DNA from: a virus
Virus record (IMG/VR): IMGVR_UViG_3300045115_000211
Span: 49,195 to 113,194 of that record
Length of the DNA stretch: 64,000 bases
Direction: 5' to 3' (one strand)
A program made the translations under genes and the position numbers. This document shows positions 1 to 64,000 of the stretch, one piece after another (positions within the stretch are counted from its first letter, which is position 1; each line of letters begins with the position of its first letter). The notes beneath the pieces are model-generated. The model saw only the letters and a program-made list of their open reading frames with translations, was not told the DNA's origin and made no database searches.

Positions 1-34
1 CCAGAACTGCGTCAGGCACGGCCTGACGACCCCC

Positions 35-310
35 GTGTTCGAGTGCCCAGCCTTCGACCACCGCAAGGACAGGCCGACGTCGGGGCAGGTCGTCACGCTG
101 GAGGAGGCCAAGCAGGACGAAGGGCTGCGCAAGGAGCTGGCGGGAGCCATGGTCATGATCCGCTCGCGGGAGCATGGCGCCTTCTGGCGGGAGAACTGCT
201 GCGGATACACCGACCAGGCGTGGCAGGCAGGCGCCTACAGGTTCGAGGACGCCTACGAGAACACGTCCCATTGCGACAGGAGCAAGGGCATCGAGTTCGT
301 CGTGCTCTAG
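35..310 (+). CDS. hypothetical phage protein (may be 5'-truncated by window)
   Basis: ORF with G/C-rich third codon positions; stop TAG overlaps the GGAGG RBS of the next gene. Confidence 0.6.
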   Translation: MFECPAFDHRKDRPTSGQVVTLEEAKQDEGLRKELAGAMVMIRSREHGAFWRENCCGYTDQAWQAGAYRFEDAYENTSHCDRSKGIEFVVL

Positions 311-623
311 GAGGACCGCCATGGGAAAGCTATACGTCGTGAGGGACGCCACCGGCAGGCAATGGCTGTGCCCGTCGAAGCCTGTGCTCGTCGGCTCTCC
401 GCCGAACAGGCGTTGGGAGATCAAGGTAAGCCCGATCGACACGGTGGGGGTGTGCAAGGAGAACGGCTGCATCATGCTGGGGCCGGTAGACGCCCTCGAC
501 AGGTCGTGCTTCGACGGCGAGGACGAGTGGAAGGCATACCCGGTCGGGATCGCCCTGTGACAGCGGGACGAACATTGGAGCGCGGATGGACCGGGGCTTG
601 ACCGTCGGCTGTAGAATGCCAGT

Positions 624-1013
624 ATGTCGAAGTTCATGAGACAAGAGCAGGGGGATCGAGTTCGTCATCCTGCGGGATGCGTTGTGGGCGGCGAAAGGAC
701 AAACGGGAAGACCTGCAAGAGGCAGGACGGGTGCTCCACTCACGCATGGACGAGCCTCAAAAGCGGTCCTTGCCAATCCAAGGACTCGTGCAAGGACTAC
801 AAGCCCGTGTCCGCCACCTCGCTTCTTCCTCGGCTTCACAGCCACCCGACGCTTGAGCGCAAGCTCGGCGTTCCAGAGGGGCATGCCATCATCGACTCCG
901 AGGCGTTCCTCTTGCTGCGCGAAATCCACGGCATGGGTCCCATCCGCCGCAAGCCCGACGTGCCGCGCGACAGGCGCGGCGTGAACGTCGGCGAATGGAT
1001 CGACGCGAACTGA
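624..1013 (+). CDS. hypothetical Cys-rich protein, probably leaderless
   Basis: ATG 6 nt after TAGAAT (612-617). Confidence 0.5.
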   Translation: MSKFMRQEQGDRVRHPAGCVVGGERTNGKTCKRQDGCSTHAWTSLKSGPCQSKDSCKDYKPVSATSLLPRLHSHPTLERKLGVPEGHAIIDSEAFLLLREIHGMGPIRRKPDVPRDRRGVNVGEWIDAN

Positions 1014-1203
1014 GGCGAGCATCCATGGCCGACTGCGTCATGTGTGGAGCCCCAATCCCGGACCGGCAGCGCACCTGCAGCATGTGCTACGGCGATCCCG
1101 ACCACGGGAGCGACGGCTACTACAGGCGGTGGCTTGAGGAACAGGCAAGACAGGCCGAGGAACGCCGGCAAGAGCCGGAACCGCAGGAGCGGTAGAATGG
1201 GAT

Positions 1204-1803
1204 ATGCCGAAGTTCAGCGTCATCCTGGCGGATCCTCCCTGGCGCTTCGCCCCCATGGGCATAGACCCGTCGGTCGTCGCCGACAGGTACAAGGGCAGGT
1301 CTGCCGAGAGCCACTACGACACGATGGGCAGCCAGGAGTTGACGAGTCTCCCGGTGGCGAGCATAGCCGGCAATCCGTCCGTGCTGTTCCTGTGGACGAC
1401 CAGCCCCTTCCTGTCGCACGCCATCTGCACGATGTCCGCATGGGGGTTCCGGTACAAGACCGTCGCCTTCGCATGGATCAAGCAGAACAAGGCGGGGACT
1501 GACTGGGCTTCCGGGATGGGGTGGTACACGCTGTCCAACGTCGAGCTGTGCATCCTCGGGACCAAGGGGGCCACCCTCAAGCGGCAATGCCGGAACGTGA
1601 GGCAACTCGTCGTGGCACCGAGGCGCGAGCACAGCAGGAAGCCCGACGAGGTCAGGGCACGGATCGAGCGGATGTACGGCCCCGTGCCCAAGGTCGAGCT
1701 GTTCGCGCGGGAGCGGGCCGACGGGTGGACGTGTCTCGGCAACGAGGTGACTGGGAACGACATGGCCGAGGACATCATGGCCTTGGCGGAGGAGCGGCGA
1801 TGA
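1204..1803 (+). CDS. MT-A70 family adenine methyltransferase
   Basis: VILADPPW, LFLWTT, HSRKPDE and VELFAR motifs. Confidence 0.92.
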   Translation: MPKFSVILADPPWRFAPMGIDPSVVADRYKGRSAESHYDTMGSQELTSLPVASIAGNPSVLFLWTTSPFLSHAICTMSAWGFRYKTVAFAWIKQNKAGTDWASGMGWYTLSNVELCILGTKGATLKRQCRNVRQLVVAPRREHSRKPDEVRARIERMYGPVPKVELFARERADGWTCLGNEVTGNDMAEDIMALAEERR

Positions 1804-2062
1804 GCACGAACTACGTCCAGCATGGCAAGATCGGGTGCCCGGTGTGCGGTAAGCAACGCGACCACCTCAAGATATGGCGCAACATAGGCGGGGTTCCATA
1901 CTGCGCCTGCGAGGACTGCATCGACCTGTCCTTGGACGACCCATGCGAGACGAAGGAGAAGCTCGTCGAGGCGCTGCTCAGGATGGGGTTCAGGGCCGGC
2001 AGGGAGCACACTTCCGGGCAGGTCACAGGCTTCCTGTCCCGCCTCTCGGATCCTAAAGGCCG

Positions 2063-2091
2063 TTGACTCCACCCTGCGGATTTGGCATCAT
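2063..2091 (+). promoter_or_regulatory. conserved phage promoter TTGACT-N17-CATCAT (first of ~24 copies)
   Basis: -35 boxes with 17-bp spacing also at 6718, 9666, 17296, 19441, 23511, 32763, 34394, 36982, 40081, 43392, 44778, 47904, 49445, 50175, 53699, 55809, 57851, 59798, 61068, 62170, 63003, 63375; all near gene boundaries. Confidence 0.85.
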
Positions 2092-2118
2092 CGCTGTGGT
2101 CACGGCGACAGGCAATCC

Positions 2119-2508
2119 ATGCGCATCCTCGTGGACAGGGAGAACGCGGTGGTGGACGAGCTCAGGGCCAAGATGGCCAAGCCCGACCGCAGGCCGGCGT
2201 ACCGCACCGCCACCAGGGACTTCGTCGTGGACGGGTGGGACGGCGAAATGCCGATCCTTCGGGGGATGGGGCAGGTGGCCGTCGCGAGGGGGCAGACCCT
2301 GAAGATCCCCAGGATGATGAGGCACGGGTACCTCGGCGTCACGGCGGACCTCGACGGGGACGGGACGGTGCAGGCCGTGATGCCGCATCGCGACGACAGG
2401 ATCGCCGACCTGCGCTGGACGCGGGAGCCGACGGGCTTCGACCCGCAGGACGACGCCGACAGGAGGTTCGACGAGATGGTCGGGGGACAGGAGGACATCT
2501 TCCAATGA
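2119..2508 (+). CDS. hypothetical protein
   Basis: ORF directly downstream of the promoter; ATGA overlap with next gene. Confidence 0.65.
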   Translation: MRILVDRENAVVDELRAKMAKPDRRPAYRTATRDFVVDGWDGEMPILRGMGQVAVARGQTLKIPRMMRHGYLGVTADLDGDGTVQAVMPHRDDRIADLRWTREPTGFDPQDDADRRFDEMVGGQEDIFQ

Positions 2509-2765
2509 GCGACTTCGAGAAGGACAGCGACTGTGTGGCGTACGCCCTCAACCTGTGGGCCAACTTCATCGAGACGGGAGACCTCACGTTGACGCACGAC
2601 GATGTCGTCGGCCATCTTAAGGCTCTTGAATCCAACGACCAGACGTTCTCATGCCGCCACGAGAGGCAGACTCTGTTCGGCAAGCTGAAGGTCCTGACTG
2701 GGGACCAGAAGGCGTTCGTGGCGAGGCTGCGGGAACTTGCCAAAAAGCACAGGACTGCGTCTTGA
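2505..2765 (+). CDS. hypothetical protein
   Basis: MSDFEKD start in ATGA overlap; coding-like codon usage. Confidence 0.6.
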   Translation: MSDFEKDSDCVAYALNLWANFIETGDLTLTHDDVVGHLKALESNDQTFSCRHERQTLFGKLKVLTGDQKAFVARLRELAKKHRTAS

Positions 2766-3729
2766 TGTGACGAGACAACGCATCTGAAGAGCATTTGAAT
2801 TTCCTGTCCAGAAAAACGGTGGCATCGTGATAGAGGTATTGGTACATCCGAAAGAAGTTGCGCATCCCGTTGTGCTCGATCCTTACGACCCTTCCGCTTC
2901 GGGAGTTGTTTCTCGGTTTGGCTCTCCTCATTCCGCACTCGCGGCACACGACTTCATCAACATGGTTGATGAATTCAATCGTTCCTATCATTCCGAACGA
3001 GCAACTGCCAGAGTTTGTCTTACTGATAGACCACCAGCCATCCCCATCGAAGTACCCCCGGATGAAATGCCTAACAAGGTTTTCTCTGATGTGGGGGAAT
3101 GTCAGGCTTTCGGATTTCCTTGGCGTAACGCCACACGAAATAAGAGCCTTTGCAACAAGGCTGGAAAAGACTTTCAAATGAGTTCTGTGCCGAGTTTTCC
3201 CCGTTTGTTTGTCAATGTACTGGTCGAAGGAGATGGGATGGTCGGATTTCATAGCCGACCTAATCTTTTCCAAGTGCCCACAGTCCTTCCTGTTCAAACA
3301 CAGCCTGAACCCTCGTGTTTTGTTGTCGTTGTCGACGCACCCGTCGGCGGCAATGAACCCAAGCCAATAGGCCTTATCCTCGGAATCGATGCTATCAAAG
3401 AAGTGCTCATCGACGGCATGAGTTCTGCGATGTCTTGTCTCAAAGACGCCTTGTGTTTCGAGGATTTGCTTGACCTTGTTGTAATGGAGGTCAAAACTTC
3501 GTGCTATCTTGCTGGTTGGACATCCATCAGCAAACATCCTTATGACCGCTTGGAGGGTCTCGTGTGGAACGGGACACTGATCTTGGGCTATCAGGGCCGC
3601 TCTCCTCAAACAACTCTTGACCGTATTGCGGCCCAACCCCATCTCGACGGACAGCCTTCTTATCGCTTGTCCCGCATTGAATCTACGGATGATTTCTTCC
3701 GTCACTTGCTCGGACAGTTTGGCTGGCAT
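2617..3729 (-). CDS. free-standing double-motif LAGLIDADG homing endonuclease with N-terminal HTHs
   Basis: AYWLGFIAADG and HFIRGYFDGDG motifs; lower GC; opposite strand. Confidence 0.9.
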   Translation of the reverse strand: MPAKLSEQVTEEIIRRFNAGQAIRRLSVEMGLGRNTVKSCLRRAALIAQDQCPVPHETLQAVIRMFADGCPTSKIARSFDLHYNKVKQILETQGVFETRHRRTHAVDEHFFDSIDSEDKAYWLGFIAADGCVDNDNKTRGFRLCLNRKDCGHLEKIRSAMKSDHPISFDQYIDKQTGKTRHRTHLKVFSSLVAKALISCGVTPRKSESLTFPHIRENLVRHFIRGYFDGDGWWSISKTNSGSCSFGMIGTIEFINHVDEVVCRECGMRRAKPRNNSRSGRVVRIEHNGMRNFFRMYQYLYHDATVFLDRKFKCSSDALSRHIKTQSCAFWQVPAASPRTPSGPQSGPSACRTESASRGGMRTSGRWIQEP

Positions 3730-3800
3730 ATTTCATCCTTCGATGCCGTCAATCAAAAACCCTTCTCGGGATGCTGGATGTTTCAACCATAGGAGATCAC

Positions 3801-4967
3801 ATGAGAATAGGCCTATATGCCGCAACTCTTGACCCCATCACGAAGGGCCACCGCTGGATCATCGACGAGGCCGCCGGAATGTTCGACAAGCTCGTGGTCG
3901 CGGTCGCCGACAACCACGAGAAGCGCGGCAAGGTCATGTTCAGCGCCGAGGAGCGCGTCGCCATGGTCAAGGACACCCTCCCCCTTGGCCTCGAACTCGG
4001 CAATGACGTCGAGGTCGTGACGTACGCCGGCGGGCATACCCCGCCGTTCACGGCGCGGTTCGCCAAGGCCATCGGGGCGACGCACCTCATCCGCGGCATC
4101 CGCAACGAGGCGGACTTCACGGCGGAGCAGGCAATCCGTCACGTCAACCAGGACATCTGCCCGGAGGTCAGGACCGTCTTCCTCGTGCCGCCGCGGCACC
4201 TCTCGGAGGTCAGCTCCAGCATGGTCAAGGGCCTTGTCGGGTTCGACGGGTGGCGGGACGTCGTGGAGCGGTACGTCGATTCGCCTGTCGTGAAGCGGTT
4301 CCAGGCCAGGCGGCTGGAGGCCAGCGAGGTCCTGATGCGCCTGGGAGCGTCATACTCGTGCGCCTTCGCCGCCAAACAGTTCCTCGACAAGGCGTACGGG
4401 GACATGTCCGAGTCCAGCCGGGTCTACCACAACGACCGCCACATCAGGGAGTGCCTTGGGCTGATGGACATGGTGGTTTCCGACAGCCACGTCAGCCCCC
4501 AGGACTTCGACGAGATCGCCGCCGCCCTATGGTTCCACGACTGCGTCTACGACGTCGGGTCGAAGAACAACGAGACCCGCAGCGCTGGGGAGTTCGGGAG
4601 GTTCGCCTCCGAGATCAACACGGACGTCGTGGCGACCGTCAAGAGGATGATCGAAGGCACGAGGGAGCATGCGTTCAGCGGCGAGCACAAGGCGAACGTC
4701 GTCAGCGACATCGATATGGCGATCCTCGCGGCGCCGGCGGCGAGGTTCGGAGAGTACGAGGACGCGATCCGGCGCGAGTACGGCCACATCCCCGACCCAA
4801 TGTTCTACCCAGCCCGAAGGAGGTTCCTTGAGAGCTGCCTAGCCGGGCCGGTCTACTATGCCGAGAAGTTCCGGCCGCTTCGCGCGCGGATGGCCGAAAA
4901 CGTCCGGCGGCTGCTGGCGACCGAGCCGTACGCCAAGAGGTGGGATCTGCAAGGCAATGAGGGATAA
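3801..4967 (+). CDS. coaD: phosphopantetheine adenylyltransferase fused to C-terminal HD-superfamily phosphohydrolase
   Basis: DPITKGH, LIRGIRNEADF, VSSSMVK; then RVYH..H, FHD, NE.RSA, DIDMAIL, IRREY; AGGAG RBS. Confidence 0.9.
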   Translation: MRIGLYAATLDPITKGHRWIIDEAAGMFDKLVVAVADNHEKRGKVMFSAEERVAMVKDTLPLGLELGNDVEVVTYAGGHTPPFTARFAKAIGATHLIRGIRNEADFTAEQAIRHVNQDICPEVRTVFLVPPRHLSEVSSSMVKGLVGFDGWRDVVERYVDSPVVKRFQARRLEASEVLMRLGASYSCAFAAKQFLDKAYGDMSESSRVYHNDRHIRECLGLMDMVVSDSHVSPQDFDEIAAALWFHDCVYDVGSKNNETRSAGEFGRFASEINTDVVATVKRMIEGTREHAFSGEHKANVVSDIDMAILAAPAARFGEYEDAIRREYGHIPDPMFYPARRRFLESCLAGPVYYAEKFRPLRARMAENVRRLLATEPYAKRWDLQGNEG

Positions 4968-5499
4968 GTCCACCATAACAACGGCCGACGCCGAGAGGCT
5001 CCTGTCGAAGGGGTGGAGACTGACGGAACACAAGTGCGTCTTCCATGGCCATTCCTACTACGTGCATGACGAGTCCAGAAGGGGGCTTTGTGGCAGCGCG
5101 GCTTACATCAACAGGGACGTCTTCGATGCGCTCGTCAAGCGCGGACATCGTCCAGTCCGCCGCACGCATGCGTGACCCGTCCTTCGCGTCTCTTTTCCTG
5201 TCCGAGCCGTCAGGATGGAGCGACCGCGACCGCAGGGCCGACGCAGCGACCGAGGAATACGAGTCGCGGTGCGAGTCCTTCGACAGGGCCGTGTGCCGGA
5301 GGAGGAACGAGAGGGGAATAGCCATCCCGACGCTTCCCGGCGAACTGTGGGAGATCAACAGGCACGCCAGGAAGGTCCAGAAGGACGTCTGCGACAGGCA
5401 CGGGGTGGAATGGAAGGCATTGAGGGAGGCCTTGTGGCGCCTCGACAGGAGCGGAACGATCGTCCGTCGCGCCGCCGCGCCGCCGAAGGAGAGACAGCG

Positions 5500-5829
5500 A
5501 TGTGCGACATGAGGATCCAGGACAAGGCGGAGTACCGCCGCCTGCTCGACGAGATCGGAGCCGACTACTGCCCCGAGGGGAGGTACTGCATCTTCAAGGA
5601 GTTCCTCGTGGCGTCGCACCCCTCGCGTCGCCTGCTCGTCCAACTCAAGTGCTGCGACAAGGCAAAGTTCGCGTGGAGCAAGGACGGCGGCAAGGACATC
5701 GGATGGGAGGAGACGCTAAAACGCTGGGTAGATTCGGGATTGGCAAGGCGCTTTGCGGAGGTCTACGCGGACTCCCTTTCTCCAAGGGAAGTGTTCAGAA
5801 TGACATTCGAACAGCCGCAAGTCTCTTGA
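5500..5829 (+). CDS. hypothetical protein
   Basis: AAGGAG RBS before MCDMRIQ. Confidence 0.6.
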   Translation: MCDMRIQDKAEYRRLLDEIGADYCPEGRYCIFKEFLVASHPSRRLLVQLKCCDKAKFAWSKDGGKDIGWEETLKRWVDSGLARRFAEVYADSLSPREVFRMTFEQPQVS

Positions 5830-6512
5830 TCGTCGGCACCTTCACGATGCTTGGCTCCATTCGTGTTCCCCATCAGAGCTTTTCTGATTTTGTCCCTAGT
5901 TTCTTGGGATACTGGGTGTCCCATTCTTGCAGCACTCATCTTGGCTCGTGTGACGTCAGATATGATCTTGCCAGTTTCAGATTGACTGATCTTCAGACGC
6001 ACCGATGCTGGGATATGCCGACCCCAGTTGGGGCTTTTCGACCCCCTGAAAGCCTTGGATATTTTCGCTTTAGTCGCTTCCGACTGTGGGTGTCCTGGTT
6101 TCCCCAGTTTCGCAACTCGCATCAGCATCTTTGTATGCTCTGAATGAGGTCCGCGTTTCTTCCCAAGTTTGGCAATGCTCATCCTCCTGCGACTTTCTTC
6201 GCTATGCCTTGGCGCATGACCGCCGCCCATCATATTGTATCCATGGGCCCTGTCGGTAGTCCTATATGCGGCAATCAGGCGAGATTCTGCCTCGTCCAAG
6301 TTTTCAGGAGCGCAGTGCTCCAAGACTTCGAAAACAAAAGCATCCTCTCCGTGCTTGTTCCATGCGGCCTGAAGGTGGCGATTTGGATGGAATCCACGAC
6401 GCAGTTGTCCCCTGTGCCCATTCCATCTGTTCCTGATGTCCATGGATTGACCGATGTTCCGCTTCCCGTTGACGGTGTTCGTGATGCTGTATATGCCGCT
6501 CATCTTGCTCAC
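5763..6512 (-). CDS. GIY-YIG homing endonuclease with NUMOD3 repeats
   Basis: SGIYSITN...NIGQS, HPNRHLQAAW, GYN, repeated HSEE.R/K.MS motifs. Confidence 0.9.
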   Translation of the reverse strand: MSKMSGIYSITNTVNGKRNIGQSMDIRNRWNGHRGQLRRGFHPNRHLQAAWNKHGEDAFVFEVLEHCAPENLDEAESRLIAAYRTTDRAHGYNMMGGGHAPRHSEESRRRMSIAKLGKKRGPHSEHTKMLMRVAKLGKPGHPQSEATKAKISKAFRGSKSPNWGRHIPASVRLKISQSETGKIISDVTRAKMSAARMGHPVSQETRDKIRKALMGNTNGAKHREGADDQETCGCSNVILNTSLGERESA

Positions 6513-6667
6513 TTCGCGCCTCCTTCGACCCTTTCGAATGCTTCTTTGATAAGGTTCCTGACGAGTTGGGAAAGGTTCACGGAATGCTTTTTCTTGAGGA
6601 CGTCGAGCATGCGTCTCTCTTCGACCCCTATTTCGACATAGAATCCAATGCGCTTGTCTGTATTCAT
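6509..6667 (-). CDS. 52-aa ribbon-helix-helix-like regulator (not in ORF track)
   Basis: MNTDKRIGFYVEIGVEERRMLDVLKKKHSVNLSQLVRNLIKEAFERVEGGAK; GTGA overlap with the GIY-YIG start. Confidence 0.7.
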   Translation of the reverse strand: MNTDKRIGFYVEIGVEERRMLDVLKKKHSVNLSQLVRNLIKEAFERVEGGAK

Positions 6668-6813
6668 GCCCTATGGTTCTCTATAACGACTGGGAAATCC
6701 TTCGTCCATTTTGACCGTTGACTTCCCTGTCGGGGCATGCTACGATGCAGGGCGAAAGGAAGGTCAGGACCGATGGGCGAGGCGATTGAGATGGTGGAAG
6801 AGGAGGTGTTCCC

Positions 6814-7707
6814 ATGATCAGCAGGAGCAGGTCGAGCGGTGATTGGGCGTTGAACGTGTTCGAGGGGTTCCGCATCGATACGATGCTGCCGAAGCACACG
6901 AGGGTCCGCGAGCTGGCGAAGCAGGCCCAACAGGGCGGGATCATCCAGAACGCGGTCGGCGACGGCGCATCGTCCGACCCGTTCGTGTCCATGAAGGTCC
7001 AGAGGTGGGGCACCTTCAACGGCTGGGCCGATGGCGACTCCAAGGATCTGCCAGGATGGCGCCGCAAGGCCGTCAGGTTCTTCGAGCGCGCCCTCGGCGT
7101 CGCCCCGGCCCGCAGGGACGACCCTCCGAGCGGCAGGATCGACCCCCTCAGGGTTCTCATGGAGGCGAAGGTGTCCCTCGCGGAAGTCCGCAACTGCATG
7201 GACAGGATGGCGGCCTACGACGAGGCGATACGGCAGGCGGCGCAGGGAGGCCAGACCGCGCGGGTCGAGAAGCTGATGCTGGCCCGCAAGACAGTCCAGC
7301 AGGAGAGCGTCCTTCTCGCCGGCGGCTTCGGCAGGTTCCTGTCCGAGGCCCAGGCGATAGAGTTCGCGTCGAAGTGCCAGAAGGGGTTGCGGCTCGACTG
7401 GGCGGCCAACTTCGTCCGCCCCTTCCCTCCGGACGCCCTCGCCCGCAAGAAGGCGGCCGACGAGCTGATGGTGTTCGACAACTACGCCTTGCTGCACTAC
7501 GACCCCAAGGCGAAGGCGTTCTCGCTGACGGCCGCGCAGGAGGCGGCCAAGCGCGACCCCATCCTGTTCGGGCTGATCGAGGGGGTCAGGAAGCTGTACT
7601 TCGTGGCGGACTGGAAGGACGACGAGTGCGACCTGACGATGGACGAGGTCGCGAGGGTGCTGGGGCACGGCCCAGGGGAAATCGGGATCGATCCGACGAG
7701 GGAATAG
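6814..7707 (+). CDS. conserved large-phage hypothetical protein
   Basis: C-terminal DPILFG...LYFVADW...CDLT motif; GAGGAGG RBS. Confidence 0.75.
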   Translation: MISRSRSSGDWALNVFEGFRIDTMLPKHTRVRELAKQAQQGGIIQNAVGDGASSDPFVSMKVQRWGTFNGWADGDSKDLPGWRRKAVRFFERALGVAPARRDDPPSGRIDPLRVLMEAKVSLAEVRNCMDRMAAYDEAIRQAAQGGQTARVEKLMLARKTVQQESVLLAGGFGRFLSEAQAIEFASKCQKGLRLDWAANFVRPFPPDALARKKAADELMVFDNYALLHYDPKAKAFSLTAAQEAAKRDPILFGLIEGVRKLYFVADWKDDECDLTMDEVARVLGHGPGEIGIDPTRE

Positions 7708-7720
7708 GAAGGCGACCGCG

Positions 7721-8302
7721 ATGGGCGACGAGCACGAGTGGATGGGCAGGGTGGCCGGCGAGGCGAGGTTCGCCGCCAACCACAACGGCAGGGAGTGGTT
7801 CGAGACCAAGTTCGTCCCTTCCCTGCCCGAGGAGCACAGGGCGTTCGCCCTGGGGAAGCTGGCGGAGTACGAGCGGAGGCGCGCCAACGCGGGAGCGGCG
7901 GCAGGCGAGAAGCACGCCAGAAGCTGCCCCTACCGCCGCGCCGGGCTCGTGCCGATCCGGACCGTCCTGGCCAACGTGGGCGGACGCGTGGTCGTCGAGG
8001 GGAACGTGGTCAGTTGCGACTCGTGGCGCATCCACCTGTACGCCGCGAAGGGCGTCAGGTGCGCCCATTGCGGGATGGAGGGCACCACGTTCGCCGCCGA
8101 GAGGGCCAAGTCGCAGTCCACGCCCAAGTACCACCTCAACCTCTACCACGTCGCCGAGGGCGGCGAGGAGACCATGATCACGGTCGACCACATCGTGCCC
8201 AAGTCGAGGGGCGGCGGGAACCACGTCTCCAACCTCCAGCCCCTCTGCATCAAGTGCAACGGGCGCAAGGGCGACAGGATGCCGTCCGACGAGGCGGCAT
8301 AG
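7721..8302 (+). CDS. HNH endonuclease
   Basis: CAHCG, TVDHIVPKSRGG, NLQPLCIKCNGRKG. Confidence 0.88.
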   Translation: MGDEHEWMGRVAGEARFAANHNGREWFETKFVPSLPEEHRAFALGKLAEYERRRANAGAAAGEKHARSCPYRRAGLVPIRTVLANVGGRVVVEGNVVSCDSWRIHLYAAKGVRCAHCGMEGTTFAAERAKSQSTPKYHLNLYHVAEGGEETMITVDHIVPKSRGGGNHVSNLQPLCIKCNGRKGDRMPSDEAA

Positions 8303-8324
8303 GGAAAGGAAGCCTGGTGAAGCC

Positions 8325-8840
8325 GTGGACGACATGGGACTCGCTAGGGCCTTCGCGGAGTCCGATCCTGGGCTCAGGGTCTTCGTCCGGTCATGCCTGC
8401 GCGACGACTCCGACGCGGACGACGTCGTGCAGGAAGTCTGGCTCACGGTCGTCCGCAAGCTGCCGTCGTACGACAGCTCAAGGTCGTTCAGGGCATGGGT
8501 CTTCGGCATCGCGAGGATGCAGGTGCTCAAGTGGCGCCAGTCCAAGGCCAGGCGCCGGGAGTTCGCCGTGCCGGACGAGACCATCGCCCAGATGTCGCAG
8601 GCCGTCGAGGACGGGCCTGTCGGGCCCAGCGCGTGCGAGGACGCCATACGCAGGTGCCTCGAAAGGATGGGCGGAAGGCCGAGGGAGATGCTGCGCCTCA
8701 AGTACGCCGTCGGGCTGAAGTCGGCCGAGATCGCCAGGAGGCTGGGGATGACGTCGGGGGCGGTGGACATGGGGCTGACGAGGGCCCGCAGGGCCCTGCG
8801 CGCGGCGGTCACGGGCATGTTGAGGAGGGAGGGGGAATGA
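8325..8840 (+). CDS. ECF sigma-70 factor, resembling the Rhodopirellula/Verrucomicrobium family
   Basis: DADDVVQEV, FRAWVFGIAR (region 2); EIARRLGMTSGAV...RAR (region 4). Confidence 0.9.
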   Translation: MDDMGLARAFAESDPGLRVFVRSCLRDDSDADDVVQEVWLTVVRKLPSYDSSRSFRAWVFGIARMQVLKWRQSKARRREFAVPDETIAQMSQAVEDGPVGPSACEDAIRRCLERMGGRPREMLRLKYAVGLKSAEIARRLGMTSGAVDMGLTRARRALRAAVTGMLRREGE

Positions 8841-9723
8841 GCATCGCTGTTTTCGGGGACATCGTCGAGGGCAACGGCAGGACGATCCGGCAGAACAACA
8901 TGGCAAGGGCGCACGCCATCCCGCTGGGGGCGTTCGTGGAGATCGACTGCCCGGACGTCCCGGAGTGGCACGGGTGCCGCCTGTTCGTCGTCAGGCACGA
9001 CAGGGACTGCGACGGGACCCCCCTCTATTCCCTCGGGAAGAAGGGCGAGGACAACCCCTATGCCCTCCGGCTCAACCAGTGCAACGGGTGGAGCGAGGAA
9101 AGCCTGAAGGTCGTCAGGAACCCGCAGGAGGAGACATGCAAAGGAAGTGCGTCTGCAACGGCGGCGGCCATATGTGGTACGCCGACTCGTTCGACAAGGA
9201 CAACGGCAAGCCTTGCTCGTGGTGCAATCCCGCAGGGCTTGCCAAAAAGCACGGCGGCAGGCTTGGCGAGATCAGCGTCTGCGGCGTGTGGTCGGGGGCC
9301 AAGAGCCACAGGCTGACCGCCAGGTACGCCTGCGGATGCTCCTCCGCGATCCACGGGAACGGGCACCTGTCCCGCAAGCCGACGAGGATGCCGACCCTGT
9401 GCGCCAGGCACAAGAAGCCCATGACGTCGTTCCGCGAGTCGATGGTGATGGAGTGATGCGACCGGAAGGTGGAATCAGGAAGGGGACGCGTGTCCGGGTG
9501 CTGCTGGACGGCGAGGACGAGCCTTGCCTCGGCGAGCTGCTTGAGTCCCACGTCCAGGGATCCGAGGACATGACCCACTCCACGTCCATCCTGCTCGACG
9601 ACGGGAGGGTCGTCCAGTCCGACGGGTGCTGCTGGCTGCCTTGCAACCAGCTCGCCCCTTTGCCGTTGACTCCGTGACGGTATTCCGCTATGATGTCGTT
9701 GCCCTGAAGGAGGGGAACCGAAC

Positions 9724-10359
9724 ATGAAGACGGCAGAATACGCGATCGACCGCAAGGAGTTCGAGAGGTTCTGGGAGCGCGTCCAGAAGGAGGCCAAGCG
9801 CCTCTTCCCGGACGACAGCGGCGGCTCGCGCGTCGAGGTCAGGATGCGCGACTGCACCCGGGAGACAAGCACCGACGGGCTGCCCGTGCCCCACGCTCAC
9901 AACATCGAGACGGACGTCGAGTGGCGCGCCGCCATCGGCTACCTGTCCTGCAACGCCAAGTCCGCCGCCGAGCGCCTCGACACGTACCTGCGCCTGCACG
10001 ACATGGAGAGGCGAGCGGCCGAAGGCAAGGCGGCCCTCGCCAGCGAGTTCGAGGCCCTCGCCCAGTCCCTCGGGGTCACGATCCGCTTCGGAATTCGGCC
10101 TGTCCTGCCGAAAGGAACGACGTGGGATCACGCCCCGTTCGGCTCCTCGCGCACGGTGGCTGGGCACCCGTCCTCCTTCAGTTGCGACAACCTCTGGGAG
10201 TACCGCGATGGCGACCGCAAGAAGATGGTGGCCTGGGCGAAGGACGGGATTTCCGCCGTCCTCAAGACGGGCGGGGCGACTCCCAAGTTCTTCCTGATCG
10301 AGCCTCACGAGTCGTCGGGGTCGCTGTGGGCGTCCGTCGCCAAGGAGACGCAGGCATGA
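9724..10359 (+). CDS. hypothetical protein
   Basis: follows promoter 9666 and AAGGAGG RBS. Confidence 0.7.
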   Translation: MKTAEYAIDRKEFERFWERVQKEAKRLFPDDSGGSRVEVRMRDCTRETSTDGLPVPHAHNIETDVEWRAAIGYLSCNAKSAAERLDTYLRLHDMERRAAEGKAALASEFEALAQSLGVTIRFGIRPVLPKGTTWDHAPFGSSRTVAGHPSSFSCDNLWEYRDGDRKKMVAWAKDGISAVLKTGGATPKFFLIEPHESSGSLWASVAKETQA

Positions 10360-10519
10360 AGGTCCACATCGTCAGGATGTACGGGAACGTCGAGGCCATC
10401 TGCGACAACGAGGCCGACGTCGGGCGCATCAGGAGGGAACTCCTGGAAGGCGAGGAGCTCAAGGAAGACATCGTCGAGGTCGAGACTGTCGAGACGAACC
10501 AGGTCATCGGAGACCACGG

Positions 10520-11311
10520 ATGAAGGTACTGCTGACGAGCGGAGGGACGCGTACGGCGATCGATGCGGTGCGCCATGTGGGCAACATGTCCTCTGGCACC
10601 TTCGGGAACCACCTCTGCAGGGCGTTCCTTGAGGCTGGCCACGACGTGACGTTCCTGTACGCCAAGGGCAGCAAGTGCCCGCACGAGCTGCGTCTGTCGC
10701 TTGGGCAGGCATTGCTGGAACCCCAAAGCGACGACTGGACGTCCTGTGTCCAGCACGGTCTTGGCGATCTCGTGGCGGAACAGTTCGGCTTCCTGGCGTC
10801 GTGCCGGGACAGGTATCGCCCCACTTGGTACGACAACTTTGACGGCTACGCCGCCGAATTGTTCCGGCTCATCGGGAGCGTCCGCCCCGACATCGTCGTC
10901 CTGGCCGCCGCCGTGAGCGACTACGCCCCCGTCAAGGCGGAGGGCAAGATCAGCTCCGAGCTGGACGAGATGACGATACGGCTGGAGAAGACCCCGAAGC
11001 TCATCCGCAAGGTCAAGGATGTCCTGCCGGAATGCTTCCTCGTCGGGTTCAAGCTCCTCGTCGACAGCACGCAGGAGCAACTCGAAGCCGCGATGGCGGA
11101 CCAGATGGCGAAGGCGAGGACGGACATGGTGGTCGGCAACGACCTGCGGGACATCAAGGCCGCGAGGCACGTCCTGACGATCCTCGGGATCGACCAGCTC
11201 TTCTACCGGTTCGATCCTATGCCGGGCGCCGAGCTGGCGAGGGAACTGGCGGAGGAGATCACGACGCAGGCGAGGACGCTCCGCGGCGAGCACCGCCGCA
11301 TCGGGGCGTAG
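10520..11311 (+). CDS. coaB: monofunctional phosphopantothenate-cysteine ligase
   Basis: LLTSGGT..ID.VR...N.SSG, AAAVSDY, KISS, TPK, LVGFKL, VVGND. Confidence 0.9.
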   Translation: MKVLLTSGGTRTAIDAVRHVGNMSSGTFGNHLCRAFLEAGHDVTFLYAKGSKCPHELRLSLGQALLEPQSDDWTSCVQHGLGDLVAEQFGFLASCRDRYRPTWYDNFDGYAAELFRLIGSVRPDIVVLAAAVSDYAPVKAEGKISSELDEMTIRLEKTPKLIRKVKDVLPECFLVGFKLLVDSTQEQLEAAMADQMAKARTDMVVGNDLRDIKAARHVLTILGIDQLFYRFDPMPGAELARELAEEITTQARTLRGEHRRIGA

Positions 11312-11831
11312 GAGGACGACGATGGCATTCACGTGCAAGGATTGTGCGCCAGAGAGCGCCGGATGGCTGTTCGACTTGGCGATGGGTGTCAGCCGTGGAC
11401 CGTGCGAGGACTGCGGCAGGGTCTCCGACTGCATCGACTGGCACGGGGACTCGCGTTCCACCGGCGACAAGCCGAAGGGAGAACCCCTTGACGCGCACAG
11501 GTACGACAGCCGCGAGGACGAATGAGCCCGAAGCTCGACAGGAAGGACTGGCCCAAGCCGCCTCCGTTCGTGAGGCCGGACAGCCTGTGGCTGGTCGTCT
11601 ACGAGTGCCGGTACGACGTGATCAGGGTGTCGCCCCAGGGGGACGGGTTCTTCGCGCCGGGCCAGGACGTCCTGTGGGGGTTCAGCAGCGTGACGGAGTG
11701 GGTCAGGGAGATCGTGCCGCCGGGCGAGGAGGCTGCGAGGGCGGCGTGCCCGAGGTGCGGATGCTAGGCGATGGACCCCTTCGGGATGGGCGTCGTGGTA
11801 CACGACATCGGGAAATGCGGAGGGATCAGGG

Positions 11832-12236
11832 ATGTCAAGCACTAGGATGGCGATAGTCGTACGGCGTGACCTGAACATGCCGCCGGGGCTGCTGGCGGCG
11901 CAGGTCCTGCACGTGGGGATGCTGTTCGTGCAGGACTCATGGAAGGTGTGCCGCCACGAACTCGGCGAAGACCGGTATTCCCTTGAGTTCGAGCCTGGCG
12001 AATGCGAGTGGATACAGCAGCCATACGTCGCCGTGCTAGGCGTGGACACGCCCGAGGAGCTCGCGGCCGTCCAGAAGATGGGCGAGGACGAGAAGTTGCC
12101 CGTGAGGGTTTGGAAGGACGTCATACCGTCCAAGGTCCTCGAAGGGCGCGTTCTGGAGTGCGTGGTCGGCATATCCATCGGGCCCGCCGACTCCGACCGG
12201 ATCAGGAAGGCGACGGGGACGCTGCCGCTGTTCTGA
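11832..12236 (+). CDS. divergent peptidyl-tRNA hydrolase 2 (Pth2)-like protein
   Basis: IVVRRDLNM..G..AAQ..H and SIGPA....I.K.TG.LPL; start may be 11847. Confidence 0.8.
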   Translation: MSSTRMAIVVRRDLNMPPGLLAAQVLHVGMLFVQDSWKVCRHELGEDRYSLEFEPGECEWIQQPYVAVLGVDTPEELAAVQKMGEDEKLPVRVWKDVIPSKVLEGRVLECVVGISIGPADSDRIRKATGTLPLF

Positions 12237-12246
12237 GGAGGACGAC

Positions 12247-13404
12247 ATGAAGGTGCTGGTGGGCATGACCGGGAGCGTGGCGACGACCATAGCCCCCAAG
12301 ATCGTCAAGGCGATCGAGGATGGCGTCCCACTTCTGGACTCCGTCGAGGTCGTGATGACCGACAAGGCCCAGATGTTCTTCGGGGCGGATGCCCTGCGGC
12401 GTCAGGCTGGGGTCAGGGTCTACACGGAGCGGGACGAGTGGATATGGAGCAGGAGAGAGCACCCGAACTTCAACAGCCCATACCCCATCCCACCCGAGGA
12501 CAAGTGGCAGAAGGGAGACCCCATCCTGCACGTCGAGCTCGCCAAGCGGTCGTCCTGCCTCGTCATCGCCCCGGCGTCGGCCAACACCCTAGGCAAGATG
12601 GCGCACGGCATCTGCGACAACCTCCTGACGTCCGTGTTCCTCGCGTGGCGGAGGAGCCGCCCCGTCGTCGTCGCCCCGTCGATGAACTCCCACATGTGGT
12701 CGTCCCCCGTTGTGCAGGCCAGCCTCAAGGACCTGCGGGCGACGAACCCCAACATCGTCGTCGTGCCTCCCGTCGAGAAGGAACTCGCGTGCGGGGACGT
12801 GGGGGTCGGGGCGCTCGCCGACGCGGGCGACATAGCCAAGGCGGTGGCTTGCGCCCTGCGCTGGGACTTCCCCCTTCCGGAGACGACCTGCCCTGGCATC
12901 CCCGTCGGGAACCACCTCGGCTCGTTCGGGATCGTCCGCCGGCATGGCAAGCGCCATTGCGGGGTCGACCTGTACTGCCGGAACGGGACGATGGTCACGG
13001 CGGTCGAGCCCGGGGTCGTCGTCGCCATCGATGGCTTCACCGGGGCGTCCGTCGGCTCGCCATGGTGGAACGAGACCAAGGCGGTCAAGGTGGAGGGGGC
13101 GAGCGGGGTCGTCTGCTACGGTGAAATCAGGCCGTACTTGAGCCTCAAGGTCGGCGACATGCTCGGCAGGGGAGACCCCTTGGGGCAGGTGGAGCAGGTC
13201 CTGCCGGACGGACAGTTGCGCGGCGACATCCCCGGCCACTCGCTATCGATGCTCCACATCCAGCTCTACGAGCATGGCCGCGTCCACAAGGACGAGTCGT
13301 GGCTGGAGGGGCAGCCCCAGCCCGGCGGCGTCCTCGACCCCACGCCCTTCCTGCTGGACTGCTGGAAGGGCCTGACGCTGGACATGCCGGAGGCAAAGGC
13401 GTGA
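12247..13404 (+). CDS. coaC: phosphopantothenoylcysteine decarboxylase (HFCD flavoprotein) fused to M23-like domain
   Basis: TGSVA, LHVEL, APASANTLGKMAHGICDNLL, PSMN, LACGDVGVG; then HCGVDL, VGD...GD.LG, LDPTPFL. Confidence 0.9.
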   Translation: MKVLVGMTGSVATTIAPKIVKAIEDGVPLLDSVEVVMTDKAQMFFGADALRRQAGVRVYTERDEWIWSRREHPNFNSPYPIPPEDKWQKGDPILHVELAKRSSCLVIAPASANTLGKMAHGICDNLLTSVFLAWRRSRPVVVAPSMNSHMWSSPVVQASLKDLRATNPNIVVVPPVEKELACGDVGVGALADAGDIAKAVACALRWDFPLPETTCPGIPVGNHLGSFGIVRRHGKRHCGVDLYCRNGTMVTAVEPGVVVAIDGFTGASVGSPWWNETKAVKVEGASGVVCYGEIRPYLSLKVGDMLGRGDPLGQVEQVLPDGQLRGDIPGHSLSMLHIQLYEHGRVHKDESWLEGQPQPGGVLDPTPFLLDCWKGLTLDMPEAKA

Positions 13405-14428
13405 ACATCCTGATCATCGCAAGGCACAGGATGCGGTACTGGTGGCGCAGGTCAGTTAAGGCCTTGGGGTTCTGCCCAGATTGCTGGAGCATCCTGAACT
13501 ACACGACGAGGGGCAGGCCGATATGCCCGAGGTGCGGGAGGTAGACCTCCACGTGAAGTGGCACGGCAAACGGTTGCGTGGCGTGACGCGGTGGGAAGTC
13601 CGGCATTCCGAGGGCGCTGACCACGGTCTGCGCCCGCAGAGGTTCGGTTCGCGACGCGAAGCAGTGCTCCGCGCCCGCGAGTGGAACAAGGACTTTCCGG
13701 GACACGTCGTGTGCCCGGTGTTGCCACACGCCCAGCCTCGCCCTGTTCGTCACATCAAATGAGACAGACGCAGCGGTCAGGACATGCCGCGCCGAAGCGA
13801 AAGGAAACGGGGATGAGAAAGCACACGGTCAAGGTGACGGTGTCTGGGTCGAGGGGGACAGGGCTCACGACGATCGCCGAAGTTATCCGCCAGGCCCTTG
13901 AGCAGGCCGACTTCGAGTGCGAGGTCTCGTCGGGATTGCAGAGGGAGTTCGACGACCTTCCCGGCGGCTCCTTCGACCTTCGCTGCGGCGCCGTCAGGGA
14001 AAAGACCATGGTCGTCATCGGGGAACTCGCCTGCCGCCCTGGCAAGGCGGGGAAGTAGGCATGGGCTGCATCGAATATCCCGACATGCCGGCCGACGTCG
14101 TGCCAGACAAGTGCAGGTCGTGCGACGGGCATTGCTGCAAGATATACGCCGACCACGATCACGGAGGCGGCAGGCCGTGGACGGTGTGGTTCGAGGAGTG
14201 GTGCGAGAACTGGCTCGCCGAGTTCGCCGCGACGGAGGCCGACAAGCGCTTCGTCCCGTTGTTCGATCCGCTTGAGGTCCACATGGGAGGCAACGAGCAT
14301 ATGCTCGCCGACCTGCGGGCGAGGGGCATCGATCCTGACTCGTGCCAGTACCGGGGACAGTCGGGATGCTTGCTTCCGAGGGAGTTCCGACCGAAGGTGT
14401 GCAGGCTGTATGTCTGCAAGGAGGCTCA

Positions 14429-15073
14429 ATGAAAGAAGTTGTTGAGGCGCGGGCGACCATGAAGGTCCGCAACTTCATGCAAGGGGCGGCGATAGGGGTT
14501 CTTCTTCTTTCGATCGTCGTTGGCGTGCTGTGCGCCATCGGGAACGACCGCCGCAAGGCGACCGCCAGGGGCGTCAGGGTCGGATCGTCGAGCCTGTCCG
14601 TCAAGTTCTCCCCCAAGGGCGGCTGCGCCGACGCCATCGTGGCGGAGATCGGCAAGGCGAAGGAGTCCGTCCTCGTGCTCGCCTACTCGTTCACGTCGCG
14701 GCCCATCTTCGCCGCCCTGCTGGAGGCCAAGAGGAGAGGGATCGACGTCAAGGTCGTCGTGGACGGCGGCCAACTGGAGGTGAGGTCGCTGGTCTGGGAG
14801 TCCTACTCCAACGGCATACCGACGCTCGTGGACTGCAGGCACGCGATAGCCCACAACAAGGTGATCGTCATCGACGACAGGGTGGTCATCACGGGGTCGT
14901 TCAACTTCTCGGCGGCGGCCGAGAACAGCAACGCCGAGAACCTCCTCGTCATCAGGTCGAAGGACGTCGCGGCGCTGTACGGGTCGAACTGGGCCGAGCA
15001 CGCTGGGCACTCCGTGGCGCCGATGGGAGTATCCGACAGGCCGAAGAGGCGCACCATCGAGGAGCAGGAATAA
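14429..15073 (+). CDS. phospholipase D-family (Nuc-like) nuclease with N-terminal hydrophobic segment
   Basis: HNKVIVID...TGSFNFS...NAEN single HKD motif; FSPKGG; AYSFT. Confidence 0.92.
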   Translation: MKEVVEARATMKVRNFMQGAAIGVLLLSIVVGVLCAIGNDRRKATARGVRVGSSSLSVKFSPKGGCADAIVAEIGKAKESVLVLAYSFTSRPIFAALLEAKRRGIDVKVVVDGGQLEVRSLVWESYSNGIPTLVDCRHAIAHNKVIVIDDRVVITGSFNFSAAAENSNAENLLVIRSKDVAALYGSNWAEHAGHSVAPMGVSDRPKRRTIEEQE

Positions 15074-15127
15074 TGTTTTCAGGAGCAACTTGCAGGGATT
15101 ACAGTCCTTGTTGCCGAATACAAGGAC

Positions 15128-16033
15128 ATGAAGACAAGACTGCAACTGCTCGATGCCCCACATGAAGTCCACGAATCAATACTGGTTGACGAGACAATCG
15201 CCAAGTTTGGCTATGATCCGCGGCTACTCAAGGCGGCCAGCCAGAAGTTGGTAGTCAAGAGGTTTGGTTGCTGCGGACTCGTGGCTGACAGGGGGTATAG
15301 AGCCGCATCGCAACAGCATTCTTGCCAGAGATGCGCGAACAAGCGTCGCTCGATTGAAACGGCATCCATAAGGTCGGAGCGAATCAAGACATGGCTCAAA
15401 ACACATACCCACTCCCGCCTCGGCATCAAACATACGGCGGAATCAAAAGCCAAGATGAGCGCCTCTCAAAGAGGACGAGTCATACCTCCAGAGACGCGCA
15501 TCAAATGGATGGGGAAGAAACTATCTCCAGAATCGCGAGCCAAGTTGAGCCAAGCATTGATGGGCAAGCCCTGTCCCCAAAAGGCCTTGGATTACTGGAA
15601 GGACCCCGCTCATCTAGGTGTCAATCATCATCGGTATGGCGTTCGTCCGCCACATGCCCACAAGGTTTGGTACACATGCCAAAATGGAATGCGGATTTGC
15701 TTCCGAAGCACCTGGGAGGCTCGCGTAGCCCGTCACTTCGATGAACAAGGAACAACATGGGAATATGAAACCAAGATGTTCCCAGTCTCGTACGAATGGA
15801 ACGGCTCAAGAAAGGAATCAACTTACCGATCTGATTTCTGGTTGCCAAGCCTTGGTTGCTATGTCGAAGTCAAGGGATTGTGGAGAGAAGAGTATGCGAC
15901 CAAGTTCAGGGCTTTCCGTGAACAATACCCAGAAGTTGTTGTCGAGGTTTGGGACAGGGCCGTCTTGCGGTCAAAAGGGATCAGAACTGGGTATGTAGCC
16001 TATGGAGAATTCAATGAGGACGACGTACGGTGA
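15128..16033 (+). CDS. NUMOD3 + PD-(D/E)XK-type putative homing endonuclease
   Basis: HTAESKAKMS repeats; FRSTWE, WEYE, DFWLP...YVEVKG; lower GC. Confidence 0.8.
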   Translation: MKTRLQLLDAPHEVHESILVDETIAKFGYDPRLLKAASQKLVVKRFGCCGLVADRGYRAASQQHSCQRCANKRRSIETASIRSERIKTWLKTHTHSRLGIKHTAESKAKMSASQRGRVIPPETRIKWMGKKLSPESRAKLSQALMGKPCPQKALDYWKDPAHLGVNHHRYGVRPPHAHKVWYTCQNGMRICFRSTWEARVARHFDEQGTTWEYETKMFPVSYEWNGSRKESTYRSDFWLPSLGCYVEVKGLWREEYATKFRAFREQYPEVVVEVWDRAVLRSKGIRTGYVAYGEFNEDDVR

Positions 16034-16523
16034 GTGTATTTCGGAATTGAAACCAAACGAGGTCATGGTGTTTGGGGCAAATTTATCGGGCTTCCATGGC
16101 GCCGGCTCCGCAGGCTTCGCCTCCTTCGGCGTTCCCGGCAACCGCTGGCGCGAGTTCGACTACGCCAACAAGCCCAAGGGCTGGAAGGGCAAGTGGAACG
16201 TCAAGGGGCAGGGCGAGGGCCTCCAGGAAGGCACCGAGGGCAAGTCCTACGCCCTCCCCACGGTCTGGAAGGCGGGACAGAAGCGCTCGCTGTCGCGCGA
16301 GGAGATCGTCGGGAACATCCGCAGGATGTACGCCTGCGCCAAGGCCCATCCGCAGTGGCGCTTCCTGGTCGCCGGCTCCACCAGCGGCAGGCTGCTGTGC
16401 GGCTACTCGCACGAGGAACTGTGTGCGATGTACCGCGTCGCCGGCCCGATCCCGGACAATGTCGTCTTTTCTGTATCATACACGGATATGATCGAAAAGG
16501 AGAATCGAGATGAAGTTGGTTAG
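16014..16523 (+). CDS. A1S_2505-like phage non-structural protein
   Basis: ELKPNEVMVFGANLSGFHGAGSA; GEGLQ...SYALPT. Confidence 0.75.
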   Translation: MRTTYGECISELKPNEVMVFGANLSGFHGAGSAGFASFGVPGNRWREFDYANKPKGWKGKWNVKGQGEGLQEGTEGKSYALPTVWKAGQKRSLSREEIVGNIRRMYACAKAHPQWRFLVAGSTSGRLLCGYSHEELCAMYRVAGPIPDNVVFSVSYTDMIEKENRDEVG

Positions 16524-17291
16524 GAAGGGCGGTTTTGGAGGAGTCAACCTGTTTGGATACCCAGATCCCGACACGACAAGGGAAAGCCTGGGTCGGGCAA
16601 TCGAGTTGGCCGTGATCCGCGATCACAACCTGAAGGCCCCAAGCCACATCATAGCCAGGGGAGAGCCGCTGGTGGATGTCGTCTACCCCGTCGCGAGGAA
16701 GATGGTCGAGGTGATGAGGTCACCCCGTACCAGTATGTCGGACAGGGGTCGGAAACCTCCGACTTCCGCGCAAGGCGCCGCGATTCCGGGGCGGAGGCCC
16801 TCGCCGAGTTCAAGGGGTATTCCGGGAAGGTCGCGAAGGTGTGTCCGAACGTGTGCGGCCAGGGGAACAAGGGGTTCCTGGATCACGTCGTCGCTCCGGT
16901 CGCGATCCGACCCGACAGGCTGACCAAGTCGTTCTTGAGCAGGTTCCTGCTGGAAAACACCCGGCACATCGTCCGCACCATGTGGATGATGACATTCAAG
17001 GACGACTACCTCGGCATCGCCGTCAGGGTGCGTGGAGGATTCGAGTATGTCGTGTTCGACGGGGACGTCGCCAGGATGCGTACCGAATCGTTCTCCGACT
17101 GCGGCCTCGGTCTCTCCCACCCGACGAGCGACTGGGAAGGCAAGACCTGCACCAACATACTGCTGAACGGCGTGCCCTTGGCCCATTGCCAGTTGGTCAG
17201 GGAAGGAGTGAACTTCAGGTTCTACTTGCCAGCTCTCATCCGCATTGCCAAGGATGCTGTCGTCGAGAGCGGAAATTGCCCTGCGGGATGA
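16510..17291 (+). pseudogene. hypothetical protein, apparently frameshifted near 16723-16726
   Basis: coding-like frame switches at a C4 run; the second frame is open with no start of its own near the switch. Confidence 0.45.
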
Positions 17292-17332
17292 CGGGTTGAC
17301 TCCGCCAAGAGCCTGTGGCATAATCACCCGCC

Positions 17333-17845
17333 ATGGAAGCAAACCCCATGGCAGTCGATTCGAGCGTCGGGACGCCAGAACCACAAATGGGCGTGGCGTC
17401 CGCCGTCCCGACCGGAGAGCCGATGTTCTGCGAGGTGTCCGTGGTCGACTGCTCCGACATCAGGAGCCAATGGCAGGCACGCTTCTCGGGAAGGTGCCCG
17501 CTCGGGATGGATCGCCTCCCGCAGCAGCACGAGAGCGACAAGGCGTTCTTCGAGAAGAACTGGAGGGGACCGAAGGACTGGCACGGCCTGCCCTACACCT
17601 ACGCGACCTTCATGCTCCTGCATTGCCCCAGCCAGGCCCCCAACCTTGTCGTCAGGAAGAGGTCCGGGAAGCCGTTCAAGTCGGGCGGGAAGATCGCCCA
17701 CGTCAAGCGGCTCATCAGGATCCAGCAGCCGTCGGCGATGCGACCGGGCGGGGTCAGGGAGATCGTCACGAGGCCGGCATACGAGTTCTACGAGGAGCAG
17801 GACGGGTACTTCGTCAACGCCCTGATGTGCGAGGCGGTCGAATGA
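17333..17845 (+). CDS. hypothetical protein
   Basis: directly after promoter 17296; ATGA overlap at end. Confidence 0.65.
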   Translation: MEANPMAVDSSVGTPEPQMGVASAVPTGEPMFCEVSVVDCSDIRSQWQARFSGRCPLGMDRLPQQHESDKAFFEKNWRGPKDWHGLPYTYATFMLLHCPSQAPNLVVRKRSGKPFKSGGKIAHVKRLIRIQQPSAMRPGGVREIVTRPAYEFYEEQDGYFVNALMCEAVE

Positions 17846-17981
17846 ACAGGAAGGCGCTCAAGGAGGACTTCAGGACGGCCGTCAGGGTCCTGGGATGGCC
17901 ATGGGCCATCCTGATGCTCCTCGCGTTCGGCCTGCTCGTCGCCATGTGGCTCGTCGGGCCTCCACATTGGAGCCCAAGACC

Positions 17982-18809
17982 ATGAGACTGATAGCCTCGA
18001 ACAGGGACTACTACGACCATTACGCCCGCGACCGCCGGCTGTCCGACCAGGCGTACAAGTGGGAGCGCAAGCCGCGGGTCGTCCCCATCGACTTCGCCAT
18101 CCCCGAGGTCGTCCACAACGGGCTATGGGGGGTCGGCGTCCCGAGGCTCCGGCACGTCAACTTCGACTCCTATGGGTTCGTCGTGTGGTTCTGCGGGCGC
18201 CCCGTGCCCGTCGTCAAGGTCGTCCGCTTCCCCTTCCAAGGCGGCAGGATCGTGGAATACTTCTACGGCTTCGACGAGTTGCCCGATGAAGTGAGGGGGG
18301 ACAGGCCGCTCCGCGGCAAGCTGCACGCCAGGTACAGGAACCCCTACCAGCGGTACCAGGACCTGTTCGCCCTCAAGGATGGCTGGGGGAAGGTCGCGTT
18401 CGAGTCGGTGTCGTACTCGGGGAGGGTGCTGCCCAAGGTTCCGGTCGCCGAGATGCACAGGCGCGTTGGCTCGCCCGTCTTCTGCCATCCCACGATGATC
18501 GATGAGCACCTGCAGGAGTTCCACGATGCCGGCGTCGAGATCAAGGTCATGGCGAGGGGCTGGCGCGTCCCGGAGAAGCCCTGCGTCCTCGTCAACCCGG
18601 TGCTGTCACACATCGAGTTCAACAGGGCCGTCAACGCCTTCGAGGCGTTCCAGGAGCTGGAGCGGTACGTGGCGAACGAGATGGCGCCGGTCGACGGGAG
18701 AATGGACAAGCCCATCCCCGACGCCATCAAGGCGCAGTCGAAGGGCTTCGACAAGATGTCGTTCAGGAGAGAGCCTGGGGGGAAGAGGGGACGAGGACAA
18801 CGCATTTGA
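17982..18809 (+). CDS. conserved phage hypothetical protein
   Basis: N-terminal DYYD; C-terminal AFQEL..Y...K..SKGFDK.SFR. Confidence 0.7.
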   Translation: MRLIASNRDYYDHYARDRRLSDQAYKWERKPRVVPIDFAIPEVVHNGLWGVGVPRLRHVNFDSYGFVVWFCGRPVPVVKVVRFPFQGGRIVEYFYGFDELPDEVRGDRPLRGKLHARYRNPYQRYQDLFALKDGWGKVAFESVSYSGRVLPKVPVAEMHRRVGSPVFCHPTMIDEHLQEFHDAGVEIKVMARGWRVPEKPCVLVNPVLSHIEFNRAVNAFEAFQELERYVANEMAPVDGRMDKPIPDAIKAQSKGFDKMSFRREPGGKRGRGQRI

Positions 18810-19103
18810 TGCGGGCAAGGAGTCCGAATGCCAATTCCAAGCAAAGGGCAGGACGGCCATCACCGAGTTCTGGAGGCTCGGGCCGAAGGCCGCCGACCTC
18901 ATCTTCGACAAGCACTTCTCGACCATCGAGCTCGCCACGGTCGCCCTCGAAGACGACGGCATGATCCCGATGGCCGTGACCGGGCTGGAGAAGGTGGCGC
19001 GCGGCATCGCGTCCCTCGACGGGGCCATCAAGGGGGTCGGGGTGGAGTCCATCCGGGCGCACAAGCACGCCATCATGAGGGCGTACTTCCCGAAGGAGGG
19101 CAA

Positions 19104-19466
19104 GTGAACCGCATCAGGAGCCATGTGTTCCGCGGGCGCCGCTATGCCGTCAGGATAGAGCCGATCGACAGTGGCGTCAAGAAGGCATGCCCGAAGGCCA
19201 TCGCCACGTGCGAAGGTCCTCCGTCGTCGAAAAACAAGGCCATCACCATCGATCCGAAGGTCACGGGCATCACGCTGCTGAAGGTCGCCATCGATGAGGG
19301 GCTGCACGCCTGCTTGGGGGACCTCGACAACACTGCAGTGGACGAGATGTCGGAAAGCATCTCTAGGTTCCTGTGGCGCCTAGGGTTCCGCGAGACGATG
19401 ATGGTGGGCGGGAAGCCAAGCCTGTTCCCGCAGGACGCCCTTGACTCCGGCGTCAGGATGGGGTAG
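19104..19466 (+). CDS. small zincin-like protein with degenerate HExxH (DEGLH)
   Basis: ITIDP...LKVAIDEGLHA; AAGGAGG RBS; GTGA overlap. Confidence 0.55.
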   Translation: MNRIRSHVFRGRRYAVRIEPIDSGVKKACPKAIATCEGPPSSKNKAITIDPKVTGITLLKVAIDEGLHACLGDLDNTAVDEMSESISRFLWRLGFRETMMVGGKPSLFPQDALDSGVRMG

Positions 19467-19475
19467 CATTCCGCC

Positions 19476-20312
19476 ATGAGCAACAAGCCGATCGATATGA
19501 TGGACACGGACGACCTGGTCAGGGCGTGGGTCCAAGAATCCGACGTCAAGACCCCCCTCGACGAGACGGCATACAAAACCCTCGTGACCATGTGCCGTTC
19601 CATGATGACCGACCTTCGCGACGTCAGGCGGAAGGGAAACGACGGCAAGTTCGACGCCAAGGGGATGGTCATGCCCGCCTTGGTCTCGTGGTGCAACCGC
19701 TTCTCCATTCCGTATCCCAAGGACGCCGTGCCCAGGCTCGTGAGCGGGCTGTGCGCCTTGGCAGGCTGGGACAGGCCCAGCCACGCCGACCCCGTCCTAG
19801 GAGAGTACGGCACGCCCTATTCCGTCGAGGAGGCGCGCCTGATGGCGGAGGAGGGCGGGCTCGACGAGCACCACAAGGAGATCATCCTGTGGTTGTGCGA
19901 CAGGGTGGAGCGACTCCAGGCGGAGCTGGCGGCCGCGACGCCCAAGCCCCTCGACAAGCAAGAGGTCCTGCAGGCGAAGCATGGTGCCCGGCTGGAGCAC
20001 CTCTTCATATCGTCCTTCGTGGCGACCTTCCCGGAGATGGCGAAGCGGGATCCGAGGATCAAGGCCATCGTCGACGCCGACAAGCTGACGATGACCCTCG
20101 TCGTGAACGGCGTGCCGCTGGACGCAGGCAAGGCCTGCCTGGAGTGGGAGAAGCAGAGCGAGCGGATCGTGGCCGAGGCGGCCGGCAAGCTGCTGCTGGA
20201 GAAGCTGGGCGAGAAGCGCAACGCCATCCTGGAACTGATGGACGAGATCAGGGACTCCATCATGGACAAGATGCGGACCGCAGGAATCCGCCTCCCCGAG
20301 GACGAGGGATAG
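19476..20312 (+). CDS. hypothetical protein (leaderless start)
   Basis: ATG 6 nt after TAGCAT. Confidence 0.7.
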   Translation: MSNKPIDMMDTDDLVRAWVQESDVKTPLDETAYKTLVTMCRSMMTDLRDVRRKGNDGKFDAKGMVMPALVSWCNRFSIPYPKDAVPRLVSGLCALAGWDRPSHADPVLGEYGTPYSVEEARLMAEEGGLDEHHKEIILWLCDRVERLQAELAAATPKPLDKQEVLQAKHGARLEHLFISSFVATFPEMAKRDPRIKAIVDADKLTMTLVVNGVPLDAGKACLEWEKQSERIVAEAAGKLLLEKLGEKRNAILELMDEIRDSIMDKMRTAGIRLPEDEG

Positions 20313-20349
20313 CCATGGGAACCGGGGTGTGACAACAAGGGAGGACACG

Positions 20350-21537
20350 ATGGCAAGCAAGAAGGCGTGCGAACCGGGAATACACAGGAAGCCTGCGAAG
20401 ATCGACTTGAAGGCGTTGGCGGCAAAGCTTGGGGTCGAAAGGATTCCGGTCCCCAAGGCGTTGCCCAGCCTCAAGCGCATGTCAGAAACGGCAGGCCTCA
20501 CGAAGGACAACCCCATCCGGGGGCTGACGCTTGCCGAGTTCCTCGGGATGGTGGTGGAATGCTCCAGCACGATGTGCGTCCTGTGGGTGGAGATAACCCC
20601 GCCCCTCGCCCAGTTCATCCTCGAAAACTTCAACCTCGTCAACCGCAGGTTCAGGCGCCGCCGGTTCCACGACCTGCTCGCCATGATGCTCGCCGGGGAG
20701 TTCTACGAGACTACCGTCACGGTCAGGTTCGACTCCAACGGGGTCTTCTTCGACGGCCAGCACAGGCTGAAGATGATCGCGCACAGCGGCAAGTCGATGG
20801 TGCTCCCCATCGGGTTCGGGGAGCACCCCCTGCTCGCGCAGTTGAACACTGACACCGGGGCTCCCAGGCTGGTGAGGGACCATGGGTACGTGGCCACCGG
20901 GCGCGACATGTCGCCAGCCTCGACCTTCATCTCCCGCCATATGTTCCAGAGCTCGCCCGCCTTCGCCAACGGACGGGGGCTTTCCGGGAGGCCGATGTCC
21001 ACGAGCGAGACGACGAAGGCATACGAGGACTACTGCGTCGTCATCGAGCGCGCCGCCGACAAGGTGCTGCGCCGCGACAAGCGCCACGGGGTGTGGTTCC
21101 CCAAGGCGGTCGCCGCCGCGGTCGCGAGGGCCTACCTGTCCCATCCGTGGGACGTCATCGACAGGTTCTGCGAGATCATCTGCCTCGACGGATCGGACAT
21201 GTCGGCGATGCCGAAGGAGAGTTGGGAGATCGCCGCGATCATGTTCCGCGACGAGGTCAGGAAGCCGTGCTACATCGAGGCAAGGCATGACGAGGATTAC
21301 GTGCTGGTCTACGCCCTCGCCGAGCAGGCAATCCACAACTTCATCCACAAGATCACCCCTTCGCGCCTCGCGCATGCCACCAAGGAACTGTTCCCGCTCA
21401 AGCAGTCAACCAAGCTCACGATAAGCCTGGAGGACGACGACAGGGCGATGGTTGAGCAGCGCAAGTCCGTCGCCTATGACGTGCCCGAAGGCAGGATCGT
21501 GACGGAAAGGGCGACCAAGGAGAGGGTCGCCGGATGA
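20350..21537 (+). CDS. ParB/Srx-like DGQHR-domain protein
   Basis: ITP.LA..IL..N..NR, GEF, FDSNG..FDGQHRL, DTG..R. Confidence 0.8.
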   Translation: MASKKACEPGIHRKPAKIDLKALAAKLGVERIPVPKALPSLKRMSETAGLTKDNPIRGLTLAEFLGMVVECSSTMCVLWVEITPPLAQFILENFNLVNRRFRRRRFHDLLAMMLAGEFYETTVTVRFDSNGVFFDGQHRLKMIAHSGKSMVLPIGFGEHPLLAQLNTDTGAPRLVRDHGYVATGRDMSPASTFISRHMFQSSPAFANGRGLSGRPMSTSETTKAYEDYCVVIERAADKVLRRDKRHGVWFPKAVAAAVARAYLSHPWDVIDRFCEIICLDGSDMSAMPKESWEIAAIMFRDEVRKPCYIEARHDEDYVLVYALAEQAIHNFIHKITPSRLAHATKELFPLKQSTKLTISLEDDDRAMVEQRKSVAYDVPEGRIVTERATKERVAG

Positions 21538-21772
21538 ACAGGGATTGCCACGGGGATCTGGTCGAGGTCGAGGGACGGACGTACTACCGCTGCATGCTCG
21601 ATGGCAAGTTCATGGAGGCCTCGGCATCCATCGACGGCACGGGATGCCCGAACTGCGGGAGGATGGTCGTGTGCCAGCCTGGCGTGAGCAAGACGAACGT
21701 CAGGACCGTCAAGGAAGTCCAGTTCGACGACCGCCTGGGGTGGGTCAGGTTCGAGGTCACGGAGGCCAAGCG

Positions 21773-22564
21773 ATGATCCAAGGAACCGCGCCGAAGACGA
21801 TCAGGTGCCCCTGCGGCAACCTGATGATGTACCACGACCGGGAAGACGACGTGGCCAAGTTCGGGCTGACGGTCGATGAGATCGCCTCCGCGACGGGCGC
21901 CATGCCCATCGTCGACCGGGAGAAGGGCACCGTGTCGTGGCTGTGCCGCGACTGCGTCAACCGGGCGAGGAGGAAGCCGCGCTGGTACAGCGTCAAGGAG
22001 CGTCTGCCAACACTCAAGGATGGTCAGAACGATCGCCAAGTCCTCGTGTGGCTCAAGCGGCCATCCAAAGACATCATGACGGAGGTCCTGTACTACCGGG
22101 CAAAGGGGTTCGCTCCGGTCGAGGAGTTCGGAAACGGCACGGTGTCCCATTGGGCCGAGATGCCCGGCCCATACGACCCGCCCGACGACGAGCTGTACGG
22201 CGTCAGCCCCGAGGACCATTCCAAGGCCCTCTTCGCAGCGTCGCGCGTCATGCTCAGCCCGCACGAGTGGACATGGAAGCAGGACGAGCAGGAGGCGATG
22301 GCGAGGCTGTGCCACTGGGCAGCCTGCCTGTTGCCCCTCCCCAGGCGTCCGCTCCGCTGCTCCCTCTGCAAGGGGACGAGGATCAGGACGACCGAGGACG
22401 TCGGCTACGACATCGACACGTCGGGCGAGGAGACCCAGCACGAGGACAGGTGCCTCGACTGCGGCGCCACGAGGCTCTGGGGCAGGCGCGCCCATAACTT
22501 CACCACGCCCACGGTCTGGTGGGGCGAATGGGAAGGCAAAGGAGACGGCCATGCCGACGAATAG
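21773..22564 (+). CDS. DUF551-containing mosaic protein with Zn ribbons
   Basis: WYSVKERLP...VLV...VSHWAEMP. Confidence 0.65.
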   Translation: MIQGTAPKTIRCPCGNLMMYHDREDDVAKFGLTVDEIASATGAMPIVDREKGTVSWLCRDCVNRARRKPRWYSVKERLPTLKDGQNDRQVLVWLKRPSKDIMTEVLYYRAKGFAPVEEFGNGTVSHWAEMPGPYDPPDDELYGVSPEDHSKALFAASRVMLSPHEWTWKQDEQEAMARLCHWAACLLPLPRRPLRCSLCKGTRIRTTEDVGYDIDTSGEETQHEDRCLDCGATRLWGRRAHNFTTPTVWWGEWEGKGDGHADE

Positions 22565-22802
22565 CAGTCCGCTTCCTTGCCCCCGCTGCGGGGGCGAGAT
22601 GAGGGTCGGCCACAAGCACGGGAACATGAGGTCCTTCCCTTGCGTCAGCCTCAAGTGCTCGAACTATCCGAAGTCCTGCTCCTGGAGGCTGTCGGTCGAT
22701 TACAACGAGATGGTCGGCTACGCGGCCGAGGAAGTGGCGGAGGAACTGGTCGCCCACTACAACGAGGGAGTCCGCAACGCCATCGCTTCCGGGAAGAGGT
22801 AG
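22551..22802 (+). CDS. Lar-like zinc-finger protein
   Basis: PLPCPRCGG...C..C. Confidence 0.5.
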   Translation: MPTNSSPLPCPRCGGEMRVGHKHGNMRSFPCVSLKCSNYPKSCSWRLSVDYNEMVGYAAEEVAEELVAHYNEGVRNAIASGKR

Positions 22803-23578
22803 GCATGGGCGTCAGGCTCAAGCAATGACGTTGGCCAGAAAGACGCCGTGGGCCAAGGGCAGGAGGCTGGCTTGGGTCAGCCACGGCGACCAGGCTCACC
22901 GTTGCTGGCACGTGCCGTACGCCGTGCCGCCTAGGACGGCGGTCTGCGGCTACCACATACATCGACAACGTGGAGACGGTCCCCGAGATGGTCACGCAGG
23001 ATGTGGCGTCGGGGCTTGCGAAGTGGGTCAGGTGGATTGGCGACAGGCATGCGGCTCCAAGGGTCATGGTCGGGAAGGCCCACAGCAGGGGCATACTGGA
23101 CGGCCAAGGATTTCGCGACGCCTCCATCACCCTGCGCGAGCTGATGGGGGACATGCCGGAGGGCTCACGAGACTATGCCGACGTCTGCTCCAGCGGAGCA
23201 TGGGAGCACGCCCCATGACGTCCCGGAAGATCGCTCCTGCGACAACCACAGGAAGGCCCACACGCCGCGAGAGGCGGCGTCCATCGTGGACGTCGCCAGG
23301 AGGACGGGTGGCGAGGCGTTCTTCGACGCCCTGTCCTGCCTCGCCGCGGACGGCCTGACCAAGTCCCAGTTCGATCTCATCCGCAGGGCCGCCGCGTCCG
23401 CCGTCGTCAGGAACTCGGCTTGCCCCTTCTGCAAGGGCGAATCCACTGTGCTCGCCGCAAGGGCGAGCGAGGCGTCATGCCGCTGGTGCCTGAGGGCCTG
23501 ATCTTCGCCGTTGACTCCGCCGCCGTCCTGTGCCATCATCTTGGCATCGAGACAACCCATCGCGAGAGGAGAAACCAT

Positions 23579-24757
23579 ATGCCGTTCGTCAAGGGATCCG
23601 AGCACCGCTTCGCCATGAGGGGAGCCGACAGGACGCCCACGTTCCCCGACCGCTGGTACAACACGAAGGACGGCATCGCGAGGTCGGCGAAGACGCTCGC
23701 CGGCCTGAACGCCCTATTCAGCGCCAGGCGCGACGCGGGATATTGCCGCAACGAGCGCCTCGCCGAGTTCGTGGTCCTCGGCATGTGGTACCTCGACACC
23801 TGCGGCAACGCCATGAAGGCGATGTCCGACGCCCGGGACTTCAACGTGACGCCCAGGAAGGCGTTCACAGACGCCGGCATGGCCATCCCCGACGCCATCG
23901 GGATGGACGAGATGCACGCCGCCCTCAAGCCCCACTATGCCGAGGACAAGTACCCGCACATGTCGTTCGCGGCGGGGAGCGACCTTCCACAGGCCTATTT
24001 CCTGTGCGCTGGGTGCGGCCGCCCGTGGACCATCGCCGACTGCGACGACGCCGTGTGCGAGCGGGAGGAGGAGGTGGCGAAGGCCGAAGGCTGCGCCGGG
24101 ATGACGCTCGGGGACTTCCGCAGGTCGTTCGATGGGCGCAACGACGCCTTGTTCGTGTTCCAGCCCGAACTCGCCGTCCGCAACGACCGCTTCATCGACC
24201 TGTCGCCGAAGTACCCCGGCACGGACAAGGATTGGGAGAAGGGCGTCCCCAAGAACGAGCACGGATGGAAGTCGGAGGGGGAACTCTCTGCCTCGATGGA
24301 CGCGGGGGAAATCCACGCCCCGGCGTCATCCCAGCCGAACGTCGACACCTACGTCCTGCAGCCCGGCGACGAGGTCTTGGTCAACGTGTTCCGCTACAGC
24401 CACAGGGCATGCCTCCAGGCCAAGGTCGACCGGGCCGCCATGGCGGCGTTCGCCAAGGCGTTCGAGGACGCCGGCCTGCGGACGGGGATCGGGCTGGCGG
24501 AGGTCGAGAACGAGTACGGCTCCCGCTCGTACCGCGGGCCGTGGTACGTCGCCATGACCGAGATCGGCGAGGTCCGCGTCGGATGGCGCAAGCGGGTCAT
24601 CGAGGTCGTCTTCCCCGACTGGGTCCCCGTCGGCACCCTGTTCGCCAAGGAGGACGTCACCAAGTCGGCACACCTGATCCACGCCTGGGGCTACGACAAG
24701 CTGGCCGAGTACCTCAAGGCGGCGAAGAAAGCGGCGAAGGAAGCGAGGAAGACATGA
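23579..24757 (+). CDS. conserved phage hypothetical protein
   Basis: GPWY...GWRKRVI...EDVTK...IHAWGY; promoter 23511; AGGAG RBS. Confidence 0.75.
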   Translation: MPFVKGSEHRFAMRGADRTPTFPDRWYNTKDGIARSAKTLAGLNALFSARRDAGYCRNERLAEFVVLGMWYLDTCGNAMKAMSDARDFNVTPRKAFTDAGMAIPDAIGMDEMHAALKPHYAEDKYPHMSFAAGSDLPQAYFLCAGCGRPWTIADCDDAVCEREEEVAKAEGCAGMTLGDFRRSFDGRNDALFVFQPELAVRNDRFIDLSPKYPGTDKDWEKGVPKNEHGWKSEGELSASMDAGEIHAPASSQPNVDTYVLQPGDEVLVNVFRYSHRACLQAKVDRAAMAAFAKAFEDAGLRTGIGLAEVENEYGSRSYRGPWYVAMTEIGEVRVGWRKRVIEVVFPDWVPVGTLFAKEDVTKSAHLIHAWGYDKLAEYLKAAKKAAKEARKT

Positions 24758-25143
24758 GGAAGCAGGAGAAGTTCGTCCCATCCCTCAACGACCGCGGCTA
24801 CAGGTTCCGCTGCCATGCCAAGGGCGCGCCTGGGGCGTCCGTCGTGTTCGACGTCAGGACCCACCCCCAGTGCTTCGGAACGGGCGACATCCCCGCCCGC
24901 TCGACCTGCCTCATCGATGGCAAGGGGCGGGAGGTCTTCGAGCACGACGTGCTTGAGCTCAGGTCGACAGTCACCGACATGCACAAGCGCAACGCGACGG
25001 GCGAGTACGGCCCGATGCTGTTCCTCGTGGCGTGGCGCCACGGCGACCCCGTCCTGATCGACCAGGACGCTGTAGAATGGCTTATGGCAGGTAGGGTCGC
25101 TCGCCACGGGCGAGCGTGGATTGAAACGATGGAAGGGGATTGA
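24754..25143 (+). CDS. YopX-like protein whose 3' end runs through a CRISPR repeat
   Basis: FRC, STCLIDGKGREVFEHDVL, VAW; ends VARHGRAWIETMEGD. Confidence 0.6.
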   Translation: MRKQEKFVPSLNDRGYRFRCHAKGAPGASVVFDVRTHPQCFGTGDIPARSTCLIDGKGREVFEHDVLELRSTVTDMHKRNATGEYGPMLFLVAWRHGDPVLIDQDAVEWLMAGRVARHGRAWIETMEGD

Positions 25144-25184
25144 CAAGGCGCGACTTCGCCCCGCAAACGGGGCGTATATTGGAC
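25096..25184 (+). CRISPR. mini-array: full repeat (25096-25127), 27-nt spacer, degenerate repeat (25155-25184); candidate Cas-regulating RNA
   Basis: repeat identical to first array repeat; second unit TTCGCCCCGCAAACGGGGCGTATATTGGAC keeps a 7-bp stem and a tail resembling the repeat's; TAGAAT -10 at 25073. Confidence 0.8.
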
Positions 25185-25241
25185 GGGTCATGGACTGTGG
25201 CTACCATGGGATTTCTCAATGCCACTTCTTGGGTCGTTGCG

Positions 25242-25298
25242 AAAAAAAAAAGATTCTATGGAAAGGGGTTGACTCCCGACCCATAGTTGTGAGATACT
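25242..25298 (+). promoter_or_regulatory. cas operon promoter with A-tract and TTC-PAM-flanked mini-array target
   Basis: A-tract, TTC 25254-25256, TTGACT 25269-25274, GATACT 25293-25298 (18-bp spacer). Confidence 0.75.
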
Positions 25299-25362
25299 GT
25301 TGCCAGTTGGACCAAGGTGGTTCAACGTGTCGTAGAAACGAAGGAAGAACAGGAGAGTGAGT

Positions 25363-26265
25363 ATGTCGCAGAAGTCGCAGAAGGTCGAGTTCGAGGTTAA
25401 TGGAGTTCGCTATGTGGTGTTCGTCGATGCGCGGAGGTCCAACCCTAACGGGCAGGGACAGGGCGAGAACCAGCCCAGGCACTTCGACGACGGCACCGTG
25501 TGGGCCAGCGCAGAAAGCATCAAGCGCGGCATCAGGGACACGTGGATCGCAGAACTGGATGGCGTCCCCGGCTGCGACGTGTTCGTCTACCCCAGGCGCC
25601 CCATCGTGGAGGCCATCGCTGCGGCCCGTCCCGGACGCCAGCGGTTCGACGACGCCGGCGAGATGGCTGCGGCGGTACGCCAGAAGTACATCGACGCACG
25701 GGCGTTCGGTGTCGTCCTGGCAGACGGCAAGGCCGAGAGCGGCGACGATGACGATGGCGGCTCCAAGAAGAAGTCAAAGCAGCTTTCGATCGGGCTCAGG
25801 GGGCCAGTCGTCGTCACCGACGCCGACTCCGTCGAGCCCACGCCGATCGAGGAAATGGACATCTCTCGCTGCTGTCCCCACAAGGACGACAACGACAAGG
25901 ACCACAACCAGGGGAAGAAGTGGTTCGTCCGCTACGGCCGCCTGCGCTTCTGCGTCTATGTCGAGCCGCACATGGCTCGCCAGAGCGGGTTCAGCAAGGA
26001 AGACCTCGGGCGCCTGGAGGATGCCCTGAAGGACGTCTACAAGCACAGGCGCACCGCCAGCCGCCCCGACATGAGGACCGTGGCCGTCTACCGGCTGACC
26101 CCTCGCGAAGGCATGAAGCCCTCGTCGAGGGCGATGGACGAGATCACCGACCGCATCCAGTCCAAGCGGGTCGTCCCCGGAGACGTCCCGACCGAGGGGT
26201 GCTACTCCCTGCCCAACGCCGAGGAGTTCTGCACCGAGCAGGTTCTCGTCGAAAGGATCGACTGA
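25363..26265 (+). CDS. cas7: type I-C Cas7 (Csd2)
   Basis: SNPNG...N.PR, SIKRGIRD, YIDARAFG, LRGPV, GFSKEDL; AGGAG RBS. Confidence 0.92.
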   Translation: MSQKSQKVEFEVNGVRYVVFVDARRSNPNGQGQGENQPRHFDDGTVWASAESIKRGIRDTWIAELDGVPGCDVFVYPRRPIVEAIAAARPGRQRFDDAGEMAAAVRQKYIDARAFGVVLADGKAESGDDDDGGSKKKSKQLSIGLRGPVVVTDADSVEPTPIEEMDISRCCPHKDDNDKDHNQGKKWFVRYGRLRFCVYVEPHMARQSGFSKEDLGRLEDALKDVYKHRRTASRPDMRTVAVYRLTPREGMKPSSRAMDEITDRIQSKRVVPGDVPTEGCYSLPNAEEFCTEQVLVERID

Positions 26266-26272
26266 CCGACAC

Positions 26273-26309
26273 GATTGCCGCCTGTGGCTGCTTGCCACAG
26301 GCGGCAATC
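26273..26309 (+). repeat. perfect 16-bp inverted repeat between cas7 and cas5
   Basis: GATTGCCGCCTGTGGC-TGCTT-GCCACAGGCGGCAATC. Confidence 0.9.
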
Positions 26310-26326
26310 AACCAAGGGAGGCAACC

Positions 26327-27007
26327 ATGGCTACCAGCAGCAACGTCAGGGTCCTGGTCGGGATTCGCGGGCGCAGGGCCTGCTTCTCCAACCCGTCCGC
26401 CGGCAAGATCAACAAGTTCTCGTACCCGTTCATCACGGTGTCGGCGGCGCGAGGAGTGGTGGCGTCCGTGTTCCATCGCCCGCAGATGGACTGGGTGCCG
26501 ACCCGCATTGCGGTCATGAGGGCCGGACGGTCCGCCAACGTCGCCAGCAACGAAATCGACTTCGATCTGTCGTCGACCGATCCCGTCTTCGCCGACGAGG
26601 CAAGGATGCAGGTCAGCGCGCGGATTCTCGTTGACGTCGACTACATCATCGAGGCCGAGCCGGTCGTGCTCTGCCCCGGAACCACCGATGACCCGAACAC
26701 GCCGGAGAAGTATGCCGCACAGTTCAACCGCATCTTGGTGGACGGCAAGGGGCTGTACTACTCCACGCCGTGCCTTGGCCCGCGCCAGTACGTCGGGCGG
26801 CTCTATCCCGTCGAGCGGTTCCCGGAGCGGGGGTGCGCGATCCCCGACCTGGAGGTCCGATCCATGTTGGTCGGCATCTCCAAGGGCGCCGACAGGCGCG
26901 ACGGCGGACGGGACTATCCCGTTTTCGCCGACATCCGCCTCGTAGATGGGATCTTCTCCGCCCCGAGGTTCGTGTCGTCCATGTTCAACCCTGGAGAATC
27001 GGCATGA
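26327..27007 (+). CDS. cas5: type I-C Cas5 (Cas5d)
   Basis: G.RACFSNP, SYPFITVSAARG, DVDYIIEA, PCLGPR. Confidence 0.92.
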   Translation: MATSSNVRVLVGIRGRRACFSNPSAGKINKFSYPFITVSAARGVVASVFHRPQMDWVPTRIAVMRAGRSANVASNEIDFDLSSTDPVFADEARMQVSARILVDVDYIIEAEPVVLCPGTTDDPNTPEKYAAQFNRILVDGKGLYYSTPCLGPRQYVGRLYPVERFPERGCAIPDLEVRSMLVGISKGADRRDGGRDYPVFADIRLVDGIFSAPRFVSSMFNPGESA

Positions 27008-28836
27008 TTTCGATGAGCCCGGTCCAGGAGGTCATCGCCCTGTATGACGCGCTTTCGGCGGCTGGCCAGATGCCGCCCCTTTGTTGGGGGCAGGCGACGA
27101 TCGGAATGACGGTGAAGATCGACGATCATGGGGGCGTCAGGACCGCCATGCCGCTCGGCAATGACTGCTCGATGGTCGTCCCCATCCCGTTCGTGTCCAG
27201 GTCCTCTGGCCTGGCGCCGACATTCGGGACGGACAACGCCAAGTACCTCGTGGGCGAGGCATGGGAGGCGTGGCGCGAACACCACCTCGCCTTCTCCGAC
27301 AAGGCCGCGTTCCCTCCCGCATTCGTCCACTTCCTCAAGAACGGGAAGACCCCGTTCGTCCCCACCAAGGAACCCAAGATCATCAGGCTCTCGGGTTCGG
27401 ACTTGTCGGGGACGTTCGTCATCGAGTTGCCTGACGGCACCTACCTGCACGAACACGCCAGCGTCAAGTCGTTCTGGCAGCCGGACAACATCATCGATTG
27501 GGAGAACCACGGCAGGCTGTCCCAGGGTCGAGACCCGATCCGCACCGTCGAGGGGTATTCATCGGTCGACGGCAAGTGGGGCAAGCTCGTCGAGTTCCAC
27601 GCCGCGATCGGGATGGTCGTACCCGAGGCCCAAGGCTCCGCCAAGCTGGGGGCGGTAAACACCAGTGGCGGGGGGTACTCTTCGTACGGAATGGACGGCG
27701 GCTTCACTTCCCCCATGACCATCGACCAGACGTTCAAGTTGGCATCGACGATCAGGTTCCTTGGCAACAGGGACAAGGCCGCAGGAGACCGAACGTCGTG
27801 CAGGCCGATCGTCGCGCGGGGAAGGAAGATCAGCATCATGTCCGACAGGATGAAGGCCGTGAAGGCCCTCGTCCTGGGCTGGGGCGAGCCGACGGCGGTG
27901 TCGTGGATGAACGAGGAGTTCGCCAAGGACGACGACTCCATGAGGAAGGCCATCGACGTCATCGATGGGATCATGTGCGGCAAGGCCGAGGTTCCTGGCG
28001 TGACGCAGGACGACCGGGTGTGCTTCATGGCGATGTCCGCCCCGACCAAGGGTCGGATAGCCATTGACGAGTTCTGGTCTGGGGACGCGCCGACCGTCGC
28101 CGTCAAGATGGCCAAGTGGCACGCCGCATCGATGACCACGGATCCCGACATGACCCGGCAGGTGCAGACGAGGTACCAGTTCGTGAAAAGCCTCGGGATT
28201 GGCCACGACAAGGCGCTGAACGAGAGCGAGGCGCACGTCGTCAGGGGACTGTTCCAGTCCGCCATCGAAGGCGAGCAGATGCCGGTCGACATCGCATACC
28301 ATGTCAGGAGGGCATGCCAGAGGGTTCTGGCCACAGGGGACGCATTTGTCCACGGGCGTTCGAGCCTGTACAGCCCACTGCGCACGCTCCGGGGCTGCAT
28401 GGCTAGGGCGGGAGTGGGGTTCAATGAGGGAGGATACGAGATGATCGATAAGACCGCGGCATACCAGTTGGGCGTCCTGCTGATAGCGTTCGACGACGCC
28501 GTGCGGAGCGACGAGTGGAGGCGGACGAGGAAGTGGAGCCGCAGCAGCGTTAACGGCCTGCACTCGAACACGAAGAGCATCCTTCCGACGTGCCTGGCGA
28601 AGCCGTCGGCGGCGGTGGCCACAATGCGGCATAAGCATATGCAATACTACGCGCGGTATTGGCCGCAGGACGCCGTCAACATCAACGACGAGTGCTTCTC
28701 CGCTCTGCCCGCAACCCCTCTTTCGCAGCAGCAGCGGGACGAGTTCTTCGCCGGCACCGCACACGGCCTCGAACTGCGCTCCAGGAAGATCGCCGCCATC
28801 AAGGCGGCAAAGACCCAGAGGGAAGCGCGTGAATAG
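27004..28836 (+). CDS. cas8c: type I-C large subunit Cas8c (Csd1)
   Basis: LYD, VP...RSSGLAP.F..DNAKYLVG, SSYG, GRIAI, AYQLG.L; ATGA overlap with cas5. Confidence 0.88.
   Translation: MISMSPVQEVIALYDALSAAGQMPPLCWGQATIGMTVKIDDHGGVRTAMPLGNDCSMVVPIPFVSRSSGLAPTFGTDNAKYLVGEAWEAWREHHLAFSDKAAFPPAFVHFLKNGKTPFVPTKEPKIIRLSGSDLSGTFVIELPDGTYLHEHASVKSFWQPDNIIDWENHGRLSQGRDPIRTVEGYSSVDGKWGKLVEFHAAIGMVVPEAQGSAKLGAVNTSGGGYSSYGMDGGFTSPMTIDQTFKLASTIRFLGNRDKAAGDRTSCRPIVARGRKISIMSDRMKAVKALVLGWGEPTAVSWMNEEFAKDDDSMRKAIDVIDGIMCGKAEVPGVTQDDRVCFMAMSAPTKGRIAIDEFWSGDAPTVAVKMAKWHAASMTTDPDMTRQVQTRYQFVKSLGIGHDKALNESEAHVVRGLFQSAIEGEQMPVDIAYHVRRACQRVLATGDAFVHGRSSLYSPLRTLRGCMARAGVGFNEGGYEMIDKTAAYQLGVLLIAFDDAVRSDEWRRTRKWSRSSVNGLHSNTKSILPTCLAKPSAAVATMRHKHMQYYARYWPQDAVNINDECFSALPATPLSQQQRDEFFAGTAHGLELRSRKIAAIKAAKTQREARE
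28441..28836 (+). CDS. cas11: internally translated small subunit Cas11 (131 aa)
   Basis: in-frame ATG with GGAGG (28429-28433) 7 nt upstream, just before AYQLG. Confidence 0.75.
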   Translation: MIDKTAAYQLGVLLIAFDDAVRSDEWRRTRKWSRSSVNGLHSNTKSILPTCLAKPSAAVATMRHKHMQYYARYWPQDAVNINDECFSALPATPLSQQQRDEFFAGTAHGLELRSRKIAAIKAAKTQREARE

Positions 28837-31234
28837 GCGCGACAAGACCCGATACGTCGGGATGGTCGAGGGCCTCGGCCTCAACCCCTATTCCCGCCCC
28901 GCGCATCTGGAAAACGGCTTGCTGGCCCCGCGGGAGCGGTGGGAGGTGATGCCGGAACACCTGGGCGCCGTCGCGGCCTTGGCCAAAGCGTTCGGAGACA
29001 AGATCGGTCTCGGAGACATATGCGAGGTGGCGGGAGGCGGGCACGACACGGGAAAGTTTGACCTCCAGATGCTTGGCAGGTTCCTTGGCCGCGTCGAGTC
29101 GTTCGACCATCCCGCCCTCGGCGCCGCCCTGTTGGACGCCGCCACGGAAGGCATACTGACGCAGCCGATCCTAGGGCACCACCGCTACATCCCCGACGAG
29201 ACGGAGGAGGACGCCTCGGAATGCGTGTCTGCAAGGCTGGAGAAGGCAGCCACCCATCGGCATTCCATCGAACTGATACCCTTTCTGGATCGCGCCGCCG
29301 AGGCAGCCAGGACGGCGAAGTCCGTCCTGAAGGCGGCGTTGCGGTCGGAATTCCCGAACGCCGCCGACCAGGAGCGCTTCTTCCCGATGTTCTTCTTCGC
29401 GATGCAGAAGTTCATCAACTCGGCCCTCGTCGATGCGGACTGCCTGTCAGCCGAGAGGTTCCACAAGGGTCACGGACGCCGGAACAGGTTCCCCCCGATG
29501 TCCGTCCTCCTGGATCGACTCGTGAGGTTCCAGGCCCGGGTTGCCGCCGCAGGAGCGGCGACGGCGGAGCCTTGGCTTGTTGAAATGCGCAACGACGTGT
29601 GGGCGTCCGCGATCTCCGCCGCCCGGCTGGAAGCCTCGTTGTACTTCCTGACCGCCCCGACGGGAAGCGCCAAGACGCTGGCCTACGTCGTGCTTGCGAT
29701 GATGAAGGCCGTCAGCTTGGGCCTCGACAGGGTGATCATCGTGCTGCCCTATTGCGCGGTCACGTCCCAGGTCAGCGACGTCCTTCGGGCCGCCATCGGC
29801 AGGGGCAATGTGATAGAGCACCACACGGGCTACGACCCCAAGGAACGAGTCAAGTCTTTCCGCTCGTACCGCCAGATACTGGCGAACACCCCAAGGAACA
29901 CATCGGCGTTGCACAAGGAGTCCTCCAGCCTGCAGGAGGAGATGAGGCAGACTTTCGAGAACTGGGACGCCCCCGTGATCGTCACCACGCGCGAGCAGTT
30001 CGACGAGTCCTTCTTCTGCCGGCTCCCAGGGCGCAGCCGCAAGGTCCACAACATGGCCAGGAGCGCCATCGTGTTCGACGAGATCCAGGCCGGCAACAGG
30101 GACCTGACCATACCGTTCGTCGGGATGCTGCACGTCCTGCGGTCGCTGTACCGCTCGGTCGTCATCTGCTCCACGGCCACCCAGCCGTCCTATCACAAGT
30201 CTGACGACAGGCAGTGGGGACTGGAAGGAGGGGTCGATGTCGTCGCCAGGCATCGCGAGTATTTCGCCATCGCTTCTCGACGCACCAGCATGACCAGGAT
30301 AGGCAGGAAGTCATCCCGAGAAGTGGCCGAGATGGTCGCCGAGCACCGCCAGGTCATGTGCGTCCTGAACACGCGCCTCAACGCCGTTCTCGTCTCGACA
30401 CAACTGGAGAGGATGGGGGTTCCACACATCCTGCTGTACTCCTTGCGCTGCAAGCGCGAGCGCAACCGGGTGGTTCGCCTGGTGGCGAGGTGCCTGGCAG
30501 CAGGCATCCCCATCAGGCTGGTCACCACCCAGGCGGTCGAGGCGGGGACTGACTTCGACTTCCCGGTCGGGTATTCCGAGGACGCCCCGTTGGACTCCCT
30601 CGACCAGCGCCGCGGTCGAGTCAACCGGCACGGAAGGCGTGGGACGAGCCAGTTCTACGTGTTCACCCTGTGTGACGGCAACAGCAACCCCTCGTACGTA
30701 GCGGGCTTGGCCTCCACCGAGACCGTCCTCTCATCGACGGGGGACTTCAACGTCGTCGACGTCGGGACGATGGACGCCTACTACGCCAGGATGTTGAGGA
30801 GCGAGAAGCCGCTCGACAAGCACAGGATCGTCCCCGACAGGCACATGTCGATGTCCGGGCGCGGCGGTCTTTTCAGGTCGAAGTCGAAGTATCCTCCGAC
30901 CGCCGGGGCCAATGTCTACAGGACGAGGTTCGCCTCGTACGACGAGTTCAAGTACATCGGCGGAAAGTGCAGCGTCGTGATCCCTACCAACGCCGAGTGC
31001 AGGCGGGCGATAGCCGACATGGATGCCGCCATGGCATCGGGAAAGAAGCCCGCTCGAAAGACGTTGGCCACCTTGAGCGGATACGTCGTCAGCATCTATG
31101 AGAACGAACTGGATGATCTCGCCCGTAAGACCATCTTGGAGAACCACAATGGGTTCTTCGTCCTGCGCGATGTGGCTGGCTTCTATAATGCCAAGAGGGG
31201 TCTGCTGATCGCTGGGATGGATGGAGTGGATTGA
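28829..31234 (+). CDS. cas3: Cas3 HD nuclease-helicase
   Basis: EHL, HDTGK, GHH, LVDAD; APTGSAKT, ENWDAP, DEIQ, TATQP, TQAVEAG, QRRGRVNR. Confidence 0.95.
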   Translation: MNRRDKTRYVGMVEGLGLNPYSRPAHLENGLLAPRERWEVMPEHLGAVAALAKAFGDKIGLGDICEVAGGGHDTGKFDLQMLGRFLGRVESFDHPALGAALLDAATEGILTQPILGHHRYIPDETEEDASECVSARLEKAATHRHSIELIPFLDRAAEAARTAKSVLKAALRSEFPNAADQERFFPMFFFAMQKFINSALVDADCLSAERFHKGHGRRNRFPPMSVLLDRLVRFQARVAAAGAATAEPWLVEMRNDVWASAISAARLEASLYFLTAPTGSAKTLAYVVLAMMKAVSLGLDRVIIVLPYCAVTSQVSDVLRAAIGRGNVIEHHTGYDPKERVKSFRSYRQILANTPRNTSALHKESSSLQEEMRQTFENWDAPVIVTTREQFDESFFCRLPGRSRKVHNMARSAIVFDEIQAGNRDLTIPFVGMLHVLRSLYRSVVICSTATQPSYHKSDDRQWGLEGGVDVVARHREYFAIASRRTSMTRIGRKSSREVAEMVAEHRQVMCVLNTRLNAVLVSTQLERMGVPHILLYSLRCKRERNRVVRLVARCLAAGIPIRLVTTQAVEAGTDFDFPVGYSEDAPLDSLDQRRGRVNRHGRRGTSQFYVFTLCDGNSNPSYVAGLASTETVLSSTGDFNVVDVGTMDAYYARMLRSEKPLDKHRIVPDRHMSMSGRGGLFRSKSKYPPTAGANVYRTRFASYDEFKYIGGKCSVVIPTNAECRRAIADMDAAMASGKKPARKTLATLSGYVVSIYENELDDLARKTILENHNGFFVLRDVAGFYNAKRGLLIAGMDGVD

Positions 31235-31271
31235 AATTGGACGAGCCGTCTGCCGGATGAGGACAGAGCAA

Positions 31272-32678
31272 GTCGCTCGCCACGGGCGAGCGTGGATTGA
31301 AACGACTCCACCCGTCGGGATCAATGGCGGACAGAGGTCGCTCGCCACAAGCGAGCGTGGATTGAAACCCCGACTCGTTCCTGCTGCCCGAGTTCGACGA
31401 GTCGCTCGTCACAGGCGAGCGTGGATTGAAACTGTTCGGGCTTTTGCGACCAAGCCTGATAGCGCTTGTCGCTCGCCACAGGCGAGCGTGGATTGAAACA
31501 GGTTGTTGCCGAGCGCCGCGAGCCGCAACACGAGTCGCTCGCCACAAGCGAGCGTGGATTGAAACGACTCTCGCCGCCGGCATCAATGAAGGTCATGGTC
31601 GCTCGCCACAGGCGAGCGTGGATTGAAATGCGCGCTCGCCGTACGCCTGCCCAAGCTCAGGGGCGTCGCTCGCCACATGCGAGCGTGGATTGAAATGGGT
31701 CTTCGGGCAGGCACAGACCCTGTAGGTATGTCGCTCGCCACAGGCGAGCGTGGATTGAAATAGCGCCTGCTTGGCGGCGATGTAGGCGTCCAGTTGTCGC
31801 TCGCCACAGGCGAGCGTGGATTGAAATGAGAGCGAACGCCGCGGACATCGCGGCACGACGGGTCGCTCGCCACAGGCGAGCGTGGATTGAAATATCTGGG
31901 TTCGGTCCCTGTCGCCGATGACGCGACGTCGCTCGCCACAGGCGAGCGTGGATTGAAACCTCCCGTACCCGCCGGGCATGCTCAGGTGCTACGGTCGCTC
32001 GCCACAGGCGAGCGTGGATTGAAACGACCGTGAGGGCCTGCCCCAATGTATGTGGCGGTCGCTCGCCACAGGCGAGCGTGGATTGAAACGCGTACGTGCA
32101 ACTCGTACGAAAGCTGGCCAACGGTCGCTCGCCACAGGCGAGCGTGGATTGAAACCTTCACTTGCCCCCGTCTCGCCGCTCGGCGTGTCGCTCGCCACAG
32201 GCGAGCGTGGATTGAAACGCCCTGCATGCCGTCAGGGCCGAGGCGGTGAAGATCGCTCGCCACAGGCGGGCGTGGATTGAAACGTGACGAACGGGGAGAC
32301 AACGGTCGACCCTCTGCGTCGCTCGCCACAGGCGAGCGTGGATTGAAACGCCTCCAAAGCGCCGCGCCACGGCCGCCATGGAGTCGCTCGCCACAGGCGG
32401 GCGTGGATTGAAATATGATGTTCGAACTGGACTGCCCGATCCCGTCTGGTCGCTCGCTACAAGCGAGCGTGGATTGAAACATGTCGAGTCCCTCCTGATA
32501 CGCGCCCACCATGGAGTCGCTCGCCACTGGCGAGCGTGGCATTGAAACAAGGTCCGCAGGATATCGATGTGGCCCGACGAGGTCGCTCGCCACAGGCGAG
32601 CGTGGTATTGAAACCGCAAGCCCCGCTGATCGACATCACCTGCCCGGTCGCTCGCCACAGGCGAGCGTGGATTGAAAC
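31272..32678 (+). CRISPR. type I-C CRISPR array, 22 repeats / 21 spacers (31-35 nt), plus a repeat remnant at 31226-31237
   Basis: consensus GTCGCTCGCCACAGGCGAGCGTGGATTGAAA[C/T], 32 bp, palindromic. Confidence 0.98.
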
Positions 32679-32818
32679 GAGGATTGAACACAAACAAACC
32701 CTCTTTGCCGTTGACTCCGCACCGCCCCGTGACAACCTCGTCTGGTCGCCATACAAAAGCGGTTGACTCCGCATGCCAACGATGCCATAATGCCCGCGAC
32801 AGAAGAGAGGAGAGACAC

Positions 32819-33532
32819 ATGGGCGACGAAACCAAGGCGTTGACGGGCGAGGCGGAGGTGCCGAGGAACACGGGGCCCGACGAGCACGAGTCCTACGGGC
32901 TGGCGCGCTTCTCCAGGGTCCAGGGCAGCCCCGGCAGGCTCTTCGGGTCCGCCATCGACCACCACCACTTCATCGAGCTGACCATCAGCCGCGGCGCCCG
33001 CCGCAGGGATTTCCAGCGCGACTGGTACTCCCCCAAGGACGAGATCGTCAGCGTTATCATGTCGCCCACCCAGTTCGCCGAGCTGCTCACCAACCTGAAC
33101 GTGGGCGAGGGCGTGCCCTGCACCATCCAGCACGTCAACCGGAAGACGATGGCCAAGTGCCCCGAGAAGACCTTCGCCGAGCAGACCCACGACGACCTGA
33201 AGGGCGAGTTCAAGAGGCTCGCCCAGCGGATCGCCGCCCTGTCCAGGACGGCCGACACGATGCTGTCCGGCCCTGGCGCCCTCAAGGCGTCCGACAAGGC
33301 CAGGGTCAAGGCGGAGATCGCCGCCATCCTCCAGGAGGTCGGCAGCAACATCCCCTTCATCCACGAGTGCTTCCAGGAGGCCTGCGACAAGACCGTCGCC
33401 GACGCCAAGGCGTCCGTCGACGCCGCCGTCCTCCACGCCCAGGTCACCCTCGGCAAGGAGGCATGCGCAAGGCTCGGCCTAGGGGGCGAGTCCGCCAGGG
33501 CCGCCATCGAGGCTCCCAAGCCGAACGTATGA
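32819..33532 (+). CDS. conserved phage hypothetical protein
   Basis: LFGS, MSPTQFAE, GEGVPCTI; promoter 32763; AGGAG RBS. Confidence 0.75.
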   Translation: MGDETKALTGEAEVPRNTGPDEHESYGLARFSRVQGSPGRLFGSAIDHHHFIELTISRGARRRDFQRDWYSPKDEIVSVIMSPTQFAELLTNLNVGEGVPCTIQHVNRKTMAKCPEKTFAEQTHDDLKGEFKRLAQRIAALSRTADTMLSGPGALKASDKARVKAEIAAILQEVGSNIPFIHECFQEACDKTVADAKASVDAAVLHAQVTLGKEACARLGLGGESARAAIEAPKPNV

Positions 33533-33560
33533 CGGGGACCAGAGGAAAGCGGGAGGAGCC

Positions 33561-34058
33561 ATGGACATCAAGGTGCGAAGGATCGATCCGACCGAGAGCG
33601 GGAAGTTCGACGACCCCACGACCCCCTATGGGGCTCTCGCCTCGGAGGGGCTGCTCCTGTACGCGTTCGTCGAGCGCGTCCCGCCGGACAGGTGCATGGA
33701 CGGCATCGGGGCCCTCGTCCTGCCAAGGCCAATGGCCGTCAGGATCGGCGACGACCTGATCCTCGACCAGCATGGCCCCATGCGGGTCACCAATGTCCGT
33801 GGCCCCTACGGGCCCGGGCACATGCCCGAAGTCCACCTCAAGTGCCGATGCGACAGGCACAGGGCCCCGCCAGCCGCCGACAAGAACGATGCGCTCGTCG
33901 CCCCCATCAACGAGCTGATCGCCGCCGCCGAGCACCACCTGGTCGTCTTGATGGGGGTCACGGAAGGCGTCCTTTCCTCGGACGCAACCGACGAGTCTTC
34001 CGGAAGGCTTTCCAGGGCGATCGCCAACGCCCGCAAGGCGAGGGAGTCCGCCGCATAA
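33561..34058 (+). CDS. hypothetical protein
   Basis: GGAGG RBS; coding bias. Confidence 0.6.
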   Translation: MDIKVRRIDPTESGKFDDPTTPYGALASEGLLLYAFVERVPPDRCMDGIGALVLPRPMAVRIGDDLILDQHGPMRVTNVRGPYGPGHMPEVHLKCRCDRHRAPPAADKNDALVAPINELIAAAEHHLVVLMGVTEGVLSSDATDESSGRLSRAIANARKARESAA

Positions 34059-34428
34059 GCCCGTCGACCCGCATGGACGACGCCGACACCTGGGACATCG
34101 TCGGCGGCAGGAGGAGGAAGACCGTGACGAAGTGCCGCCATGCCAATGCCGTCAGCCGCCGCACGCCCATCGGCCGCATCTGGTCGTGCCCCTGCGGGGC
34201 CTACCGCTGGAACGCCAGCAAACGCTGGTTCTCCGGCGGCCCGTGCCATCGACAGGTCAGCCACCAGTCGAGCCTCCACAAGGAACCCCACCACCACACG
34301 CCCGAGCCCCGCGCGATCCTCAACCCCGCAGGATGGCTCGTCAAGTCCAGGCTGCACCTCAACGGGCAGGGATGGCTCGTGCCCTGAATGCCGTTGACTC
34401 CCGCGGCCAGACGGCCCATAATGGGGGC

Positions 34429-34773
34429 ATGAACAGGCAGGAGAAGACCCACAGGCTCGCGCGCAGCCGCACCGCCATCATCGACGACGCGTGCGCCGGC
34501 AGGCCCATGCGCCTGTCCATCGCCGGCAGGAACCTCAAGACGCGTCCCGGACAATGCTGGGTGACGACCGTCTTCAAGCACGCCGACCGCGCCACCTTCG
34601 AGTCCAAGGCCGGACCCCTGCTCGACAAGGTCGCCCGCCCCATGGACGGACACGGCTTCCACATCGACAACCAGACCGAGGCCCCCGTCGCCATCGCAGG
34701 GTTCCCCGTCGTCCCCCCGAGGTCGAGCGTGAGCGTGGGGCTCAAGGACGGCAAGTGGGAGGCGAACCCGTGA
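34429..34773 (+). CDS. hypothetical protein (leaderless start)
   Basis: ATG 6 nt after CATAAT; GTGA overlap at end. Confidence 0.6.
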   Translation: MNRQEKTHRLARSRTAIIDDACAGRPMRLSIAGRNLKTRPGQCWVTTVFKHADRATFESKAGPLLDKVARPMDGHGFHIDNQTEAPVAIAGFPVVPPRSSVSVGLKDGKWEANP

Positions 34774-35123
34774 CCGTCTACCACGGGACAGGCGCGTGCT
34801 CCGTCCAGGCCATCCTCGACGGCAAGGCCTTCCTGTCCCCCCGCCACTACCTCAGGCGCAGGTCGTTCAGCACGACCACGTCCTTCGACGTCGCATCCAT
34901 CTTCGCCGTCCGCAAGACCCCCGCCGTGGACTTCCGCAGGGGGGAGATCACGGGGGCCGTCATCGAGTTCGAGCTGTCGGGGGCGGAAGGCAAGGACTTC
35001 GCCCCAGCCCGCGACCCGTCCTGCATGCAGGAGGAGCAGGAGATCGCGGTCTTCAACATCAAGGCACTCAAGCCCGTGGCGACATATCGCCACGTCCGGG
35101 GGCGCTGGACAAGGACGTTGTAA
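34770..35123 (+). CDS. putative ADP-ribosyltransferase-fold protein
   Basis: YHGT, FSTTTS..VA..FA, G.VIEF, EQE. Confidence 0.6.
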   Translation: MTVYHGTGACSVQAILDGKAFLSPRHYLRRRSFSTTTSFDVASIFAVRKTPAVDFRRGEITGAVIEFELSGAEGKDFAPARDPSCMQEEQEIAVFNIKALKPVATYRHVRGRWTRTL

Positions 35124-35133
35124 GGAGGACCAC

Positions 35134-35880
35134 GTGGGACGCGCAGCATGGGGCCGAGGATCGGGACCATCTGGTCCTGACGCGAACATCAGGAAGCACG
35201 CCGCCATCCGCATCGGCGAGCGCACGTCGCTCACCGCCGGGGAGGTCAGGAGGATGCTCTCCGAGGGCCGGTACTACCCCATCGGGGCCGACGGCCAGAA
35301 GGAGCACGTCCACAAGGCCATCTACAGCCCCAAGGACGACAGGCTGTTCGTCGTCGTCCAGGACTCCGACAACCACGACGTCATCACCCTCCTGCCCCTC
35401 GAATACCACAACGCGTGGAGGATCGACCACGAGGCCATCGAGGTCCTCGCCCGCGAGGCCCTCGGCGCCCCGCCCCTGATGCCCCAGGGGATCCCGGAGC
35501 CGCCAGCCAGGCTCCCCGTCTACGTCAACCTCATCGGCGCGGCGGGAGTGGGGGAGGACGGCAGGAAGACCGCCCCGCCCACGACGTGCGTCATGGCTGG
35601 CCACGTCTACGGGCACAGCCTCCGCATCATCGGCATCGACCCCGGCGAGCCTCCCGACCACGCGACCCTGTCGGCGTCCCTTGCCTCCGCGACCGCGGAG
35701 GCGCTGGCGGCCCTCGACGACGCCATAGACGAGGTGATCGGAAGCGACGAGGAACTGGCGGCGTCCGTCGCGGCGGCGACGGCCGTGCGGGTCGCCATGG
35801 ACTGCGGCGCCAGGCATGTGTCCCACCGCAGGTACGCCGGCGCCCATTCCGACGCCAGGAGGAAGGCGACCGCCGCATGA
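35134..35880 (+). CDS. hypothetical protein, N-terminus weakly RelE/DUF4258-like
   Basis: HAAIRIGER...FVVVQD...VITLLP; AAGGAGG RBS. Confidence 0.5.
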   Translation: MGRAAWGRGSGPSGPDANIRKHAAIRIGERTSLTAGEVRRMLSEGRYYPIGADGQKEHVHKAIYSPKDDRLFVVVQDSDNHDVITLLPLEYHNAWRIDHEAIEVLAREALGAPPLMPQGIPEPPARLPVYVNLIGAAGVGEDGRKTAPPTTCVMAGHVYGHSLRIIGIDPGEPPDHATLSASLASATAEALAALDDAIDEVIGSDEELAASVAAATAVRVAMDCGARHVSHRRYAGAHSDARRKATAA

Positions 35881-36362
35881 GGAGCAGGCCATGATGATCG
35901 CCAAGGCAAGAAGGGCAAGGACGGAACACCCCTGCGCCGGCTGCAGGGGGACGATCCCCTCCGGGCTGCGCCACGTCGAGGTCAAGCACCACGACGACTC
36001 CGTGCCGTTCCGCCCCACGAGGCCGTTCAAGACCGAGAGGTTCCACTCCTCATGCGTCCCCGAGGACGCCAAACCCGCGCGGGGCAGGCCGGCTGGCGCG
36101 GAGAAGCAGCGGCTCGTGGCCACCTTCAGGGAGGCGGGCGTCGACTTCGGGTCGGGATCGAAGTGCAAGGCGTCCCTCAAGGACCTCCGCACGCTCGCCC
36201 GACGGGAGGAGACCCTCGTGTCCGCCCTCAACGACCTCATCGGGGCCGCCGAGGGCCACATGCAAGCCCTGCTCCACAGCACGGTCGGAAGCGAGATCCA
36301 GGCGGCAAGGGAAAGACTGACGATCGCCATCGCCGGGGCAAGGAAGGCAAGGGAGAAGAACA

Positions 36363-37043
36363 ATGAGGCTTGAGTGGCACGACACGCCGGAGGCGATGAG
36401 GGGAATGAGACTCGACTCGCCCGAGTTCGAGGCGGCCGTCGAGGCGTGGATCTCCGACAACGCCAGGGACGGACTCGCCTGCGTCTTCCTCAACCTCCAC
36501 GGCAGGAGCCTCTTCCGCCGCGTCGCCGACAGGGAAGAGAAGCCCCCATCCTGCCCCTACTGCGGCAGGACGTCCGAGCGCACCACCGGCGACCTCATCT
36601 ACCGCGGCAGGCCCGACCTCTCCGACAAGACCTTCTTCCGCTGCGCCCCCTGCGACGCCTACGTCGGCTGCGACGCCCGCGGCAGGCCGCTCGGCACGCT
36701 CGCCGACCGCGACCTCCGCAGGGCCAGGGCCGACGCCCACCAGACCTTCGACCCCCTCTGGAGAAGCGAGGGCATGTCCCGCTCCGACGCCTACGCCTGG
36801 CTCGCCAGCGAGCTCGGCGTCGCCAAGGACGAGTGCCACATCGGGATGTTCGACGAGGACAGGTGCCAAAGGACGGTCATCGCATGCCTCGCGCGGAAGA
36901 GGAAGGGGACGGATCGCAAGGCCCCAAGGCGAGCGACGGGATGGACGAGAGGGACGAGAGCGGCCTGCCCTTCTGACGGCGTTGACTCCTCCGTCGGAAT
37001 CCGGCATAGTCCTCTCATGACATCCAAGGGGAGGGACGAATGA
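36363..37043 (+). CDS. DUF3268-like zinc-finger protein (3' end possibly frameshifted, true stop 36976)
   Basis: CPYCG, C.PCDAYVGC, PLGTLAD, AH..FDPLW, CHIGMFD. Confidence 0.8.
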   Translation: MRLEWHDTPEAMRGMRLDSPEFEAAVEAWISDNARDGLACVFLNLHGRSLFRRVADREEKPPSCPYCGRTSERTTGDLIYRGRPDLSDKTFFRCAPCDAYVGCDARGRPLGTLADRDLRRARADAHQTFDPLWRSEGMSRSDAYAWLASELGVAKDECHIGMFDEDRCQRTVIACLARKRKGTDRKAPRRATGWTRGTRAACPSDGVDSSVGIRHSPLMTSKGRDE

Positions 37044-38032
37044 CGTCGGCGAACGTGACACACTACGCAGTCAGGGACAGGGACGGCAAGGTCGTCTTCG
37101 AGGGCAGCCAGCACGCCTGCTGCAAGGACACGATCAGGGGAAGGCTCGCCGCCCTGCCCGACAAGGACAGCCTCACCCTGCACGCCACCTGGCTCGACGA
37201 GAACGAGGTCGACCAGGAAGCCATCCCCATCCCGCTCGAAGACTACCTCGCCGGGAAGCGCCTCGTGTTCCCATCGACGATGGGATGGGAGCTCCACGAG
37301 GAGAACCTGCTGCTCAAGCAGGCCCTCGCCAAGGCCCACTCCGCCATCTCCGTCCTGCGACGCGACAGGGCATGCGACCGGCCACAGCCCTCCGAGCCGG
37401 AATGCGGATGCCTGTCGGAGTCCTGCCTGCACTGCAGGTCGCTCGACGTCCTGCGCGAGATCGAGGTGGCGATCGGGGGAGCCGAGCCCCGCGACACGGC
37501 CCGCCTCATGGCCGAGACCATCGACGCCGACCTCGCCAGGCCCGGCGACCCGCCACCGGGGACCCTCGAAGACCTCCTCAAGCGCCGCCTGAACGAGCCG
37601 TCCCCGACCGGAGGAGGCACGGTCTTCGACGTCGCCGCAGCCGTCGTCGAGAAGACCATCCTCGACGCCAAATGCCACGCGGGCGACGTCCCGTCCGTCG
37701 CCAGGAAGATCGCCAAGGACGTCCTTGAGGCCGCCAACCTCGGCAAGCTGGACGGGATCGGAGAGCCGGACTTCATGCCCGGCAAGGATGCGGAACGCCT
37801 GCTCGCGGGGGACCTCCTGCGCCTCACCGACGGGACATGGGCCGAGGTCGTCGGAGGCCCCTCCGCCCTATGCTCGCAACGCGAAGGAACGCTCATCGTC
37901 CTCCAGGTCGCCACGGACGGCGGCGAGACAAGGATCGTAACCAACCGCGAGATCGAGCGCCTGCTCCATGACCAAGAGGCGGAGTTCTGGATCAAGAGCA
38001 AGGAAGCCAAGCGCAGGACGGAGGACGCATGA
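37040..38032 (+). CDS. hypothetical protein
   Basis: GGAGG RBS, promoter 36982. Confidence 0.65.
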   Translation: MTSANVTHYAVRDRDGKVVFEGSQHACCKDTIRGRLAALPDKDSLTLHATWLDENEVDQEAIPIPLEDYLAGKRLVFPSTMGWELHEENLLLKQALAKAHSAISVLRRDRACDRPQPSEPECGCLSESCLHCRSLDVLREIEVAIGGAEPRDTARLMAETIDADLARPGDPPPGTLEDLLKRRLNEPSPTGGGTVFDVAAAVVEKTILDAKCHAGDVPSVARKIAKDVLEAANLGKLDGIGEPDFMPGKDAERLLAGDLLRLTDGTWAEVVGGPSALCSQREGTLIVLQVATDGGETRIVTNREIERLLHDQEAEFWIKSKEAKRRTEDA

Positions 38033-38364
38033 TCAGGTCGACAGGACTGGAATGGAAGCGCTTCTACGGCGACCCCTCCGTCTGGAAGGACGGCGCCTAC
38101 CACGACGACTCCAAGATCCTCGTCGACGGCGTGGACGCCGAAGAGAACCAGATCGACCTGTCGCTCATCGACGACGCCGCCAAGGTCGAGCTGCACTCCG
38201 GGGCGTTCTTCCCGGACGGCTCCGGCGACCCCGAGGAGCTCAACGACGTGTTCAGGAAGTGGCGCAAGGCCCAGACCATGTCCTCCTTCGTCGTCGAGGT
38301 GCCCAACGACCGCGTCGAGGAGGCCAAGGCCGCCATCCGGGGTCTCGGAGGGAGGACGACGTGA
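38029..38364 (+). CDS. hypothetical protein
   Basis: GGAGG RBS, overlaps at both ends. Confidence 0.65.
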   Translation: MIRSTGLEWKRFYGDPSVWKDGAYHDDSKILVDGVDAEENQIDLSLIDDAAKVELHSGAFFPDGSGDPEELNDVFRKWRKAQTMSSFVVEVPNDRVEEAKAAIRGLGGRTT

Positions 38365-38627
38365 CCAGGCCCCTGCCATGCCCCTGCTGCGAAGCCGCCC
38401 CCAAGGTCGGGCCATCCGGCAACGCCGAGGAGGGCGTGTCCTGCCCCTGCGGCCTCAACGTCAGGGAAAGGTGGGACTTCTCCCTGTCGAGGAGCCTGCC
38501 GAAGGACACGGCCATCGAAGCGAGGTACGACGCCATGCGCAACGACGCCCGGAGGAGGGCGATCGCCAAGTGGAACCGACGCCCGACAGGGGGGAAGGAC
38601 GCCGCCAGGCGGGGAAGGAAGACATGA
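38361..38627 (+). CDS. Lar-family restriction-alleviation-like protein
   Basis: PLPCPCC, CPCG, AIAKWNRR. Confidence 0.65.
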   Translation: MTRPLPCPCCEAAPKVGPSGNAEEGVSCPCGLNVRERWDFSLSRSLPKDTAIEARYDAMRNDARRRAIAKWNRRPTGGKDAARRGRKT

Positions 38628-38895
38628 GCACCAGCCTCAAGGACCTGATCGAGGCCCTGCACGCCGCGGACTGCACCTTCGAGGAGGAGGACGCCAGCGA
38701 AGGCTCCAGCCTCGCGGCCCTCGGGTTCGACACCCATAGCCTCGCCCAGGCCCAGGCCCTCCAAGACTGCGAGGCCGTCTGCCGCCCCTCCGGCGAGGCC
38801 GAGCGCGACCAGCTCGAAGCCCTCCGCTGCTGCCGCACCCTCGGCGACCTGCTCGCATGGTGCAACGGAGACGACCGCAAGGGAAGGGGAGAGCC

Positions 38896-40074
38896 ATGAG
38901 CCCCGTCGCCCGTCAGACTCGAAGAACGCCCGCCACGGAAGACGGGAAGCGCCCCAACCACCACCTCGTCCTCAAGGAGATCGAGGACATATTCGGCGAG
39001 CCCTGCGTCCTGCGCGAGCACAGGGACATCCACATCTCCAACGGCAAGCCCACGGAGAGGGACCTCATCGTCTCCACCCACCCCCTCCTCGGACAACCCT
39101 ACGTCCACTGCTCACTGTCGAGGTGCAACGTCGTGGCGCCGGGCCAGGGCGTCACCGTCATGGCCTGCCGCAGCCGCCCGAACCTCAAGTACGCCTTCGC
39201 CTACGGCCCGGTCTCAGACGTCCAGATCATGATGGCGTTCCCCAGGCGCCACCAGCTCGACATCCTGCTCTGCCTCTCCAGGAGGGCTAGGAAGGAGAAC
39301 CCCGACATCGCCATCCCGGTCATCGAAGCCTCGACCATGAGGATCTTCGAGGCCGCCACCCTTGGCTTCCTCTCCAGGCGCAGGAAACTGATGGACATGG
39401 GCATCCGCATGTCCAGGGGCGTCGTCCTCTCGGGACCCCCGGGCAACGGCAAGACCATGCTGTGCGCGTGGCTGCAGGAGAAGGCCAAGTCCATGGGACT
39501 GTCCGTGTCCCGCATCGAGGGAGGCGCCCTGCACACCATCTACGGCAGGGGACAGCTCACCGACCACCTCGCCTCCCACGACATCACCATCCTCGACGAC
39601 TTCGACGTCGATGTCCTCCGGCGCAAGGGCGCGTCGGCCCCCCTCGCCTGCGCCCTGCTCACCGCCATGGACTTCGACAAGGCAAGGAAGCCCTGCCTGC
39701 GCGTCGTCACGACCAACGAGGAGCCCAGCGACATCGACCCCGCCTTCCTCCGGCCGGGCAGGCTGGAAACCATCATCCGCATCGACCCCCCGACCGACGA
39801 CATGCGCTCCGCCCTCGCCATGTCGTGGCACCCCGCCCTCTCCACCCGCCTGCTCGACGCCCCCGGCAACGGCTCAACCATCGATGACCTCGTCAGGGCC
39901 ACGAGGGGCATGTCCTTCGCCGAGATGGACCTCGTCAAGGCGGAGCTCGCCACCGTCCTCATCGAGAGGGACGAGTGGAGCCTCCCCGACGCCCTCGCGT
40001 CCTTCAGGTCCAAACGCGCCGGCGTCGCCGAGATGTCGTCAGGAGGCAAGGGGCTGAAGGGGTTCAAGGAATGA
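38896..40074 (+). CDS. AAA+ ATPase
   Basis: GPPGNGKT, ILDDFD, TTN...IDPAFLRPGRL. Confidence 0.9.
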   Translation: MSPVARQTRRTPATEDGKRPNHHLVLKEIEDIFGEPCVLREHRDIHISNGKPTERDLIVSTHPLLGQPYVHCSLSRCNVVAPGQGVTVMACRSRPNLKYAFAYGPVSDVQIMMAFPRRHQLDILLCLSRRARKENPDIAIPVIEASTMRIFEAATLGFLSRRRKLMDMGIRMSRGVVLSGPPGNGKTMLCAWLQEKAKSMGLSVSRIEGGALHTIYGRGQLTDHLASHDITILDDFDVDVLRRKGASAPLACALLTAMDFDKARKPCLRVVTTNEEPSDIDPAFLRPGRLETIIRIDPPTDDMRSALAMSWHPALSTRLLDAPGNGSTIDDLVRATRGMSFAEMDLVKAELATVLIERDEWSLPDALASFRSKRAGVAEMSSGGKGLKGFKE

Positions 40075-40115
40075 CAGCCGTTGACTCCCGAAGACGCCAA
40101 CGCTAGAATGCCCCC

Positions 40116-40424
40116 ATGAGACCCAAGTCGGCACTCAGGAACAGGGCGGAATGGCTCGCCACCCGCGAGGCGTGGGACGAGGAAAGGGGCATCCAGCTCG
40201 CCGCCCTCCAGGTCGAGCTCGCCCGCCGCATCGAGGAGAAGTCCCAGAAGACCCTCAACCGCCTCGAAGGCCTCGGCGACCACGCCGCCATCACGGCGAT
40301 CGCCCACGCCATGCCCGACTCCGTCATGAAGTTCTATGCCCTCCAGTCCGCCTCGAAGGCCAAGGAAAAGACCAAGGGAAAGGCCGCCCGCGGAGGGGAC
40401 GCTGCCGGCGGGGACAAGCCATGA
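40116..40424 (+). CDS. hypothetical protein (leaderless start)
   Basis: ATG 6 nt after TAGAAT. Confidence 0.6.
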   Translation: MRPKSALRNRAEWLATREAWDEERGIQLAALQVELARRIEEKSQKTLNRLEGLGDHAAITAIAHAMPDSVMKFYALQSASKAKEKTKGKAARGGDAAGGDKP

Positions 40425-41400
40425 GCACGGACAGGAAGCCAACCCTCGTGACGGGAAAGGCGGCCGTCCTCCGCGTCCACCCCGACGAAGGACTCGTCCT
40501 CGTCTTCGCCCCGGCGGGGGACCCCCTGCATACCTTCCTGCCGACCGCGGCCGTCCACTACGGCCCCAAGGGCCGCCGCCGAAGCCTACGTCAGACGCAG
40601 GGATGACTACAGGGACGCCAAGGAAGAAGCCCACATCGGATGGAAGCACGCCTGGCAAGGCACCATGCGCGACGCCGAAGGACTCCTCAACGTCGTCACC
40701 GCCGTCTCCGACGCCAAGGACGCCGACGGGGAGACCAGGATCCAACTGTCCCGCGAGGACGCCGAGTTCGTCGGCAGGCACACGGATGCCCTGGACGCGC
40801 AACCCAAGGAGGCACAGTGAGCATCGGGACCTGGAAGAAGGAGTTCTACCCCACCACCGCCGCCGAGGCCTGCGACGAGTCCAAGGCCGCAGGCAGCGAC
40901 CTCCCTGCCATCCTCCACTCGATCCGGAAGTGGGAAGGCCTGCGCCCCAAGAACCTAGCCAGGCATTGCCTCAGCAAGGACGGAGGCAACAACCGCCTGC
41001 TCAGCCTAGGCCAGCAATCCTTCGTCGTCAACGACGACACCTGCGCCCTCTGCCATGCCCATACCCCCGGCCAGCATGGCCAGCCCCCTCGCGTCGCCAG
41101 GCCCCAATGCCACGAGCCCCCGAGGTGCCCCGTCGTCCTGCTGGCGAACGACTGCGACGACTACTCCAGCCCCTATCTCCACTGGTGCGACACGGGCAGC
41201 CCAATGAGAATGCTCAAGGTCCTCAAGGAAGCCGCCAGGATGGCCGCCAGGGCGTCCAAGGCGGCCAAGGCAGCCAGGAAGGCATCGAAGCCCAGGGACG
41301 GCCGCCGCGACGCCCAGAAGGGCAAGGAAGCCCACGGGGGCGCACGGGAAGAGCGGGAAGCACGGGAAGCACGGGAAGCGCGGAACGAAGGAGGAACGCC

Positions 41401-42036
41401 ATGAGACACGACTGCCCCAACCCCATGTCGTTGTGCGGCGACAGGACGCTCCGACAGTCCAAGGCCCTCGCCAACGACAGGAAGACCGTCATCGCCTCGG
41501 CGACCGGCCAAGCCGCGCACATCGCAAGGATACTCTCCGCCGTCGCCGCCAACGCAAGGACAGCCAAGGCCACCGTGTCAAGGCCCGACGCCAACGGGGA
41601 CATGTCCATCGCCACCACGACGGATGAGCTGGGGATCACCGGCAGCGATTGGGTCGCAATGGCGGGCAAGTCCGCCGGCAGCAGGATCGTGTCGGAGCTC
41701 GTCGGCACCGCCCTGCTGCTCGCCAACCTCCAGGAGGCGGCCGCCAAGGCAGGCGAGACGGACTTCCACGGATACAGGCATGTCTCGTTCGGCCTGAAGA
41801 TCGTGCCGTCCAACAGGGGAGTGACCACCCTGTTCCACGGCTCGCTGATCGATGACCTGGCGGAATGCTTCTCCGCCGACAACTCCCAGGCGTACTGGCC
41901 ACCGGGGTCGGATCCATGCTGTCCTTGGAAGCCCGCGTCCTGCGCTCCCAGGCAAGGACGCGCCAAGCGAGGGAAGCCCCGGTGGAGTCCCGTCCGGAGG
42001 AGTCCCGTCCGGAGGGGCAGGGATGCCCAAGTTTGA
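41401..42036 (+). CDS. hypothetical protein flanked by 21-bp direct repeats
   Basis: ACGAAGGAGGAACGCCATGAG at 41385-41405 and 42045-42065. Confidence 0.6.
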   Translation: MRHDCPNPMSLCGDRTLRQSKALANDRKTVIASATGQAAHIARILSAVAANARTAKATVSRPDANGDMSIATTTDELGITGSDWVAMAGKSAGSRIVSELVGTALLLANLQEAAAKAGETDFHGYRHVSFGLKIVPSNRGVTTLFHGSLIDDLAECFSADNSQAYWPPGSDPCCPWKPASCAPRQGRAKRGKPRWSPVRRSPVRRGRDAQV

Positions 42037-42258
42037 CGTCAAGGACGAAGGAGGAACGCCATGAGCGACGGACAGATCGGCCTGCACACCCTGCTGCTCG
42101 GCAAGCAGGCGACGCTTTGCACGGGGGAAAAGACCACGATAGTCGCCGTGTGGACGGACGGCGGGATTCTGTGCTTGGCCTTGGCGAACGAGCAAGGCAG
42201 GCTACAGGTAGCCCTCTTCGGCAAGCACTCGTCGAGCGACCTGAAGGTCATCCTGTAG

Positions 42259-42403
42259 GCGGCACAGTGGCCTATATGCCTCATCGCGGGGGCGACATGT
42301 TCTCCGGGTGCCCACCCACTCGCTCGCAGGCGGGCTTGTGCACCCACTCCAGAAAGGCTCGTTGGGCTTCCGCGTCCGGACACCCACCCACTTCGGCTAC
42401 CAT
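42259..42403. other. candidate replication origin
   Basis: intergenic; C-rich to G-rich skew flip; three CACCCACT copies (42313, 42341, 42385). Confidence 0.55.
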
Positions 42404-43453
42404 ATGGGTGCCATGAAGTCAACGAAGCACCGGCATGTCGCCGGGCGGGCGGCCGAAAGGCTGGACGCCGCCCTGCGGGTGGACGCCGACGCCGCCAGGC
42501 GCGAGCACGCCCTCGTGGCGATGGCGACGCTGCTCGTCTCCGGGGGCTGCCGCGCCTGCTCGTCCCCGCGGGAGGTGAACCGGCTGATGCCCGACGGGGA
42601 GTGGTTCCGCACGCGGCACGAGCTGAGGCGCGTCACGGGCGGGCGGAAGGCGGCGCTGCGGAGGCTCGCCGCCGGCGGGATCGTGCCTGCCGGCCGTTTC
42701 GGGGCATGGTCGCCCGACTTCTGGGCTGGCTTGCGGCTTTCCGGCGCGATCCATCCCGACAGCCATCCGAGGGAGTGGGTCGTGAGGTTCCCGCGCAGGC
42801 ACGAGGCGTTGCTGGAGGACATGCTGGGCGAGGCGCCGTTCATGCGCCGCTGGTCGGACTCCAAGCGTGGGGTGACGCTCTGGTCGCTGTGGGCGGCGGA
42901 GATGGGGGCCGACGATCCGGCGGGCGCCGGCGTGCTGGCGGGGCTGATGGCTGGGGCGCGCAGGCTGGACGACGGACAGGGGATGGGGTGGGCCGTGGTG
43001 ACGGACTCCTTGGGCGCCAGGCGGCTTCTGGGGGATCTGATGGTGCCTTTCGTTGTGGAGCGGCGGAGGCGGGGGCTGGCGTTGAGCCCGTTCTGGGGGG
43101 CGCTGGTGGCGCACATGATGCCTGCGGCGAGCGCGGAGAGGTACAGGCTGTGGCTTCGGCCGGCGTGCTGTCCCTTGCTGCCGTGGGCGTTCCTGGCGCA
43201 CGCCTGGGGGAAGGGGTTCGCCGGGATGAGGCGGCACGTGCCGTGGGCGTCGGCGCGTCCGTGGGCGATCAGGGGCAGGTTCCCCACGGAGGGCAGGCGG
43301 CTCCGGAGGGCTGGCCTGGACAGGCTGGGGTTCCTGGGCGTGTCGCCCGTGTTGAGGGCCGCCTGGCTGGAGGGGGCGCGTCGGAAGGGGCTTGACTTCG
43401 AAGGGGGGATGTGTCATGATGGTCTCGTGAAAGGGGAGGAAGGGACGCCATGA
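42404..43453 (+). CDS. hypothetical Arg/Trp-rich protein next to the skew switch
   Basis: long ORF; start 42404 or 42413. Confidence 0.65.
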   Translation: MGAMKSTKHRHVAGRAAERLDAALRVDADAARREHALVAMATLLVSGGCRACSSPREVNRLMPDGEWFRTRHELRRVTGGRKAALRRLAAGGIVPAGRFGAWSPDFWAGLRLSGAIHPDSHPREWVVRFPRRHEALLEDMLGEAPFMRRWSDSKRGVTLWSLWAAEMGADDPAGAGVLAGLMAGARRLDDGQGMGWAVVTDSLGARRLLGDLMVPFVVERRRRGLALSPFWGALVAHMMPAASAERYRLWLRPACCPLLPWAFLAHAWGKGFAGMRRHVPWASARPWAIRGRFPTEGRRLRRAGLDRLGFLGVSPVLRAAWLEGARRKGLDFEGGMCHDGLVKGEEGTP

Positions 43454-43905
43454 CGAGGGACTGGACGAGGGTGGACTGGGGGCTGCAGGACGTGGAGATC
43501 GCCTGCGGGATGGGCGTGACGCGCCAGGCGGTGCACCAGCGGCGTCCCGAGGGGTCCGTGGCGGCGAGGAAGAGGCGGCGCGTCGTGCCGACGGCGATGG
43601 CGCGGATCGAGGCGATGGACACGTCGGGGATGGAGCTCCCGAGGGTGGCCTTGCTGGCGGGGTGCACGGAGCGGCACGCGATGAAGGTGCTTTCGGGGAT
43701 GGGGAAGGCGTACAGGCGCCGTCCGAGGGGGAACGCGAGGTACGACTGGGGGAGGTTCCCAGAGGGGTGGCGGCGGATGACGGACAAGCAGATAGCGGCC
43801 GAGGTGGGCGTGGGGGACCCGGCCGTGGTGACGCAGTGGCGCAACAGGCATGGCTACCGCCGGCGCGGGGTGGCCGTGGAGGCGGGGAAGGAGCGTGCGG
43901 GTTGA
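43450..43905 (+). CDS. multi-HTH DNA-binding protein
   Basis: DVEIACGMGVTRQAV and TDKQIAAEVGV...VTQWR. Confidence 0.7.
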   Translation: MTRDWTRVDWGLQDVEIACGMGVTRQAVHQRRPEGSVAARKRRRVVPTAMARIEAMDTSGMELPRVALLAGCTERHAMKVLSGMGKAYRRRPRGNARYDWGRFPEGWRRMTDKQIAAEVGVGDPAVVTQWRNRHGYRRRGVAVEAGKERAG

Positions 43906-44831
43906 GCGTGCTGTTCATGCTGGGATGGCTGTGGTGGGGGCTGCTGGGGCTGGCGAGCGTGCTGGTCGCCGTCGCCGGGGTGTGCACCGTCATCCGGGAG
44001 TCGTCCGAGACGGAGATGGACTTCAAGAACGGGATCGCGTGGCGGAGGCAGGAGACCAGGCATCGCGACCGTTGGCTGCGGCAGCACTTCGGGGAGGAGG
44101 GGCGTCGGCGCTGGCTCCTGAACCTTGAGGCGTGGGAGGCGTTCAAGGCCGTGATGGTCTTCGACGAGAAGGGGAAGGCCGTCAGGCGGCTTGAGGCGTT
44201 CAAGGCGGCGTACCCCGGGTGGTACGACGGGGCGAGGCGGAACGCGGCCGGGGGGAGCGACGGGTTCGTGCCGTTCGCCTATTCCCCGGCGCCTTGGGGG
44301 ACGCGTCCCATGGTGCTGCGCCGCAAGCCGCAGTGGGGCGACGACGAGGACAGGGAGTATCCCTCCAGGCATTCGGCGAAGGGCAACAGGGTCAGGGGGA
44401 GGGAGCCCACCGGCGGCATGGGCGTGCATGGGGAGCCGATGGGGATCGACTGGCTGGCGGCGGGCTTCTGGGATCCCGTCGTGGTCGATGGGGCCGTGGT
44501 CGACCCGATCGACGAGCTGCGTCGCGACTACAGGTCGTACTGGCTCCATGAGGGCTTCCTCTTCGGGAACAACCTCGCCGACAGGGACTTCGAGGCGAGG
44601 CTGGTCGATGAGGCGAGGGAGGCATGCCTGCGGACGAGCGGGGGCACCGCCCCGGGGACGCTCAACGAGGGCCCTGCCGAGCGGCGTCCCCTCTACCTGC
44701 ACAACCCGAGGCTGGCGCGCGTGCCGCCCAGGAAGCCGTGACGGTCGCGTGGCGTGCCCACTGGATGCGCCTGGGGGTTGACTCGCGGGCGTCCCCGTGG
44801 CATGATGCGGGCATGAAGGGAGGGATCCGCC

Positions 44832-45383
44832 ATGGCTGAGATGGGAAGGTTCCAAGGGAGTCTGGACGGCGAGGTGATGCCCCGGCTGGTCGTCGGGGCG
44901 ACGGGGCGCAGGTTCCGGGGCCGCGAGGTGGTGTCGTTCAGGCATCCGCCGGGGCTGTTCGGGACGCGGGCGACGGGGAGGGAGCGGGTGCGCGAGGGGA
45001 CGGTGGCGAACGGGCTGCTGAACCAGTGCGCGATCACGGACCCCCCGACGCCGTACTGGGCGGTGATGGACGCGATGTGCTCGCTCAAGTCGGGCTTCAC
45101 GAAGCGGCAGGCGATCGACGCCGCGGTGGGGCACGTGGGCGAGGGCAAGCGGCGGGCGTGCGAGATCGCGTGGGACGTGCTGCGCAACCACCACAGGCAC
45201 GAGCGCAAGCGCGACGCGGGGATGGGGTTCATGGTCGACACGCTGGAGGGCGGCAGGATGGCGGTGCGCGCGAGGGCGCCCGGCGAGACGCTGGCGTACT
45301 TCGCGGCGGAGCGCGGCCGCAGGGAGGCGGCGGAGGCGGTGCTGGCGGGGGACGGGCAGGGCGGGGCGCAGGACGGAGGGTGA
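44832..45383 (+). CDS. hypothetical protein
   Basis: promoter 44778; GGAGG RBS. Confidence 0.65.
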   Translation: MAEMGRFQGSLDGEVMPRLVVGATGRRFRGREVVSFRHPPGLFGTRATGRERVREGTVANGLLNQCAITDPPTPYWAVMDAMCSLKSGFTKRQAIDAAVGHVGEGKRRACEIAWDVLRNHHRHERKRDAGMGFMVDTLEGGRMAVRARAPGETLAYFAAERGRREAAEAVLAGDGQGGAQDGG

Positions 45384-47077
45384 CGATGGTCAGCGAAGGA
45401 GGCTTGCCGGGCGGCATCCTGAGGGTCAGTCTCGCCCCGCGGGCGAGGACGGCGGCCCTTCCAAGGCCACGCTCGTCTTCGGGATCGGCGACGCCAGGGA
45501 CGTGAGCGCGTCGGCGGTGGAGGCGGCGAGGCCCGTGCCCGGGAGCCGTCGCGTGGAGGCGATCATGGGCGGGCGCGGGGGGAAGGCAGTGGGACGGGAG
45601 GAGTCCCGAAAGGCGGAGGTTCTGGGGCTCGCCGGCAGGCTCGCCGACCTCGTGGCGGCGGGCGACGCCGTGACGGGCGAGATGAGGGCCCTCGCCATGG
45701 CGATCCGCTCGGCCCTCGGCGCAGGGCCGCTGGGGGAGTCGGCGCAGGGCAGGGCGAAGGCGGGAGACCTGGTGCCGGGCGGCATCTACGTGGCGAAGGG
45801 CAGGCCGCAGGGCGAGTTCGACTGGGAGTACGTCGGCAAGGTGGATGGCGATCCGGCGAGGTTCCGGATGAGGCGCGAGGGGATGGGCCCGACGGTCGAG
45901 CTGCTGGGCGACCACGGCCTTGCGCCCTACGACGCGCAGGGGAAGTTCTGGCATCCGACGAACTGGACGGAGGGGACGGGAGTGGGTGCGGGCACGGCGA
46001 GGGCCGTGGCGGAGGCGGCTGGCCGCGACGCCCCGGACGTGTCGTTCCCGACGGAGGACGGGGATGGGTTTCCTGGAGTTGGCGCTTGAGGACTCGCCGT
46101 ATTCCGAGTGGCTCGTCGATGACGAGGACCGCGGGAGGAGGCTCGTGCACGCCTCGATGGGGCGTCTGGACGAGTCGTGGGCCTCGGCGCGCAGGACGAC
46201 GCTGTCGGTGATGTGCGTCGTCGTGGCGTGCGCGGGCCGCGCCGACCGTCCCCTGGCGAGGCGGCTGGTGCTCTCGATGGCGGGGATGATGTCCAGGATG
46301 TGCGACTTCTGGTCGTCGAACGCCGGGTCGGTGACGGCGGGGCTGCCGGAGACGTCGGAGCTCAAGGCGGAGTCGGACGCGACCGACGTCCTTGGCCAGG
46401 AGCTGGGCGGGAAGGCCGACGGGCTGCTCGCGGGGGTGATGGTCACGATGCTGGTGGAGCTGCCGGCGTCGTGGCGGGCGCACTTCGGGCTGGCGGCGGA
46501 CGCCGTCAGGTCGCTGGGCGGGCTGCTGTCGCCCGACGACGCGTCGTGGGCGGCGAGGCAGGCGGCGGAGGAGCAGCGCGCGATGATGGCTGGCCTCGTG
46601 GCCGAGCTGGAGGACGCGACGTCGCCGGGGTCGGCGGCCTTGCGGGCGGCGGAGTCCTGGGCCGGCAGGGCGAGGGCGACGCACGCCGCGCACGCGGGGC
46701 TGGGGCAGCGCGCCGCGATGGCGGCTGTGGTGAGGGCGGCTGGGTTCCCGAGCGCGGGGTGAGGGTGAGGCATGCCTTTCGGGGTGGACGTCAAGGTGAG
46801 GGGGACGTGCGTGACGAGGAACGGGGAGTTCCCCGTGGCGCGCATGGCGTGCACACTGGATGGCGGGCAGGCGGACCTGCGCTTCGTGTCCGAGCGGCTG
46901 CGCAGGTCGCTGCGCTCCGGGGCGAGGCTGCGCGCGGAGGACATGGACAGGTTCTGCGAGGAGTGGCTGCGGATGCGGGGGCGTCCACTGGATGCGGACG
47001 CCGCCAGGCGCAGGGCGCGGCTGCGCGACCTGATCGCCAGGATGTCCCGCGAGGCCGACGCGCTGTAGAATGCGCGC

Positions 47078-47926
47078 ATGAGCATGTCCGCCGTAGTCGG
47101 GGCCATACCCATTCCGCTCGTCGACCACAGGGCCGTGGAGTCGTCCGTGGGCTTCGCGATGCCGTCCGATCCCGGGGTGGCGGTGTTCGAGCTGATCGCG
47201 TCGGAGATGTCGGCCATCGGCGGCGTGGGGATCGTCGAGATGGACGGCGACGGGGTGTTCTGCGCGTGGAACCCGCCCCCGATGGGGCCCGAGGTTGACG
47301 GGCGCCGCGTGGTCTACCTTTCCCACATGGTGCAGGCCGGGCTGATGGCCATGCCGCTCCAGCAGATCGCGAACACGGCGTACGCTGGCAACGGGCTTCC
47401 GCTGGCGCGCGCGATCATCTCGATGGCGCCCCTGAACCCGTACGTGGCGGAGCGCGACTCCGGGATGCTCGCGGACGCGATGCCCTTCAGCCCGCAGGCG
47501 TGGCTCGCGCACGGGCTGGTGCTGATGGAGGTCGGGAAGCCGAGGCTGGCGGCGGCCGCCCTGTCGGTGGCGTCGGACCTTGACCCCTCGGAGCACCTCG
47601 CCCTCAAGTGCCTCGCCATATGCCACACGGGCTCGGCGCCGCACAAGGCCGTGGCCGCGGCGGAGGGCATGCTGGAGGCGATGGCCGCGGAGGGCACGCC
47701 GCCCGACCAGCACGCGCGGGCGGCGTACGGGTTCGCCCTGCTGTCGGCGGGGATGAGGGTCGAGGCGAAGGCGCAGTTCATGGCCGCCGGGCTGCCGATG
47801 CCGGCGATGACCCCCAGGCAGTGGCGGGACTGGGGCAGCAGGCTGCAGATCGAGGAGCTCATCCCGGCGATGCGCGACCCGGCGAGGTCCAGGCCGAAAG
47901 CCGTTGACTCCGGCAGCCGGGCGTGA
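47078..47926 (+). CDS. TPR-like repeat protein (leaderless start)
   Basis: PQAWLAHGLVL...G...A...LDP helical repeats; ATG 6 nt after TAGAAT. Confidence 0.6.
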   Translation: MSMSAVVGAIPIPLVDHRAVESSVGFAMPSDPGVAVFELIASEMSAIGGVGIVEMDGDGVFCAWNPPPMGPEVDGRRVVYLSHMVQAGLMAMPLQQIANTAYAGNGLPLARAIISMAPLNPYVAERDSGMLADAMPFSPQAWLAHGLVLMEVGKPRLAAAALSVASDLDPSEHLALKCLAICHTGSAPHKAVAAAEGMLEAMAAEGTPPDQHARAAYGFALLSAGMRVEAKAQFMAAGLPMPAMTPRQWRDWGSRLQIEELIPAMRDPARSRPKAVDSGSRA

Positions 47927-47938
47927 GAGCATCGCGGC

Positions 47939-48241
47939 GTGAGGCACGAGTGCAAGGGCTGCGGCGGGACGTTCGACTCCGGCGCCGGGCAGATGGTCAG
48001 GCGCAAGGGGGAGTGGATCTGCGCCGGCTGCTACTCGCCCCGGGTGGACGGGCTTGCGCCGAGGGCGGAGAGGGCGGGCGCGAGGATCGGCCCGTCCGTG
48101 AGGGGCAGGCTGGGCAAGCCGGAGCCGGTCGTGGACGGGTCGAGGCCAGCGGCGCAGGCGAAGCCGGCTGCGCAGGCGAAGCCGGATGCCGCTCCGGTCG
48201 GCGAGGTGGACTTCTGGCAGGGCGACGACTTCTGGGGATGA
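47939..48241 (+). CDS. zinc-ribbon protein
   Basis: CKGC...CAGC; GTG 6 nt after -10. Confidence 0.55.
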   Translation: MRHECKGCGGTFDSGAGQMVRRKGEWICAGCYSPRVDGLAPRAERAGARIGPSVRGRLGKPEPVVDGSRPAAQAKPAAQAKPDAAPVGEVDFWQGDDFWG

Positions 48242-48494
48242 CGATGGGCAAGGCGTTGGGAATCGCGATTCTTCTGGCGGGGCTGGCGCTGCTGGCCACG
48301 TGCGCCATCGACCTCGCTTCCAGGATGTCGGACGACCGCGCCGCCCACGAGGGGCTGGCGGCCGCGGCCAGGGAAGAGGGCTATGCCGAGTGCCTGTCCG
48401 ACGTGCTCGGGGTGGTGTCGGACGGCGGCGGCATCGACGAGGTGCTCGCCTTCGCGAGGTCGAGGGCCGACGGCATCTCGAAGGGGGAGCCGCG

Positions 48495-49448
48495 GTGAGG
48501 ATCCTGGTCACCGGCGGCGCCGGCTACGTGGGCAGCGTCGTGACGAGGCTCCTGCTCGACCGCGGCCACGAGGTGGCGGTGCTGGACAACCTTGAGGCCG
48601 GGCACAGGAAGGCCATCGACCCGAGGGCGGCGTTCCTGGAGGGCGACCTGCGTCGCACGGACGACGCCTCCGACGTCGTGGAGATCGTCACGGGGCTCAG
48701 GCCGGAGGCGGTGGTCCACATGGCGGCGTACGCCCTGGTCGGCGAGTCCGTCCTGAACCCGTGGATGTACCTGAACAACAACGTCGGCGGCGGCGTGAAC
48801 CTGCTGCACGCGATGTGGGTGTCGGGGTGCCGCCGGATCGTGTTCTCTTCGAGCTGCGCCACGTACGGGAACCCGGACTTCCTGCCCATCACGGAGGCGC
48901 ATCGCCAGGCCCCTGTCAGCCCCTACGGGGAGTCGAAGCTGATGTTCGAGCGCATGCTCAGGGTGATGTCGGGGGAGATCCGCTCCACCTCGCTGCGGTA
49001 CTTCAACGCCTGCGGGGCGTGGGAGGGGCTGGGGGAGGACCACGATCCGGAGACCCACCTGGTCCCGAACGCGTGCAAGGCGGTCCTGGGGCAAGGCGAG
49101 CCCCTGGTGGTGCACGGGGACGGGTCGCAGGTGAGGGACTACGTCCACGTGAGGGACATCGCCCAGGCGCACGTGCTCGCCCTTGAGCAGGACGTGGCGG
49201 GCGAGATGAACCTCGGCACCGGGATCGGGCACAGCGTGTCGGAGGTCGTCGCCGCGGTGTCGGCCGCGGCCGGCCGAGAGGTCCCCCTCCGCTTCGGGCC
49301 GCCCCGTCCGGGCGATCCGTCGAGGCTGGTCGCCGACCCTCGGCTCGCCGTCGAGAGGCTCTCGTGGCGCCCGTCCATCCCCCTGGAGGAGAGCGTGAGG
49401 TCGGCCCTCGAATGGCACGGGTCCCGCCCCAGGGGATATGGGGGTTGA
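48495..49448 (+). CDS. galE: UDP-glucose 4-epimerase
   Basis: TGGAGYVGS, FSSSCATYG, YGESK, LRYFN, GEDHDPETHL, RDYVHV. Confidence 0.93.
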   Translation: MRILVTGGAGYVGSVVTRLLLDRGHEVAVLDNLEAGHRKAIDPRAAFLEGDLRRTDDASDVVEIVTGLRPEAVVHMAAYALVGESVLNPWMYLNNNVGGGVNLLHAMWVSGCRRIVFSSSCATYGNPDFLPITEAHRQAPVSPYGESKLMFERMLRVMSGEIRSTSLRYFNACGAWEGLGEDHDPETHLVPNACKAVLGQGEPLVVHGDGSQVRDYVHVRDIAQAHVLALEQDVAGEMNLGTGIGHSVSEVVAAVSAAAGREVPLRFGPPRPGDPSRLVADPRLAVERLSWRPSIPLEESVRSALEWHGSRPRGYGG

Positions 49449-49527
49449 CTCCCCACCCACCTTCCGGCATGATGTGTGGCGAGTCAAGGACGGGAAGGCC
49501 GTCCGCAACACAAGGAAGGAGCGACGG

Positions 49528-49992
49528 ATGAATGGCAAGCGCGAGGTGAGTCGGGATTCGGTGCTGGCGGCGATCGCCGCGGGCGCCAAGAGCGTGACGG
49601 CCATCGGGCTGGCGCACGGGTACGGGAAGCCGGTGTCGGGCGCCGTGACGGCGCGGATCCGCGGGCTGGTCCCCGACGTGGCGGACCGCATCGCCGGCAA
49701 GGTGGCCGAGCCGAAGCCCGCCGTGCAGGTGGAGCAGCGCAAGGAGTACCGCGGCGAGGTCTACGGGAAGGTCTTCGCCGAGGCGGTGCGGGTCGGCGCC
49801 GAGCAGGGCGAGCAGCCCCGCAAGGCGGTGGTGGCGGTCGTGTCGCGGAAGACCGGGCTGGCCGAGACGCAGGTTTCGTTCGCCCTCCAGGTCTTCACGA
49901 CCCCGAAGCACCAGTCGAACATGGGCCGCAGCCGCAACGCGGCCACGCGGCGCGGGCACGTCCTGCTCGTGGCGTCCGAGGCAGAGGGCTGA
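49528..49992 (+). CDS. putative DNA-binding protein sharing its C-terminal domain with the GHKL ATPase
   Basis: AAGGAG RBS; SRKTG...LQVFTTPKHQSNMGRSR. Confidence 0.7.
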   Translation: MNGKREVSRDSVLAAIAAGAKSVTAIGLAHGYGKPVSGAVTARIRGLVPDVADRIAGKVAEPKPAVQVEQRKEYRGEVYGKVFAEAVRVGAEQGEQPRKAVVAVVSRKTGLAETQVSFALQVFTTPKHQSNMGRSRNAATRRGHVLLVASEAEG

Positions 49993-50170
49993 CTTTGACC
50001 CAATCCCGATCCTGGCCCCAACGTGGCCCGTCCCTCCGGGGACATCAGCGGTCGCAGGGTGCTGGGAGAAGGGGGCGGGTTTTCTTCCGGCGCAAGCCGG
50101 GGTGGTGGAGGTCGGACGGGAAACCGTCGACCCTGGGAGGGCGGGAGGGCAACCTCCCGCCCTCTCTTTT
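49993..50170 (+). ncRNA. candidate structured RNA / 3' UTR with tetraloop hairpins
   Basis: hairpins capped by UCCG, GCAA, GAAA, GCAA. Confidence 0.4.
50137..50170 (+). terminator. intrinsic terminator
   Basis: 12-bp stem, GCAA loop, TCTTTT tail. Confidence 0.75.
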
Positions 50171-50881
50171 GGCCTTGACTCCGTGGCGGCGGAGTGGCAC
50201 AATGTCGTCCGAGCCAAGCCGGAGGCTTCTCATGCTGGACGTGGTAGAAAGGCTTCCCGAGGGGGTGGAGATCTCGCGCCACCTGTGCGACAAGGCCCGC
50301 AAGCGCCGTCGCGGGAAGAGGAGGCATGCCTTCTTCCGGGTGTCCGTCTATGGGCGCCCGTTCTTCGTCCCCATCACCAGCGAGGCGTGGGACCTGCTTG
50401 GGCTGTCCGACTCCGACTTCGCGGAGGGCGACGACGAGGACCAGTCGGGCAAGGCGATCAGGACTGTGGAGTGCCGCAAGCCGGGCGTCGAGGACCTGCT
50501 CCGCCAGATCATCGACGCGATCTCCCTGCAGGTGAGGGACAACGTGCTGGACGGGATCGAGCGGTCGGTGATGGACGAGGTGACGTCGCGCCTGGAGCAG
50601 GCCCTGCGCGCCCCGATCCGCGCGTCGATCGAGGGCGCGGCCGACGAGCGTCTCAAGAGGGCCCTCCCGGAGGCTCATCCTCCGAGGCCATTGCCGCCAA
50701 TGACGGGGGTCAAGGAGGACGGCGATGGGCAAGGCTGAGGACAGGCTGATGGACGAGGCGCGGGAGATGCTCGACGACGCCCGCAGGATGCTCGACGACT
50801 CCTCCAGGAGCCTCGAAGGGTTCCGGGCCGAGCTGGTCGACGCGTCAGCGGCGCGCCAGCGCGACTGACGGGGAGGATGAG

Positions 50882-51064
50882 ATGAAGGCGAAGGCAAGGG
50901 TCGGGAGGCCGAGGACGAGGGATCCGCGGGGGCGGGTCCACAACTTCCGGCTGACGGAGGACGAGGCGAGGACTTTCCGCGCGAACGTCCTCGTGAGGGG
51001 CTCCACGATCAGCAGGGTGATCCGCGAGCGGATCGCGGACCTGCTGGTCGCGCGAGCGGGATGA
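50882..51064 (+). CDS. small RHH-like DNA-binding protein
   Basis: GRP, FRLTEDE, G.TISRVIR; GGAGG RBS. Confidence 0.65.
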   Translation: MKAKARVGRPRTRDPRGRVHNFRLTEDEARTFRANVLVRGSTISRVIRERIADLLVARAG

Positions 51065-51469
51065 CGGAACACGCCGCCCCGAACGCGGGGAGCAACGAAG
51101 GAGGCCAGGATGAGATACGGGACATGGGGACGCGAATGGACGGACAGCACGATCATACCGCGGGAGGCCCTGGAGGAGGGCAAGCTCCTGCCGTGGATGC
51201 GTCAGGACGACCGACTAGGGAGATGCGGCGCGACTTCGAGGAGGCCATCGCCGGCTTCAGGAAGGCCGCGGCGGAGCGCGCCCGCGCCGAGCGCGCGTCC
51301 GGGAAGGCGCCGGAGCGCAAGCCCGACGATCCCGTCGCCCCCGTCGGGGAGTGGAGGAAGGGGGAGCCCCTCAAGCTCCTCAGGGTCAGCGTCACGGGGC
51401 GCTCGAACTTCGGCGTGCTGATGGCGGCCGCGTTCAGGCTGCTCTTCACGGGCAGGACCACGTTCACCT

Positions 51470-52300
51470 TCAGGAAGCCGGTGAGGGAGACGACGTGAGC
51501 ATTTTGCGCAAGAGACCGATTCGAGGTGGCGACCGATGAAGGGCTTCGTACACCTTGGCGCCCTCCCTGACGTTGAAGTGAACGGATTGGTATGTCTTGG
51601 CGTCGCGGAGAAATCCCGTGGCTTCGGATGTCCTCCAGCACCAGTCCCTGAAGGAACGGATGACGCTGGCGTTGCCGGTGAGGCCGATCCTCCTGACGGT
51701 CGCACTGTTTGCGTCACGCATGACATAGCCATCCCCGTCCACAAGCCCGCGGTAATAGAACTCTTCGAGTTCAGTGCCGGAAAGCCAGTTCGGAACGACT
51801 CCGACCCATGTCTTCCTCGGCACGACTCCCCATTCCTCCAGGTCCGCCACCATCCTGCGGCTGCAGATTCGCACCGTGACGAACTCCAGCAGCCTGCCTT
51901 CGGGGAACGTCTTGTTTGGCTTGGTCATCCTTTTCAACACCCCGATCGGACCAGAATATCCGGCAAACGACTTGAGCCCTTTGGCGACATCCACGTCCTT
52001 GGAAAGGATCATCAGGGACATGAGATGCCATCTCGGGTCGATGCTTCCGTCGGCCATAAGGAACCCAGCGTAGTACGCCGCTTCCGGGGTTCGTTGGGAG
52101 AAAGCGTCTTGGCGGCATTCATACCTTCGACGTTCGGCTGGTTGCCTCCTTGGGATGCCATGGGCGGAGAGGATTGTCCTGATCTTCTCCCTCGACACTC
52201 CGAGCCTCATTCCGACTTGCGGAAGCGTCATCCCTTCTTTGTACAATCCGATGGCGACATTGTGGTCTGGCTCGCGCCCGCATTGCTGTGATTCATTCAT
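51470..52300 (-). CDS. free-standing LAGLIDADG homing endonuclease
   Basis: AYYAGFLMADG and FYYRGLVDGDG; N-terminal HTH. Confidence 0.88.
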   Translation of the reverse strand: MNESQQCGREPDHNVAIGLYKEGMTLPQVGMRLGVSREKIRTILSAHGIPRRQPAERRRYECRQDAFSQRTPEAAYYAGFLMADGSIDPRWHLMSLMILSKDVDVAKGLKSFAGYSGPIGVLKRMTKPNKTFPEGRLLEFVTVRICSRRMVADLEEWGVVPRKTWVGVVPNWLSGTELEEFYYRGLVDGDGYVMRDANSATVRRIGLTGNASVIRSFRDWCWRTSEATGFLRDAKTYQSVHFNVREGAKVYEALHRSPPRIGLLRKMLTSSPSPAS

Positions 52301-53072
52301 AACTGGTTTTTCAACAATGAAGACAAGAAACCCCTTCTTTTGAGGAGACTGTATAATGAGTGTGAACGCATGCGTGGGTGGCGAGCAGCACAATTTCAAG
52401 CCGATGCTGGTCGAGACGGCGCCGCCGTCCATCGATGAACTGCAGGCGGTGGGGGTCAACGACGGCGGGGATCCGGGGGACGAGATGTCGTTCGACGCCG
52501 ACGACCGCGTGAAGCTGATCCTGGCGATGAGCCGCAGGCGGTACAATGTGGTCTGCGAGGCGTGCGGCGCGATCGCCTGCGCGTTCTCGGGCAAGGTGGA
52601 AGGCGACGATGGGACTGCCGGCTAACGTCACGGTCATCCAGGTCAGCCCGGAGATGGTGCAGGTCTCTGGGTGGGCCACGGAGCCGTTCGTGATGACCGA
52701 GGCGTCCGCCAGGCGGAACCTCGAACGGGTCCGCTCCAGGCGCGCGTCGTACGCGACGCCCCAGGACTACGAGCGGCACCTGTCGGTGCCCTTGGAGGCG
52801 ATGAGGCTGATGGGCTGGGAGGTGCCGCCCGACCAGTCGGTCGTGCCGCCCAAGCCCGAGGCGGCCGTGGCTCCTGCGGCGCCTGCGACGCCGGCGTCGC
52901 CTGACGTCCATCCGCCTGCTCTGCCTGCTCCGCCCGCCGTGGCCGTCGAGCCCACTCCAGCCCCCCAGATGGAGTTCAGGTTCGACGAACCCGCCAAGCC
53001 GTCCCCTGCGGAAGGCAGTGGGGACGGAGGCAAGTCCTGGGTCGACGAGATGGTATCGTCCGAGAAGCCGAG

Positions 53073-53639
53073 TCAAGTCTGATGTCCAACCACGGAGTGG
53101 GCGTGGACACAAGCCACCCAATCGAGGAACTCTTCACGTGTTCTGTCCAATTTTGCGTAGTTGCACCATTTGCAACACGGAACACAATTGGATGGCACAT
53201 ACCCGACCATCGGGTTTAGACGGTCTATCCCGTTGTGGACGTAAACGCCATGGTACCTGTCATGGCTCGTTCCTGATCGTTGAGATGGCTGTTGGCCACA
53301 GTAATAGCACGGCGACGACGTGAGGACGGCGAATGACTCGCGATCGATGCCGAATTCTAGCCGTCGTCTCTTGGCTTGAGACTTGTAGGAGTTGAAGAGT
53401 TTGTGGAAAGATGCCGCTCTTTCGCCCAACGAGAACTTCCGACCGATCTTCGCAGCCTCCTCTCTTTGCAGGCATCCGCAACTGCGTGACCGACCCCATC
53501 TGACGTCCTTTTCCGTGCCACATTCGCATCGGCATCTGCACCACCTGTGGCCGCTCCCGTCAAGTCCGAGGATTGAGATTGCCGTCCAGCGACCAAAAAG
53601 AGACCCGACTTCTGGATGATTCGTTCGTCCCCTTCTCAT
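53073..53639 (-). CDS. HNH homing endonuclease
   Basis: FGRW, CRCECG, SCGC, PCYYCG, NGIDR...GY..SNCVPCC..CN. Confidence 0.88.
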   Translation of the reverse strand: MRRGRTNHPEVGSLFGRWTAISILGLDGSGHRWCRCRCECGTEKDVRWGRSRSCGCLQREEAAKIGRKFSLGERAASFHKLFNSYKSQAKRRRLEFGIDRESFAVLTSSPCYYCGQQPSQRSGTSHDRYHGVYVHNGIDRLNPMVGYVPSNCVPCCKWCNYAKLDRTREEFLDWVACVHAHSVVGHQT

Positions 53640-53762
53640 GCGACCTCCTGTGGTTCGGGAACCATTATGTTATTCCCGTGACTTTCTCCATTCCCTGCTT
53701 GACTTCCTTGCGAGGTTGTGGCATCATCAGTGTCGTTCGTTAGCCAAGAAAGGACCATTGAC

Positions 53763-55802
53763 ATGCGAGAGACACGCCAGTTCAAGATGCACCCCCATCT
53801 CCTGCTTGACGTCATGCGCAGGCAGGCGGGATCGATCTCAAAGGCCTGCTTGGAAGGCATCATGAATTCCGTCGATGCTGGGGCCACGCGGTGCGACCTG
53901 ACCCTGACATCAACAACCCTCACGATCAGCGACGATGGGCGTGGCCTGCGCAACAGGGACGAGATTGTCCGTTGGTGGGAGGTCTTTGGCCAGCCGCACG
54001 AGGCTGACGAAGGCAAGACGTATGGTGCGTTCCGGATGGGACGGGGGCAGATCTTCTCGTTCGGGCACAACACATGGCGGAGTTCCAAGTTCCTGATGCT
54101 GGTCGACATCAAGACCAAGGGCCTGGATTACCAGCTCTCGTGCGACGAGAAGGAAGTGAATGGTTGCCATATCAATGTCGCCCTGTATGACCCCCTGTTG
54201 CCGAGCGACCTGCATGGCACGATCAGGGAAATCGAGAAGATGGCGAAGTACGTCCCGCTTACACTGTCCCTGAACGGCAAGGTCGTGTCGGTCGATCCGT
54301 CCAAGGAAAAGTGGGACCACGTGACGGACGAGGCGTACGTCAGGCTCCGCGACGGGTCGACCCTCGCCGTCTACAACCTCGGCGTGTGGGTCAAGGACTT
54401 CGGCAACTGGCAGTTCGGCTGCGGGGGCGTGGTCGTGTCCCGCCAGCAGCTCCGCCTCAACTTCGCCCGCAACGAGATCATGGAAAAGGACTGCGCCGTG
54501 TGGCGCAAGGTGCGCAGGCTGGTCGACCAGAAGGCGACGGAGCGCAACAAGCGCAAGCCGACGCTGGACGACGGCGAGCGGCAGAGGCTCGCCGAGCAGG
54601 TCGCCAACGGCGAGATCGAGTCTAGCGAGGCCGCCGACCTCAAGATCTTCACGGACGTCAGCGGGCGGCACCTGTCCGCCAGCCAGCTCGCCCGCAGCAG
54701 GAACGGCGGGAACCTGACGGTCGCCCCGAAGGGGGACAGGCTCGGCGACAAGCTCCACCAGAGCGGGGCGTACTTCGTGATGGCGGAGGAGACCATCGAG
54801 CGGTTCGGCTGCGACGGGCTGAAGGGGCTGGTCAGGATCGTGCAGTCCAACTGCGGGATCAGGTACTACAAGCCAGAGATCGTGCCGTTCAGGGAAGCCA
54901 CGAAGGGGATGGACTCGAAGCACGTGATCCTCGACCCCAAGCAGTGGAACGCCAGGGAGAAGGCGTGGGTCGCCCTGATACAGGGCAACCAGCGGTCGCT
55001 GGCGTGGGGCTTCGTCCACGGCACGGACGCCGACTGGAACGAGGCGATGGGGGCGAGGCGCAAGGTGCTGGTCGGGGAGTCCGAGTCCGCCGACGGCTGG
55101 ACGGACGGCTCGACCTACGTGGCGTACTCGCGCAGGTTCCTCCAGTACCTCCAGTTCTCGATGAGGGGGGCGATGCAGGTCGCGGAGCTCGCCCTGCACG
55201 AGCAGTGCCACGACGACGAGGACGTGGGGACGCACGTCCACGGCCCCGACTTCTACCAGCGGTTCCACGACTGCGTGGCGGGCGCGAGGGAGATGGCGTA
55301 CGCCATCTTCATGGAGATGCCGAAGGTCGTGGAGCAGCACGGCAGGAGCCTCAACTCGTGGATCCTCAAGCAGAAGGACGCCGAGGCGAAGCTGGCGGCG
55401 GCGAAGGCGAGGCATCCGAAGGTCGCGGGGGACGAGCAGCAGCCCATACCCATCGATCCGAAGCCCGCTGTCACGAAGCCCGAGCCGAAGCCCGAGCAGA
55501 GGCCGGAGGGAGTGGCGGCGAGCGCCGTCAAGGTCACGGCAGTCCAGGCGCAGGGCGGCAACCCCTACAAGGCGTCGTCCTCGTACGGCGTCCTGTTCGC
55601 CCTCGGCAGCCAGAAGGATTGGAAGCGGGACGAGTTGCTGGAGGCGGCTTCCCGCGTGACGGGAAAGAGCGTCGAGTCGCTGGCGATGTCCCTGCAGGTC
55701 CTGATGAACCCGAACCACAAGTCCAACGGCGGCAAGAGCCGCGCCGTGCGCGACGGCGAGTTGGTGAGGCTGGTCAGGGCGTCGTTGACAGAGGCGGCGT
55801 GA
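53763..55802 (+). CDS. GHKL (Hsp90/MORC-like) ATPase with HExxH motif and C-terminal shared domain
   Basis: EGIMNSVDAGA, SDDGRG, GAFRMG; WTDG...LHEQCH. Confidence 0.85.
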   Translation: MRETRQFKMHPHLLLDVMRRQAGSISKACLEGIMNSVDAGATRCDLTLTSTTLTISDDGRGLRNRDEIVRWWEVFGQPHEADEGKTYGAFRMGRGQIFSFGHNTWRSSKFLMLVDIKTKGLDYQLSCDEKEVNGCHINVALYDPLLPSDLHGTIREIEKMAKYVPLTLSLNGKVVSVDPSKEKWDHVTDEAYVRLRDGSTLAVYNLGVWVKDFGNWQFGCGGVVVSRQQLRLNFARNEIMEKDCAVWRKVRRLVDQKATERNKRKPTLDDGERQRLAEQVANGEIESSEAADLKIFTDVSGRHLSASQLARSRNGGNLTVAPKGDRLGDKLHQSGAYFVMAEETIERFGCDGLKGLVRIVQSNCGIRYYKPEIVPFREATKGMDSKHVILDPKQWNAREKAWVALIQGNQRSLAWGFVHGTDADWNEAMGARRKVLVGESESADGWTDGSTYVAYSRRFLQYLQFSMRGAMQVAELALHEQCHDDEDVGTHVHGPDFYQRFHDCVAGAREMAYAIFMEMPKVVEQHGRSLNSWILKQKDAEAKLAAAKARHPKVAGDEQQPIPIDPKPAVTKPEPKPEQRPEGVAASAVKVTAVQAQGGNPYKASSSYGVLFALGSQKDWKRDELLEAASRVTGKSVESLAMSLQVLMNPNHKSNGGKSRAVRDGELVRLVRASLTEAA

Positions 55803-55880
55803 TGGTGGTTGACAAGGTGGCGCGAACGTGGTAGGATGTGTGTCGATCGGCAACGTAGGCATAAGGAAAGGAGCGACTGG

Positions 55881-56846
55881 ATGAGCAAGGTCAAGTCTTG
55901 GATCGAGAGTTGGAGGAACGGGCAGGGCGTCAAGGTGTGCGTCGGCGTGCTGGACGTCGGGCTGGCGCGATGGCTGCTGGAGAACGAGGCGTACACGCGC
56001 GGCCACAAGCCGCACTTCATCCGCCGCTATGCGAAGCACCTCAGCCAGGGGGAATGGCACCTCACCGGGGAGACGATCGTCCTGAACCGCCGCGTCGAGA
56101 TGGTGGAGGGGCACAACCGCTGCATGGCGGTCGTGGCGACGGGAATCCCGATGGAGGTCGTGTTCGTCGTCGGCGTGACGGACGAGGCCGTCGCCTACAT
56201 CAACTCCGGGTGCCCCCGCAGCGCCGCCGTCCGGCGCGGGGCCGCCGAAGGCAAGGCCGCCAACTCGGTGCAGTCGCAGCTCATCACCAGGATGATGCAG
56301 ACCGACAGGATGATCCTCCAGGACCTGCCGTCCTACCACCAGCACGAGCGCGTGTCGGACATCTCCATCTCGGCGCTCAACGACTTCCACGAGAGGTACG
56401 CGGATGGCATCGAATTCGCCATCGAGCACCTCACGAGGAAGAAGGACAGGCTCAGCAACGCGTCGATCATGGCGGCGGTCGCGAAGGCGTACTACCACAC
56501 GCGCAACTTCGCCGGTGGAAGGGAACGGCTCGTGGAGTTCTGCGAGATCCTCAGGACGTCGAAGCCTCGCACGGAGGCCGACTATGCGGCCGTGGATCTG
56601 CGCCGGAGCCTCATCGAGAAGACGAAGAACGCCGACAACCACCGTGGCGCCGTCGTGTACCTCAAGGCGGCGTACTGCCTGGACGCGTTCATGCGTGGGG
56701 TCGGCGTCAAGAAGGTCATCCCGACAAGGGTGGACCCGTTCCCTCTGCCCCAGGCCGCGGAGGAGTTCGACGTCTTCGACAGCGAGGGCGTGGAAGAGCA
56801 GGTGAACAGGGCCATCGCCGAGGTCGCGGTCACGCCCCCGGCATGA
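55881..56846 (+). CDS. ParB/Srx-like protein, paralogue of 20350..21537
   Basis: LARWLL, GEW..TGETI, EGHNR, AAVAKAY, FCEIL, FPL. Confidence 0.75.
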   Translation: MSKVKSWIESWRNGQGVKVCVGVLDVGLARWLLENEAYTRGHKPHFIRRYAKHLSQGEWHLTGETIVLNRRVEMVEGHNRCMAVVATGIPMEVVFVVGVTDEAVAYINSGCPRSAAVRRGAAEGKAANSVQSQLITRMMQTDRMILQDLPSYHQHERVSDISISALNDFHERYADGIEFAIEHLTRKKDRLSNASIMAAVAKAYYHTRNFAGGRERLVEFCEILRTSKPRTEADYAAVDLRRSLIEKTKNADNHRGAVVYLKAAYCLDAFMRGVGVKKVIPTRVDPFPLPQAAEEFDVFDSEGVEEQVNRAIAEVAVTPPA

Positions 56847-57415
56847 CCCCGATCACGAGACACAACGGGAGGCTCGTGGTGAGGCATTCCTCGCGCGAGC
56901 CTACCCCTTTCCTGAAGGGCCTGGCGGACGACGTCGGCCGGCTGCGCGCGGCGGCCCGCAGGATCCACTCCCGCCCCCCGAGGGCGATCGACGTCGGCGC
57001 CGGCAACATGCGCAACGTGGAGTGGCTGCGGGCCAACGACTGGGACGTGCTGCCGTTCGACCTCAAGCCCGAGCCTGGCTGCTGGCCACTCGACCTCGAA
57101 TCCCACGGCCTGCCTGTGTTCGTCGGTGCGGCGGAGCTCGTGCTCTGCCAGTACCTCCTGATGTTCCTGTCCGACGCTGCCATCAGGCGGCTGATCCCCC
57201 AGTTGTTCGCGGCGTGCGGCCCCACGGGGATGGTCGTCGTCGAGACCCAGGCGGTCAAGACGGGAAGGCTTGACGGAGACGGACTCGCCAGAGTGATGGA
57301 CTCCATCGATGGGACGGCGGTTAGGCTCGGCTTCGTGCGCCTCGCGACGTCGTTCTCCGCGGGGAGAAGCCCGTCCTTCAAGGCGGCGTGGGCGACCAGG
57401 CTGAAAGGAGCGTGA
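56843..57415 (+). CDS. class I SAM-dependent methyltransferase-like protein
   Basis: AIDVGAGNMRN; YLLMFL. Confidence 0.7.
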   Translation: MTPITRHNGRLVVRHSSREPTPFLKGLADDVGRLRAAARRIHSRPPRAIDVGAGNMRNVEWLRANDWDVLPFDLKPEPGCWPLDLESHGLPVFVGAAELVLCQYLLMFLSDAAIRRLIPQLFAACGPTGMVVVETQAVKTGRLDGDGLARVMDSIDGTAVRLGFVRLATSFSAGRSPSFKAAWATRLKGA

Positions 57416-57416
57416 C

Positions 57417-57854
57417 ATGGCTACCCAGGGATTGGTCTCGGTCGTGTGGGCCGGCAGGGTCGTGGCGAAGGTCGTCTCCGGCAGCGACGGCATGAAGGCG
57501 AAGGACGTCGCCCGGTCGATCGTCGCACAGCTCCGGGGCGGCGTCCCGGACGTGGGCTTCCTGGACGCCATCGCCGACGCCCATGGGTTCGGCCATCAGG
57601 GGATCAACCGCATCGCCGTGGCCAAGGAGTCCAACGTCCCCTCGGACGACAGGCTCCTGGGCATCGGATGGCTCGTCGATGAAGGCGAGGACGAGCTCGT
57701 CGACAGGATCCGCAGGACGTTCCACATGCGGCGCTTCAACCCCAGGTGGGACAAGGGATCGGCGGACCACGTCTGGATCGCCAACATGGACACGGGCAAC
57801 GCCTACCGCTCGCGATCCGGGATGCCCCTGCCCACTGGATGCGCGGGCGCTTGA
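57417..57854 (+). CDS. hypothetical protein
   Basis: AAGGAG RBS. Confidence 0.65.
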   Translation: MATQGLVSVVWAGRVVAKVVSGSDGMKAKDVARSIVAQLRGGVPDVGFLDAIADAHGFGHQGINRIAVAKESNVPSDDRLLGIGWLVDEGEDELVDRIRRTFHMRRFNPRWDKGSADHVWIANMDTGNAYRSRSGMPLPTGCAGA

Positions 57855-58101
57855 CTTGCGCGCGCCATCGTGGTAGCATATGGCCATGAGTTCGAGGAAG
57901 CCAGGATACGACCCCGTGCGGGCGGCCAAGTTCGACCGCGAGATCGACGAGCTGTGCAGGTCGGCCCGCTCGCTCGAACGCGACACCATCAGGATGTGCA
58001 GGGCCCTTCCCGGCTGGCGGGAGGGGAGGATCGAGGACATGCGCAAGAGGCGCGAGGCGGGGACCGGCCTGAACAGGTCGTCGGAGAAGGGAGCGGGCGG
58101 G

Positions 58102-58878
58102 ATGAGGATCAGGACCGTGGCGATCGATCCGGACGTGGAGCAGGTGATGCGGGCGGCCAGGCTGGACGGCGACAACCTCGCCATGCAGGGGTAGCTCAGC
58201 CCGGCGCTCTACAAGAAGACCATGAAGGTGCTGGAGCTCATCGGCTTCAGGTGGGACCGCAGGGCGAAGTGCCACGTGGGCCAGCCCGGGTCCGCCGACG
58301 CCCTGCGCGAGGCCCTCGCGGGCGGGAAGGTCGTGGACGAGAAGCAGACCTACCAGTTCTTCGAGACGCCCGACCTTCTGGCGTCGCGGATGGCCGCGCT
58401 CGCCCAGATCGAGCCGACGCACTCGGTGCTGGAGCCGAGCGCCGGCAAGGGCGCCATCCTTCGGGCGATCGTCGCCTGCGGGTCGGCCCCCGCAGTGATC
58501 GACGTCTGCGAGCTGAACCCCAAGATGGCGGATGAGCTCAAGGCCTGCAACTCGGCGCTCGTGGTCGGCGACGACTTCCTCAAGCTGGAGGGCCGCAGGT
58601 ACGACCGCATCGTGATGAACCCCCCGTTCACGCAAGATCAGGCCGTGCGCCATGTCAGACGCGCCTACGACCTTCTCAATCCGGGAGGAAGACTGGTAGC
58701 CATCATGGACAAGGGGTGGATGTTCGGCTCAAGCAAGGTGCGGCGCCAGTTCAAGGAGTGGCATGACGCCTTGCTGGATGCTGGGATGGCGTCCATTCCC
58801 GAGGACTTGCCTCCTGGCACGTTCCGTGAAAGCGGAACGGACGTCGGCGCAGTCTTGGTGGTCATCTCGAAGGAATGA
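58102..58878 (+). pseudogene. N6-adenine/N4-cytosine type DNA methyltransferase with in-frame TAG at 58192-58194
   Basis: QFFETP, LEPSAGKG, IVMNPPF, GGRLVAI, FRESGT; same frame on both sides of the TAG. Confidence 0.75.
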
Positions 58879-58929
58879 AGGTTTCCAGCCATGCCATAAC
58901 GAAATATCCCTTGTCAAGGAGGGATCGTT

Positions 58930-59733
58930 ATGGCGAAGGCTGGCATATACGTCATTCTCAATCGCTCGTCAAACAAGAGTTATGTCGGGCAATCGGTTGA
59001 CCTCGGTCAACGGATGCGCAGGCACAAGCATCATTTGAGGGCTGGACGGCACGTCAATCGCCATCTCCAGGCGGCTTGGGACAAGGACGGCGAGGGGGCA
59101 TTTGAGTTCGTGATCGTGGCGGAGGTTTCTAGGCCAGACAGGGAGGGACTCGTCAGCGAGTTGAACCGCCTTGAGAAGGACACGATTCTGCGGAGAGGGT
59201 CGTTCGGGCCTGGCGGGTACAACATGGACTCGGGGGGGCTGAACAGGGTCGTCTCTGCGGAAACGAAAGCCCGACTCAAGGAGTCTCGCCGTGGCCAGAA
59301 GCCGTATGTCAGGACGGATGCCATGCGACGAGCGCTTCGGCAGGCGAACTTGGGCAAGCGACTGTCTCCCGAAACGCGCTTGAAGTTGAGCATGGCTGCC
59401 ATGGGCAAGCCTGCTTGGAACAAGGGGAAGAGATACAAGACTCGTCCGTGCACGGAAAGTCGCAGGCGACTCATCAGTTTGGCACAGATGGGCAGCAAGA
59501 ACCACAACTTCGGCAAGACTACTCCAGAGTCCGTCAAGGACAAGATCAGGGCGGCAAACTGCGGGTCGAAATGCCACTTGGCCAAGTTGACGGAGGACAA
59601 GGTGGCAGTCATCAAGCGCAGGCTGCAAGATGGAGAGTCTGGCTCGGCATTGGCCAAGGAGTATGGAGTTGCTCCAACGCAGATCAGTTGCATACGCCTC
59701 GGCAAGACATGGAGGCATGTCGAGGTCGCCTGA
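58930..59733 (+). CDS. GIY-YIG homing endonuclease with NUMOD3 repeats and C-terminal HTH
   Basis: AGIYVI...YVGQS, HVNRHLQAAW, GYN, AKLTEDKV. Confidence 0.9.
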   Translation: MAKAGIYVILNRSSNKSYVGQSVDLGQRMRRHKHHLRAGRHVNRHLQAAWDKDGEGAFEFVIVAEVSRPDREGLVSELNRLEKDTILRRGSFGPGGYNMDSGGLNRVVSAETKARLKESRRGQKPYVRTDAMRRALRQANLGKRLSPETRLKLSMAAMGKPAWNKGKRYKTRPCTESRRRLISLAQMGSKNHNFGKTTPESVKDKIRAANCGSKCHLAKLTEDKVAVIKRRLQDGESGSALAKEYGVAPTQISCIRLGKTWRHVEVA

Positions 59734-59850
59734 CGGTGGAGTGGAGTGGGCGACACGGTGGGGCGTCCCGTCGGGGGCGCCCTTCCCGTCTCCTGGGTTG
59801 ACTCCCGGGCCGGCGGGTGGCATAATTGGGCGAGAAAGAGGAGGGACCGC

Positions 59851-61071
59851 ATGGCCGCCAAGGACAAGGTAGAGAGCTTCTGCTTCCTGTGCAACACGTC
59901 CGCCGACAAGGTGAAGGGCCGCCTCATCGAGGGAACCAAGGGGATGGTGTGCAGGTCGTGCGTCGAGAAGTGCGTGCGCATCTACGCCGAGCGCGACGGC
60001 AGGGCCAAGACGGCCGCCGCCCCGGCGCCCCAGAAGGCCCCGGCGCCGCGGGAGATCAAGGCGTTCCTCGACCAGTACGTCGTGGGGCAGGACCGCGCCA
60101 AGCGGGCGCTGTCGGTCGCCGTCCACAACCACTACTCGCGGGTCTTCGCCCAGGGCGACCACATGCCGGAGGTCGAGCTGGACAAGAGCAACGTGCTGCT
60201 GGTCGGCCCCACCGGCACCGGCAAGACCCTGCTCGCCCAGACCCTCGCCCGCATGCTTAAGGTCCCCTTCGCCATCTCCGACGCGACCACGCTGACCGAG
60301 GCCGGCTACGTCGGCGACGACGTGGAGAACGTGCTGCTCAGGCTCTACATGGCGGCCAACGGCGACATGGCGCGCGCCCAGATCGGCATCTGCTATATCG
60401 ACGAGATCGACAAGATCGCCAAGAAGGGCTCCGGGACGTCCATCACCCGCGACGTCAGTGGGGAGGGGGTGCAGCAGGCGCTCCTGAAGATCGTCGAGGG
60501 CACGGTCAGCAACGTGCCCCTGCACGGAGGCCGCAAGCACCCCGGAGGGGAGAACGTCCAGATGGACACGAGCAAGATCCTCTTCATCGTGGGTGGGGCT
60601 TTCGTCGGCCTTGACAAGATCGTCGAGCGCAGGGCGAAGGGCAAGGGGGTCCTCGGCTTCGGGGCCGACTCCGCCAGGACGAGGTCCGCCGAGAGGATCG
60701 AGCCGGAGGATCTGATCGAGTACGGGATGATCCCGGAGTTCGTCGGCCGCCTGCCCGTGGTGGTCGGGCTGAAGGAGCTGGGGGAGAAGGACCTGCTGGA
60801 CATCCTGGAGCGCCCCAAGAACGCCGTGCTCAAGCAGTTCGTCAAGCAGATGGCGATCGACGGAGTCAGGCTGTCCTTCGAGGACGAGGCCAAGGCCGAG
60901 ATCGCCAGGATCGCGAAGGCGCGCGGAACGGGCGCCCGCGGCCTGCGCGCGGTGGTCGAGGAGGTCATGCTGGACCTCTCCTTCGACGCGAAGGACGGGA
61001 CCGAGGTCGTGGTGACCAAGGCGATGGTGCAGGCGTCGTCGAACGGGGGCAGCGGCAACGAGGCCGCTTGA
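59851..61071 (+). CDS. clpX: ClpX unfoldase
   Basis: C4 Zn finger, [33 protein letters not shown] loop, GARGLR. Confidence 0.95.
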
Positions 61072-61854
61072 CTTCCCAAGCGCGATCCGGTATGATCCAT
61101 CCATCCTCAAGTCGAGGACCAGCGAAAGGAGACCAATGAAGGCGAAGTGCGGTTCGTGCGGCAGGAACGTGGGCGTCAGGGAAGGGACGCTCGCGAAGCA
61201 CCGCGAGGGGCGCTCGAAGCCGGGACGGGCCAAGCCCGTGTGCCTCGGCGCCGGCAAGAAGGCCGGCTGGAAGCCTCCGAAGGAGACCGGGGCGCAGGCC
61301 GCCTTCTCGGACGCGGCGAAGGGGGTGGCCCCGTGAGGAGCAAGAGCTTCGAGATCAGCGCCAAGACGGAAGGGAGCATCACGGGCCGCAACGGCCACTT
61401 CCCCATCGCGGGGGTGTCCGTGTGGTCCGGGCCGACCGACGTCAAGATCGACGGCGTCGGCAGGCGCGGCTCCGCCATCCGCGGCGGGCTGCGGATCAGC
61501 CACGACGCGATGGACAGGATCGCCGTGGAGTGGCTGCGCCGGCGTGGGCTGCACAAGGGCCTCGGCCGCGTGACCATCCAGAAGGACTCCATGACGCACA
61601 GCGGCGAGTCCGAGGCCGAGATGCTCGCCCGCGAGCGCCGGGCGTTCGTCGAGTCCGTCAGGGACGACCTGCGGGCCGTCTGCTCCCTCGCCGCCACGGG
61701 GCTGGAGGTCGCCAGGGCCGAGGACCACTACGCCGAGAAACACGGGCTTCCGGCGCGCGAGGGGGACTGCGAGAGCGTCGGTGGCGAGCAGGCTCTCGCC
61801 CGCGTGAGGGGGGAGTTCGGCATCGAGGACTGACAAGGAAGGGAGGATCGTTGG

Positions 61855-61890
61855 GAGGCCGCCCGGTTGTCCGGGCGGCCTCTTGCTCTT
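61855..61890 (+). terminator. probable terminator hairpin
   Basis: 12-bp stem GAGGCCGCCCGG/CCGGGCGGCCTC followed by T-rich tail. Confidence 0.65.
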
Positions 61891-61920
61891 CAGGACCAAG
61901 CCTGCACTGTCGATCGTCGA

Positions 61921-62151
61921 CCGGAGACTGCAGTTTCATGTCGATGATCGACCAGAGGAGTCTGGGGGAGTCGACGCATGGGTTTCCTCCGCCACGCTAC
62001 CCACTCCGTCCCAGTCGGCATGCGACAAACCCCCAACAAACGTGGCGATCCTGGGCGGCGAGAAGGAGTGGTTCCGGCGCGCCCGTCGGGGAGGGAGTCA
62101 TGGGGGAGTCATGGAGTCGACGTGGAGTCGACATGATCGTTAATTCTCCGG
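61921..62151. ncRNA. candidate structured RNA or protein-binding array
   Basis: nested complementary segments and six GGAGTC copies in an intergenic gap. Confidence 0.4.
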
Positions 62152-62221
62152 ACGGCCAATCGGCCATGCTTGACTTCCGTCGCGAGGCATGGTATGCTGT
62201 CCTCCAACGATGGGGGAAGCC

Positions 62222-62812
62222 ATGCGATGGATCGTGGACAGGGACGTGGCGATGCAGGCCGGGGCGGGCGTGACGTGGCTCAAGGAGTTCCTCGGCGGCT
62301 TCGACCTGTCCCGCGTGGACTGGGTCCGCGTGGACCGGGGCAGGATGGGCGCAGGCGGGGCTTACGGGCGATGCTGGTATCCCGAAGGCAGGCGCAAGGG
62401 CTTCCGCCTGTCCTTGCAGGTCCCTGGCCCCTTCCCGCATCAGATGCTCGTGCGCCGCCGGCCGATCTACGTCGTCGACGGCGTCCGGTCCCGCGAGCTG
62501 CTGCCGGGCGAGTACGAGGGCGAGCACGTCCTCGACAACAAGGGGGGCGTCCAGAAGGCATGGATCCGGGTCAGGGCACGTGTGCCCCTTGGGTCGATAG
62601 ACGAAGCCGTCGTCTGGGTCGGGGCCCACGAGGCGTTCCACTTCCTGCGCCGCTCGCGGCAGATCCCCGGCAGGAACGGGGAGATCGAGGCCGACGCCTA
62701 TGCCGACGGGAAGCTGGCGGAGTGGAAGGCGAACCCCGCAGCCAGGCTGCACGGCATCTGGTCGGGCCTGCCGAGGCACGCCTTGAAGGCCATCGAGGAG
62801 GAGCGGGCATGA
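62222..62812 (+). CDS. zincin-like metallopeptidase
   Basis: HEAFH...EIEADAYA. Confidence 0.7.
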   Translation: MRWIVDRDVAMQAGAGVTWLKEFLGGFDLSRVDWVRVDRGRMGAGGAYGRCWYPEGRRKGFRLSLQVPGPFPHQMLVRRRPIYVVDGVRSRELLPGEYEGEHVLDNKGGVQKAWIRVRARVPLGSIDEAVVWVGAHEAFHFLRRSRQIPGRNGEIEADAYADGKLAEWKANPAARLHGIWSGLPRHALKAIEEERA

Positions 62813-63060
62813 GCGTCGAGGAGCTTGAGGCGGACGACGCGGCGGCAGCCAGGCTGCAGGCCGTCGCCGAAGCCGACCCGTCCTTCGAGGCGTTCCGCAG
62901 GCGCTGGCTCGCCCGGGAGCGCGAGGTCGCCGCCAGGGGCGACGCCCTGTGGCCAGCCCAGCACCCCTTCGAGCACGACCCGAGGAATCCCGGGATACAT
63001 CCTTGACTTCCGTGCGCCGTAGTGGTAGTATGGTCGCGTTTTCAAGAGGAGGAAGGCCAT

Positions 63061-63378
63061 ATGGGAATCTTCGGATGGTCGTATCCGCCAGGGTGCAGCT
63101 CGGTCCCGGGTGACGAGCCGACCTGGTGCGAGGTCTGCGGCGGGCAGGACATCGACCCGCGGCACGCCCGCCCCGAGCGCGGCCGCTTCGCCTGCGTGTG
63201 CCCCGAATGCCCCGAGTGCGGCGAGGTCGGCAACCCTGGCTGCTACAGGCCGGTCGCCGAGGGCGGCCACGGGCTCGTGAAGTCCGAGGCCCAGTCCAGG
63301 CAGGGCGAGGCGGTGCTGGAGATCCAGCGCAAGGCCGACGAGGACATGGCGAGGGCATACGGCAAGGAAGACGCTTGA
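63061..63378 (+). CDS. Cys-rich hypothetical protein
   Basis: GGAGG RBS; multiple CxxC. Confidence 0.6.
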   Translation: MGIFGWSYPPGCSSVPGDEPTWCEVCGGQDIDPRHARPERGRFACVCPECPECGEVGNPGCYRPVAEGGHGLVKSEAQSRQGEAVLEIQRKADEDMARAYGKEDA

Positions 63379-63464
63379 CATCCTCCGCGGGAAATGGTAG
63401 GATGCCCGCGTTGAAAGTCGAGGAAGGAAACTGAGGGCGTCGGACATCGTGGAGGTCAACTGAC

Positions 63465-63914
63465 ATGAGCAAGAGGTTGACGACGGCGGCGAGGAAGGTC
63501 CTGTGCGAGTGCGGGTTCGACCGCAAGAAGCACAGGACGGCGGACCCGAAGGCCAACAGCGACCGCGTATCCGTGTCGGCGGCCCTGCTGGTCGCCCTGC
63601 ACGACGCGGCGGCGGACGTCCCGAAGGCGACCGAGGGGCTGCCGTGGACCGTGGAGGAGCTCAAGCGGCGCAAGGACAAGGAAGGGTTCGTCAGGGCGGT
63701 CCTGCCGCTGGACATCGCCGAGCTCGGGGTGGGCGTGGACTGTCTGAACGACGTGTCCTCGCGTGCGATCACGGGCGACGAGTCAGCGCTGGAGGACATC
63801 TCCTACCGCCCCGTGGGGGTGGACGGCGACAGCGTGCTGGTCGAGGTCACGGGGAACGTGGACGGGTGGCTCCAGCGGCACGAGGACGAGCCGGCCGAGG
63901 AGGAGGTCCCGTGA
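63465..63914 (+). CDS. hypothetical protein
   Basis: GGAGG RBS; promoter 63375. Confidence 0.65.
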   Translation: MSKRLTTAARKVLCECGFDRKKHRTADPKANSDRVSVSAALLVALHDAAADVPKATEGLPWTVEELKRRKDKEGFVRAVLPLDIAELGVGVDCLNDVSSRAITGDESALEDISYRPVGVDGDSVLVEVTGNVDGWLQRHEDEPAEEEVP

Positions 63915-64000
63915 GCGACGGGATCCAGAGGCGCGTGGTGTGCGCCGCCGTCCGATCGCCGGAGGGGCTGGTGGTGTGCGGGCCAAGGCACCTCGATCCA

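Follow-up and report, generated by a model that had tools for sequence, protein, structure and literature searches.

Do the three consecutive CoA-biosynthesis enzymes encoded by this phage-like genome act as one pathway, and what would a phage gain from them? The window, i.e. the whole 64-kb stretch of DNA analysed here, is the final part of a 113-kb IMG/VR virus record that is ~62% complete. RNR, NAD-dependent DNA ligase, homing endonucleases and a type I-C CRISPR-Cas system are also encoded by this record, in agreement with the preliminary description of the genome as phage-like. The three ORFs named there, CoaD-HD, a stand-alone CoaB and CoaC-M23, all lie where they had been placed (Table 1). 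When the catalytic residues were checked against E. coli CoaD and Dfp, all were found to be kept in the three phage enzymes. The genes are real, and judged from sequence the enzymes look catalytically intact and would span the steps from 4'-phosphopantothenate to dephospho-CoA, as had been proposed. CoaB and CoaC are borne on separate genes, and both fusions, CoaD-HD and CoaC-M23, are genuine and conserved across relatives.

The reported lack of coaA and coaE extends from the window to the whole record. A six-frame HMM search (TIGR00152, TIGR00671, TIGR00554), which covered coaE and, among pantothenate kinases, types I and III, gave no match in the 113 kb; as the record is ~62% complete, coaA or coaE may sit in the missing part. 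ACP, PPTase and TANGO2 genes were likewise not found in the 113-kb record.

Table 1. Features of the CoA-related loci in the window.
Feature	Position	Strand	Basis or remark
CoaD-HD fusion gene	3801..4967	+	ORF open from 3771; start 3801 fits relatives
PPAT domain of CoaD-HD	~3810-4307	+	
HD/PDE-fold domain of CoaD-HD	~4323-4940	+	
CoaB, phosphopantothenate-cysteine ligase type, stand-alone	10520..11311	+	PF04127
PTH2-type peptidyl-tRNA hydrolase	11832..12236	+	PF01981 48.6 bits; neighbour, between CoaB and CoaC-M23
CoaC-M23 whole gene	12247-13404	+	
CoaC (phosphopantothenoylcysteine decarboxylase) domain of the fusion	12247..12861	+	PF02441
M23/LytM-fold zinc-site domain fused to CoaC	12859..13404	+	PF01551 sub-threshold, fold, motifs

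The chosen start of CoaD-HD is supported by its relatives, which begin at the Met encoded there. Residues 14-179 scored 123.7 bits (126.2 in the six-frame search) with the TIGR01510 coaD model, whose curated cut-off is 103.3, and a PDB profile search returned PPAT at E 2e-46. The predicted structure (pLDDT 89, pTM 0.88) aligned over residues 10-182 with PPAT 4nah at a VIA Z of 21.7. Equivalents of E. coli CoaD H18, T10, K42, R88, R91 and S129 are kept in the alignment; the T/HxGH motif with catalytic His18, K42, R88, R91 and SSxxV(R/K) are present and invariant across the fusion family. By these sequence features CoaD-HD qualifies as a phosphopantetheine adenylyltransferase of putative activity.

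The second half of this protein is a phosphohydrolase-like domain. Residues 213-367 match phrog_19425 'phosphohydrolase', and the model of residues 181-390 gave VIA Z values of 14-15 to PDE catalytic domains and 11-14 to the HD hydrolases 2pq7, YpgQ and YedJ. The metal ligands H224, H256-D257 and D315 are intact and conserved in the family as an H...HD...D motif, and the Pfam HD profile gave no match to CoaD-HD even at E 10. In bacteria, its stand-alone relatives carry the annotation 'NMDAR2C subunit family' or 'HD superfamily phosphohydrolase'. Similarity to the ACP phosphodiesterase AcpH, an HD-family enzyme, was not seen (hhalign probability of 1% against E. coli AcpH, no PF04336 match), although an analogous activity is conceivable. 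The CoaD-HD fusion makes up a small family of ~13 protein clusters, LR756500 and two IMG/VR records. In two further loci the HD gene and coaD are separate, 3-4 kb apart, and stand-alone coaD is common among cultured jumbo phages.

CoaB scored 102.2 bits with PF04127 (DFP C-terminal domain; gathering score 22). Its best NCBIfam matches are the monofunctional CoaB models NF005231 and TIGR02114, both under their equivalog cut-offs (128.1 vs 265 bits and 117.9 vs 217.2, respectively), and it carries a 60-residue insertion; it represents a viral lineage that has diverged. Among solved structures, S. pneumoniae CoaB 2gk4 and human PPCS 1p9o come closest. TSGG, N22 (E. coli N210), AAAVSDY and K143 are invariant in 17 phage homologues; K143 stands in the region of E. 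coli K289, whose exact column is ambiguous by pairwise alignment.

The CoaC domain gave a similar picture. Residues 1-171 of CoaC-M23 match PF02441 at 94.6 bits, and profile searches matched AtHAL3a (1e20) and human PPCDC (1qzu) at E 1e-55 each and the peptidyl-cysteine decarboxylases EpiD and MrsD at E 1e-20. The domain, in a confident model, reached VIA Z 23-25 to CoaBC, HAL3 and PPCDC, and H95, N147 and C182 (E. coli H75, N125 and C158) are invariant. Again the NCBIfam equivalog cut-offs were not reached (TIGR02113, 106.6 vs 261.4 bits; TIGR00521, 110.4 vs 219.7, a model that also spans the CoaB half absent from CoaC-M23).

The C-terminal part of CoaC-M23 has the M23/LytM fold with a changed active site. 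PF01551 scored residues 236-317 at 23.5-25.5 bits, under the gathering cut-off of 28.7, and relatives reach 31-37 bits. Residues 205-373 gave VIA Z 13-14 to EnvC LytM, StM23, lysostaphin and LECT2; with LytM included the range was 12-14, in alignments of 120-132 residues. Alignment with E. coli MepM shows that all three zinc ligands are kept, H237 and D241 of HxGxD as well as H337, the last His of HxH, whereas the two catalytic histidines have given way to other residues (YxH to YGE, E293; HxH to MLH, M335). H237, D241, H337, E293 and M335 are invariant in 25 homologues. As both catalytic histidines are replaced in all 25, the domain was not classed as an active M23 peptidase. It has a family-specific loop with R325, D327 and H331, and no secretion signal was found. 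In our reading it is not a cell-wall peptidase.

CoaC-M23 fusions form a large family: at least 120 clusters align over the full length at 43-64% identity, on contigs of up to 622 kb. A scan of 185,579 cellular species genomes gave no full-length fusion in its 80 best matches. The best cellular matches cover the CoaC part only, with an identity across that entire part of 39% at most, which points to a viral lineage and not to a recent pick-up from a host.

The preliminary description had seen in the three genes a possible CoA reconstitution pathway, against which a lack of co-occurrence in related phages would speak; a survey found such a lack for CoaD, and the three are not one jointly inherited pathway. 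Among 36 viral records with a CoaC relative, CoaB is found in 33, adjacent in most of them, and a good CoaD in only ~5; in those CoaC-bearing records that are at least 90% complete, any CoaD match occurs in one of nine, at 29.9 bits. Conversely, 24 large coaD-bearing viral records contain CoaB in three cases and CoaC in none. The M23-like domain does travel with CoaB and CoaC. Across the 36 viral loci it is fused to CoaC in 16, while another 10 have it as a gene of its own, with the order M23-CoaB-CoaC; in LR756501 CoaC-M23 precedes CoaB, and a CoaB-like gene adjoins an M23-like gene in Pseudomonas phages Milchi and Astolliot. The M23-like domain counts as the conserved third member of the CoaB/CoaC module, fused in some loci and encoded by its own gene nearby in others. 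In the window, 935 bp and three small ORFs separate the CoaB gene from that of CoaC-M23. Related loci showed no metabolic gene that recurs beside the module, for example one for a pantothenate kinase or for cysteine supply, and so lend a supply role no support.

We favour, with a probability of roughly 55%, a reading in which huge phages have two auxiliary metabolic modules, independent of each other, that would boost or uncouple the host's CoA supply and that lie 5.5 kb apart here by chance. Gene identities, folds, intact catalytic motifs, the linkage of domains and the way they are inherited were observed; from these we infer, as follows, what the enzymes do, which roles the M23-like and HD domains have and how the phage benefits. 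In the module of CoaB, CoaC and the M23-like zinc domain, CoaB would join cysteine to 4'-phosphopantothenate, and CoaC, a Hal3-type flavoenzyme, would decarboxylate the product to 4'-phosphopantetheine. The M23-like domain, with its re-tooled active site, would be an obligatory cytoplasmic partner, perhaps a zinc-dependent helper for the cysteine or thiol substrate, or an adaptor that couples the separate CoaB and CoaC. In the other module, CoaD fused to the HD/PDE-fold phosphohydrolase would adenylylate 4'-phosphopantetheine to dephospho-CoA, and its HD domain probably provides or removes a phosphorylated ligand of this reaction. The host would be left with the first (CoaA) and last (CoaE) steps. 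The net effect may be that flux to CoA is raised, or freed from host feedback control, during a long infection.

Other readings keep the enzymes and change their purpose. NARP pathways rebuild NAD+ in phages and rely on the host for the remaining steps. By analogy, the genes here might rebuild CoA or 4'-phosphopantetheine destroyed by a host immune effector; conflict systems in the same genome, including type I-C CRISPR-Cas and many nucleases, agree with this, and recycling of a breakdown product would be a conceivable task for the HD domain of CoaD-HD. However, CoaB, CoaC and CoaD are not inherited together, no defence or anti-defence gene recurs beside the module (no such link was seen in the window or in related loci), and a literature search returned no paper on a CoA-depleting defence. 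With CoaA and CoaE absent from the record, rebuilding from pantothenate or to finished CoA would still need the host, and we regard this reading as quite unlikely. Still less probable is an RNA-linked role, in which CoaD, with HD, raises dephospho-CoA as a non-canonical initiating nucleotide that caps phage transcripts, or has some other part in RNA metabolism or translation. Dephospho-CoA is indeed the product of CoaD without CoaE, coaD is the gene that jumbo phages most often carry alone, and genes for RNA or translation upkeep occur sporadically nearby: PTH2 in the window, a Pth gene overlapping coaD in Brevundimonas phage Kabachok, and genes for RNA ligase or Pnkp-like proteins, which adjoin CoaB/CoaC in LR756500 and locus L037 and lie no more than a few kb from coaD in loci L077 and L044 and Caulobacter phage C2. 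Such adjacencies are few among ~120 loci, though, and large phages commonly carry RNA ligases; PTH2 next to CoaB/CoaC did not recur in 36 related loci, and the CoaB/CoaC/M23 module would be left unaccounted for.

It is also conceivable, but unlikely, that the product is not a CoA precursor. CoaB, CoaC and the M23-like domain might use a different carboxylate (a peptide or small metabolite, for example) and yield a cysteamine-ended compound that does not lead to CoA. The textbook pathway has no role for the conserved zinc domain, which leaves room for another substrate; the HFCD relatives EpiD and MrsD, which decarboxylate peptidyl-cysteines, are also structural matches to CoaC, CoaB and CoaC both fall short of the equivalog cut-offs, and Milchi has the CoaB-like and M23-like genes without CoaC. 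Against this, CoaC keeps the ACGD clamp Cys (C182) with which PPC decarboxylases finish their reaction and which EpiD-type enzymes are not known to have; moreover, true PPC decarboxylases are the nearest solved proteins by a wide span of E values, and the catalytic Asn, Lys and nucleotide motifs of CoaB are intact. The genes could, finally, be host-derived passengers, or the contig mis-binned or chimeric, so that they have no phage function. The record is an incomplete metagenomic contig, and GC content is raised at 42-50 kb of the window. Yet the codon-position GC of the three genes matches that of the other phage genes, their closest homologues are on viral contigs (43-65% identity) and not in the more distant cellular genomes, and the fusions are kept across many large phage genomes; the conservation data have already largely refuted this idea, which is hardly credible.

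A bolder version of the metabolic reading also appears unlikely to us. Here the M23-like and HD domains would be new virus-specific phosphopantetheine enzymes, for instance for cysteine or thiol delivery and for phosphopantetheine release or recycling, and would form with CoaB, CoaC and CoaD a salvage or reconstitution route that keeps or redirects the CoA/dephospho-CoA pool under host or defence shutdown.

CoA is as central as NAD+, and our literature search found no relevant paper on phage manipulation of CoA synthesis or on a CoaB-CoaC-M23 module. Two compact units have emerged, a widespread huge-phage trio of CoaB, CoaC and a re-tooled zinc M23-fold domain, and a rarer CoaD-HD fusion. In each, a textbook enzyme is combined with a domain whose function is unknown, which gives a handle on new phosphopantetheine steps or regulation. 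If the modules merely boost flux, they would be ordinary auxiliary metabolic genes with an unusual architecture.

Among known systems, NARP1 and NARP2 resemble the present case in that the phage encodes part of a cofactor pathway and host steps provide the rest; unlike them, the phage CoA genes are not inherited as a unit and have no defence context, and no defence is known to deplete CoA. Bifunctional CoaBC (E. coli Dfp; M. smegmatis 6tgv) would have its two chemistries in common with phage CoaB and CoaC, judging from the equivalents of Dfp H75, N125, C158 and N210 and from a VIA Z of 25.4 between the CoaC half of 6tgv and the phage CoaC domain, but the phage proteins are separate and more like the monofunctional types of Firmicutes and eukaryotes. 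Bacterial PPAT/CoaD (E. coli 1b6t; TIGR01510) shares H18, K42, R88, R91 and S129 with phage CoaD (VIA Z 21.7), which differs in its fusion to an uncharacterised HD/PDE-fold domain. AtHAL3a (1e20, 1mvn) and human PPCDC (1qzu) are like phage CoaC in fold (VIA Z 23), GxTGSxA flavin site, active-site His, PxMNxxMW and ACGD clamp Cys, whereas the phage protein adds a C-terminal M23/LytM-fold zinc domain of ~170 residues. That domain shares fold and zinc ligands with M23/LytM proteins, both active (MepM, lysostaphin, LytM) and degenerate (EnvC, SpoIIQ, LECT2), but differs from them by the replacement of both catalytic histidines, by its R325/D327/H331 loop and by being cytoplasmic, without a signal peptide, and fused or adjacent to CoA enzymes.

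Besides CoaB, the window encodes CoaD-HD, a fusion of CoaD to an HD/PDE-fold domain, and CoaC-M23, in which CoaC is joined to an M23-like domain. Domains were called with Pfam, NCBIfam and PHROGs, and the coordinates are collected in the table. The best NCBIfam models for CoaB were monofunctional CoaB equivalogs, with scores below their cut-offs, while the second part of CoaC-M23 gave a weak M23 match (23.5 bits vs a cut-off of 28.7). Relatives of CoaD-HD begin at the methionine encoded at 3801, which supports the start placed there in the preliminary description. The IMG/VR virus record is linear, 113,194 bp long and ~62% complete (CheckV); the window spans its bases 49195-113194. The GC content of the region of interest is ~0.62-0.66, and third-position GC of the three CoA ORFs is as high as that of neighbouring ORFs. 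No megablast match to the 9.8-kb region was found among 50,697 phage records.

Catalytic residues were mapped with coaD and dfp of E. coli MG1655 as references. CoaD retains the equivalents of T10, H18, K42, R88, R91, E99 and S129/S130. Likewise, CoaC retains those of Dfp H75, N125, M128 and C158 (as H95, N147, M150 and C182), and CoaB that of Dfp N210 (as N22). TSGG, D15, R18, N22, AAAVSDY, K143 and FKLL are invariant across 17 phage CoaB homologues. In profile searches against the PDB, the CoaD half matched PPAT (E 2e-46) and the CoaC half matched AtHAL3a and human PPC decarboxylase (E 1e-55), with EpiD and MrsD far behind at ~1e-20; the nearest solved structures to CoaB were S. pneumoniae CoaB (2gk4) and human PPCS. 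The AlphaFold models of CoaD-HD (pLDDT 89, pTM 0.88) and CoaC-M23 (pLDDT 93, pTM 0.90) agreed in fold with the sequence, giving Z 21.7 to PPAT for the former and Z 23-25 to CoaBC, HAL3 and PPCDC for the latter.

Features of the window, and RNA ligase neighbourhoods in related viral loci (coordinates of those loci)
Feature	Position	Strand	Remarks
MT-A70 methyltransferase	1204-1803
LAGLIDADG homing-endonuclease-type gene	2617-3729	-	directly upstream of coaD, low-GC patch
CoaD-HD, PPAT part	3771/3801-4967	+	TIGR01510 123.7 bits vs curated cut-off 103.3, residues 14-179
CoaD-HD, second domain	3771/3801-4967	+	phrog_19425 'phosphohydrolase', residues 213-367
HNH endonuclease	7721-8302
CoaB	10520-11311	+	PF04127 (DFP/CoaB domain) 102 bits
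PTH2-type peptidyl-tRNA hydrolase	11832-12236		between CoaB and CoaC-M23
CoaC-M23	12247-13404	+	PF02441 94.6 bits, CoaC-type flavoprotein
PLD-family protein	14342-15073
NUMOD3 + endonuclease I	15128-16033		homing-endonuclease type
Type I-C CRISPR-Cas	25357-32678		phage-borne; order cas7, cas5, cas8c/Csd1, cas3
cas7	25357-26265
cas5	26327-27007
cas8c/Csd1	26770-28836
cas3	28829-31234
CRISPR array	~31271-32678		~21 repeats; 32-nt repeat with end ATTGAAAC
High-GC block	42000-50000		GC 0.71-0.73 vs 0.62-0.66 elsewhere; strong positive GC skew
NAD-dependent epimerase/dehydratase	48186-49448		inside high-GC block
RNA ligase/CoA gene neighbourhoods	L004 5412-8705; L037 10001-13471; L127 3001-6432

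Elsewhere in the window, no CRISPR adaptation genes were seen near the type I-C locus. The ORFs of the high-GC block are mostly unannotated, and the block could be of different origin or a sugar-modification island.

At least 120 clusters of full-length homologues, with 43-64% identity to CoaC-M23, occur on contigs of up to 622 kb. An alignment of 25 homologues retrieved 36 IMG/VR loci, while a single-sequence query retrieved none. CoaB (PF04127) was present in 33 of these 36 CoaC-bearing records, usually directly upstream of CoaC; nine of the 36 have a completeness of at least 90%, and eight of those nine contain CoaB. CoaD (TIGR01510) reached 70 bits in just five of the 36 and scored above its cut-off in two; a single one of the nine near-complete genomes gave any CoaD match, of 29.9 bits. 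Relatives of coaD are themselves frequent in viral contigs (148 found) and occur in cultured jumbo phages of Caulobacter, Brevundimonas, Myxococcus and Microcystis. Among 24 large coaD-bearing records, a CoaB domain was found in three and a CoaC domain in none. Because CoaB nearly always accompanies CoaC but CoaD rarely does, and CoaC is absent from the coaD-bearing records, CoaB plus CoaC and CoaD are inherited separately. Thus the test named in the preliminary description, co-occurrence of the three genes in related phages, fails for CoaD, and their co-residence in the window is an exception. A second case probably exists, as the protein clusters of CoaD-HD (P0126) and CoaC-M23 (P0013) each occur on a 507,347-bp contig, probably the same one. 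Metagenomic proteins (P0137, P0140, P0143 and P0144) carry CoaD fused to other partners, namely a methylguanine-methyltransferase DNA-binding domain (PF01035), CoaE (PF01121) and a cyclophilin-type isomerase (PF00160).

The family of CoaD-HD fusions is small, with about 13 clusters, and the fusion also occurs in the 462-kb phage LR756500 and two IMG/VR records; in two further loci, coaD and a gene homologous to the HD domain are 3-4 kb apart. Conserved residues of the HD domain are H220, H224, H256-D257, D315 and E336. Its fold matched cyclic-nucleotide phosphodiesterase catalytic domains (Z ~15 over 200 residues) and the HD hydrolases 2pq7, YpgQ and YedJ (Z 11-14), values that for helical folds are just moderately above background. 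The whole CoaD-HD model matched PPAT chains alone in Foldseek, the HD domain being matched in the VIA-wide search only. Atlas neighbours of the domain were uncharacterised bacterial proteins labelled 'NMDAR2C subunit family' or 'HD superfamily phosphohydrolase'. Identity with AcpH, the ACP phosphodiesterase, was rejected on sequence (hhalign probability 1%).

The best-supported reading is that the window carries two auxiliary metabolic modules that duplicate host CoaBC and CoaD, while the CoaA and CoaE steps would be left to the host. Neither dephospho-CoA kinase nor pantothenate kinase of type I or III turned up when the entire 113 kb was searched with HMMs in six frames, so the earlier remark that coaA and coaE are missing is borne out for these families; as ~38% of the genome is missing, the absence of further pathway genes is provisional. 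Acyl carrier protein, phosphopantetheinyl transferase and TANGO2 were likewise not found in this search, and the AAA_33 kinase gave just weak matches to the P-loops of AAA ATPases. In E. coli the CoA pathway is controlled at CoaA and CoaD, and mycobacterial CoaB is allosterically inhibited by acyl-CoAs. These controls make it plausible that the phage enzymes would bypass feedback.

Two other roles were weighed against such duplication of host steps. By analogy, the genes might restore CoA after a host defence has depleted it; this appears unlikely, since neither the window nor the 36 related loci showed any sign of a defence or counter-defence setting for them. A role linked to RNA, with dephospho-CoA capping phage transcripts or some other function in RNA or translation, would fit the few RNA-repair and translation genes scattered among the neighbours (RNA ligase, Pnkp-like, PTH2 and Pth), and we consider it more improbable still. 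When all ORFs of the 36 CoaC loci were clustered, generic phage neighbours emerged (YopX, TnpB-like, helicase, HNH, AAA and DNA ligase) and no metabolic partner gene. Searches of the literature for phage CoA synthesis, the CoaC-M23 fusion or defence by CoA depletion returned no paper; several of the published jumbo-phage genomes carry a coaD annotation.

The stretch separating CoaD-HD from CoaB contains the HNH endonuclease, an ECF-like sigma factor and hypothetical genes. None of the intervening genes (hypothetical genes, HNH, sigma factor and PTH2) recurs beside the module in related loci, and PTH2 was for that reason rejected as a module member. In Brevundimonas phage Kabachok (L126 2588-3510), a Pth gene and the 5' end of coaD overlap, and the gene after coaD is not the HD domain. 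Kabachok Pth and PTH2 are only marginally similar (E 0.016); these two separate adjacencies of a CoA gene and a peptidyl-tRNA hydrolase were seen in no other locus. LR756500 has CoaB, a Pnkp-like gene (HD+AAA_33) and an RNA ligase, in that order. An RNA ligase also directly follows M23-CoaB-CoaC in locus L037, and in Caulobacter phage C2 and two further loci (L077 and L044) an RNA ligase and coaD are no more than a few kb apart.

The M23-like domain has the M23/LytM fold (Z 14.2 to EnvC LytM, 14.0 to StM23, 13.9 to lysostaphin and 13.3 to LECT2). It is fused to CoaC with CoaB upstream in 16 loci and the window, whereas in 10 loci three separate genes are ordered M23-CoaB-CoaC. In the 735-kb phage LR756501, CoaC-M23 precedes CoaB, and in Pseudomonas phages Milchi and Astolliot a CoaB-like gene adjoins an M23-like gene without CoaC. 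In a phage record of 175,823 bp rated 100% complete (G014), locus L018 encodes a relative of CoaC-M23 (aligned to query residues 93-372), and the record lacks a CoaB domain. Together with Milchi, it shows that either enzyme may be found with the M23-like domain in the absence of the other. Cellular genomes, one for each of 185,579 prokaryotic species, were scanned with search patterns of which one was taken from this domain; the best 80 matches included no full-length CoaC-M23 fusion and covered the CoaC part alone, with at most 39% identity over that whole part. Given this result and the strong genomic linkage, the domain is a conserved and apparently virus-specific third component of the CoaB/CoaC module.

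Alignment with MepM, an active E. coli peptidase, showed that HxGxD (H237 and D241) and the last histidine of HxH (H337) are kept; we take these three residues to be zinc ligands, as in LytM and lysostaphin. Unlike MepM, the family lacks both catalytic histidines, which are invariantly replaced (YxH by YGE, with E293; HxH by MLH, with M335), and it has a specific loop with R325, D327 and H331. CoaC-M23 has no secretion signal, as the protein begins directly with the CoaC flavin-binding motif. We have two best guesses for its role. The domain may provide a zinc site that would handle the cysteine or thiol substrate, or it may be a non-catalytic adaptor: CoaB and CoaC are covalently fused in bacterial CoaBC, whereas they are separate genes in the phages, and the M23-like domain might replace that fusion.

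Follow-up and report, generated by a model that had tools for sequence, protein, structure and literature searches.

A solitary mini-CRISPR unit as a candidate autorepressor of a type I-C CRISPR-Cas system on a virus record

A rearranged type I-C system on a virus record

The window, by which we mean the whole 64,000-nt stretch of DNA analysed here, comprises bases 49195-113194 of a 113,194-bp IMG/VR virus record, for which CheckV estimates a completeness of 62%; its GC content is 64%. Matches to PHROG families include RtcB ligase, ribonucleotide reductase, several DNA methyltransferases and NAD-dependent ligase; tail-protein and endolysin matches are present but weak, and no capsid, portal or terminase genes were seen among the scanned ORFs. 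A preliminary description, made from the letters of the window, had spoken of a phage genome, and the origin of the DNA in an IMG/VR virus record agrees with this. A large phage is a fitting identity for the record, a label that derives mainly from the source's own classification.

Four cas genes follow one another on the plus strand. The first, cas7 (Csd2-like; 25363-26265, with the start taken from database protein P0001), matches Pfam family PF05107 (E 6e-36) and has TIGR02589 as its best NCBIfam match. It is followed by cas5c (26327-27007; PF09704, TIGR01876), whose product aligns end to end with the type I-C Cas5 of PDB entry 8g9t, and by cas8c (Csd1-like; ORF 26770-28836; PF09709, E 3e-27, and TIGR01863). 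Since the PF09709 match begins at residue 91 of this ORF, the true cas8c start probably lies near 27000-27040. The last gene, cas3 (28829-31234), encodes an HD nuclease and a helicase, as indicated by TIGR01596, TIGR01587 and Pfam helicase domains, with the TIGR01596 cas3_HD match (47.9 bits) above the cut-off. The NCBIfam matches of Cas7, Cas5c, Cas8c and the Cas3 helicase core all stay below the curated cut-offs, so these proteins are divergent; the best Pfam and NCBIfam families of all cas proteins are nevertheless those of type I-C.

The main CRISPR array (31272-32678, plus strand) begins 37 nt after the cas3 stop and holds 22 repeats and 21 spacers of 31-35 nt. Searches of a phage collection with the array and with the cas region turned up no protospacers; the sole match was repeat similarity in one unannotated 5-kb record. 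We came across no cas1, cas2, cas4 or cas6 in the operon, nor any adaptation genes between 25363 and 32678 or in the neighbouring scanned ORFs. Canonical type I-C operons are arranged as cas3-cas5-cas8c-cas7-cas4-cas1-cas2, whereas the window has cas7-cas5-cas8c-cas3 followed by the array. Judged by this non-canonical gene order and the missing adaptation genes, the system is a rearranged, interference-only variant of type I-C.

A degenerate two-repeat unit upstream of cas7

Outside the main array, and in the same orientation, the plus strand carries a perfect CRISPR repeat at 25096-25127, 235 nt upstream of the cas7 start. Over its entire length (32/32) it agrees with the repeat that opens the main array at 31272, and it gives a weak plus-strand match to the Rfam family CRISPR-DR9. 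The repeat is composed of 2 nt, a 7-bp stem with a 5-nt loop and an 11-nt handle, the same layout as described for type I-C (PMC8524198); by analogy with that study, Cas5c cleavage would be expected after 25116. Directly downstream lies a spacer-like guide of 27 nt (25128-25154), which is shorter than every one of the 21 main-array spacers. We compared it with the array spacer at 32284, but their similarity is not significant (p 0.066) and we rejected a relationship between the two.

The guide is followed by a decayed second repeat (25155-25184), which a global alignment places at ~69% identity to the perfect one. It retains an exact 7-bp stem at the same offset, with a 4-nt loop and a 10-nt tail, even though three of the stem pairs are altered on both sides. 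As the stem has survived through three double changes, its pattern points to selection on structure. Both hairpins appear in the minimum-energy fold; the stability of the 25080-25200 fold does not exceed that of shuffled sequences (z -0.8), a statistic that says little for two short hairpins. The decayed repeat was also considered as an intrinsic terminator and rejected, as it lacks a T run and was not called as one. Perfect repeat, 27-nt spacer and divergent hairpin repeat had all been listed in the preliminary description, and each of them is found where it was placed.

The guide partially matches a TTC-flanked site over the putative cas7 promoter

A partial protospacer for the guide lies 129 nt downstream of it, at 25257-25273 on the plus strand. 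It directly follows a TTC at 25254-25256, on the strand that is identical to the guide, and TTC is the PAM in studied type I-C systems (PMC5602111, PMC8406640), by which we identify it as the putative PAM here. Guide positions 1-17 match the site at 14 of 17 positions, with mismatches at 1, 8 and 12, while only one of the ten positions from 18 to 27 is matched. Type I Cascade flips out every sixth guide base, which concerns positions 6 and 12 of this target. Watson-Crick pairs are formed at positions 2-5, 7, 9-11 and 13-17; position 8 is an rG:dT wobble and position 1 an rG:dA mismatch of two purines. With position 12 flipped out and position 8 a wobble, position 1 remains as the sole hard mismatch, at the PAM-proximal end, and 13 of 15 pairing positions are usable. 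The preliminary description had named exactly this position as the weak point of the match.

The target overlaps a promoter-like site ahead of cas7 (Pcas7; 25269-25298, plus strand). Its hexamers at 25269-25274 and 25293-25298 are separated by 18 nt, with a TG before the second hexamer, and a run of ten A residues (25243-25252) precedes the site. The record contains ~35 plus-strand promoters that resemble each other, and Pcas7 is a member of this family; cas7 follows it after ~58 nt. The matched stretch covers its first (-35) hexamer. Thus, the earlier reading of a TTC-flanked 14/17 match over the -35 box of the cas7 promoter is borne out by the pairing table, and the consensus scan called the promoter-like site independently. 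The same scan yielded no further promoter-like site between Pcas7 and 32763, a position beyond the array. Given this result and the 37-nt gap between cas3 and the array, the cas genes and the pre-crRNA are probably both transcribed from Pcas7.

We then asked how often such a match would arise by chance. Among composition-matched shuffles of the guide, only 1 in 200,000 trials reached at least 14/17 at a TTC-flanked site within 25155-25362 on either strand; when the PAM rule was dropped, the fraction rose to 9.5e-4. Random genomic 27-mers attained the level of the match in 3 of 200,000 cases, samples from the region itself not counted. Scanning the whole 113-kb record for TTN-flanked sites with at least 8/10 matches in the seed or at least 12/15 overall brings up the target at 25257 alone. 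A second 14/17 match appears at 43380 if the PAM rule is lifted; it is also a promoter, but has no usable PAM. Guide and target share a -35-like pentamer common to the ~35 promoters of the record, so their similarity is somewhat inflated. Still, the combination of PAM, register and location is very unlikely to be due to chance.

The unit forms the 3' end of an upstream gene pair

The mini-array is embedded in the end of a two-gene unit, orfA-orfB, which is preceded by a promoter-like site at 23511-23539 on the plus strand (9/12 in the consensus scan, TG before the second hexamer). This site belongs to the same family of ~35 promoters as Pcas7. The start of orfB (24754-25143, plus strand, 129 codons) overlaps the orfA stop; its last 16 codons cross the perfect repeat, and its stop codon falls inside the spacer. 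Third-position GC in orfB is ~0.9 until ~25050 and drops to 0.57 in the 90-nt window from 25054. No Pfam or PHROG family was found for orfB.

The preliminary description had assigned a -10 box, TAGAAT at 25073, to the mini-array. The hexamer is present (25073-25078, plus strand), but it lacks a -35 partner and is absent from the calls of the promoter scan, so that a promoter of the mini-array's own is weak at best. As the proposed -10 stands without a -35, transcription from such a promoter is no more likely than read-through from upstream with subsequent cleavage by Cas5c, and the site at 23511 is the likely read-through source. We also considered that the guide itself might double as a promoter, and rejected this idea because no -10 is suitably spaced from it.

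Two related loci: an identical region and a parallel case

The Cas7 clade is very small: in an exhaustive HMMER search, only four proteins reached E <1e-38, three of which are known only from Logan assemblies. Scans of viral contigs with Cas7, a five-protein alignment, P0007, P0008 and P0009 revealed no relatives, the exact repeat found no match in the contig scan, two genome-collection scans were without relatives, and a word-index protein search recovered only its own query. In one metagenome contig (L009), the whole intergenic region is identical to that of the window, whereas two differences fall in the upstream ORF.

The second informative relative is a 4,957-bp metagenome contig (L010) with a Cas7 that is 40% identical and with the gene order cas7-cas5-cas8c, as in the window. 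Here, an array of 16 repeats is located upstream of cas7 in the same orientation. Two of its spacers (46-66 and 684-704) are only 21 nt long, compared with 29-36 nt for the others. With 21 and 27 nt against ~33 nt, the short guides differ from normal ones by whole 6-nt Cas7 steps. In type I-E, Cascade can assemble on guides shortened by whole Cas7 steps. Both 21-nt spacers match sites in a duplicated cas7 leader at 11 of 12 positions counted from position 1, with only position 6 off (shuffle probability ~1e-4). The matched sites, at 1097 and 1375, sit just downstream of -10-like hexamers that were read by eye, and are flanked by TTC and TTT, respectively; TTT is active as a PAM in the Legionella I-C system (PMC5602111). 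Outside the array, the other L010 spacers find no site with a clean seed match. By this pattern of matches, L010 is a predicted independent case of self-directed short-guide logic in the same clade.

The resemblance between the L010 short spacer and the guide of the window is weak (p 0.027). We regard homology of the two as suggestive at most and do not claim covariation. Of the spacer/target comparison in related genomes that had been proposed as a check, L009 contributes an identical region and L010 an analogous pair of short guide and target with a clean seed.

A model of Cascade autorepression

Taken together, the unit at 25096-25184 is, in our assessment, probably a degenerate mini-CRISPR that yields a CreR-type RNA for autorepression by Cascade, a reading that we hold with moderate confidence. 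The CreA/CreR logic had already been put forward in the preliminary description; it is supported by the cognate repeat, the short spacer, the decayed repeat, a match confined to the PAM-proximal part, the TTC, the position over the -35 and the parallel in L010.

We infer the steps of the circuit, from transcription and processing to binding, repression and derepression, as follows. Transcription of the mini-array would probably come from the promoter-like site at 23511, with the unit at the tail of the orfA-orfB message; the weak -10-only start near 25073 may contribute as well. The phage Cas5c would cleave the repeat hairpin at its 3' base, resulting in an RNA made of the 11-nt handle, the 27-nt guide and the decayed-repeat hairpin. 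Around this RNA, Cas7, Cas5c and Cas8c would form a Cascade that probably has one Cas7 subunit less than a complex carrying a 33-nt guide. It would read the TTC at 25254-25256 and pair with the template strand over 25257-25273. In this position, the complex would cover the -35 of the sole promoter for cas7-cas5-cas8c-cas3 and the array. Pairing would end after position 17, so that the R-loop stays incomplete and does not license Cas3, leading to repression without self-cleavage. A truncated match fits a regulator, as a full self-match would be harmful given the HD nuclease domain of Cas3. Finally, a shortage of Cascade, its occupation by other crRNAs or its inhibition by an anti-CRISPR would open the promoter; this derepression upon titration is carried over from the CreR papers.

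The main doubt concerns the imperfect seed. Repression may be weak, or even lost, owing to the mismatch at position 1 and the wobble at position 8. Reporter assays on the haloarchaeal I-B system showed that promoter activity responds to single seed changes in the CreA target site (10.1101/2023.03.10.532045). On the other hand, Legionella I-C interference still stood at ~91% when position 1 was mismatched, with transformation going from only ~1% to ~9% (PMC5602111).

These seed defects also lend weight to the alternative that the unit is a relic, that is, a decaying ex-regulatory spacer or the last unit of a former array upstream of cas7, no longer exerting useful repression. The degenerate second repeat and the lack of a clear promoter for the mini-array point the same way, and the L010 array upstream of cas7 makes a shrunken remnant at this place plausible. 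Against decay, however, the first repeat has stayed perfect, double changes have maintained the stem of the second one, PAM and target are intact with 13/15 pairing positions usable, and the region is identical in L009 while the neighbouring ORF varies. In addition, the position-1 mismatch is largely tolerated in the studied I-C system (PMC5602111). We consider a relic unlikely, if well worth weighing. A coincidence, in which an ordinary leftover spacer happens to resemble a G-rich promoter region, could appeal to the two 14/17 sites that remain genome-wide without the PAM rule, about the number expected. It is very improbable in our view, as PAM, guide-position-1 register and location together amount to 5e-6 to 1.5e-5, or ~1e-3 if choices made freely are allowed for a hundredfold, and as L010 offers an independent parallel.

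The guide could instead be aimed elsewhere, at the promoter of a competing phage or, in the manner of Cracr RNAs, at a host cas promoter, with the self-match as a by-product of shared promoter architecture. Its -35-like pentamer and the 14/17 match to a further promoter of the record at 43380 are in line with this, phage mini-arrays are frequently directed at related viruses (PMC11656645), and phage crRNA-like mimics of host CreR have been described (10.1101/2024.10.29.618823). Yet 43380 is without a usable PAM, which leaves the cas7 promoter as the only PAM-flanked site in the record; the spacer is shortened, unlike interference spacers; the logic in L010 is self-directed, too; and limited searches (phage collection, contig repeat scan) gave no external match. 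We therefore give an outside target a small chance. Similarly doubtful, and slightly more so, is a role in which the spacer guides nothing: the perfect repeat would either soak up Cas5c or Cascade in the manner of a Racr, or offer Cas5c a cleavage site by which the orfA-orfB message receives its 3' end. Solitary phage repeat units are known inhibitors (PMC10651486), and the repeat does fall within the final stretch of orfB codons, where the transcription unit ends. Such a role would leave unexplained the PAM-flanked 14/17 match, the preserved second hairpin and the L010 parallel, and a pure decoy makes little sense against cognate Cas proteins that the phage itself encodes.

If Cascade autorepression is indeed the function, the circuit would govern a CRISPR-Cas system carried for the phage's own use and set the level of phage Cascade in infection, which a rival anti-CRISPR or a flood of crRNAs would raise. 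Guides that fall short of the normal length by one (27 nt) or two (21 nt) Cas7 steps suggest a simple rule that distinguishes regulatory from immune spacers; in L010, shortened guides would occur even within a regular array. More speculatively, the device could be an ancient one in a small, rearranged I-C clade, with the phage autorepressor cut from the 3' end of an upstream message and with the guides of the clade shortened by Cas7 steps and aimed at PAM-flanked sites ahead of cas7. We put this wider picture forward tentatively, as possible rather than probable. With one promoter, one guide and four cas genes, the locus represents a compact test bed for how far seed mismatches can go, and could show whether phage-borne CRISPR systems sense the anti-CRISPRs of rival phages.

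Comparison with known systems

CreR RNAs from degenerate mini-CRISPRs have been validated in bacterial and archaeal systems of types I-B, I-E and V-A, where repression is relieved by Cas titration, and CreA-like elements for I-C, I-D, I-F and I-U were noted via manual search (10.1101/2023.03.10.532045). We found no experimental test of an I-C case in the literature searched; for subtype I-C, self-repression is represented by predicted examples only. The unit of the window resembles these elements in its cognate first repeat, its decayed second repeat and its PAM-proximal partial match to the promoter of the effector cas genes, and the expected outcome, autorepression without cleavage that is relieved on Cas titration, would be the same. 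It differs in being located on a virus record, where it would control the phage's own interference-only system, in the position-1 mismatch and position-8 wobble of its seed, and in occupying the 3' end of an upstream ORF instead of a free intergenic gap.

Shmakov et al. described regulatory mini-arrays upstream of cas8 (I-E, I-F1), cas6 (I-B) and cas10d (I-D) (10.1101/2023.03.03.530964). A word search of that survey found no mention of I-C. In common with the window, these mini-arrays have two repeats, the conserved one of which lies on the seed side, and they match a cas promoter region further downstream partially, over at least 10 nt, next to a canonical PAM (a putative one in the window). 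Mismatches at every sixth position are tolerated. The phage mini-arrays of the survey, however, copy host ones and silence host cas genes, not a phage-borne operon. The same contrast applies to Cracr RNAs, phage crRNA-like mimics of host CreR/CreA that include candidates against I-C loci (10.1101/2024.10.29.618823): they, too, are phage-encoded, repeat-derived and directed with a short guide against a cas promoter, but hijack host Cas proteins against host immunity, whereas repeat, cas genes and promoter in the window are all the phage's own.

Other relatives are more distant. In CreTA, a partially matching crRNA-like RNA likewise guides Cascade to a promoter, but CreA represses the promoter of the creT toxin, while the promoter targeted in the window leads straight into cas7; on reading 25299-25362, no toxin or separate small gene was apparent. 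Racr RNAs (PMC10651486) share the single perfect repeat on a phage genome outside an array, but are decoys without a guide-target relation that mimic host repeats and act on host Cas proteins. The unit of the window, by contrast, has the repeat of the phage's own array, a PAM-flanked target, a second hairpin and cognate cas genes in cis. The I-C variants of huge phages (PMC7162821) also combine a phage-encoded I-C-like effector and Cas5 processing with a lack of cas1, cas2 and cas4; in them a helicase replaces Cas3, whereas the Cas3 of the window has an HD domain, and a regulatory mini-array has not been reported for these variants. A word search of a 2024 review of CRISPR in mobile elements gave no mention of autoregulation or of a regulatory role, and we found no description of crRNA-like self-repression of a phage's own CRISPR system in the literature searched. 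Overall, CreR-type switches are known from bacteria, and what appears to be distinctive of the unit described here is its phage-borne, self-directed context.

The cas7 promoter and its surroundings

The promoter-like site upstream of cas7 (window 25269-25298, plus strand), which is overlapped by the TTC-flanked partial match of the mini-array guide, belongs to a strongly conserved promoter family in which the extended -35 block is nearly invariant and the -10 carries a TG extension. About 35 plus-strand sites of this family lie in the window (for example, at 23511, 32711, 32763, 34394 and 40081, all plus strand), with further copies in the remainder of the record; nearly every copy has plus-strand orientation and lies upstream of a gene. 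Within the family, the site ahead of cas7 is comparatively weak, having an 18-nt spacing and a -10 that deviates from the consensus. Also upstream of cas7, an ORF of 129 codons and unknown function (24754-25143) derives its terminal 16 codons from CRISPR repeat and spacer, and its natural end seems to have been replaced or extended by the repeat.

In a divergent relative, the 4,957-bp metagenome contig L010 (Cas7 40% identical), a tandem duplication (contig positions 1030-1210 and 1310-1420) spans the cas7 promoter, the leader and the opening codons of the gene. The first of the two copies leads into a truncated cas7-like ORF, and each has kept a PAM-flanked site for the 21-nt spacers of the contig's array. 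That array carries an identical 21-nt spacer twice (46-66 and 684-704), and another spacer (487-520) has its last 13 nt in common with these two, which suggests segmental duplication or recombination within the array.

Architecture of the main array

The main array (31272-32678, plus strand) is nearly leaderless: only 37 nt separate the cas3 stop from the first repeat. The final cas3 codons contain a 12-nt copy of the 3' handle of the repeat (31226-31237), located exactly one spacer length (34 nt) upstream of the first full repeat. This copy has the appearance of a leader-side repeat that has decayed and is overlapped by the end of cas3. Inside the array, spacers 31304-31336 and 31566-31597 are clearly related, their local score of 14 being the highest of all spacer pairs, as expected if both originated from the same gene in two target variants. 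Near the distal end, two repeats (32516-32548 and 32582-32614) were missed by the mismatch search because each carries a one-base insertion in the handle and is thus 33 nt long.

Possible processing by Cas5c

End-to-end alignment of Cas5c (26327-27007) with the type I-C Cas5 of PDB entry 8g9t places a Lys-Tyr pair opposite Lys-Phe, positions that we take to be those of the Lys-His pair in the catalytic triad of Cas5c. For this triad, an invariant lysine and a replaceable histidine are described (PMC8524198), which makes processing activity of the window's Cas5c plausible.

Follow-up and report, generated by a model that had tools for sequence, protein, structure and literature searches.

A deeply divergent type I-C CRISPR interference module with a rearranged operon on a contig most likely derived from a large phage

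Type I-C, the smallest Cascade-Cas3 system, is already in use for long-range genome editing. Its canonical gene order, according to the annotation of pDV from D. vulgaris, is cas3-cas5c-cas8c-cas7c-cas4-cas1c-cas2-array. CRISPR loci are also carried by huge phages, where nearly all of them lack Cas1, Cas2 and Cas4, one type I-C variant being among them (PMC7162821). Small regulatory relatives of such arrays have been found as well: CreR RNAs were described in cells and Cracr RNAs in phages, the latter directed against host systems (10.1101/2023.03.10.532045; 10.1101/2024.10.29.618823). The CreR/CreA mini-CRISPRs and the viral Cracrs have a common layout of repeat, psi-spacer and a degenerate repeat or terminator, and cases belonging to type I-C are included.

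In this context, we analyzed a locus on a stretch of 64,000 nt (the window; one strand, positions 49,195-113,194 of IMG/VR record IMGVR_UViG_3300045115_000211), to which all coordinates below refer. We take it, with a probability of roughly 0.7, to be an intact, deeply divergent type I-C interference variant that most likely resides on a large lytic phage and works by the mechanism proposed below. CRISPR without adaptation genes is already known from huge phages; the variant described here is rare.

A divergent type I-C interference module

The locus occupies positions 25363-32678 and consists of cas7, cas5c, cas8c and cas3, the last encoding an HD nuclease joined to a helicase, followed by the CRISPR array. 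All four genes lie on the + strand, and typing with Cas profile models matched each of the four proteins best to type I-C. The first gene, cas7 (25363-26265, +; 300 aa, Csd2-like), passes the Pfam model Cas_Cas7 (E 5.7e-36, 124.8 bits) and is matched by PADLOC Cas7b/Cas7c, its best PADLOC model being the joint Cas7 of types I-B and I-C. Against TIGR02589, the model of the Csd2 family, it scores 99.6 bits, well below the cut-off of 182.25, and its identity to D. vulgaris Cas7c is 25%. A perfect hairpin with a 16-bp stem and a 5-nt loop (26273-26309, +) lies between the cas7 stop codon and the ribosome-binding site of cas5. The 81-nt segment containing it folds with -43.2 kcal/mol (z -6.7), a stability reached by none of 200 shuffled sequences. 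The first-pass annotation had suggested that the most abundant subunit is placed first in this operon, and a strong hairpin right after cas7 lends some support to the idea. The following gene, cas5c (26327-27007, +; 226 aa), is recognized by PADLOC Cas5c (1.3e-26) and matches the solved I-C Cas5 8g9t_N over its full length (E 6e-17). Its stop overlaps the cas8c start in an ATGA, and start and stop codons continue to overlap along cas5-cas8c-cas3. Because no Cas6 (PF01881) was found on the contig, Cas5c is the presumed pre-crRNA endonuclease.

The large subunit, cas8c (Csd1; 27004-28836, +; 610 aa), is identified by Pfam Cas_Csd1 (PF09709, E 2.7e-27, 96.1 bits against a cut-off of 27) and PADLOC Cas8c (3.7e-25). 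It reaches only 48.7 bits with NCBIfam TIGR01863, whose cut-off is 218.65; phmmer found no match to solved Cas8c proteins and BLASTP none to D. vulgaris Cas8c. Foldseek searches with its AF2 model (pLDDT 68) returned I-C Cascade entries in all of the top 11 places, full-length Cas8c chains first (E 6.6e-15 to 9e-3). By profile and by predicted fold, the protein is a type I-C Cas8c. A candidate internal cas11c was located at its 3' end (28426-28836, +): a Shine-Dalgarno sequence, GAGGGAGGA (28426-28434), precedes an ATG at 28441 that corresponds to Met480 of Cas8c and would give a helical C-terminal product of 131 aa. Met480 and Gly476 are invariant in all five members of the Cas8c clade. The C-terminal helical domain, modelled with a pLDDT of 80-93, resembles by a weak match (prob 0.84, TMt 0.59, E 1.4) chain 8dex_J (117 residues) of an I-C Cascade, taken by us to be Cas11c. 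A Cas11 is probably hidden inside cas8c, and this would be its candidate start.

The start of cas3 (28829-31234, +) overlaps the cas8c stop by 8 nt, and its product is an HD nuclease fused to an SF2 helicase (801 aa). It matches PADLOC Cas3c (1.2e-119) and the solved I-C Cas3 structures 8g9u/8zns (~1e-52); of the NCBIfam models, cas3_HD scores 47.9 bits, above its cut-off of 43.45, and cas3_core 99.7, just under 102.45. Among its motifs, HD, II (DEIQ) and VI are conserved. The Walker A sequence is PTGSAKT; in each of the ten aligned relatives it is PTGSGKT or PTGGGKT, and judged from the motif the Ala in place of Gly could weaken the helicase. If Cas3 were impaired in this way, the module would mainly bind and silence DNA rather than shred it. 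We regard this as very improbable, given a full-length, translationally coupled gene with its HD motif and motifs II and VI intact. Some ATPases, MCM among them, tolerate an Ala just ahead of the Walker Lys.

The distance from described systems is large. Identity to the D. vulgaris I-C archetype amounts to 25-29%, with Cas8c below BLASTP detection, and the NCBIfam scores of Cas7, Cas5c and Cas8c all lie under the curated cut-offs. Among 1.84 billion representative proteins only 11 matches to Cas8c were found, the nearest 32-36% identical. Cas3 has six relatives at 39-47% identity, after which the next reach at most 31% (589 versus 211 bits). Metagenome contigs of 137,785, 13,159 and 17,617 bp occur among the relatives of both Cas3 and Cas8c, as judged from their equal base-pair counts, which suggests a small separate clade. 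Pattern scans with Cas7, with the Cas8c clade alignment and with the Cas8c relative from the 137,785-bp contig (P0007) yielded no confirmed related locus among viral, genome and metagenome contigs.

These results bear on the description given in the first-pass annotation, namely a complete, divergent and compact interference module in rearranged order. The module is indeed complete, with four genes and an array that look intact, and its divergence is confirmed by the low identities and by a Cas8c that BLASTP does not see. The gap in Cas3 identity and the 11 Cas8c matches place the proteins outside ordinary I-C clades. As the canonical order was read directly from pDV, the order here, cas7-cas5-cas8c-cas3-array, truly differs from it. 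The term compact has to be dropped, since the proteins are on par in length with those of D. vulgaris (300/226/610/801 versus 290/227/612/745 aa).

The viral carrier and the adaptation genes

The complete contig is a linear record of 113,194 bp without end repeats, for which CheckV estimates a completeness of about 62%. Both IMG/VR and CheckV class it as viral, and its gene content resembles that of large phages, with RNR, NAD ligase, ClpX/ClpP-like proteins and methyltransferases. Nearly all genes run in one direction; the majority belong to no family, and for several the only matches are to PHROGs (phrog_5931, phrog_2087). A search of the fragment with four structural Pfam families, including terminase and HK97 capsid, gave no match to a capsid, portal or terminase; the basis of the viral call is therefore IMG/VR and CheckV together with the gene content. 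Structural proteins of jumbo phages are often missed by such Pfam families. Two independent contigs from other metagenomes (L007 and L009) are 99.7-99.8% identical to the window and represent near-identical strains.

The contig might instead be a plasmid, a megaplasmid or another cellular element misclassed as viral, in which case the locus would be an ordinary I-C system of a mobile element. Apart from the terminase and HK97 capsid families that were not found, this could be argued from the many recognizable genes that are also cellular (ClpX, ClpP-like protease, RNR, ligase, sugar epimerase) and from the nearest repeat relatives in annotated collections, which sit on plasmids. However, IMG/VR and CheckV agree on a virus, the co-directional, mostly family-less genes with their PHROG-only matches look phage-like, and the structural search covered just the four Pfam families; a plasmid origin seems quite improbable to us. 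The carrier of the cas locus is most likely a large lytic phage, in line with the phage-like surroundings that the first-pass annotation had recognized.

Cas1, Cas2, Cas4 and Cas6 were searched for with Pfam models across all six frames of the complete contig (113,194 bp), and no match was obtained; in a control, each of these models matched 4-8 of 14 genomes. With completeness estimated at about 62%, this negative result applies to the fragment and not to the genome. The label adaptation-less, given to the system earlier, can therefore be kept for the 113-kb contig and not be claimed genome-wide, with about 38% missing. The accompanying statement that large phages often carry CRISPR loci without adaptation genes agrees with the survey of huge phages (PMC7162821).

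The system could still be a complete adaptive one, with cas4-cas1-cas2 in the part of the genome (roughly 38%) lying off the contig, and its adaptation-less appearance an artefact of fragmentation. The estimated completeness and the linear record without end repeats leave room for this, and the array is long, with 21 spacers and with signs of real acquisition in spacers 1 and 5, which fall on homologous sites. Yet the canonical adaptation genes stand between cas7 and the array, whereas here the first array repeat begins 37 nt past the cas3 stop. Neither the 25 kb upstream nor the 31 kb downstream contains adaptation genes, published surveys find nearly all phage CRISPR loci to be without them (PMC7162821), and two other IMG/VR contigs, L060 and L062, have the array directly after cas7. 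Taken together we consider an adaptive system unlikely and prefer an interference module without adaptation genes of its own nearby. A conserved 426-aa protein encoded just upstream (23420-24757) was evaluated as a hidden adaptation protein. It had no Pfam, PADLOC or PHROG match, and with its confident structural model (pLDDT 86) Foldseek retrieved nothing from the PDB (best E 0.03), while VIA scores stayed at background level (best Z 6.9), so that nothing points to Cas1. A search of 24500-33000, repeat included, against Rfam gave no family match.

The array, its spacers and an upstream mini-CRISPR

The array (31272-32678, +) has the same orientation as the cas genes and comprises 22 near-identical 32-nt repeats ending in ATTGAAAC and 21 spacers of 31-35 nt. 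The repeat forms a stem-loop followed by the 3' ...ATTGAAAC handle, and a blastn comparison puts it in one class with I-C arrays from Nitratidesulfovibrio vulgaris and Leptolinea plasmids. A degenerate repeat-like stretch (31207-31238, +; repeat family D5) overlaps the cas3 stop; it keeps TCGCT... and ...GTGGATTGAAAT, has lost the stem, and is followed by a spacer-like stretch of 33 nt. No promoter-like site was predicted between 25300 and 32762, hence none before the array. The exact repeat was not found in IMG/VR or in GTDB genomes; metagenome arrays of 15 to 43 repeats carry one that differs by a single loop base. The 94 spacers of such near-identical-repeat arrays showed no match to the phage and thus provide no host link.

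Spacers 1 and 5 agree at 22 of 32 positions in register, which none of 2000 shuffles achieved, and this likeness is taken as a sign of a real acquisition history. A likeness between spacers 12 and 5 (18/32) was dismissed as not significant (P 0.14). The first-pass annotation had pictured a weapon against competing elements or host genes, for which target searches gave no support: the spacers have no self-match on the 113-kb contig, only chance-level matches (E 0.4) to 50,697 GenBank phages by megablast and blastn, and no protospacer in 119 viral loci, and IMG/VR scans with the consensus of spacers 1 and 5 and with spacers 2 and 3 were empty. A match of spacer 5 to Rhodococcus plasmids (29/31, E 0.03) was rejected as a target because GGT, not TTC, stands at the PAM position and positions 1-3 are mismatched. 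With no protospacer found for the array spacers, the sole evidence for a TTC PAM is the TTC beside the partial target of a second CRISPR element, which lies upstream of cas7.

This element is a CreR-like mini-CRISPR (25096-25184, +) made of a repeat, a psi-spacer and a degenerate repeat. The first repeat (R1; 25096-25127, +) is perfect and identical to the first repeat of the array, the psi-spacer (25128-25153, +) has about 26 nt, and the degenerate second repeat (~25154-25184, +) keeps a 7-bp hairpin (25157-25174) and the ...ATTGGAC tail. Both hairpins are present in the MFE fold, and the element is unchanged in the two near-identical strain contigs. R1 lies in the last codons of a 129-aa open reading frame (24754-25143, GC3 0.85). 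The cas promoter, which is also the predicted target of the mini-CRISPR, follows at 25254-25298 (+). It consists of a -35 box TTGACT (25269-25274), an 18-nt spacer and a TG-extended -10 box GATACT (25293-25298), with an A10 tract just upstream (25242-25251), and it is the only sigma-70-like site in 24600-25400.

From a TTC PAM at 25254-25256, the protospacer (from 25257) agrees with the psi-spacer at 14 of the first 17 positions (all but 1, 8 and 12) and overlaps the -35 box. Located 129 nt downstream, it is the only TTC-flanked site with at least 13 of 17 matches on both strands of the 113-kb contig (226 kb). Shuffled psi-spacers gave 0.0046 such matches per shuffle genome-wide and none in 5000 trials within the local interval of 229 nt; none of the 21 real array spacers reaches 14/17. 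Judged from its sequence, the mini-CRISPR looks like a CreR-type autorepressor of its own cas promoter, as a prediction. Binding could fail because seed positions 1 and 8 are mismatched. A CreTA toxin-antitoxin arrangement was discarded, as the repressed promoter stands directly before cas7 and leaves no room for a toxin gene.

A motif of the form GGAAGGGG-N-TTGAC is common to the psi-spacer region and another promoter-like site, at 43383, which lacks a PAM, and recurs in looser form at 63366. Part of the psi-spacer match could thus reflect a shared promoter motif and not selection for pairing. On such an account the solitary upstream repeat would be an array remnant, or a Racr/Cracr-type anti-CRISPR RNA against a host's I-C system that shares its repeat. 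The near-identical-repeat arrays in other metagenomes make host machinery that could load the RNA plausible, and viral Cracrs against I-C loci have been described (10.1101/2024.10.29.618823). We hold this to be possible, if doubtful, as the one TTC-flanked site of this quality in 226 kb falls on the -35 box of the operon itself. Moreover, the TTGACA of the psi-spacer is followed by no usable -10 box at 16-18 nt and the promoter scan is negative there, and the second repeat has kept its 7-bp stem despite a different sequence. A regulatory mini-CRISPR remains our preferred reading and enters the mechanism proposed below.

Proposed mechanism and comparison with known systems

From the computed gene identities and order, the motifs found intact, the array, the lack of adaptation genes over 113 kb and the match statistics of the mini-CRISPR, we infer how transcription unit, processing, Cas11c, targets, autorepression and source of spacers may fit together. 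A single transcription unit is assumed because the only promoter-like site is that at 25269-25298, with none before the array. One host-type promoter upstream of cas7 would drive cas7, then, past the hairpin, the coupled cas5c-cas8c-cas3, and finally the array. Processing of the pre-crRNA would fall to Cas5c, with cleavage at the repeat hairpin, Cascade would assemble from Cas7, Cas5c, Cas8c and the Cas11c made from the internal cas8c start, and Cas3 would degrade DNA targets beside a PAM that is probably TTC. The mini-CRISPR would yield a crRNA-like RNA whose short spacer pairs partly with the TTC-flanked -35 site of its own promoter; Cascade loaded with this RNA may bind there without cutting and repress the operon, as in CreR-type autorepression. 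For new spacers the system would depend on Cas1-Cas2-Cas4 from another source, be it the unseen portion of the genome or a cell with compatible I-C repeats. The systems behind the metagenome arrays with one loop base changed are candidate donors of compatible machinery.

More tentatively, we speculate that the locus represents an undescribed small I-C-derived clade specialized for large phages. Its marks would be a cas7-first order with a stoichiometry-setting hairpin, a leaderless array as the tail of the cas mRNA, a CreR-like unit that limits the system during infection, and spacers supplied in trans by cellular I-C systems sharing the repeat. As a rare, deeply divergent I-C branch with a rearranged operon, the locus widens the range of sequences and architectures of the smallest Cascade-Cas3 system. 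Repression of its own promoter by the mini-CRISPR, if real, would be an example of RNA-guided autoregulation of the CreR type within a CRISPR system carried by a virus, and such self-regulation by a phage, if true, would show how the cost or self-damage of carrying Cascade-Cas3 is limited. The long cellular-type arrays with a one-base-different repeat offer a concrete, testable route to the acquisition of spacers in trans.

Compared with canonical I-C systems (N. vulgaris pDV, Neisseria lactamica), the locus has the same four interference proteins at similar lengths and likewise no Cas6. The 32-nt hairpin repeat ending in ATTGAAAC, the spacers of 31-35 nt and the fusion of HD domain and helicase in Cas3 are common to both, and a Cas11 within cas8c is probably another likeness. 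In contrast, the order is cas7-cas5-cas8c-cas3 here and cas3-cas5-cas8c-cas7 there, the contig lacks cas4-cas1-cas2, and the array adjoins cas3 without a leader or predicted promoter. Closer in setting is the type I-C variant of huge phages, compared here by its description, which is likewise carried by phages and devoid of Cas1 and Cas2, with a Cas5d-like protein substituting for Cas6; its helicase is another one and not Cas3, whereas the present locus encodes a true HD-Cas3 (PMC7162821). Similarly, L060 (a 126-kb contig) and L062 (55 kb) carry a viral I-C module followed by the array with no cas4, cas1 or cas2 between them. They differ in their canonical order cas3-cas5-cas8-cas7 and in a Cas7 that is 41% identical to that of D. 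vulgaris and 27% to that of this locus.

The upstream element resembles CreR and Cracr in being a degenerate mini-array beside cas genes whose psi-spacer partly pairs with the PAM-proximal part of the -35 site of the effector promoter. Its predicted pairing is broken at positions 1 and 8, and it overlaps the 3' end of a protein-coding open reading frame. Unlike those described, it lies on a phage, and its apparent target is the phage's own cas promoter and not that of a host.

Identity, divergence and viral setting of the module

The plus-strand region 25363-32678 carries, in this order, cas7 (300 aa, from 25363; Pfam Cas_Cas7, 5.7e-36), cas5c (226 aa; PADLOC Cas5c, 1.3e-26), cas8c (610 aa, ATG at 27004; Pfam Cas_Csd1, 2.7e-27), cas3 (801 aa, 28829-31234; PADLOC Cas3c, 1.2e-119) and a CRISPR array ending at 32678, with 22 repeats of 32 nt (consensus GTCGCTCGCCACAGGCGAGCGTGGATTGAAAC) and 21 spacers of 31-35 nt. 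In profile searches, type I-C models were the best match for all four Cas proteins, the top PADLOC model for Cas7 being a joint I-B/I-C one, and Cas5 and Cas3 can be aligned to the solved Neisseria I-C subunits. Cas8c found no sequence match among solved structures. The eleven best Foldseek matches of its AlphaFold model, built from five clade members (pLDDT 68), were I-C Cascade entries headed by full-length Cas8c chains (E 6.6e-15 downwards). The model matches and this fold search bear out the type I-C cas7-cas5-cas8c-cas3-array locus proposed in the first-pass annotation, and we estimate a probability of about 0.7 that the module is carried by a phage and functional in interference.

The gene order was also correctly described as rearranged, since the canonical locus annotated on D. 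vulgaris pDV reads cas3-cas5c-cas8c-cas7c-cas4-cas1c-cas2-array. Six-frame searches with the Pfam models of Cas1, Cas2, Cas4 and Cas6, which do match control genomes, found nothing on the whole 113,194-bp contig. The reported lack of these genes in the window, the 3' 64 kb of this linear record, thus extends to about 62% of the genome as estimated by CheckV.

Compared with their D. vulgaris counterparts, Cas7 shows 25% identity (300 versus 290 aa), Cas5 27% (226 versus 227 aa) and Cas3 29% (801 versus 745 aa), while Cas8c (610 versus 612 aa) is not detected by BLASTP. The near-equal lengths contradict the description of the system as compact, the missing adaptation genes being its sole saving. 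Its description as divergent is justified by these low identities, by a Cas8c invisible to BLASTP and by the scarcity of relatives. Cas7, Cas5c and Cas8c score far under the curated NCBIfam cut-offs, and an exhaustive phmmer search with Cas8c against 1.84 billion representative proteins returned 11 matches, four of them with E < 1e-30 including the query itself; the closest relatives share 32-36% identity. For Cas3, six relatives reach 39-47% identity before the score falls from 589 to 211 bits. Relatives of both proteins occur on contigs of 137,785, 17,617 and 13,159 bp. These shared lengths suggest that both genes lie on common contigs, so that the module seems to move as one piece within a small separate clade.

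The viral label rests on IMG/VR, CheckV and gene content: ribonucleotide reductase, two DNA methyltransferases, an NAD ligase, ClpX, a ClpP-like protease, several families known from PHROG only and many orphan genes, nearly all co-directional. The fragment matched none of the four terminase and capsid Pfam families searched, as a non-viral mobile element might, yet such an element is unlikely in view of this label and gene content. The ClpX homologue (59746-61071) is about 50% identical to jumbo phage ClpX genes, and the ClpP-like protease (45195-46091 of the whole contig) belongs to phrog_94. Upstream of the module, 23420-24757 encodes a conserved protein whose 92 homologues, some of them from Patescibacteria MAGs and from contigs of 350-570 kb, all lack a Pfam family. 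Its Cys177, Cys180, His309 and Cys312 are invariant. Its confident model (pLDDT 86) has no convincing match in the PDB; the modelled C-terminal domain may weakly resemble the T4 MotA DNA-binding domain, at a Z of 6.5 that equals background level.

Operon anatomy and a candidate autorepressor

The only sigma-70-like promoter predicted near the operon start (TTGACT-18-GATACT with a TG extension, 25269-25298) lies behind an A10 tract. No other was predicted from 25298 to 32762, including the 37 nt that separate the first repeat from the cas3 stop, so that on the simplest reading the cas transcript has the array as its 3' end. A stemless repeat-like stretch overlaps the cas3 stop. While cas5, cas8c and cas3 are translationally coupled through ATGA and 8-nt overlaps, cas7 lies 61 nt ahead of cas5, and a perfect 16-bp hairpin with a 5-nt loop occupies part of the gap (26273-26309, z -6.7). 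This hairpin may be an attenuator or stabiliser setting Cas7 excess; through partial termination or 3'-end protection it would raise Cas7 over the single-copy subunits. If so, the idea that the most abundant subunit was placed first would have some substance. The 3' arm includes GCCACAGGCG, a 10-mer that also forms the top of the CRISPR repeat hairpin.

Within cas8c, a Shine-Dalgarno sequence (GAGGGAGGA) lies six bases ahead of the ATG of Met480, which like Gly476 is invariant in five of five clade members. The 131 residues from Met480 form a confident helical domain in the AlphaFold model and resemble the 117-residue chain 8dex_J of I-C Cascade (prob 0.84, E 1.4), which we take to be Cas11c. 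McBride et al. reportedly described in 2020 that Cas11c is internally translated in type I-C, and the candidate internal start would fit this. Cas3 conserves its HD motif and helicase motifs II and VI. Its Walker A reads PTGSAKT, a single Gly-to-Ala difference from the PTGSGKT or PTGGGKT seen in each of the ten relatives aligned, which include clade members and ordinary I-C proteins.

A mini-CRISPR precedes the operon. A solitary repeat (25096-25127), identical to the first array repeat and 236 nt upstream of cas7, is followed directly by a 26-nt psi-spacer and then by a degenerate repeat in which an ATTGGAC tail and a 7-bp stem, though of different sequence, survive. Over its first 17 bases, the psi-spacer agrees at 14 positions with a site that directly follows a TTC (25254-25256) and spans the -35 box, with the caveat that a similar GGAAGGGG-N-TTGAC motif, here without a PAM, stands ahead of another promoter-like site at 43383. 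Mismatches fall at positions 1, 8 and 12, two of them true seed mismatches. On either contig strand, this is the only TTC-flanked place with at least 13 of 17 matches. With shuffled psi-spacers, 14/17 next to a TTC arose 0.0046 times per shuffle across the genome, and not once in 5000 trials confined to the 229-nt interval; all 21 real spacers stay below 14/17 everywhere. Comparison of the mini-CRISPR is limited to two near-identical strains (metagenome contigs L007 and L009, 99.7-99.8%). We regard autorepression of the cas promoter by this element as an evenly balanced proposition. Ahead of the promoter-like sites at 43383 and 63366 stands a GGAAG-N4-TTGAC motif similar to both the psi-spacer and the region of the cas promoter; it may serve this genome as a promoter up-element. 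A 129-aa ORF (24754-25143) of coding-like composition (GC3 0.85) and no family match reads through the solitary repeat into the psi-spacer, where it ends, so that the mini-CRISPR and the 3' end of this gene overlap.

In layout and logic the element is like the cas-regulating CreR RNAs, for which I-C candidates have been reported (10.1101/2023.03.10.532045). Similarly, it is like the single-repeat, psi-spacer, terminator form of the viral Cracr RNAs (10.1101/2024.10.29.618823).

Spacers and their possible source

No spacer target was found in the contig itself, GenBank phages, three IMG/VR scans or the fetched viral loci. In seven Rhodococcus plasmids, for example R. jostii RHA1 pRHL2 at 1498-1531, a hypothetical or HTH-regulator gene matches spacer 5 at 29 of 31 positions (E 0.03). 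This site lacks a TTC and is mismatched at positions 1-3, and can therefore be no more than a remote homologue of the real target; it gives a weak hint of actinobacterial targets or an actinobacterial host. Spacers 1 (31304-31336) and 5 (31566-31597) agree in register at 22 of 32 positions (0 of 2000 shuffles, P < 0.0005), which in our reading means that homologous sites in diverged elements were sampled twice, and hence that the array was made by real adaptation. On the reverse strand, both could be translated into peptides that resemble each other (…IDPDGWS and MTFIDAGGES), as from one site in two diverged homologous genes.

A metagenome scan recovered four JGI contigs (L005, L006, L008 and L010) filled by arrays of 15 to 43 repeats that differ from the phage repeat in one loop base (ACAC versus ACAG). 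Systems with a compatible repeat thus do occur in nature, and one of them might provide Cas1-Cas2-Cas4 in trans, although these arrays come from other samples. Their spacers have 55% GC versus 65% in the phage array, and none matches the phage. L005 and L010 have nine spacers in common, L006 and L008 five.

Relation to known phage-borne systems

Targets, spacer source and autorepression are much less certain than the working phage module. Phage CRISPR loci without adaptation genes, including an I-C variant, were published in 2020 (PMC7162821), and two other viral contigs from IMG/VR (L060, 125,741 bp; L062, 54,627 bp) carry cas3-cas5-cas8c-cas7 in canonical order with the array directly after and no cas4, cas1 or cas2 between. 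A phage-borne type I-C system without adaptation genes is already a known kind; what is unusual here is how deeply the system has diverged, together with its rearranged operon, an array joined to cas3 and an apparently self-directed mini-CRISPR on a viral system.
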